From NCBI GenBank assembly GCA_004431415.1, contig QPMI01000410.1, forward strand, positions 1 to 30,283: 30,283 bases of DNA, in the 5' to 3' direction. Under the pieces are notes generated by a model. That model was not told the origin of the DNA, made no database searches, and saw only the letters and a list, made by a program, of their open reading frames with translations. This DNA is from Cyanophora paradoxa CCMP329. Its lineage: Eukaryota; Plantae; Glaucophyta. How positions within the stretch are numbered: position 1 is the stretch's first letter; each line of letters begins with the position of its first letter. Of this stretch, positions 1 to 30,283 are shown piece by piece. A program made the position numbers and the translations under genes.

Positions 1-95
1 GCCCAGTGCGTCGCCATCGTTCAGCCTCTAGTCGCCAAGTCGTTCGGTTCGAGTTCGTGCTCGAATTGAATGTCCCTGCGCTCCGGCAATCGCAG

Positions 96-2501
96 GGGGA
101 GATGTCGTGGCCGGCATTCGGACGCCGTTCCCCCTCACCGTGCGCCAGCGGGCCGAGTCGGGGGCGGAGCACGCGGGCCTGCCGACGCTGGAGGAGCGAT
201 GCCGGAGGTGTACGAGGCGCTGGTGAGGACGGGCAAGGCCCTCGAGGACACTTCGGCGACATGCAGGAACATCGAGTTCACCATCGACAGTGCGTTTTCG
301 CGCTTTGAATTCAGTATATTTTGCGCGAGGAAGTCGTTTTGATGATTGTTTCTCAAACATAAACGTAGCTGGGAAGCTCTTCCTCCTCCAGACGCGAACG
401 GGCAAGCGGACGGGCTTCGCGGCCGTGCGGATCGCGCGGAGATGCTGCGGGCGGGCTGACGACGGAGGCGGGCGCACTGAAGCAGATCCAGCCCGACCAG
501 CTCTCCCAGGTCCTTCTTGATTCCGTTTCGCGCAAATTTCGCGCCCACTCGCGCGCGCTCAGCTCCTTTCGCCCGTCTTTGACGCGAAAGCAAAGAAGGC
601 CGCGGCCGCGAAAAAGGCCGCGAAAGGCTTCAACGCCGGCCCCGGGTGCGTTGACGTGTCCGTTCGCCTCGCACATATCCATGCATTCGCGATCGCTGAA
701 CTCGGGCCGGGCGCAGGGCGGCGACGGGCGTGATCGCGCTGACGACGGAGAAGGCGCACGAGCTCGTCGCCGCGCAAGAAGGTCGTCCTCGTCCGCGAGG
801 AGACCTCCCCCAACGACTACCCGGTGCCCCGCCCACGTCGATTGCAATCGGGGCTGTATCCTTCAACTGAAAGTACATATGCGCAGGGGATGGTGGTCGC
901 CAGGGGATCCTGACGGCGCGCGGCGGCTGCACGAGCCACGCCGCCGTCGTCGCCCGCGGCATGGGCAAGCCCTGCGTCGTCGGCTGCTCGACGCTCTCGA
1001 TCGACGAGGCGCGCGGAGTCGTCACGGCGAGCGACACGGGCCTCGAGGCGCGCGAGGGGGACCCGATCGCCGTCGACGGCTTCACGGGCGAGGTTTCTTC
1101 TGCCACGTCGAGACATCCCTCCGAAGTGCGCTGCTGCATCAATATCGCGCGCGTGCACGCTGCGCAATTCTTGCGTGTCATTACGACGCTGACTTCGACA
1201 CTCTTGCCGCAGATTGTGCAGGTCCTCATTAACAAGACGCTCAAGCCGAGGAGTCTATGCTCTACCAGAACTACAAGGTGAACACGGTCGAAACATGTAT
1301 ATGATTCTCGCTCAAATTTCTGTCGACGGCACGTGCACTCGAGCTCGCGATCATACTCACGTATTTTCACAGCTGATTATGGACGCTGCGGACCGGGCGC
1401 GGCGGCTGCACGTGCGGACCAACGCCGACACGCCCGCGCGACGCCCCGTGCCCGCGCCTTCGGCGCCCAGGGCATCGCCTCGTCCGGTGCGCCATGCGGC
1501 GAACAACGTCAACGTTATTGCGTCTCCACTTCCCCAGAAATTAAATTTGAATTTGAGCAGGACGGAGCACATGTTCATGAGCCGCAGCGGCTCACGGACG
1601 TGCGGCGCATGTTCTTTTCGCGCGACAAGGCCGAGCGCCTCAGGGCCGTCGACACCCTCAAGGTCAAGAAGGAGGTGCGATCCTGAGCCTCCCGCTTGGG
1701 TTTGTAGCCCGATCGCGCGTGCACGTGCGCGTGGCAGGACTTCGTGGGGATCTTCAGGGCGATGGGGCCTCCCCTGCAACATCCGCCTGCTGGACCCGCC
1801 CCTGCACGAGTTCATCCCCAAGAGCGAGGAGGAGATCGCCGAGCTGGCGCCCAAGCTCGGCCTCGCCGTCCGCGAGCTGCGGGAGATGCGGGACGGGCTG
1901 GAGGAGAGCAACCCGATGCTGGGGCACCGCGGCTGCCGCCTCGGGATCGTGCACCCCGAGATCACCACCATGCAGGTCCAGGCCATCCTCGAGGCCGCCA
2001 TCGAGGTCCGCGCTGATCATGAGTCGAGACCCGTCTTCGAATTATGTTGCGTTCGTGACGCCTTTGAACGCCAGGTGTCCAAAGAGGGCGTGGAGGTGCA
2101 CCCGGAAATCATGGTGCGGCGCCTTTGGATCTTCCAACTCTCTCGCGAATTCGAACGACCGCTGACGCGGCTTCGAATTCGTGCGCGGCGGGAGGTGCCG
2201 CTGGTGTGCCTCTCGAAGGAGGGCTGGAGCACCAGGTCCTCCTCATCGACGCCACCGCCGCGGCCGTCTTCAAGGCTGCCGGCACCGCCAATCAAGTAAC
2301 CGTCGGCACGATGGTGCGAATAAACCAAAGCTTCGTGTTCTCAAGCGGCCACAAACACCGCCTCTGATTATATGCATAATTTCCCCCCGCAGATCGAGCA
2401 GCCGCGGGCGGCGCTGCTGGCGGGGAGATGGCTTCGCACGCCGCCTATTTCGATTTCGGCACCAACGACCTCACGCAGACCACCTTCGCATCTCCCGCGA
2501 C
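96..2501 (+). CDS. PPDK: Pyruvate phosphate dikinase, central exons (gene starts upstream of the window; multi-intron; interrupted at 2501 by the LTR element)
   Basis: Exons separated by GT-AG introns encode PPDK motifs in the correct order: GE(D)VVAGIRTP (96-), [51 protein letters not shown] (phospho-His codon 937-939), [62 protein letters not shown]. Several single-base indels fall within exons. Confidence 0.96.
2497..2501. repeat. Left TSD GCGAC of the LTR element
   Basis: GCGAC immediately precedes the left LTR and recurs at 23995-23999. Confidence 0.93.
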
Positions 2502-2784
2502 TGTCGCGTGCGAGATTAGTGTGTCTAATCGTGCGCGCGGGAAGCCCGTGCGGAGTGCAAGCTCGGCAGGGCGGGGTTTGGCGAGTGCTGCTGCTGTTAG
2601 CCACCGGGATGGTAGACTGAGGGTGTACCCGTCCAGCTACGGCGTACCCCGACACACGCATACAAGTGACCGCGGCGCTCTAACTAGCCTAGGCGCCGTC
2701 GATCTAGCAGCACGAAGGCTGCGCACATCATCTAGAACCCTAGCGGCTCACAAACGAGCATCCGCTATAATGTCGGATGCGACA
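2502..2784 (-). repeat. 3' LTR (283 bp)
   Basis: TGTCGCGTG...ATGCGACA, with terminal inverted repeat TGTCGC/GCGACA. Identical by eye to 23712-23994. Confidence 0.97.
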
Positions 2785-2796
2785 ACTCCTCCTCTC
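2785..2796 (-). promoter_or_regulatory. Polypurine tract (PPT)
   Basis: Minus-strand GAGAGGAGGAGT abuts the 3' LTR. Confidence 0.88.
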
Positions 2797-2914
2797 GGAT
2801 CCCGCGTCCGCGCGGGTCTACGCCCTAAGGCGAACAGAAAGAGGGCCGGGGAAGCCGGGAATTTGATCGAGCCTAAGCTCTCTATACAACGCGACCCGGC
2901 CGCTATATACAAAT

Positions 2915-3049
2915 GCTCGGAGCTACCGGCTACTGCCGGGAATCGAAAAAGGCTCCGAGCCACTCACGCTCGGCGTCACCGGCTACTGCCGGGAATCGAA
3001 AAGACGCCGAGCCCATCCATGTCCGGCAACTGCCGGGAATCGAAAAGAC
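2915..3049. repeat. Three tandem structured repeats (CCGGC-WACT-GCCGG-GAATCGAAAA inside an outer stem) in the element 3' UTR
   Basis: Units at 2915-2960, 2968-3012 and 3021-3049. Outer stems are GCTCGGAGC/GCTCCGAGC, GCTCGGCGTC/GACGCCGAGC and GTC/GAC. Confidence 0.85.
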
Positions 3050-4099
3050 TGTCGCCCGGCAGGTGCCGGCACGACTCCAGCGTGGAGCGCCCAGGGGGCA
3101 AGGTCCAACTTCGGGCCGGCGGCCCAGGAAACTCGCACGAGGCGAGCGGATCGGAAGGGAGGAAGCCGAGGAGGCCCTGTCCTCGCCGCGCAGCAAGTTA
3201 ACCGCAGAGGCGCACGCTGCAACAGCAATTGCAACGCGGGGCGTGACGCTCGCGGTAGCGCCCAGTAGCCCCAGCGCAATGCCCGTCCCAAAACGTAGGG
3301 CTAAGCAGCTCGTCTAGCGCCACTGCTCAGGCATGCGCCGCGCTCTCGCGGTCCGCCACGGCGTCGGATTAGGGGCTGAGAAGCCCACAACGGCGGTGGA
3401 GCTAGTAACTCCAGGGCAAGGCTAGACGCCGCCCACAAGGTGCCCTCGTCGCCATCGTACGGCGGGAGGTACCCTGCCCGACCCGTGCTCGCGCGTCATT
3501 AAGGGGACGCGGCCCTCCAGGCGGTCCACCACCGAGCGTCCCCGGTGTGGAGCCCTGTATGGGGGAATTGTGCATCCCCAGTCATCGTACCCGGGGCGGG
3601 ACCCGGCGTCACGACCGCCTGTGTGTACCCCCGTTGGTGCTCGGCGCACCCCGGTACCCCACCAGGTCTTGCATCTCAAGGAGGGGGAATGCTCATCCCC
3701 TGTCACTGGGCCCGGGGCAGAATCCGGCGCCTCAGCCGCCTTCCGACTCCTCTGCCGGCGCAAGTCGCGCCCGGAGCTCGGCCAGGTCTTCGTAGGGCCC
3801 TCCGCCCGTCACTGAGCCGAGCATAGCTCGAGGCAGTCAGCCGCCCGTTGGCTCTCCTTCCTAGCCCGGGACTTTAGTGATTGTGGCGGGCGCTAGGCCC
3901 TTCTCAGCTCAACCCTCCGCGGGCAGCTCATCACTCTCGCGCTGCGCAGTTGCAGGCGCGGCCGCTCTCTGTCCTCGCCCTCCTGTGGGGCCGGGACGCG
4001 GCTCGGAGCCAGCTCCTCATGCTGCTCCCGCCGGGGCCGCCGGCGCTGCGGCCGCGGCTCCCGGTGCACCCGCCGCCCGCGGCCGCCCTCGGGCCGGCC

Positions 4100-5400
4100 G
4101 CGCGGGCGCGTTCGCATCGCGCATGCGGAACGGGATCATGCAATCGATGTGCACGATCGTCTCGCGGGTGTCGCGGGCCTTCTGGCGGACAGCGCCCACG
4201 GCGCCGTAGGGCCGGGCCAGGCCACGCACGACGTACGTGTACCCGCCCGGGTGCACGTCCATGACGGTGAACGGGCCGACCCAGGAGTTAAACAACCCTT
4301 GTCACGGTCGCCCAGCCAGCACAGGACTTTGTCGCCCACTTCGAAGCGGCGACGGTCCGGCAGGTCACCCGTCCGGTGCACCATTTGGCGGCGGTACCAG
4401 CGGCGGTGCTCGCGGACCGCGTCATCGCGGCTCTTCGCGGCGCGCACTACGGTCGCGACGTAGTCGGCGTAGCTAAGGGTGTCGAGCATTTCGACCCCGA
4501 AGCGCACGTCCGCGGGCAGCGTGAGCTCGTGCCCCAGGTGCAGGAGCGCGGGCGAGTAGCCCGTGGCCGCGTGCACGGTCGTGCGGAGCGCCAGCTGCAC
4601 CTCGTGCACGTGCTGGTCCCACTCGTGCATCGGCTCGCGCTCGGCGCGGCACGCCGCGTGGAGCAGCGTCTTCACGACGCCTCCCAGCCGCTCTACCAGC
4701 CCATTCGTCGAATGGTGGTACGCCGCGGCGTAAATGAACGAGTCCCGAGCTTCCGGAAGTACTCGTTGAACGGGCCGCCCTTCAGGCTGGACCCGTTGTC
4801 ATGAGAGGCGCAGCGGCACGCCCTCATTCGAGACGAGTCTCGGCCCATCTCGAGCATGGACCAGCCGTCCAGGTCGCCTTTGGGTACAGCCGCGTGTACT
4901 TGTCCCACGCGTTCACCCAGGCGACCAAATAGCGGTTGCCGCGCGGCGTCGGGTCGAGGTGGAACACGTCACCTGCCACAAGTCATTCCGGCCTCGGCCT
5001 CGATGACTGCGATCGCAGTTCGCCGCGGCTTCACAGCCTTGGCGAACTGGCAGCAGGGGCAGCTCCGCACGTAGCGGGCTACGGCCGCGAGCATGCCCGG
5101 CCACCAGAACTCAGCAGGATCCGGCGGGCGACGATCGAGGCGCCGCGGTGGCCCACCCATCGTGGTACGCGTACAGGACGCGGTCCTGCAGGACTCAGGC
5201 AGGACGGGCACGAAGCGGCCGTGAGGCGCGACGGGCGCGGACAAGCACGCCGTCGGTGTCCACGTCGAATTTCCAGCGAATCCGACGAAGGCCGCCTTGG
5301 CCTGACTGCAGAGGTAGCAGTCGCCCGTGTGCAAGAGGCGCGCGTGCAGCGGGCCTCGTTCACGCCATTCTCTAGCCAGGAGAACAGCTTGCGCACAGCG
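4100..5400 (-). CDS. Integrase (HHCC zinc finger, DDE core, GPF/Y module), frameshifted
   Basis: YAYHDG...EFWWPGMLAAVARYVRSCPCCQFAK; GNRYL; SHDNGSSLKG; YHHSTNGLVER; WDQHVHEVQLALRTTVHAATGYSPALLHLG; FEVGDKVL; WVGPFTV; VHIDCMIPF. Confidence 0.93.
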
Positions 5401-6744
5401 GGTCCGCCTTCTGCGCGGCGAGCAGCCTGACTCGCCGGGCAGGGAACATGTGCCGCAGGGTCTCGGGCAGGGCCGTCGAGGGAAGGCGCGGAAGCGCAAT
5501 CCCAAGTGTCCTGGACCAGCTCGAGCAAGCGCGGCTTGCGGCGGTCTCGGACCTCGCCCAGCTCAGGGCGGGGCGATAGCGTGACGAGAGGACTCTCGCT
5601 CGAGGCCTGCGGCGGGCGCCACTCGAGCCGGCGTCGCGCTTGAGGGCGCCTCGGAGGCGGCCGGCGGCTCAGAGGAGCGGCCGTCGCGCGGCGTCGACGC
5701 GGCCGGAGGACGACGCCGCGGGCGCGCCCTCGGGCCCTCATCAGGGTCGTCCTGGTGAGGGTACAGCGGCGGGCCGCAGCGCCAGTGGCGCGGGTTGTCC
5801 GCTTGCGGGGCGTCTTGCCGGGCGCGGGGCCTCAGGCGGTCGCAGGTTCGCGCGGCAGGGGCGCGACGGCCCTCGTAGCGCGCGGCCCTAGAGGAACCGA
5901 CGACGTACGTGCTCGAGGAGGGCACGGGGAACCGTCCTCGTCGAGCTCGGGCTCCTGCGCTGGCGCGGGCCTCAGGCTCGGCACAGGCGGCGCAGCCTCG
6001 CCATCGGAGCCCAGCTCCATCGGGTCGGACTCGGGCGCCGCGGCGGGCTCGGAGAGCGCGGGCCGGGGGCAGGCCTTGGCGACGGCGAGGCGGTGCCACT
6101 CGTCACCCTTGGCGCACCTCAGCCAGGTGGTGGGCTTCTGGCCGCGCCGAGTGGCGGACCGGCCTGCGGCAGCGCGCGCGCGGGCAGGGGCGCTTCCTGC
6201 CCCGCGGCAGGAGCTCGGGGCTCGGGCGGCGCCGGGCCCCGCGGGCTCAGTCTCGGCGCGCGCCGACGCGGCTCGGGGCGCGCGCGCGGGCAGGGGACGG
6301 GTCGTCGTCAGAGCCCTCCGGAAAGCCTCAGGCGGCGCGCCGCGTCCGACGCGGACGCGGCCCCTGGGCGGGCTGACGTCCCGCCTTGCGGCGGGAGCGC
6401 CCTCGAAGCGAGTGGCGCCGGAGGCGGCCTGTCGCCGCGCGACGAGGATCTCCGCCCGGCTGGGCGGAGCCGCGGCGCCGCGGCCTCGGCGGGCTCGGCG
6501 CTGACGCGGCCGGCGGCGCGGCCTCGGCCGGCTCGTCGGCGAGCTCGGTCAGGCGGGGGCCGGCGGGCCTCCACCGCTACCCGGGCCTCGCAGCGCCTTC
6601 GGCGGCGTGAGCGACTGCAAACAGCGGCAGAGGCTCGTCAAGGTCGCCGGGCTGGGGCACGCCGTGCCCCGTGCGCGGCCAGCGCGTCGGGCGCGGCCGA
6701 ACTGCCGTCGGCGCCGCCGGGCGCGAGAACCGGGTGGTTCAGTG

Positions 6745-7130
6745 GGGGCCGCGAGCAGGCGTCGGGCCCTCCGTTGTTGCGCCCCGCGCGGTACTTACGA
6801 CAAAGTCGTGGACTGCAGGAGGAGGGACCAGCGTCCAGCCTTCCGGAGGTCGCCTCGCGCGAGCGCAACACTGGAGCGCCTGGTGGTCCGTCCGGCCAGG
6901 ACTGGGGCCCTCCAGGAGGAAGTGCCGCCAGTACTTTATTGCCCATACAACCGCTAGCACTCGAGCTCGGTGGCGGTGTAATTCCGCTCAAGCGGGCGCC
7001 AGCGTCGACTGATGAACGCGATGGGCCGCTCACGGCGGGCGAGCCGCCATCGGATTGCGACAGGATCGCGCGATGGCGTACGTCGACGCGTCGGTCGACA
7101 GATGAAGGGCGCTCGAAATCCGGGTACCCA
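6745..7130 (-). CDS. Retrotransposon RNase H, frameshifted
   Basis: PFIC.TDAS; ERPIAFISRR; ERNYTATELEC/LAVVWAIKYWRHFL; RTDHQALQ; KYRAGRNNGGPDA. Confidence 0.92.
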
Positions 7131-8110
7131 AGTACCAGATCCTCGGCAGGGCGCCTTCAGCGCCTCGAAGGCGGCTTGGTGGACTCGGTCCATTGCCACG
7201 CGGCGTCCCGAAGCAGCAGGCGCTCAGCGGGTGGTGACACGGGCGAACCCGTTCACGAAACGCCGGTAGTACCCACCAAGCCCAGGAACGACCTCAATTG
7301 GTCAGCGTTCGCAGGCGGCGGTACTGGCGAATGAACGCCAGCTTCGCGGGTCCTGGCGATCCCTTCGGCCGAGACGAGGTGCCCGAGCAAGGCCACCTCC
7401 GCCACCCGAAGCGCACTTGGAGGGCTTCAGGCGCAAGTTCGCCGGCATGATAGCGCGGAACAGGCCTCGAGGTCCAGCAGTGCTGGGGCCGCTTGGCGAG
7501 AACACCGTGATATCGCGATATACGCGGTGACGCAAGTCGTGAGCAGGGGCCGAGGATGGCCGTCACGGCGCGCGAGAAGGCGGCCGGCCCGTTTGGTCAC
7601 GCCGAACGGGTCACGCGCCACTCGTAGTGGCCCCAGGGCACTACGAAGGCGTGTACTGCCGGGACGCGGGGTCCAGCGGCAGCTGCCAGAATCCCGCCGT
7701 CGCGTCGACGGTCGAGAAGATCATGGACCCCCGCAGGCGGTCCAGCTGATCGTCAATCCGTGGCAGGGAAGACGTCGCGCTCGGTGATCGCATTTAAGCG
7801 TCGGTAATCGACGCAGAACCGCCAGGTGCCGTCCTTCTTAGGAGCGAGCACGACCGCGAGCCATAGGCGGCTTGCGAGGGCTGGATCAGGCCCAGCTCAA
7901 GAGCGCTTTATTTCGTCACGGGCGAAGGCCTCGGCGTGCGGGCTTACACGCCGCGGGGCGTGAAGACGGGCAGCCGTGAGGTCAATCGGATCACGTGCTC
8001 GTAATGGAGGAGATTGGCCGTGCCCTCAGTGGCCGTGACCGAGTCGGCGAACGCGCACGAGTAGCGCTTCAGCAGAGCCTCTAGCTCGGCGCGTTCCGTA
8101 GCGCTCATCG
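7130..8110 (-). CDS. Reverse transcriptase (Ty3/Gypsy type), frameshifted
   Basis: Read manually on the minus strand: LEALLKRY; [21 protein letters not shown] (7797-7856); PRIDDQLD; [15 protein letters not shown]; PFGVT; TAYI(D)DITVFS (~7500-7528, one base missing); NLRLKPSKC; LLGHLVS; [15 protein letters not shown]. Confidence 0.94.
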
Positions 8111-8984
8111 CCGGATGCGAGCCGCATTCCGGGATCTTCGCGCGTGCACGGTTCCACTCCTCCTCTTCGGAAGACGACGTCCCGTCGCTTCCGGCGGTGC
8201 CGCGGGCGCCACGTGGGAGGGCCAGGCGCGGGGCCGGAGGGCGGCTCGCAGCGGCGCTTGCCTTGTCCTTGCCGCGCGCGGCGGAGGACTCGGCTACGGA
8301 GGGCGCGGGCGCTTCCGTTGTCCGGACAGAGCAGCCAGGGCCTTCCAGCGGTGCTGGCGCCGGTGCAGGCGGGCGAGTGGCCCGCTCGGCGAGGCGCCGG
8401 CGGCTCAGCTGCCTCGGCAGCGAGATTTATTTGATTCCCGGAGGGATTGGTGGGACTGCGTTAGCCCCTGGCGTGCAGGCGAGCCGCGTGGGCGCGGCGG
8501 CGTGCGGCGCGTTCAGCGCGGCGGGCGGGCCTGGTGCGCTCGCGCTCCTCTGGCGAGTCCAGCCAAGGTACCCGTCTCGCGCTCGCGCTCAGAGTCGGTG
8601 TCCGAGGACACGGGCTCGTCACAAAGCGCGAGGCCCTCCATTGTGACAATGGGACGTCTTCGCCCTCACCGCCGTCGTCGCGCAGCATGCGGACGAACAA
8701 GGGAGGCGCGCTCGCGCAGGCTCCTGCTCGGTGGCTACAGTCGCTTCGGACTGCCGGGCGGCGGTGCCGCGAAATAGGCCCTGGAGCAGGGTGCTGGGCG
8801 GCGTGGTGCCTCAGCTGCCGTGTAAGCCGCAGCCGTTCGATTGGCTCGGCGGCGCATCGCGCGGAAGCCTTGCCCTCGCTTAGGGTAGAAGGCTCGCAGC
8901 GTGCGAATGAAAGAGTCGGCGACGGTGCGCGCGACGCGTCGTCGGGCGGCGGGTCGAACCCAAAGTCGCCGGGCGGCAGGTTAT

Positions 8985-9290
8985 TAGCCTCGCCACCGCT
9001 ACAATGGCCCCGGCGGGAAGCAGGACGGGCTCATTGGCGGGATTTACTAGTCGCACGTGCAGGCTGCCGCCCTCGGCAGGCCGGCGGTGCAACTGGTGGG
9101 GCGCGAGTACCCGAGCGCTGACAGGGAGTCAGGCGCCGGCCCGACGGCGAGCGTCGGGGCCTGGTCCGCTGGCGGCGCAGGGCCGTCCAACACGCAGCGG
9201 ACCATCCACTCGCGGGCGTCCTTTAGGACGACGGGGCGGAGCACCGGACAAGGAGAGGCCCTTTGATTGTCCGGGCACAGAAAAGGGATC
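8985..9290 (-). CDS. Degenerate dUTPase-like beta-rich segment between PR and RT
   Basis: PVVLKDAREWMVRCVL...GGSLHVRLVNPANEPVLLPAGAIVAVA resembles the VxxxNxxxxxxxLxxGxxVA segment found after the protease in many Gypsy pol proteins. Confidence 0.5.
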
Positions 9291-9329
9291 ACGTGGGGGC
9301 GGAAGTGCGCGTCGCGCGCGTGCAGGCAC

Positions 9330-9720
9330 CAGCCCGAGCTGGTGGTGTCAATCCGCCCTCGATCCTCATGATCGTGCCGATGCCCAGGAGCATGTCGGCG
9401 TTCGGGCCAAGCGAGCCGTCAGGGACGACGTACACCGCTCGCGAGACGTACACGTCGCCGAAGCGCAGCACGACATGAGCAATCTCAGCCGTGATCGTGG
9501 CGTGGTGAAGGAAGGCCCGGAGGACCTTCACACCCGTGTAGCGCGTGCCGGCGGCATGTGCTTTTTCTCGCCAACGTCTCCCATTGCGCCAGTGTCAAAA
9601 ATGAATTTGACGCGCGTGCTCTCGCCGAGCGTGCCGTCGGCATGCAAGGCATAGACGAAGCCCGGGCACTGCAGGAGCAGGCGCCGGAAATCGTGCGGGA
9701 GACCGTTGATCCCGTCGATA
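9330..9720 (-). CDS. Retroviral-type aspartic protease, frameshifted
   Basis: RVKFIFDTGA (DTG at 9596-9588) and downstream VYVVPDG...ADMLLGIG. Confidence 0.88.
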
Positions 9721-9744
9721 ACCTTCGCGATCGGGACCGGGCGT

Positions 9745-12540
9745 TCAGGCGGCCGTCGGGCGCGCCATCCGGGGACTCCGGGACTGCGAGGTCCGTGGGC
9801 GGTCGGGGCCGTAGCCCACGAGTTCGTCAGGCTCAGGAGCCTGGAAGTGCAGCGCGGCGCGCTGCTTGCTGGAGCGGGCGTGGAGCCCCTCGGAGCGGCT
9901 CGTCGGAGCGGCGGAGGACTTGCGATCCGCTCCGTCGACGACTGGCGTCGGCTCGCTGCTGGCAGCGGCGGAGGCCAAGGCGCGCTCGGCGATGGCCCGC
10001 GGCTGCAGTGCAGCGCGCGTCGCGAAGTCATCCTCATCGTCACCATCGCCGTAGATACGGAGAATGGCGCGGTGGGCGGGGCGGCAGCGGCCCTCGGCTG
10101 TGGCCTCCTGGGCGAGGCCAATGAGGCGCAGCAGTTCAGCTTCAATGCGGTCGAACTGCTCCATGCCCGGGTAATTTGCGGCCCACACCGTCGCAGCGGC
10201 GTTCCGTGCCGCCCAAGAGGCGCCGCTCGGCAAGGTGGTGCCGGTGAGATCATGGCCCGCGGCCGTGGCAATCTCATCGAGCATTTCAGACAAGACGGCC
10301 GGCTGGGCATTGCGCTCGAGCAGGAGCCGCAGCCGCGCGCGCCAGTTCTTGGCGGCCTGGTAGTGGGCACTGCCACATTCTCGTCCGTGGCCGGCGGGGC
10401 CTGGCCGGAGCTCGAGCTGGCCGCGGACCCGCAGGCGGTACATGAGGCCGTGCGGCCAGTAATAGCCGTGCGGGCCGGCGATTTGCGGCAAGAGTGGGGG
10501 CGGCGGCAACCCCCAGCCGGGTACGCGCGGCGGGGGCGGGCCCATCGACGCCGGGTACGGGTACGGGAACGGCGCGGGGGCCAATTCCGCGGTGGACTGG
10601 GCAGCAACGCGGGCGCGCTTGCTGCGGCGCTCAGCCTCGGCGAGGAGGCGCTGGCGCGTGTCCTCGGCCGGGTCCGGCTCGAACTCAAGGCCATGCTGGC
10701 GGGCATAGGCAGTGAATTCGGCGTCGTCCATGTCGGCCAGGTCGAGGGACTCAGGTCCCGTAGACGAGGCGCTGGGCACGGTGCCGCGAACGGTCACGCG
10801 ACTGCCCTGCAGGATACGCGGCCGCTCGCGGCGCTGGCCGGTGGCGCCCGCGGCTGCGTGCGCGTCGGGGCAGGCGAGCTCGACGACTCCTGCCGGGGCG
10901 ACTCGGTGCGCTCGCGGGAAGCGGCGGCCTCGCGGCTCTGGCGGCGCCCGCGGCGGTCGCGGGAGCGCTCGCGCTTTGGCTCGCTCTTCTTCCTCGAGGG
11001 CGAGGGCGTGGCCGAGCGCTTGGGGGCAGGGCTGGGCTCGCGGGAGCCAGAGCCCGTGGTGCCCGAGGCAGAGGACGATGCCGCAGCTTCGCCGGGGCGG
11101 CCGCTGCCACGGCGTGGTCGGCCTGCTGCTGGGCGCGCAAGCTCGGGGCAGATCCTCTGCCGTGTACCCGTTCCAGTTCTGGAGCAGCTCGGCGCGCAGC
11201 CGGTAGTGGAACGGCGTGATTGCCGCCACCGTGTCGCCGAGGTCGCTGGCCTCGGGGGCGCAGGGAACGGCGCCGCGCCTTGCTGGGCGACAGTGTCCAG
11301 GGCAGGGGCGGGATAGAGGTCGGAGACCATAATCCGCTTCGCCTTCACGCCCGTGAAGATGGGCCAGAGGACGTCATTGATCTTCTGAACCCAGTTCAGG
11401 AGAGCCGAGGCGATGGGCTCCTGGCCCGCGAGCGTCGCGCCAGCAACGAGGTGCCTGGCGGCCCACGTATCGCGCTCGACGTGGCAGTACTGGCGCATGC
11501 CGTGCGCCGCTACCCGAGCGGGCAGGATGCGCTCAAGGCGGCGGACGGAGAGGAGGGGCTCGTCCTCCTGCTCGTACTTGGCGAGAACAGCGCGCAGCTG
11601 CTTCGTCGCCGGCAGGCCCCAGATCTGCAGCAGGGCGTCCGAGAGGCGCTTGCTGGCGTCTGCCGCGTTGTCCAGCCAGGACGTATGCGTGGCGTTGGGG
11701 CGCGGCAGGTCTGGCATCGAGAGCCAGAACGCCGTTGTCAGCGGGAGCTGAGAGGCGATGACGAGAGCTGCGGTCTCGTCAATCGACTCGCCGAGCTGGC
11801 CGCTCTTGAGGTGCTGCAGGACGGCGTAAAGCTCGTCGCCGTCAGCGGAACGTGCATGGGCCCCAGCTGCTGCCTCGGCCGCGGAACGAGTGGCCGGGTC
11901 GGCGCGGTAGCAGGTGGACCACATGAACTCGTATATGGCCGTCGGCCCCACAATGTGCATTTGGGGTTGAATCCCTTGGTCGGCGCGGGCCGGGGCTGGT
12001 CGGGCAGCTCGTGCCCCAGCACCCAGGCAGCCATGCTGTTCACATACCCCGCAAGCAGGGATGCGACGAACTCCCGGGGCGGCAACGGGGACCACGTGGG
12101 TCCGTGCTTCTGCACGCCCGGGCAGACAACCGGGTACTTCCGGTGCCCGCGGTCCTTCGGATCGACGAGCGGGCGGGCCGCTCGAATCCGAGCACGAACA
12201 CGCGCCGAGGGAGGCGGTCGTACTGGCGACGCGCCTCGGAGGGCGGGGCGTGCTGCATGGCCACGTGGGCAGGACCAAGCGAGCAGCGCGTGGCATTCGT
12301 GCCGACGGGATCGCCCATGACATCGACGTTGTTCACGTCGAGCTCAGTGCTCACGTGCTTCTCGCCCGTCTGGATCGGGGTGCCTGGCAGGAGGCCGCGG
12401 ACCCGGGCATCGGGCTGGGCGACGCCACGGATGCCGAAGCCCCTGCCGAAGCGGGGCTCGTGGAACACGACCAAGCGCTGCCCACGCTTGGCGCGGTTGA
12501 CCCCGATGGGCGCCTCGAACGTGTGCGGGCGAGCGAGGTA
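9745..12540 (-). CDS. Unknown retrotransposon-encoded protein region, distal part (between the nested insertion and protease)
   Basis: Overlapping minus-strand frames (12540-12040, 12115-11738, 12323-10794, 11229-9745) have globular-protein composition, e.g. ELYAVLQHLKSGQLGESIDETAALVIASQLPLTTAFWLSM. This region joins in frame with the 17280 side when the insertion is removed. No family recognised. Confidence 0.68.
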
Positions 12541-12568
12541 TGCCTTGCAGAAACCTTCTCCGGTGTAA
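12541..12568 (+). repeat. Left TIR of the nested element
   Basis: TGCCTTGCAGAAACCTTCTCCGGTGTAA versus the reverse complement of the right end, TAGGTTGCCGAAACCTTCTCCTGTGCAA. Confidence 0.85.
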
Positions 12569-12571
12569 ATT

Positions 12572-12790
12572 TGACACAGAATCGCACAGAAAAGCACAGC
12601 ATAGCACGGGAAAGCACGGCATAGCACAGAAAAGCACGGAAGAACACAGGAAAGCACAGGTTGCACAGAAAAGCACAAGGAAGGCACAGGTCGGCATGGG
12701 TGGGCACAGGCTGACATGGGTAGGCACAGGGAACATGGGTAAACATGGGTGAACATGGGTAAACAGCGATTGCACGGGTAAACACAGGAG
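12572..12790 (+). repeat. Left subterminal ~10-bp tandem array (RCACAGR / CATGGGT units)
   Basis: About 20 degenerate 10-mers such as AAAGCACAGG, TAGGCACAGG and AAACATGGGT, followed by an AT-rich tract at 12790-12850. Confidence 0.88.
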
Positions 12791-13419
12791 TATAATTTAT
12801 TAATTGAAGATGTTTATTAGAATAAATCTACATAATTATAATTTTAATTTGCGCGGTGGGCGCCGGCGCGCCTCCGGGCCGGGCACGAGGCGTACTGCAA
12901 GGCCGGGCAGCAGCAGACGGCGGCGGGCCGGCTCGCGGGATGCGCCGGAGGCGCGGCGGGCGGCGGCACGGCTCGCCCAGTCGGGGCGGACGCGTGCTGG
13001 ACGGCGTTGCAGCGTGGTCGGCAGTGGCGCGGCTCGCGGGACGGAGCTGCGGCGTGGCAGGCAGCGGCGTTGCTCTCTCCGCACAGCGCCAATGCAGCTA
13101 TTGTTAACGTTGTATGCCATGGGCAGCTTGTTTTAGCTAAAGCTAGTTTTGCATGCCAGGGGAAATTTTCCAAGCTCTCTCTCTTCTCTTTTAGCTCAGC
13201 CCATGTACATGCTTGTTGCTTCGAATTCGCTGCCGAACTAACAAACAAGCTTGAGCAAGATCTAGCTATATACATAAATTAAAGGCACGTATGAAGAATG
13301 GGCACGCTCCGCCGCCACGGGGTATGAAGAATGGGCACGCTCCGCCGCCGCCCGCGGCCGCCGGCGTTCCGCCTTAGCCCTATCTTGCTGCCAAATGCCG
13401 AGAATCCACCCCGCCCCGG

Positions 13420-13920
13420 CAAGGCGCGAGCCACGCCGCAACATGCCGAGCCTGCACTCCGCCCCGTCCGGCGAGCCGCGCCGCCGCCCGCCGCGCCTCC
13501 GCCCCGTACAGCGAGCCGACCGCGGCGCCCCTGCCCCGTCCAGCGAGCCGCGCCGCCGCCCGCCGGGCCTCCGCCCCGTACAGCAAGCCGCACCGGCGCC
13601 CCCTGCGCCGGCGCCCGGCCGGCGCCCCGGCCCGGCCAAGCCACGCAGCTCCGCCCGGCCCCGCCCGGGTGCGGGACTCCTTTCGCGGCGGGTGTCGGCG
13701 GCGGGCGGCGGGGCGGCTCGCTGGGACGGCGGCGCAGCGGGCGGCGACGCGGCTTGCCGGCCGCCGCCCCGTTCCGCGAGCCGCCCCGCTGCCCGCTGCG
13801 CCGCCGCTCCGTCCCGCGAGCCGCGCCGCCGCCCGCCGCGCCGCCGCCCCGTCCCGCGAGCCGTGCCGCCGCCGTCCGCTGCTGCCCGTGCGGCGAGCCG
13901 CGCCGCCGAAGGCCGCGCCG
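13420..13920. repeat. GC-rich degenerate minisatellite (GCGAGCCGCGCCGCCGCCCGCC-type units)
   Basis: Recurrent CCGTCC(C/A)GCGAGCCGCGCCGCCGCCCGCCG units. Inverted copies lie at ~12900-13070, and a 28-bp direct repeat lies at 13289-13316 and 13322-13349. Confidence 0.75.
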
Positions 13921-14589
13921 GGTTACGTCCTGCGCATCGTCAGCTATGCATTCGCGCGCCGCTGGCCCCAAGCTATGCTTGGGAGGCGCACCCGAGACAA
14001 CCGCCAATCGGGAGTTCGGCGTCGTTCCGCGCGCACGCAGCGCCCGGCGAGTCCAGACCCACATGCACTGCGGGCCGGGCCCATCTTAGAGGAACGCTTC
14101 GCGCATGGAAGCGTGCGAGAGCTCGAAGTCAGCGGCGGCCAGCGTGCCGCCCAACCGTCGACGCGTTGAACGCTCCTAACAGGCCGCGGGTCAGAGACGG
14201 CGATCTGCGGGCGTGAGTGAGACGTACGGCGAGTAACCGGACAGGTAGGCGAGGAACTTGGCGAGCACGGCGAGTACGGGCGGTTGGGAACAAGCAAGTC
14301 AGCGCGCGGGGCGCGCGGATGCAGTCAAGGCGGAGGCCAGTCCTGCGGCAACACCCTCTGGCTGGCGAAATAGCCGCGCGCTGCGTGCCACGAGCGGCCG
14401 CCAAGTCTGCGAGGTGCGAAGCGCATCTGGCCCGAGCACGAAGGGAGCTGGAGTGGAAGCTGAGGAGCTGCAGACTCTGCACTGCAGCCAGCCGAGCGAA
14501 CTTGAGGCCAAGGGCGCAAGCGCAGCAGCTGCAGCTGGCACCGCTGGGTATCGTCCGTAAAAAAAAGGGGGGGGAAGGAATGACGGCCA

Positions 14590-16850
14590 TTATCGTCGAA
14601 TTTCCTTGAAAAATGCATTTCGGGCTGCTACATGTGCGAACAGTGAAGCGAATGCTTCGTTTGGTTGTATTTAGGCACATAGTAATTGTTTCAGCACTAA
14701 GCTGTGACTCTTGACCCTCTGAACGCACTCTCTTGTGGCTGAAATCAAGGGGGGGCAAAAAAGTGAAAATGACCAAATCAGTCTCTGCAGAAGCGCATCC
14801 ATATGATCTCAAGCACTCCTGAAGTAAGGTATTGATTATATGAGTGATTTAAAGCCGCTTTCGGAAGGCCCAATACGAGTTTTCGCTGAGATCATGCAGG
14901 GGCCATGGTTGAAACATGCAATGCTCTCACGGGTTGCCAGCATCGACTCAAGACACGCTAAATACCTCTTTAGAAAGCCCTTAACTTCCAGATTACAGGA
15001 ATAAATTTTTTGTCCGGTCTGCCGATTCCCGGAACGTCGGTGCACCTTCATGTGTCTCACTGAGCACATCATGAGCACAGTCTGGTGACTTGATGAACAG
15101 CTCATCTTCTCTTCAGTACTGAAAGAAGTCATTCCTGGAATTGCTGATTACCGTCAAAATGAAGTCGTCAAAGCTTTCGAGGGTCCTCTCTCTGATTTTG
15201 AAACAATCCGAGTTTAGATCTAAAGCCATTAGGCGCTAGCACCTTTTTTTGCCAAGGGGGGGCCTGTGACTCATTAAGCTGCACGAGCACCAGCAATGCG
15301 TGCCACGTCATGAACTGCTCCTTATAGAGAGGGTTCGATGCATTGGAAGGCGGATCGAAGCGAGGAACGCACATGACCAGACCTAGGCCTAGGCCTAGGC
15401 GGTCTCCAAGGGAATTCGTTGTCGTACCCCGGGTCCCAACTTGCCGACCGGCGACCGGCCGCGGTGACTGCGTCGGCTGGCCCTCGCGGCGGCAGACGGC
15501 CTTGCCAGATAGTTGCAACTCCTGGCAGCACGGCGGCTCGGTGCGTCGGTTCTGGGCTTCGCCGCGCAGCCGGACTCCCTGACTCTGCGAACAGGCCGAG
15601 CAGCGGTGCTGTTGCCGCAGCGAACGCGGCCACTTTGAGAGAGAACGATGCACCTCTTGCGCCTTGAGGCTCTCGCCCGGCTCGTGCTGGGTCTGATTTC
15701 AAACGCAGACTGTCGCTGCCCCTGCTGCTGGGTTCGGCCGCGGCCGCGAACGCTCTCGAACGCGTCGTTTTCGACCTCCTTCCTCCCTTAATCTCTACTC
15801 GTTGCCCGGCCGCCGCCGGTCAGCTTATGTTGCTTTGACAGGCCCGCGCAGAAAGGCGAGGCCCCTGCCGATGCGAAGCAAGGTGTTTCTGGTTTCCGTC
15901 TGTTTCCTTCGATCGCTCATCCCGCTTGCATGTCAGGGAACACGCACGACCGAGCCCCGCGAGCACGGCCAAGTGGCGGCCGCGACTTGCTCGCTGGCAC
16001 TCTTGGCGGCCGGGCGGGAAGCGGTCCCGCTGGTCAAGAAACCTCGCGGACGATGCTAACGCACGAGCCTCGCTAACACGGCGCGCTTCGCCCGGTTCCG
16101 GGTCCTGTCTCTTCCAACACTCGCAGCTCGCCTGGCTCCTTCTCCGCAGGCTAGGTGCTCGTTCTTGTTTCCGCTACTCTCGCCTTGATCTTGTTCTGAC
16201 ACCGGGGACGCGCGCAGCGCAGCGGGTGCCGTTCACGCGCGGCCAGCATCTCGCACTTCTTGCTGCGGGAGCTCGGACGGGTGCGGTCTTTTCGCAGGCG
16301 CGCGTTCTTCTCCTCTTTCGCTTGACGCTCCGAGCGCAGCGAGCGCCTCGTCCTCGCCCTCGGCTACGGGCGGGGATGGTGCCGCTGTCACTCCGGATCC
16401 GTTCTTCTGCCACTTCTCTTTGCCGAGGTGCACAGCCGCGCGCGCGCATGCCAACCTTGTCTCTTTCTGTTCGAGCGTTCGCTGACCGCGACGCGCACAG
16501 CGCAACGAGCGCCGCGAGGTGCCGCATGACCTTGTGCGGGTTGCATCACTTTACGTCTGAGCCGGTCTGCTAGCGCTGCTCCCTCTACTTGCCGAGGCGC
16601 ACAGCTCGTTTTTGACACTCGCGTGCTCGCAGCGACCAGCGATTGTCCTGCTAGCAGGGCAGCGGGTCAGGAGCTCGCTGTTTTCGGGAGTATGGCTCAG
16701 AGGTAGGGGGCAGCAGCTGCAACTCGTTTTCTCAATGCTAGCTATTGATAGGGCTGCGCTGCCTTCGCGCACATGCATTTTTTGCTGGCAATGCGTTTTC
16801 TGTATGACTGCTTTCTGCATATAAGTAGTGGTGGGAGCTTCGGAGAGCAG
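14590..16850 (-). pseudogene. Possible decayed N-terminal part of the nested element's transposase gene
   Basis: Lower-GC segment with interrupted minus-strand frames containing Cys/His clusters (IACFNHGPC; TITMCLNTTKRSIRFTVRTCSSPKC). No catalytic DDE core seen. Confidence 0.3.
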
Positions 16851-17061
16851 CGGCCCTGCCCGGGCTTTCGAAGCCTGCGCATGCGCATCCCCATATGCAG
16901 GGTGCCCTCGGACCGGGGCCGGCGCCGGCGCCCTGGCCTGGTCCAGGCCGCGGCCGGCCACGGCCGGCCCCGACTAATTTGATTTCTCGAAGTTGAGATA
17001 ATTTTGAGTTAACTTTAATTATAATAATAATTTTGATTTTTCATGCAGAATATTAATATCC

Positions 17062-17260
17062 GTAAAACACAGGGTTGCACAGAACACACAGGGTTGCACG
17101 GTTAAACACAGGTCTACATGGATAAACGCCGGTTTGCATGGGTAAACACAGGCAACATGGGTAGGCACAGGTGGACACGGGTAGGCACAGGTTTACATGG
17201 GTGGGCACAGGTGGACACAGGTCGACACAGGTCGACACAGATTGCACCAGATTGCACAGG
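17062..17260 (+). repeat. Right subterminal ~10-bp tandem array
   Basis: Same units (GTAGGCACAG, GTCGACACAG, CATGGGT), preceded by an AT-rich tract at 16975-17060. Confidence 0.88.
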
Positions 17261-17279
17261 AGAAGGTTTCGGCAACCTA
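17252..17279 (-). repeat. Right TIR of the nested element
   Basis: TTGCACAGGAGAAGGTTTCGGCAACCTA, followed by the TSD GAGGTA. Confidence 0.85.
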
Positions 17280-20200
17280 GAGGTACGCAAACGCCTGGCG
17301 GCACGTGTGGTGCAGGGCGGTGTTCAGCACCGAGTAGGCGCGCGTGATCGGCCCATCGAGGCGGTTTGCGGGAGTGGGCTCCGACGCGACCCACTGCATG
17401 ATGGACTCGTCGAGCCCCATCATCGCCGCGACGTAGGGCAAGCCCTGAACGTCGGTGCCTTGCATGGACGTCGGTGCCGGTGGCACGGGCGGGCCATACA
17501 ACATTACCGCGGCGGGGATGCCGCGGTTATGGCCCTCGACGTTTGCGATGAGCGTGGAGGCAAGGCAGTGCATGGCTGCATCAGCGTCGAGCGCGTTCGG
17601 GTGGAAACGCGTGACGACTGGGGCAGTCGCATTCACGCAGGGCGCGTCGGGCGGCCCGTTCTCGCCGAGGGTGAGCGGCACGAGCCGCGGAATAGCAGCC
17701 CACGGGTACTGCTCGGCCGTCGGATTGCGGGCCGGGCTACCGCCGAGCGGGTCGGGCAGCAGCACGCAGTACTTGTCGCAGTACCGGACGCGCTCGGGCG
17801 TGCCGTCGTACCACGTGCGGGCCCAGCAGCAGGTGCCGCCGGCGTGGCCGTAGCAGTGGAGACCCCGGACGGTCCGGCGACAGGCGCAGCTGAGGAGCTG
17901 GCCATGGGCACGTCGCCCTCAGCGTCGCGATCGGCTTCGCTACGGCGGGCCTCGCCTTCCCAGTTGTCGAGCCACTGCACAAAGGAAGGGAGCGAATTGG
18001 GGCGTTGCCGCCAATTCGGGCCTCGTGGATCTCGCCCAGCAGCCAATTAGCGCCTTCGACGACGGTGTCGTAGCAGCGGTAACTGGTGGCCAGCCACGAA
18101 TCCGAGTCGTCCTTTGCGGCCTCGCGCTGGACGACCTCGGGAATTTCGAGGTTTGCCGGGTACGCCGGGGCGAGCGTACGGACGAGCTCCTCGCACCCCG
18201 GGTGCGAGGCGTTAACCATGTCATAGAAATAGCTAACGTCGTCCGGCAGCTTCTGCTGCTCGCGCGGGACGAAGGGCGTGATGCCCGGTCCGGTGCGACC
18301 GCTGTCTAGGCAGGACAGCATCCAGCGCGCATGGCTGGGGACTGGGGCGACAACCTCAGAGAGGGTCGGGCCCGTGTTGGCGGAAGAGCGCCAGCGTCCC
18401 TCGACATAGTACGGGGGCAGGTGCGACACATGCAGCTCAAAGCGATCTATGAAGAACGCGTCCCAGTGAAGGGCATTCCACTGCGTGGTGTCGGCCGGCA
18501 GGTCCGGCAGCGGCACGAGCAAGCCGGCGCTGGAGGCGGCGAGCTCGAAGGAAGCGACAGCGCGCTTCAGCATGCGAATGTTCGCCGGGTGGCGGTTCGG
18601 CATGACGATTTCCAGCCGCTCCCACTGGGGGCGGTCGGGGTTCTCATGAAACCAGGCGAAGCGGCGCCAGGGCGGCTGGGCCGCTTCAGCTTCGAGCCAG
18701 GAGGCGAGCTCCGGGTCGGGAGCGATGTGCAGCGTGACCGGGTTTTGAGCCGGCTGCAGGCCGCTGTTGGCGAGCCACATGTGCTCGACCTGAGTCGGCC
18801 AACGGCTAGAGGGCTGGGGCAGCCGATGAGCTCGAAGAGGTGGGCGTCAATGCCCGCACGGACAAAGAGCGCGTGCCGCATCCTCTCGCGCGTGTCGTCG
18901 TCGACGCCAGCGCTCTCATCGGACTCCATGGGGTCAGGAGAGGGCGTGCCGGGGCCCTCTTCCGCTTCCCCTTCGCCTCGGCCTCGGCATTTGCCGGCTT
19001 GGCGGGGCGGGCCGGCGGCTGGTGCCGCGGGTGCGAGCGGGCTTGGCGCAGAGGTCGTTTCGTCGACCTTGCCCTTGCCGCGGCCACGGCGGCCGGCGGC
19101 GGCCTCACGCTCGGCGACCTCGCGAGCCATGCGGTCGCTGGTCTGGAGGTCGTCATCGAACTCATCCCAGACCGGACGGTGCGAGCGCTTGGCCGTGAAG
19201 CGGCGGCGTACCTCGCCCAGCATCAAGCGCACGCGGTCGCGCGGCTTTTCGAGCAGAGCAACGGCGCGGACGCCGGACTGCGAGATGCAGTAGCAAACCC
19301 AGGTGAAAATGCTACGGTGCATTTCACCCCAGCGGTTCGCGGCAGAGAACTCGCCGTGGAGGGCGTTCACGAGCCATGAGTACTCGCTCGAGTCACGGAC
19401 GCCGCCAGGGAGCGGGCCACGGCCCTCACGGGGACAGTGCGGGATGCCAGCAGCTCAATGACATCGTAGTCACAGCACCGCCCGCGGCGAGTGATCGGGT
19501 AGGAGCGATCGTAGAACGCTTCAACACTCGGTCCAAGCATGAGGGGGTCGGCATTCGGGAATTCCCGGAACCGGAGCCCTTCGCCGGGGCCGACGGGGCT
19601 GTCTACCACGACCGTGGGGGCGGCGTGATAGGTCCCCAGGCCCATGAGCCAGTCGGAGAACAGCAAGCTGCTGAACTCCGTGGGGCGGCGCAGGTCGAGG
19701 ATCCTGGCCAGGCGGCGCACGGCGACGCGGGGGAGCAACTTGATGGCCCGGAACCCCTCAAGGTCTGAGCCGTGCTGCACCAGCTCGGACAGGTTCACGA
19801 GCGGCGGCTCCCCGGCCATGCAGCGAGCGCGGCGGCTGTTTTGCATGGCGATAACGCGCTCGGGGACGGTGCCCTTGGCGCGCGTGTCGAAGCACGTGGC
19901 TCCGGCAACCTCAGTCAGCCGCTCCGTGTATGTTTGGAACAGCGACAGTGGCGGGGCCACGTCCTTAGGGCTAATCCACGCGAAAAGGCTGCCCTTCTCG
20001 AATCCGAGTGCGCCCGGCAGCACCGTAAGGGTCCGGAAACGGATTATGGCAAGCACAAGCTGCACGCAGTAAGCGTGGAAGTCGGAATCCTCGTCGAGGA
20101 GTTCGCGAGCCGCAGCGAGCGCTGTGCGCATGGCGTGGTAGCCCGTCACGGTACGGGAGACGTTCCCGTCGGGCGTAATGTCGAACCGCGGGTCGCCGTT

Positions 20201-21550
20201 TGGTTCGACCTGCAGGTGCTGGATCCCCGGCCATTTCAGGCCCGCTGAGCGAGCAGGTACGCCGACGAAATGAGCAGGGATAGCAGCGGTAAACGCTCGC
20301 TGTCCGGCAGTGCGCTCGAGTCTGAGGCGAGGCCCCAGACGTTCGAGGCGGGCGCGTGCCGCTCCACGACAATAGCATGTCGTCCCAAGCTTTCAGCGAG
20401 GCGACGTCGAGCTCATTGGGGTCGTCGGGCCAAAGATCCTCAGGATCAGGGGCCGAGCCAATACCCGAGCACTTGGTGACGGGGTGGCTGAGTTGGGCAC
20501 CGCGGATTGCGAGCATCGCAATGCTCGAATCGGGGCCCTCCTGGAGGCGGTAATCGAGCTTGGCGATCGTCGCCGCAGCCTCGATCACGCAGGCGAGGAG
20601 TGAGCCTCGGTGCGGTGAGCCAGGCGACCCAGCAGCAGGCGCTCGGGGCGCCGCAGGCCGCAGGCCCCCAGGAACCGGTCAAGGGCTATGCCTTTCGGGC
20701 CCTCCTGGGCGAGTTCGCGAACGAGCAGCGTCTGCTTCGCGTCGTCGAGGCCGTTCGTGAAGAGCAGCCCAATGGCGCGCTCTAGGTCACGGGGCTTGGC
20801 CGTCAAGTGGGCGTACCACTTTGTGAGCGGCATGAGCACCGGGCTCACGTAGCGGGGCAAGTAGGGCCCGCCCTCGCGCTCGCCCTCTTTCTCCACGTCC
20901 GTGGCAGGCACGTGGTCATACGGCATGTAATCCAGTGCCCACGACTTCGTGGAGCACCGGGTGGTGCCTGGGGCACGTCGCGGTCCGGAGAACCGAACGG
21001 CCCGAAATAGGCGGGCTTCGAGGTGTCGCTGGCGTAGGGCGCGGAGCCCTGGCCAGGGTCGGAGCTCGGGGCGGACTCGGAGTCCGTGTCGAGCCGCTCG
21101 GCGTCGCTCTCCCCAAGCTCGGACTCCCCGGAGCCGTCCTCGCTGGCCGGGTTGGCGCAGCGGAGGTCCCGCTCGAACGCAGCCTCGCGAGTGGCATCGT
21201 CGAGGGCGCCAGCCGAGATGTCCGCCGCAGCGGCATCGAAGGCGGCCTGGTCGCGCGCCTTGGCGGCCATGGCGAGGGCGTCGGACGGCTGGCGGACCGC
21301 TGCAACGGCCGCAGCCTCGTCCGAGTCGGAATCCGTGCCACGGGCATCACATGTACAGACAGCGACCGAATGGACGGGCCGCCCGGAGGGGCGCCGGCGT
21401 TCGGGTTGCCGCCTGCAGACGAGGAGCTGGCGCCACGCGCGCTCTCGTGCAGGGCGGCCTGCTGCTGCATCACTTGCAGGTGCTGGAAGAATGCAGCCAT
21501 GGCGGCCGAGTTCGGCGAGTCAGAGCGGGGCTCGTTCTCGGCGCGAACTT
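17280..21550 (-). CDS. Unknown retrotransposon-encoded protein region, proximal part
   Basis: A chain of abutting or overlapping minus-strand ORFs (21500-20916, 21270-20845, 20926-20585, 20588-19971, 20149-19367, 19370-18567, 18780-17737, 17765-17277) with W/F/Y-rich globular composition and acidic/Pro-Ala spacers. No family recognised. Confidence 0.7.
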
Positions 21551-23238
21551 GGTTGAACCGGGCCGCTGCCCGCGGTTCATGTCCTGGCCGTAGCCCCGGC
21601 CGCGTCCGCCGCGGCCCTGTGACTCAGCGTCCGGCAGTCCCGGCGGATGTGGTCCAGAGACCCGCAGGTCCAGCAGCCCGGCTCACGGTCGTCCTGGGCG
21701 CTCTTCTCCTTGCCCTTCCCCAGCGGGCGCTGGTTCGGGCCGGAGGCAGGGGCGCGGGTGGCGCCGCCCGGCTGTAGCCGCCGCCGCGGTCCCGGCCGAA
21801 GCCGCCGCGGTCGTTGCGGTAGCCGCCGCGGGCGTACGGCTCCTGGCGGTGCCCGCCGCGGTGCGAGAACCCGCCGCGGGTCGGGCCGGGCTCGCTGCGC
21901 TCATCGGCGCATCCTCCTCGCGCGCCGGCCGATCGCGGCGCCGCGCGCGCTTATCCGCAATCCCTTTCACCCACTCGAGTATGGGATATTGGGGAAGGGG
22001 CCGTGCCCACACGCAGTTCCACGTAAAGTGGCAGCGGTCGAGGGCCGGCATCTCCACGTGCATGCACAGGGGCATGGGGACGTGGTCGTGCTCGGGTACC
22101 CCAGGCGCTCCTCGTCGGGGTGCCGGCGACCCGCGACGGGCGCGCCCTGCGGAGCCTTCGTGCCCGGGGCCGCATTGACGGACTTGACGGGCACGGCCTC
22201 GATGGGCTCGTCGCCGTCGTCGTCGCTGGCGGCGGCCGCTACCGGCGCCAGCTTGCGCACGCGGGGCTTCTTAGCCTCCGGCGCCTCGAGTGCGGCCGTG
22301 GCCGTGGGGGGCAGCACGGTGCGGCAGCCGTGCGTCTTGCACGCTGCGACGAAGATTTCGTCGAGCTGGAGCGGCGACAGGGCGCCGTCCTGTGCAAGGA
22401 TGCGCTGCTGCAGCGCGGCGAGGAACGCGCGCAGAGTGCGCTCGTTCGCCTGGGCGAACCCGGCCATCCGAACATCGAGGTTCTGATATTCCGGGTCCTC
22501 GCTCGTCGAGCGGGCCTCGAGCGCAGTGCGCAGACACTCCGCATAGTACACGGCGAGGCGCTGGCCCTGGGGCAGCGTGTGCTGCACTAGGGGCATGAAC
22601 CAGTCATGCCATGAGCGCGGGTCCTCGCCCGTGTAGGGCTCAGTGAGAGCCCGGCGGGCCGCGTGCGGGCGCGTCTCATGAATCCATGCCGTGATCGTCG
22701 CGAGGAGCCGGGGGCACGCAAGTACGAGTCACGCACGGCCACGATAGTGGCATGATCGCGCGCGCAGCTCTGCTGCAGCGCCAAGATTGCAGCCTCATCC
22801 TCGGCAGTCCGCAGATCAGCCGGGACAAGTCCGAGACGAGCGAGCAGGGCGCGGTCACGCTCCAGGCCAGCAATAGAGGCCTCATAGAGGTCGCGCTTAC
22901 GCTCAATCTCGGCGCGGAGGGCGCCGGGGCGGATGCGCCCGACGATCACTCCGGCAAGCGCCTCAGACTTAGTATACTCCTGGCCGCCGCAGTGTCCGGG
23001 CCAAAGAGATACTTCGTCGGCTGAGCCGACTGGAAGTTCCGGACATCCTTCCGGAACCGGTCACCGTCGGCGAGGCGCGGCTTCGCGGGGAGGAAGGCGA
23101 TCCGCGCGGATCATCCTCCGCCGCAGCGGCGGTGCCAGCGAGCTGCACAGCAAGTTCGGCCTTCGCAGGCTCAACGTGCGCAAGTGCGGACAGCTGGCTA
23201 CGGACTTCAGAACTGATCAGTTCAGAAGTGTTCGACAT
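21550..23238 (-). CDS. Putative Gag (helical capsid-like region, Cys/His knuckle, RGG tail), frameshifted
   Basis: First coding region after the PBS (candidate ATG at 23238, MSNTSEL). It contains a coiled-coil-like LRAEIERKRDLYEASIAGLERDR, YTGEDPRSWHDWF (22635-22597), helical RAFLAALQQRILAQ, CMH..RCHFTWNC (22066-22013) and GRGGRGRG (~21600). The assignment is positional. Confidence 0.6.
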
Positions 23239-23686
23239 ATTGCTCTCTTTGCAGCGTATAGCCACGAGAACAGAATGCCAGGGCACAAGATTTGAGCTGC
23301 AGCGCACTGCAGATCCGGGACACGGTCTTCTCGTGGCGTGCGAGAACCGACTCAGGGACACTCAGAGAACTGCCGCTGGCAGACTCCGGGCACAGTGTGC
23401 GACGCGAAGCGTGCAACCGGCGAAGGGACACAGACAATGATTGAGACTCTCGCGAGAGCTCGTGCGTGCGCTTCGGTCTGGGGATGCACCGAAGCCGCGA
23501 GGGACACTAGAGTCACTTCCGAAGCACAATCAGCCCGCCAGAGGCGACGCGGCCGAAGTGTGCAGCGTAGCACGCCACAAGTGGCGGTCGCCCGGAAAGC
23601 TCGTCCCAGATCTCTTTAAGCTTATGCGAGGCGGCGCGGCGAGGCGCGCGGCGCGGGCAGAGCCTGGAAGTCCAGCGACCCTTGAA

Positions 23687-23711
23687 GGTTCGATTCCGGC
23701 AGAATGGCGCC
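23687..23711 (-). promoter_or_regulatory. Primer-binding site (complement of a tRNA 3' end)
   Basis: Minus-strand GGCGCCATTCTGCCGGAATCGAACC abuts the 5' LTR. Its complement GGTTCGATTCCGGCAGAATGGCGCC reads as a tRNA T-loop through to CC(A). The usual leading T of TGG is absent. Confidence 0.82.
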
Positions 23712-23994
23712 TGTCGCGTGCGAGATTAGTGTGTCTAATCGTGCGCGCGGGAAGCCCGTGCGGAGTGCAAGCTCGGCAGGGCGGGGTTTGGCGAGTGCTG
23801 CTGCTGTTAGCCACCGGGATGGTAGACTGAGGGTGTACCCGTCCAGCTACGGCGTACCCCGACACACGCATACAAGTGACCGCGGCGCTCTAACTAGCCT
23901 AGGCGCCGTCGATCTAGCAGCACGAAGGCTGCGCACATCATCTAGAACCCTAGCGGCTCACAAACGAGCATCCGCTATAATGTCGGATGCGACA
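23712..23994 (-). repeat. 5' LTR (283 bp)
   Basis: Identical copy of 2502-2784, followed on the minus strand by the PBS. Confidence 0.97.
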
Positions 23995-23999
23995 GCGAC
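23995..23999. repeat. Right TSD GCGAC of the LTR element
   Basis: GCGAC immediately follows the right LTR. Confidence 0.93.
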
Positions 24000-24557
24000 G
24001 ACCGTCGGACGCCTCCAAGTGCGGCGCCGGCTGCTCGATTTCTTCCAGATTTCCTTCGAATTTCCGTGTTGATTCCCGATCCGAGCAGGTTCCTGACGCC
24101 GTACATGGAGGGGATCGAGCACCCGATGCACCCGAACGAGCTGATGGTGATCGTGCAGAGCGACCCCTTCCAGAAGCTCGACCAGGAGGGCGTCGGGCAG
24201 CTCATGCGCATGGCCGTCGAGCGCGGGCGCGCCGTGCGGCCGGACCTCGCGTGCGGCATCTGCGGGGAGCACGGGGGGGAGCCGAGCTCGGTCAAGTTCT
24301 GCCACCGCATCGGCCTCGACTACGTCTCCTGCTCGCCCTTCCGCGTCCCCGTGGCGCGCCTGGCGGCGGCCCAGGCGGCCGTCGAGGAGCCCGGCTTCGT
24401 CTCCGACTCCACCTCCGCGGGCGCCAAGACATGGTCCGAATTTGCCGCGCTTCTAGATCTTCCGAATGCAGACGCAGTGCCGGGGCGCCGCTCACTCGCT
24501 CGTCACAGCTGTGAATTCGGGTTGTCGCCATCGACGCCAAGCGGCTGCGGGATGTAA
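23995..24557 (+). CDS. PPDK: Pyruvate phosphate dikinase, 3' exons resuming after the retrotransposon
   Basis: The sequence continues D...ASK, then intron 24019-24088, then FLTPYME...[15 protein letters not shown]...[42 protein letters not shown], the canonical PPDK C-terminus. The stop position is uncertain because a further intron after ~24432 is possible. Confidence 0.93.
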
Positions 24558-25214
24558 TTTTGTGCAGTGATGTAATCCATGTAGATATCGTTTGCAAATC
24601 GACGAAAAGGTGTACATGTACATGTATTCGCAGATGTAATCGTAGCTATAGTCATTTTCGAGTTGACATTTGGCTTCGAATTCTTCTTTTTGGCCGAGAT
24701 CGCATGGGCGATCGACTTTCGCTTTCCTGTGTACACGTAGAAGTCATTGAAATGTACAGTTTAGTCGTTAGCGCTAGCTGTAGTACAGCCTAGGACAATC
24801 TTCGTGGCCTGGTAGAGCCTGCCTTCAGCCTGGCAGCCTCAGCTGCAGGGGGCTGTCACATTGTAGGGCCCGTTCACCATCGATCGCAACACGAGCCCGC
24901 ATTCGAGATTCGCTCTCGCCGGCGGCCAGCCTCGCATCGGAGCTCGAGGCTGAGGCGCGAACTTGCGACACGACGATGGAACTTGATCACGTGCACCGAG
25001 TCATGATCATCACTCCCAAGATTTTTCCTTGTGATTAGCCGCGAAGTGTGGTTGTAAATTTCGTGAGCAATTGTGATCGCTGACTACGTGTACGACAACG
25101 GCACTGTCTGCCGCGCGGGTTCGAGTTCCCTACATCTGCAAAGCACGCACGCGCACGCCCTGCTCCGTGGCAGCGGCGGCCCTACTGGGTGCGGGGGGGC
25201 CCCCCGGCCCGGGC

Positions 25215-28200
25215 CTAGTAGCGGCGGTCGAGCTCGAGGGTCTTGAGCTTGTCGTGGAAGTCGGCGAGCGCCGCCGCCACCACCTCCGCCAGCGCGTCCT
25301 CCTGCGGCGGGCGCGGGGCTTGAGGAGGGAGCCGGGGCGGGGCGGGGGCGGGGCGGGGGCGGGGCGGGGGCACCTCCTCCTCGGCGAGGAGCTTGGCGAG
25401 GGAGGCGGAGAGGGTCTTGAGGACGAGCTTGAAGTCGTTGAGGACGAACCAGACGTCGCCGGCCTCGAGGCGGTTCCCCGCCTCCAGGTCCCGCCCTGCC
25501 CGTGGCCCATGAAGTCGTACAGGTACGCGTTCTGCGCGGCGCGGCGCGGCAGAGTGAGATGGGCCGGGGCGGCGGGAGCACGGGCGGGGCGGGGCGGGGC
25601 GGGGCGGGGCGGGCCTGGAGGGTGCCGGTGCGCTTGCGCGATGCGCGGACGGTCGAGGGACGACCGGCACGCTCGCCGGCTCCACGCGCACCCCTCCCGC
25701 ACCGAGCCCTGCGCGCCCGCCGGGCTCGGGAGGGAGGCGGGGCGGAGGGGCGAGGGGTGCGGACGACGAGGTCCTCGACGGTGTCGAAGCGGTCGCCTTG
25801 CCGGCGATGGCCGAGAAGGGCGAGCGCGCCTGCGGCCCGAGGGTGAGGCGCCTCTCATGAAGCCAAGCCTCCGGGGCGGGGGAGGGCGCACGAGAAGGGG
25901 ATGCGGCGGCGGCGTCGTCGCCGGCGAGGAGGGCGGGGCCGGGGCCGGGGCGCCGTGGCGGCCGAGGCCGTCCACGCGGGGCTCGTCACCCCCGAGAGCG
26001 GCAGCTTCGGCGCCTGCCGCCCCGCCGCCCCCTGAGCCCGGGCGAGGAGGGCGGGGGGCGGGAGGGCGGGGGCGGCGACCTCCTCGAAGGCGCGCTTGCA
26101 GCCGCGGCGCGGAGGAAGGCGCGGAGGGAGCGGGCCGCGAGCCGCAGGGCCGCCGCGTTGTGCCGGTCCAGCACCGCCTCCACCTCCTGCCCGCAGCAGC
26201 GCAGAGCAGCGCGGCGTCAGAGGGGGAGGGAGCGAGGGAGGGGGAACGGGAGGGAGGGGCTCGCCTCGGGAGGGCGGGGAGGGTGCCGATGGAGGCGCTC
26301 TTCGGCGGTACGCCGCAGCACCGACCGCGGCGTCCTGCGGCCGTCGGTGAGTCGGGCAAGCCGGGCGGGCTCCTGCTTGCGGGCGGGCGCGGGCACCGGA
26401 TGACGCCGAAGAGGTGGGAGAGGACGAGGACCAGGCGCCGCGCCGCCTCCGCCACGTTCGGGCGCCCCTGCGCAGCGGCGGGGGCGCTCAGGCGGGCGGA
26501 GCCCTCTGGGCGCCCTGGCCGGGCTCGCCTGGGCGGCCCCGGGGCGCGGAGGCCCTCCTCGACGACCCGTGGAGGGCGCCCGAGCCGACCAGGCGGCACA
26601 GCGCGAAGCACGCCGGGTCCGAGTTGAAGAGGTGCACCGCCAGCCCTGCCCCGCCGCTCGGGGGCGCGGGGAGGGAGGGCGGGCGGGGCGAGGGGGCGCA
26701 CGGAGAGGCCGTCGAGGGAGGCGTCGCGGTCGATGTAGCGCGAGCGGCGCAGGTACTCCAGCGCGTACCGCACCCTGCCCCGGGCGCTGAGCGGGGGGGG
26801 GGGGGGGGGCGCGGAGCACGCGTGGAGCAGGCGGGCGACCGGTGGTAGACCTGGGCGCCGAGGGAGTCGCCGCCGTGGCAGAAGAGCGGCTGCCCGAGCA
26901 GCGAGAGGACCTTCTCCCCCGTCCGCTCCCGCCGCTCGTCCGCTCCTTGGCTGCGCCGCGATGCGATGCGAGGCTGCGCTCAGCGGCGCGGGCGAGGGGT
27001 GACCAGGCCGAGCAGGGCGGACCGGGGAGCGGGGGCCGGCCGACGGGCTGCATGCAGGACTGCGTGTAGAGGCAGAGGGAGCGCAGCACGAGGGACGTGG
27101 AGAGCGGGTAGTGCCCTGCCGGCAGCGGGAGCGGTCAGAGGGGGGGGGGGGAGGGGGCGGGCGGGGGGGCGGACCGCGGAGGCGGGCATGTCGGCGATGA
27201 GGAGGCGGTTGAGCTTGGGGCGGGGCAGCCCGAAGAGACCACGTGCCCGATGTCGTCTGCGCGGCGGCGCCCGGCTCAGGCGAGGAGGGGGTGGAGGCGG
27301 GGGGCGCGGGCGGGGGCGCACCGAAGCCGCGGCGGCCGGCGCGGCCGGACTCTGGCGGTACTGGAGGGCGTTGAGGAAGACCGAGTCGCCGGCGAAGACC
27401 ACGTGCGGCACGGCATGTTGATCCTGCCCGCCCCCCTCAGCGCCGCCCCGCGGTCGGGCGGCGCTGGAGCGGAGGCGGACCCGAGGGCGAGGTGCCGGTG
27501 GCGAGGACGACCTTGATGTGCTTGCGCCGGAAGAGGATCTCCACCGCCTCGCGTACTTCTTGTTCAGGCCTGAGGCGCCCGGGTGTCACGCGCCAAGGCC
27601 CCGGCGGGGGGAAGGCAGGCGAGGCGGGCCCCGCACCGGCGTGGTGGACGCCGATGCCGCGGCGGAGGAGCCGCACGAGCGGGCCGTACCTGCCGCCCCG
27701 CCCCGCGCGCCTCAGCGGAGCCGGGTGCGGGGCGGGCGGGGCGGACGGGGGTCGCGGGCGAGCTTCCACTTGACCTCCTCCATGAAGTCGCGTACTCGCT
27801 GTCCGTCATCCCTCGTTCTGCCCCCGCGCCCCGCGGCGTCACCGGTCTGCAGCGGGCGGGCGGGCCGCGGGCCGCGGGCGGGGCGCGCCTTCTTGACGAA
27901 GGTGAGGTCCTCGTCGCACGGGTCTCCTCCACCTCCTCCGCCAGCGACTCTGCGGCGGCCGGGGTTGGCGCCGGGGGCGGCCGGCGGGGCGGGGCGAAGG
28001 GGGCGGACCGAGGGCGCCCTCCTGGGCCATCTCCTCCATCTCGCGGCCCTTCATCTTCTGCGAGGCCTTCTCCATCGCCTTGCGCGCCGCCTCCCGCGCG
28101 CCTTCTTCGCTCCCGGTCCCGCACCTGCCCCGCCCCCGCCTCAGCCCGCCTGCTTCTTCCTCGCCCGGGCGCCGCCCGGCGGGGCGGACCTTGCGGCGGC

Positions 28201-30283
28201 CCTCCTCGGTGTTTGTGCGGCGCCACTCCTCTCGGCTCCAGCAGGGCCCCGTCTCCAGCGCCAGCACCTCGCAGATCTGCCGCCCGCGCTCGAGGGGGAG
28301 GGGAGGAAGGGGCGAGAGCCGGGTGGATCCCACCTTGCGGTCGAAGCAGAAGGTGATAACGGGGAGCTTGTCGTTCTGCGGGGCACGGAGCTGAGCGAGG
28401 CGGCGGGGCGGGGCCGGCGAGCTTAAGCCGGCGGCGGACCTCGCGGAGGGTACGGAGGAGGCCGAGGTAGTGGGCGGCGAGCCAGGGACGGTCCCCGCCG
28501 CCCCTCCGCCACGGCCCGCTGGTCCAGCACTCGAACGCCTGCGCACCGGGGCGCGTGTCGGCGGGGCCGGGCCGGGGCGGGGCGGGGCGCACGCGGTCGC
28601 GTCGCCGACGATGGCGTCGAGGGCGACCTGGAGGGCGCGCCGGTGGCCCTCCCCCGCCGCCAGCCAGCGCGACACCAGCGCCTTCAGGTCCGTCTCGAAG
28701 CTCTTCGCCCGCGCCTTCGTGATCACACGGTCCTGCGCGCAGCGGGGGTGGGCGGGGGCCCAGCAGGAGGCGGGGCGGGGGCGGGGGACCTGGGCGAAGT
28801 AGGCGTCGGGGTCGAGGGCGGCGAGCGCGGCGCCCTCCGCCTCCGCCGCCTTCGCCTCCAGCAGCCCCGGCGTCTGCGCCCGCACGCGGCGGCGTCACGA
28901 GGGGCGGGGGCGGGACAGGAGAGGGCGGGGGCGGGCCTTGGCGGCGCGGACGAGGGCGTCGTAGAGGGCCGTGCTCTCGTCCGGCGCGAACGAGAGGTCC
29001 TTCGGGGGCGGCGTGAGCTCCGACAGCGCGCGGGCCGGGCCCCCTAACTGCCTCGGGCGGACCTGGGGGAAGCCGCCGGCGCGGAGGAGGCGGGCGACGG
29101 ACATGGCGGCGCACGGGTGCAGCACGCGCATCTCCCGGGCTTCTGCTCCCCGCGTCGGCCCGTCCTTTCAAGGAGGCCGCGAGGGGGCCCGCGCACTGGT
29201 TTCTGCAGGCGAGCTTGAGCTCCGGTTGTGCCCGGCGGCAGGTAGACGTATCTGCGCGGCGAGCGGCCGCGTGAGCCGAGCGGCGCGGGCCGAGCGGGCC
29301 GAGCGGGGTGGGCGGGGCGGGTGGGGCGGACTTGCGGAGTCGGAGTAGCGGATGTTGAACTGCACGAGCTTGACGTTCCGCTGGCTCTTGGCCTGCGCGG
29401 CGAGGGCGAGGGAGGGGAGGGGAGTGTAAGAGAGGGCGGAGCGGGGAGATGCAGAGGGCGGGGGCGGGGGCGGGCCTGGGTGTCGGCCATCCAGCGCTGG
29501 AGGTCGCCGGTTGCTGATGGTGGCGGAGAGGGCGAGGAAGGGGCAGCGGACGAGGACGAGCAGGTGCTCCACACCGACCCGCTCTCCGCAGTGCCTGCCC
29601 GGGCGGGAGGCGGAGCTCAGCCGGCGCCCGAGCCGGTGCGAGCGAGGGAGGGGCGGGCGGACCGGCCTCGCGGTTGGCGGTGGCGCTCTGCCCGATGCAG
29701 TGCACCTCGTCGAAGATCACGAACTTGATCCGCCGCACCCACGCCTGCGGGAGGTCAGGGGGCGGGGAGCGAGGGGGCGGGCGATGCGGGGGCGCGCCTG
29801 GATGGTCTCGTGCGGGGAGAGGAGGAGGCCCTCGAGGACGGCCGGCACCGTCACCAGCACCTGGCAGTCAAAGTCGTAGTAGCCGTAGTCCCGCAGCTGC
29901 GCCCGCCGCCGGGGTGAGCGGCCGGGGGGTCGGGGAGGGGGGGCCGTGGCGTGGGGACCGCCGCGCCTTCATGCCGAAGACAGACTTGCCGCCCTCCGTG
30001 TACGTCTTCCCGCGGAAGCGCGCGTAGACCTCGGCGGCGACCTGCCGCCCGCGGCTCGTCAGGGCCCCTGAGAGGGCGAAGGGCTTTGTAAGGAGTCGCG
30101 AGGGCGCGCCTGGTTGACGAGGGCCTTGGTGGGCGACACGAAGACGCCATATCCCATCGTCGTCCGCGCGAAGGACCTGCGCCGACCGAGGGCAGCTCAG
30201 ACGGCGGCAGCTTCTCCGGCTGGCCGGGGCGGGCGGGCGGCCTTCTCCATGGCGTAGTAGGCGGCGAAGGTCTTGCCGGCGGA
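25215..30283 (-). CDS. DDX60: DDX60-like Ski2-family DExH RNA helicase (multi-intron; 5' part lies beyond the window)
   Basis: Minus-strand exons: SAGKTFAAYYAMEK (motif I), VSPTKALVNQ, CQVLVTVP, RRIKFVIFDEVHCIG (motif II), CPFLALSATISN (motif III), RYSD, LHPCAA, KLPVITFCFDR, LLRRGIGVHHAG, AVEILFRRKHIKVVLATGT, VVFAGDSVFLNALQYRQ, NAYLYDFMGHG...VWFVLNDFKLVLKTL, stop at 25217-25215. Confidence 0.9.

Follow-up and report, generated by a model that had tools for sequence, protein, structure and literature searches.

The host element and its family

The window analysed here, the whole stretch of 30,283 nt, is largely occupied by a 21.5-kb LTR retrotransposon on the minus strand with Ty3/gypsy gene order, recognized from its LTRs, target-site duplication (TSD), polypurine tract (PPT) and remnants of Pfam domains. 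The LTRs form a pair of direct repeats of 283 bp each with 0 differences, with TG...CA termini and the terminal inverted repeat TGTCGC/GCGACA, and they are flanked by a 5-bp TSD (GCGAC), a length within the 4-6 bp sought together with direct LTRs of the TG...CA type. Pfam domains were sought in stop-free open reading frames, as the pol frames are interrupted by stops, and they follow one another on the minus strand as gag (CCHC), reverse transcriptase (weak), RNase H and integrase, which is the Ty3/gypsy order. This copy is non-autonomous, its pol reading frames being badly disrupted. The features of the element are as follows.

2497..2501 (left copy) and 23995-23999 (right copy), no strand: target-site duplication GCGAC, in the flanks
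2502..2784, minus strand: 3' LTR, 283 bp, identical to the 5' LTR
2785..2796, minus strand: polypurine tract GAGAGGAGGAG(T), the reverse complement of ACTCCTCCTCTC, abutting the 3' LTR and upstream of it on the element strand
5035..5112, minus strand: remnant of an integrase zinc-binding domain (Integrase_H2C2, E 1.1e-07)
6742..7223, minus strand: RNase H remnants in two frames (RT_RNaseH, E 1.6e-05; RT_RNaseH_2, E 5.7e-06)
7644..7793, minus strand: weak reverse-transcriptase fragment (RVT_1, E 0.0039, under the Pfam cut-off)
21631..21678, minus strand: Gag zinc knuckle (zf-CCHC, E 5.3e-05)
23687..23711, minus strand: primer binding site (PBS) GGCGCCATTCTGCCGGAATCGAACC, a 25-mer beside the 5' LTR, with its positions 10-23 at 23689-23702
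23712..23994, minus strand: 5' LTR, 283 bp

The complement of the PBS resembles the 3' end of a tRNA through the T loop, including GGTTCGATTCC. The PBS begins with AGG, not TGG, and the PPT GAGAGGAGGAG is present beside the 3' LTR. A primer deduced from this PBS would have 17 nt beyond the T loop, counting CCA, and a G discriminator, a geometry that may suit a 9/4 selenocysteine-type tRNA better than one of the 7/5 kind. The retrotransposon as a whole sits antisense to a host gene.

The element belongs to a family that appears to be young and multi-copy. In twenty public sequencing runs from a single organism, each comprising contigs of about 110 million letters in total, 65-68% of the sampled words of positions 2400-5400 are present. 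In one of them (X1) word depth was about 158 in the host flank, 1,200-5,600 in the 3' UTR and up to 19,000 in the LTR, from which the element is clearly multi-copy, depth itself not being equal to copy number. One run, guessed to be RNA, gave no cover across 2901-3064 and is uninformative on expression.

A tandem array of hairpins in the 3' UTR

An array of three tandem head-to-tail units (2915-3049), with a degenerate fourth hairpin (3056-3069), is situated between the pol remnants and the PPT, at a distance of 118-265 nt upstream from the PPT on the element strand. The first-pass annotation had placed these units in the 3' UTR of the element; the orientation of the element on the minus strand agrees with this, and the position of the array near the PPT makes both its "3' UTR" and its "own PBS 20.7 kb away" correct. 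The units are listed below.

2915..2960, minus strand: unit 1, with a 9-bp outer stem GCTCGGAGC / GCTCCGAGC, core 2926-2949 and anti-PBS 15-mer 2933-2947; its interior comprises a 12-nt internal loop with UUUUUCGAUUC and the inner hairpin CCGGC-AGUA-GCCGG
2968..3012, minus strand: unit 2, with a 10-bp outer stem GCTCGGCGTC / GACGCCGAGC, core 2979-3002 and anti-PBS 15-mer 2986-3000
3021..3049, minus strand: unit 3, with an outer stem of only 2-3 bp (GTC/GAC), core 3023-3046 and anti-PBS 15-mer 3030-3044
3053..3073, minus strand: degenerate fourth unit, reading CCGGC-AGGT-GCCGG on the plus strand (CCGGCAGGTGCCGG), with its hairpin at 3056-3069 and without the GAATCGAAAA tail

The core common to units 1-3 reads CCGGC-WACT-GCCGG-GAATCGAAAA on the plus strand and UUUUCGAUUC-CCGGC-AGUW-GCCGG on the element (minus) strand, and the 24-nt cores are nearly identical across the three units. 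On the plus strand unit 1 is laid out as GCTCGGAGC-TA-CCGGCTACTGCCGG-GAATCGAAAAAG-GCTCCGAGC and unit 2 as GCTCGGCGTC-A-CCGGCTACTGCCGG-GAATCGAAAA-GACGCCGAGC, while the inner loop of unit 3 is AGUU on the element strand (AACT on the plus strand). All three copies of the 17-mer CTGCCGGGAATCGAAAA in the window lie in the array (0.09 copies expected), and none of 100 shuffles reached three.

A 191-nt stretch that includes the array folds to -95.8 kcal/mol on the minus strand (z -4.56) and to -89.9 kcal/mol on the plus strand (z -5.51), and on neither strand was any of 200 dinucleotide shuffles as good. Units 1 and 2 are each predicted to form the outer stem and the inner 5-bp hairpin with UUUUCGAUUC unpaired between them, whereas unit 3 is predicted to pair with the degenerate unit at 3053-3073, with that same U-rich stretch near its apex; the UUUUCGAUUC loop is unpaired in every predicted unit. 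The letters, the shuffles and the folds all bear out the earlier description of tandem units with an invariant core and a short stem in unit 3.

Units 1 and 2 share the core and the outer six pairs of the stem (GCTCGG/CCGAGC), and 25 of their nucleotides are identical (ACCGGCTACTGCCGGGAATCGAAAA), while the 20-21 flanking nucleotides differ at about eight places. The linkers differ as well, AGC...GCT in unit 1 and CGTC...GACG in unit 2, each perfectly paired; from unit 1 to unit 2, two stem pairs are changed on both sides and one pair is added. Because the inner three to four pairs of the outer stem differ and yet pair perfectly in both units, the helix has been kept, and because linkers of 3-4 nt are unlikely to be complementary by chance in both units, it has been favoured, which could reflect selection on RNA or DNA structure or a templated mechanism. 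The covariation of stems proposed in the first-pass annotation is thus seen as compensation between units 1 and 2, that is, between two units of one copy, and it does not extend to units 3 and 4, which are without such stems.

Variation among family copies

Variation in the family was assessed from contigs of four runs on positions 2800 to 3100 (301 nt); on the array these contigs measure 74-212 nt, too short for phasing whole arrays. Across the four runs the interval contains 18 substitution sites and 7 indel sites, only two of which (2/25) fall within the approximately 73 core positions (Fisher p 0.052, binomial 0.038). The two core variants are at 3028, in the loop of the unit 3 hairpin, and an extra A at 3042. 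In these contigs no variation is seen in either the PBS or its partner in the core. Depth in the core bin is about 7,100-7,300, or 2-3.7 times that of neighbouring bins, an excess that roughly matches three cores per copy and so, as a rough argument, offers no hint that the motif abounds outside the family.

The stems and the number of units behave differently from the core. Position 2969 is G in every contig of the four runs and its partner at 3011 is unchanged, so that in the form met most often the second pair of the unit 2 stem is a G.G mismatch; an 89-nt contig over 2926-3014 differs from the window at 2969 only. One sub-family has positions 2821-2924, including the 5' strand of unit 1's stem, replaced by about 15 other letters, and another carries one extra unit, with 38 nt between, at the joint 3049->3029 and an inner-hairpin loop of GTCGACT. 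A low-confidence joint, 2951->3095, found in one run, would leave a single unit, and many indels are found at 3003-3020. In the contigs of the four runs, then, the outer stems are not strictly kept, and the stems can be called covarying only in the weak sense of the compensated change between units 1 and 2. The array is a hypervariable tandem repeat with a conserved core, and in lying between pol and the PPT and varying among copies in both number and sequence it has the marks of a 3'-UTR hypervariable repeat.

Complementarity to the primer binding site

The sequence UUCGAUUCCCGGCAG in the core is the reverse complement, plus one extra C, of CUGCCGGAAUCGAA at 23689-23702 (PBS positions 10-23), and the core 15-mer and this part of the PBS can therefore form 14 bp with one bulged C over a distance of 20.7 kb, just as had been noted from the sequence at the outset. 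Within the window TTCGATTCC is found only four times, in the three units (minus strand) and in the PBS complement (plus strand), against 0.08 expected. When the PBS 25-mer was compared with the 516-nt 3' UTR, 7 of 2000 shuffles reached the observed score, and 3 of 2000 did so with the array collapsed to one unit. The units are also the top-scoring anti-PBS match in the 20.9-kb interior, but there the score was reached by 15 of 200 dinucleotide shuffles; the match is thus rare with the 3' UTR as search space and no more than marginal with the interior as a whole. Ranked by duplex energy, the units come third at -31.2 kcal/mol, behind two GC-rich sites at 5614-5637 (-35.5) and 3725-3773 (-31.6). 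Between the 300-nt leader and the 516-nt 3' UTR the best match is another one, and it is unremarkable, with 328 of 1000 shuffles reaching its score.

Homology with the PBS complement is confined to 14 nt and stops sharply on both sides. It goes 5 nt (GGCAG) past the generic T-loop 9-mer, and this extension indicates the element's own PBS or primer and not any tRNA. Judged from these sequence comparisons, a real relationship of the units to the element's own PBS or primer tRNA seems more likely than coincidence.

Cofolding of the PBS with the units, which had been suggested as a check of the pairing, gave a divided outcome: the duplex is part of the predicted minimum with leaders of 26 nt and 150 nt and is absent from it with leaders of 45 nt and 80 nt, and the energy gained by PBS-unit pairing is small, at -5 to -10 kcal/mol. 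The layout itself, with a 5' partner at the PBS region and a 3' partner near the 3' end, is that of the Ty1 CYC5:CYC3 type.

The units had also been read as mimics of a tRNA T arm. In primary sequence UUCGAUUCCCGG is indeed a T loop with the 3' strand of a T stem, but the likeness goes no further: UUCGAUU is preceded by UU, there is no strand to pair with CCCGG, CCGGC pairs downstream with GCCGG instead, and no stem closes UUCGAUU. ARAGORN found 0 tRNA genes in the whole window, and Rfam, run on 2300-3600 and 23620-23712 on both strands with E up to 10, returned chance-level matches only and no tRNA. Genuine T arms look different. Among metagenome contigs with two cores 20-50 nt apart, all 17 of 17 loci are partial duplications of tRNA 3' ends (GCCGGGAATCGAACCCGG...). 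The DNA that carries them has 38-59% GC, and the element under study is not among them; the real T arms in these loci continue GAATCGAACCCGG, and GAATCGAA runs on into CCCGG, unlike in the units. In viral contigs the core 17-mer gave two single matches in unrelated context and no tRNA, and the 99 matches to an integrase-bearing ORF pattern yielded 0 confirmed relatives. A further suggestion, that the units supply a self-encoded primer, is not borne out by the comparison of PBS and LTR, in which the best match is merely the 6-nt palindrome GGCGCC; Tf1-type self-priming was rejected on this ground. A Ty3-type bipartite PBS was rejected as well, the units agreeing in sense with the tRNA strand that the PBS implies and not being complementary to the tRNA.

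A possible site of 5'-3' cyclization

Of the systems compared, the CYC5:CYC3 pairing of Ty1 appears to be the closest precedent and the best fit. In the passages on cyclization in PMC4974528, PMC3592414 and PMC7969010, CYC5 is described as lying just downstream of the PBS, as complementary to the primer tRNA too, and as the direct pairing partner of CYC3 at the 3' end; reverse transcription is reported to be restored by compensatory mutations. The first-pass annotation compared the units with Ty3 and Tf1 and missed this precedent; to regard direct 3' pairing with the PBS region as unprecedented among known elements is to overlook CYC5:CYC3 as set out in those passages of PMC4974528 and PMC3592414. 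As Ty1 is portrayed there, the two systems are alike in the direct RNA-RNA pairing of a segment at or beside an extended PBS with a segment near the 3' end, in a 5' partner that is also complementary to the primer tRNA, in a 3' partner that is tRNA-like in sense, and in the similar lengths of the pairings. By the logic of Ty1, a 5' segment that is complementary to the tRNA requires a 3' partner that looks like the tRNA, as is seen here. The element studied here differs from Ty1/copia in its Ty3/gypsy gene order and in having a 3' partner of three to four tandem hairpin copies; its 5' partner is contiguous with the PBS (the T-arm part), not a separate D-stem box, and its predicted duplex has a bulge. 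The pairing in Ty1 is reportedly 14 nt long, a figure that Cristofari et al. are said to have given in 2002.

We tentatively suggest that the array is a variable-number 3'-UTR tandem repeat whose core may serve as a 5'-3' cyclization site comparable to CYC3 of Ty1. Within the invariant core, 15 nt reproduce the tRNA-sense strand of this element's PBS, and the core would pair with that site's T-arm half. The acceptor strand of the primer tRNA would take the LTR-proximal 9-12 nt of the PBS (GGCGCCAUUCUG), leaving the distal half (CUGCCGGAAUCGAA) free to pair with one unit instead. Pairing would nucleate through the exposed UUCGAUUC loop, after which the inner hairpin would open, and the presence of three or four copies on stable stems may raise the chance of nucleation through this single-stranded UUCGAUUC loop. 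The 3' R region would thereby be docked beside the site of minus-strand strong-stop DNA synthesis, which may favour initiation, the first strand transfer, or both. As for its origin, template switching on the primer tRNA or the PBS probably gave rise to the core, which was then multiplied as 3'-UTR repeats are.

Support for cyclization comes from the anatomy of the element, the conserved core, the exposed loop, the match to the PBS, the kept helix and the precedent of Ty1. A function does not, however, follow from the relationship of the core to the PBS, and several observations speak against this one. The inner 5-bp GC hairpin sequesters half of the anti-PBS 15-mer, the same bulged C is found in all units, none of which is a perfect complement, and a unit paired with the PBS would be in competition with the T-arm strand of the tRNA itself. 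Family-wide, the outer stems are not maintained and unit number fluctuates as it does in neutral hypervariable repeats, and the pol of this copy is badly broken. A stronger version, in which an independently evolved RNA-only device docks the 3' end by up to four hairpins at an unusually long PBS of 25 nt, strikes us as unlikely; the PBS would then be shared between the primer tRNA and the 3' UTR, whose hairpins would present the T-loop/T-stem strand.

Alternative explanations

The array may instead be a neutral by-product, a somewhat unlikely reading in our estimation, in which template switching captured a piece of primer tRNA or antisense PBS that illegitimate recombination and abnormal strand transfers then multiplied, as in the hypervariable 3' UTRs of large Ty3/gypsy elements; the match to the PBS would then reflect common origin. 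In the discussion of PMC7004042, the hypervariable tandem repeats in the 3' UTR of Tat/Ogre elements (Macas et al. 2009; Vondrak et al. 2019) are considered to arise during replication. Like those repeats, the array is made of short tandem repeats between pol and the PPT of a very large element and varies in number and sequence; its location agrees with that given for Tat/Ogre in the same part of PMC7004042. For Tat/Ogre repeats, though, neither a link to the PBS nor a conserved hairpin core is known to have been reported. The variable number of units and spacers (the extra unit at 3049->3029, the possible single unit at 2951->3095 and the indels at 3003-3020), the outer stems that are imperfect or missing in part of the family, and the sharp limitation of homology with the PBS complement to 14 nt are all in keeping with a neutral origin. 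Neutrality would, however, lead one to expect even divergence, yet the cores are identical while their flanks differ, the cores are under-represented among the variable sites of the family (2/25), and the inner pairs of two outer stems have changed with compensation; a tRNA-sense insert moreover needs a rare switch onto tRNA as template. Less probable still, and in our view distinctly unlikely, is that the core is a multimerised binding site for Gag/nucleocapsid or for a host factor in RNA export, packaging or stability, with a PBS match that is coincidental or merely ancestral. Retroviral 3'-UTR transport elements and direct repeats are repeated protein-binding sites with such roles in RNA export, packaging and stability. 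Conservation spans the full length of the core and takes in UAGCCGG, the inner hairpin's 3' strand, to which nothing in the PBS corresponds; the same stem carries four loops (AGUA, AGUU, that of the degenerate unit and the sub-family's GTCGACT), the exposed loop adjoins stable helices in all units, and the element encodes a CCHC zinc knuckle, all of which a protein-binding hairpin would accommodate. This putative role names no protein or motif, however, and leaves the complementarity to the PBS (7/2000 against the 3' UTR) unexplained.

Two other readings seem far less probable than these. The parts of PMC11381356 and PMC9757044 concerned with genome circularisation describe a 3' sequence that cooperates with the 5' PBS in Ty3 (Gabus et al. 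1998) and in HIV-1, through the U3 tRNA-Lys3 segment (Piekna-Przybylska et al. 2010), and propose that the genome circularises by way of the tRNA for initiation or minus-strand transfer. Units that bound the primer tRNA could link the 5' PBS to the 3' UTR in the same manner, and a mimic of the tRNA 3' strand is in principle complementary to the 5' strands of the T stem and acceptor stem, which are freed on annealing. In Ty3 and HIV-1 as described in those parts, however, the 3' segment is complementary to the tRNA bridge, whereas the units here are tRNA-sense and would pair with the PBS directly; because they share the sense of the tRNA's own 3' strand, with about 5 + 3 non-contiguous nucleotides that could pair, the bridge model does not fit and we regard it as very improbable. 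We give no more credence to a role at the DNA level or of another kind, whether as B-box-like TFIIIC sites, as cruciforms or as a self-encoded primer from the 3' UTR. TTCGATTCC is B-box-like, and we take it to resemble the Pol III B box in the T-loop region of tRNA genes; the units are also palindromic, so that both strands fold. Against these roles, every unit has TT where genuine B boxes and T arms have two G ahead of TTCGA, there is no cloverleaf and no tRNA match, and no Tf1-like complementarity of PBS and LTR is found. The element resembles Tf1 in that its PBS would pair with its own RNA, instead of or besides a tRNA; the Tf1 PBS pairs with the transcript's 5' end, which is cut to become the primer, whereas the partner here lies 20.7 kb downstream and complementarity in the LTR amounts to 6 nt.

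Implications for LTR-element replication

To our knowledge, direct 5'-3' pairing at the PBS has been established experimentally only for yeast Ty1. Both 5'-3' pairing at the PBS and hypervariable 3'-UTR repeats are of kinds already known; what would be new is their combination here, with a tRNA-sense core, three to four hairpin copies and a 25-nt PBS in an element of Ty3/gypsy order. A literature search, which was not exhaustive, found no published case of a 3' anti-PBS repeat in an LTR element.

If the array does act in cyclization, it would be a second independent case and would suggest that cyclization at the PBS is a general need of LTR-element replication, met convergently. Such a case would be especially telling, as it would come from a different superfamily and host lineage and have its 3' partner multiplied on hairpins. 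The array would be a multimerised, structured counterpart of Ty1 CYC5:CYC3, in which tRNA-derived sequence has been co-opted as a cis-acting replication signal, and it would tie the hypervariable 3'-UTR repeats of large elements to a function in replication. If core and PBS share only their origin, the locus still documents a tRNA- or PBS-derived fragment captured into the 3' UTR of a retrotransposon.

Element size and autonomy

The internal region of the retrotransposon (2785-23711) spans 20.9 kb, with its Gag zinc knuckle and RT remnant some 13 kb apart. The pol domains are present as short pieces whose frames differ; the LTRs are nonetheless identical and the family is multi-copy. Together these features suggest a derivative element that is large, non-autonomous and mobilised in trans.

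Arrays with a 10-nt period, of the CACAGNNNNG type, border a segment of ~4.3 kb within the element interior, and GC-rich 40- and 72-nt tandem repeats lie between them, with inverted copies at 12904-13098. This array-bordered segment may be a nested element or a captured satellite. The repeats lie in two pairs of intervals:

12575-12765 and 17065-17257
13457-13634 and 13756-13920

The primer-binding site and its predicted partners

The LTR-terminal A is the first position of the primer-binding site (PBS), which thus begins AGG rather than TGG. Read on the - strand, the PBS (23687-23712) implies a tRNA that has a G discriminator and in which, counting CCA, 17 nt follow the T loop. This stretch is 1 nt longer than in a canonical 7/5 tRNA, and the geometry matches that of the 9/4 selenocysteine tRNA.

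Of the RNA duplexes predicted between the PBS and sites within the element, the strongest involves GCGACGCCGGCUCGAGUGGCGCC (5614-5637, - strand; -35.5 kcal/mol). This site is located in the integrase region, and the PBS half that it is predicted to pair with is the LTR-proximal one. The strength of this modelled pairing is probably an effect of GC content.

At the 17 metagenome loci (L003-L019) found by scanning for two hairpin-unit cores 20-50 nt apart, the 3' end of a tRNA gene is followed by a second, partial copy of its own T-arm/acceptor segment 38-63 nt away. Such a partial duplication is typical of the attachment sites of elements integrated into tRNA genes. The duplications at these loci are unrelated to the hairpin units of the retrotransposon.

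The interrupted host gene

The host gene is pyruvate-phosphate-dikinase-like, and the retrotransposon interrupts one of its conserved coding exons. The gene occupies both flanks:

2440-2501, + strand, left flank
23995-24380, + strand, right flank

Both flanks match Pfam PEP-utilizers_C, and the right-flank translation, which includes DDRR, continues the left-flank reading. The target-site duplication GCGAC falls within the R-D-D codons. The reading frame also shifts by one base some 12 nt ahead of the insertion site, where an 11-residue segment and ISRD lie in different frames. This gene copy therefore looks twice disrupted, by the element and by the frame change.

Downstream of the gene fragment, 25300-29330 is G-skewed, with a GC content of 74-79% and numerous short (GGGGC)n-type arrays.

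Follow-up and report, generated by a model that had tools for sequence, protein, structure and literature searches.

A Ty3/Gypsy element of Cyanophora paradoxa with an apparent orphan cargo of about 2,430 amino acids between nucleocapsid and protease

Results

Structure of the element and its locus

The window, i.e., the whole stretch of 30,283 nucleotides of C. paradoxa CCMP329 analysed here (contig QPMI01000410.1), contained a minus-strand Ty3/Gypsy element of 16.7 kb once a nested insertion was removed (Table 1). Its two LTRs were 100% alike over 283 bp and were bordered by the 5-bp TSD GCGAC, identifying them as the ends of an LTR retrotransposon. The insertion site was a PPDK gene, with Pfam PEP-utilizers matches on either flank. 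The order of the domains (Gag-PR-RT-RH-IN) was that of Ty3/Gypsy elements; the pol region of this copy matched the Pfam families RT_RNaseH and Integrase_H2C2, and RVT_1 and rve were matched in other copies. All matches of an integrase search (23/23) were Cyanophora proteins. A chromodomain at the integrase C-terminus was found neither in the gene models P0055 and P0069 (E-values up to 5) nor in the pol models; since some chromovirus clades lack this domain, its absence does not place the element. Rfam gave no tRNA match at the primer-binding-site-like stretch. The tRNA-Sec was considered as primer on the basis of its 9/4 acceptor/T-stem layout, and was dropped after Rfam and the literature gave no support. 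The genome paper of C. paradoxa gives an LTR content of 1.77% (PMC6704402). A description of the present elements was not found in the literature searched, and Repbase, subscription journals or supplements may hold one.

Table 1. Features of the element, in positions of the window
Feature	Position	Strand	Remarks
5' LTR	23712..23994	-	283 bp, TG...CA, same as 3' LTR; TSD GCGAC at 23995-23999
Primer-binding-site-like stretch	23687..23711	-	recalls complement of tRNA 3' end, by sequence
Beginning of ORF1 (ATG 23238) and presumed capsid region, N-terminal part of Gag	22324..23238	-	capsid role from position
Atypical Cys/His cluster	22013..22077	-	C-x2-C-x11/12-H-x4-C; shared by all three families
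Canonical CCHC zinc knuckle (NC)	21634..21675	-	Pfam zf-CCHC, E 5e-5
Cargo linker after NC	20870..21633	-	low-complexity, acidic/Ala-rich
Cargo block I	19556..20869	-	about 420-450 aa, orphan; A-B 66%, A-C 34%
Cargo block Ib	19158..19555	-	about 140 aa; A-B 52%, A-C 19%
Cargo block II	18088..18896	-	about 270 aa, Trp/Pro-rich; A-B 65%, A-C 48%
Cargo block IIIa, first part	17280..17822	-	up to nested insertion
Nested insertion	12541..17279	.	6-bp TSD GAGGTA, imperfect TIRs, 10-bp subterminal repeats; outside cargo
Cargo block IIIa, second part	12187..12534	-	
Cargo block IIIb	11167..12097	-	about 310 aa, orphan; A-B 65%, A-C 36%
Cargo linker, Arg/Ser-rich and Pro-rich	10375..11166	-	basic NLS-like patches
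Helix-loop-helix-like motif, short	about 10635-10745	-	within preceding linker
Cargo block IV	9985..10374	-	about 130 aa; A-C 40%
Aspartic protease region	9288..9740	-	in ORF1; DTG at 9588-9596
Candidate -1 frameshift signal	9243..9287	-	heptamer C CCU UUU (9287-9281), 5-nt spacer, 9-bp stem
ORF1 stop codon	9223..9225	-	A, B, C gene models stop here or few codons later
pol, -1 frame	3900..9280	-	spacer, RT, RNase H, long linker, integrase; end approximate
RT	about 7260-7990	-	
RNase H	about 6800-7100	-	
Integrase	about 4110-5200	-	
3' LTR	2502..2784	-	283 bp, preceded by purine tract (about 2786-2796); TSD at 2497-2501

None of the 35 ORFs of the nested insertion had a credible Pfam match. In the short-read contigs of all three DNA-type runs (3/3), position 12534 was joined to 17280, 4,745 bases being skipped; hence, the in-frame junction between AFAYL and ARPH that had been read from the window is real. 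The presumed-RNA run contributed a few short pieces to the contigs, and this joint was absent from them; a second presumed-RNA run contributed none, and neither outcome counts for or against expression. Furthermore, the short-read contigs inserted single letters where the frame of the window breaks, and these breaks are therefore read as errors of the window, very likely letter losses. In five of five contig pieces, the number of extra letters equalled, modulo 3, the number needed by the codon model (12 vs 9, 8 vs 2, 4 vs 4, 4 vs 4, and 1 vs 1), 12 of the 84 individual indel positions being among those listed.

Gag, protease, and the region between them

ORF1 encoded Gag, cargo, and protease (about 3,100 aa) and ended 18 codons past a slippery heptamer, with RT-RH-IN in the -1 frame relative to it. 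A single open polyprotein of ~4,800 aa, as assumed by the sequence-only reading, was thus not recovered; with the ORF1 stop behind the protease and pol in the -1 frame, a product of ~4,850 aa would only be a minor frameshift product. The nucleocapsid knuckle, which that reading had placed at 22013, had to be moved, as the motif ending there is a separate Cys/His cluster and the real zf-CCHC lies at 21634-21675. With the knuckle at this place, the distance to the protease shrinks from the ~2,550 codons claimed to about 2,430-2,440 aa (2,434 for P0055, a model of family C). The protease DTG at 9596 was confirmed, and the profile of the protease block matched the protease of a sister family D (iE 4e-26), where Pfam found Asp_protease_2 (E 5e-4). 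Pfam gave no capsid domain match in Gag's N-terminal region, which was 87% identical between families A and B and 35% between A and C.

The cargo occurred in three families (A, B, and C), represented by C. paradoxa gene models on 20 contigs. It lacked both termini and a TSD that would mark it as a separate unit, and it had no known match. The suggestion of a lineage of giant Gypsy elements with a large multi-domain cargo inside gag-pol was hence upheld by the recurrence of the region in all three families. The model P0011 (2,739 aa) ran from the knuckle through the protease within one gene model, and P0023 and P0055 backed the same architecture. In the three families, the cargo was open and at an equal position, with variable linkers alternating with conserved blocks; in 2,379 random codons of its composition, about 43 stops are expected. 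The GC content per codon position was 0.69/0.50/0.83 for the cargo, 0.72/0.51/0.85 for Gag, and 0.70/0.44/0.90 for IN, values that are not independent, as the reading frames were partly picked by a codon model. Block II was the best conserved part of the cargo (95 of 276 columns invariant) and block Ib its quickest-diverging folded part; the whole of block IIIa was 65% identical between A and B and 38% between A and C, and contained five invariant His. The four main folded blocks displayed 34-48% identity between A and C, comparable to the 35% of Gag. Between A and B, identities were 99% for RT-RH, 87% for Gag, and 52-66% for cargo blocks I-IIIb. As judged from these identities, the pattern is as would be expected from module exchange or an arms race, and simple recombination of pol without conflict may account for it too. 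In the sister family D, nothing in the ~1,000 aa preceding the protease matched the cargo.

Searches for relatives of the cargo

No homologue of the cargo was found outside Cyanophora. Scans of Pfam, PHROGs, and NCBIfam returned nothing credible, a sequence search of the PDB gave best E-values of 0.067 and 0.44 that look like chance, and word-based protein searches retrieved C. paradoxa models only. Similarly, tblastn against phages gave nothing credible, and pattern scans of viral, metagenome, and prokaryote genome contigs found no relative. An exhaustive profile search with blocks Ib-IIIb against 1.84 billion representatives yielded seven proteins, all belonging to these elements, and no host gene; blocks I and IV were covered by weaker methods only. 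AlphaFold2 models had a pLDDT of 27 and 34 (alignments of three and four sequences) and were unusable. A LEM/HeH motif in a linker was rejected, as it was sub-threshold (E 0.07-0.16) in family C only and the corresponding piece of family A had no match. On present sequence comparisons, the cargo amounts to conserved protein of about 260 kDa that lacks recognised relatives, the exhaustive search covering blocks Ib-IIIb.

The candidate frameshift signal

Behind the protease, an in-frame heptamer, a spacer within the range of 5-9 nt, a 3' structure, and an overlapping open -1 frame were present. Two X_XXY_YYZ heptamers, including the candidate, occurred on the sense strand of the element within the window, and a stem at matching spacing was found at 50 of 16,000 positions. 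The folding energy of the stem (-23.5 kcal/mol) did not stand out in this GC-rich element (mean -22.0, SD 4.5). In the contigs of families A, B, and C, no difference was listed for the heptamer, and three adjoining spacer positions varied; both arms of the stem were unchanged in A and B, and in C the 3' arm was present and the 5' arm partly resolved. From the stem on, 24 residues of the -1 frame were the same in A and B, whereas the zero frame differed, and this conservation began upstream of both the ORF1 stop and the first Met. The heptamer and stem are thus likely to direct a -1 ribosomal frameshift into RT-RH-IN.

The protease of Rous sarcoma virus is likewise encoded in the Gag frame. Like the candidate signal of the present element, that of the virus combines an X_XXY_YYZ heptamer and a 3' structure for a -1 shift into pol, as described, with a frameshift rate of 5% in the virus (PMC5009743); unlike the virus, the Cyanophora element has no env and carries 2,430 aa between NC and protease.

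Discussion

Possible role of the cargo

The explanation that fits best as a whole, which we hold with about even confidence, combines a likely -1 shift, a cargo made 1:1 with Gag, and its cleavage into accessory proteins that counter silencing or handle long RNA. A recently inserted Cyanophora Ty3/Gypsy element would express an ORF1 made up of Gag, an orphan cargo of about 2,430 aa, and protease, and a -1 frameshift behind the protease would supply RT-RH-IN; as the putative frameshift sits after the protease, the cargo is predicted to be synthesized 1:1 with Gag. The protease would then cut the cargo in its low-complexity linkers, so that several free accessory proteins, likely of use to the spread of the element, would be released before or during particle assembly. 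These likely counter host silencing or help to handle long RNA, and our lead guess for their target is host silencing in the nucleus. The basic patches of the cargo and the lack of a transmembrane segment common to the families are in line with this. A computed volume of about 1.7e5 nm3 for 540 copies of 2,400 aa is about three times the interior of a Ty3-size capsid (about 5e4 nm3; PMC6525542), so that the cargo is likely freed and not packaged, an argument that presupposes a Ty3-size shell and would fail if the shell were larger or if splicing yielded a short Gag. C. paradoxa is described to methylate and silence its retrotransposons (PMC12344493). Most of its repeats are methylated, which was counted against an anti-silencing reading. 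More tentatively, at somewhat less than even odds, four or five entirely new folds may be built into Gag and be mass-produced through relocation of the frameshift to a site past the protease, as a suppressor of methylation silencing of a new kind or as the scaffold of a giant particle.

A structural part of an outsized particle, on Gag or as a co-assembling scaffold for two 16.7-kb RNAs, is rather unlikely. The cargo is fused behind NC at a predicted Gag stoichiometry, its conservation between A and C equals that of Gag, and the RNA is about three times the 5.2 kb of Ty3 (PMC6525542). However, such a part would need more than three times the entire interior of the Ty3 capsid, the divergence of the cargo between A and B outpaced that of Gag, and family D lacks a cargo match before its protease. 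Moreover, the blocks resembled neither each other nor Gag (28 profile pairs, best probability 1.3%), and the ideas of repeats within the cargo and of a capsid duplication were rejected. It is improbable that the cargo derives from capture of an enzyme or host gene, by now strongly diverged, such as an SF1 helicase, that serves reverse transcription or RNA remodelling. Enzymes usually sit on the low-copy side of a frameshift, and the exhaustive search with blocks Ib-IIIb found no host gene. Although block IIIa has five invariant His, patterns of P-loop, HExxH, CxxC, deaminase, and PD-(D/E)xK were absent from the five cargo models scanned. SF1 helicases carried by retrotransposons have been described (PMC6338049), and stretches of family A resemble, by eye, the consensus of helicase motifs V and VI. 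Those stretches are not conserved in B and C, a Pfam helicase match is absent, and the set of Walker A/B and motifs III-VI was not found; because the motifs are not conserved in B and C, an SF1 helicase was rejected.

Three further readings were considered. That the frameshift signal is coincidental, with one ORF of ~4,800 aa or pol expressed via splicing or from its own start, seems highly improbable. The family C model P0055 (4,924 aa) does link protease to pol, and the uncorrected window stays in one frame here, but the contigs of three runs add two letters that restore a stop in the protease frame (families A and B), P0055 lacks the junction residues, as a predicted intron would cause, and conservation in the -1 frame sets in already upstream of the first Met. 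An in-frame module between gag and pol, env-like or for entry, that would serve cell-to-cell spread, as proposed for Burro and matching the position of its env-like region (PMC6431247), is a very faint prospect. No transmembrane segment is common to the cargo of the families, whose peak 19-residue hydropathy is 1.46-1.76 without a segment prominent in all of them; Cys makes up about 1% with few residues invariant, so that an anchor plus Cys pattern was not found, and a Pfam env or fusion match is absent. Finally, the probability that the region is another nested element, arose from misassembly, or is filler without coding function is negligible. The gene model P0006 passes from block I straight to the protease, yet short-read contigs of 2.1-4.7 kb cover the cargo with 1-3 substitutions, termini or a TSD are lacking, and the shared position, open frame, conserved blocks, and variable linkers of the three families, together with the block identities, refute this reading.

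Comparison with known elements

The Gag-cargo-protease layout has a precedent that the sequence-only reading did not name, namely Burro/GYPSM1 of planarians. As described, these Gypsy-like elements have Gag CCHC knuckles at the N-terminus, followed by a very large in-frame cargo and the protease, in an ORF1 of 4,873 and 5,140 aa (PMC6431247). They differ from the glaucophyte element in host, in size (more than 30 kb, with an internal region of up to 25 kb, versus 16.7 kb with 283-bp LTRs), in their thousands of copies, and in cargo, which in Burro comprises MATH, SUMO-like, BIR, ankyrin, BCL2-like, and env-like domains (the latter an HHpred call), none of which was found by Pfam in Cyanophora. 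No planarian proteins were among the matches of the cargo searches. The plant elements Ogre, Retand, and Athila are large Gypsy elements too, with additional coding capacity in which known domains are mostly absent; in the classification given, their extra ORFs lie 5' or 3' of the polyprotein, whereas the Cyanophora cargo lies inside ORF1 (PMC6317226). The cargo had no match to a plant mobile domain or any other Pfam family. A functional model for it may be CERV of Cer1 from C. elegans, an orphan Gypsy/Ty3 accessory protein described as nuclear and exporting unspliced RNA (PMC10309623). Unlike the cargo, CERV is encoded by a 3' ORF and made via a spliced mRNA, and no sequence link to it emerged from the cargo searches. 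The insect SF1-helicase retrotransposons also have an accessory domain fused into the polyprotein, for which suppression of silencing was proposed (PMC6338049), but they carry a helicase, whereas the Cyanophora cargo has no conserved helicase motif.

Conclusions

A second Burro-like layout in a very distant host suggests that the junction between NC and protease is a recurrent insertion point for large cargo. From where the putative frameshift lies, cargo and protease are predicted to be made at Gag levels. As C. paradoxa is culturable and methylates its transposons, its three diverged families may serve to address both the fold of the cargo and its possible role against silencing.

Structure of the element and its insertion site

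The LTR element was inserted into a gene for pyruvate phosphate dikinase, with PEP-utilizers domains flanking it on both sides (Pfam), and measures ~16.7 kb without the nested insertion. Both LTRs (283 bp) start with TG, finish with CA and are identical throughout, indicating a very recent insertion; the target duplication is GCGAC (5 bp). A CCHC knuckle, RNase H, and an integrase zinc finger were detected in Gypsy order in the window element, and RVT_1 and rve in gene models of other copies (Pfam). The host gene is broken in its 3' part, apparently within the coding sequence. A stretch of 25 nt, longer than the usual primer-binding site (PBS) of 18 nt, resembles a tRNA 3' end; its layout is like that of selenocysteine tRNA, a likeness for which no support was found in Rfam or the literature. 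The start of the -1 frame, which is similar to the dUTPase-like remnant between protease and RT of some Gypsy elements, gave no Pfam match. The low-complexity linker between RNase H and integrase (several hundred residues) also occurs in families C and D. The neighbouring host gene has very GC-rich introns and, by eye, DExH helicase motifs; the four ORFs scanned gave no Pfam match.

The nested insertion is likely a non-autonomous DNA transposon, carrying 10-bp subterminal repeat arrays at both ends and no recognisable transposase. Contigs of four runs were compared; in those of the three DNA-type runs, 12534 was joined directly to 17280, and a loose contig end at 17279 in one run, guessed to be RNA, suggests other insertion sites of this nested element.

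Coordinates of features in and around the element
Feature	Position	Strand	Remark
LTR element	23994 to 2502	minus	LTRs at both ends, flanked by the target duplication
Pyruvate phosphate dikinase gene	1-2501 and 24000-24520
PBS-like stretch	23687-23711
Nested insertion, 4,739 bp	12541-17279		6-bp duplication, imperfect terminal inverted repeats
Candidate slippery heptamer C CCU UUU	9287-9281	minus	X_XXY_YYZ register; just upstream of added letters and ORF1 stop
Stop in protease frame	9223-9225
Start of -1 frame	8994-9119
RNase H-integrase linker	5600-6700		Long, low complexity
~35-bp repeat, three copies	2915-3046		3' untranslated region of element
Intron-rich host gene	25100-30283	minus

Reading frame of the cargo and end of ORF1

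A codon-model path along the element required many frame changes, all explicable by missing letters and occurring in cargo, RT, and IN alike. Among the 24 listed runs, 20 contained the stretch wholly or partly, 17 containing ~0.82 of its words, with a single organism label. Contig pieces of 2.1-4.7 kb with one to three substitutions covered the cargo (three DNA-type runs), and their letter surplus, in an accounting modulo 3 of totals per piece rather than of single letters, agreed with the codon-path requirement in five of five pieces compared. Two gene models of other copies, P0011 (2,739 aa, from upstream of the knuckle to beyond the protease) and P0055 (knuckle and DTG 2,434 aa apart), span the region and close the gap; the models stem from an annotated assembly, and some omit short stretches, probably via false introns. 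The large cargo between Gag and protease noted in the sequence-only reading is confirmed.

The single open polyprotein of ~4,800 aa considered possible there was not borne out, since extra letters at 9243 and 9258, present in contigs of three runs and in both families A and B, place a stop in the protease frame. Gene models of families A, B, and C stop soon after one common motif behind the protease. The candidate heptamer is in the register described for frameshift sites (PMC5009743), and a 9-bp stem begins after a spacer of 5 nt. The heptamer has no listed difference in A, B, or C contigs, whereas the spacer varies; neither stem arm has changed in A or B, and C retains the 3' arm, its 5' arm being only partly resolved. 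Between A and B, the -1 frame of the overlap is identical over 24 residues, whereas the zero frame has changed. Against a signal, the folding energy of the stem is ordinary for this GC-rich element. From these sequences, we infer an ORF1 encoding Gag-cargo-protease (~3,100 aa) and a predicted minor frameshift product of ~4,850 aa.

Families and relatives of the cargo

Every cargo match was a EukProt model of the glaucophyte C. paradoxa. By distinct contig names of cargo-holding models, there are 20 cargo-bearing contigs (nine of A, the family to which the window's element belongs, seven of B, and four of C); P0006, counted in A, lacks most of the cargo. Folded-looking blocks alternate with low-complexity linkers, and the open frame together with block-wise conservation at A-C divergence indicates that the cargo is probably under purifying selection.

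Amino acid identity between families
Region	A-B	A-C
Gag	87%	35%
Block I	66%	34%
Block Ib	52%	19%
Block II	65%	48%
Block IIIa	65%	38%
Block IIIb	65%	36%
Block IV	79% (57 aa only)	40%
Protease region		82%
RT-RH	99%	84%

Between A and B (P0026, P0029, P0011, P0002), RT-RH is 99% identical and the cargo only ~65%, a contrast suggesting recent recombination that swapped a pol or gag-cargo module. Sister family D (RT-RH identity 77%), represented by P0069 on a different contig, has ~1,000 aa or more of unrecognised modelled sequence, including an Arg/Ser-rich tract, upstream of the protease; in the 13 D proteins scanned nothing matched an A, B, or C block, and the region is possibly a second, different cargo.

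The cargo matched nothing among protein families, structure sequences, or phage, viral, metagenome, and prokaryote sequences. Blocks Ib-IIIb, searched exhaustively with HMMER against 1.84 billion representatives, gave seven matches, all from these elements; blocks I and IV were covered by weaker searches. Pattern scans of the cargo revealed neither a P-loop nor any other of the usual catalytic motifs, and neither internal repeats nor a membrane segment common to its families was found. A helicase identity suggested by eye was rejected, as the motifs fail comparison with families B and C.

The layout agrees with that of Burro/GYPSM1 of planarians, in which the part of ORF1 (4,873 aa) from the Gag knuckles to the protease holds many domains (PMC6431247), but the Cyanophora element has neither its size nor its named domains. 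Classifications of plant Ty3/Gypsy elements place their extra ORFs 5' or 3' of the polyprotein (PMC6317226), whereas this cargo lies inside ORF1; likeness to CERV (PMC10309623) and SF1 helicase fusions (PMC6338049) is functional analogy only. The literature searched, with Repbase and subscription journals outside its scope, held no description of these elements.

Possible role of the cargo

If shifting is about as frequent as the 5% reported for Rous sarcoma virus (PMC5009743), every Gag would be produced together with cargo and protease. As Ty3 particles have 540 capsid copies and an interior of ~5 × 10^4 nm3 (PMC6525542), and 540 cargo copies would occupy a computed ~1.7 × 10^5 nm3, either the protease removes the cargo early or these elements form particles much bigger than those of Ty3. 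The latter, with a structural cargo, appears rather unlikely: divergence between A and B is much greater in the cargo than in Gag or RT, and the cargo lacks a capsid-like repeat and has basic and Arg/Ser-rich patches. These features favour release, to which we give about an even chance, with abundant protease cutting the cargo off early and freeing an accessory protein. In C. paradoxa, retrotransposons are methylated and methylated genes silenced (PMC12344493); as a guess, an abundant accessory protein of this kind may oppose host methylation and the silencing of the element.
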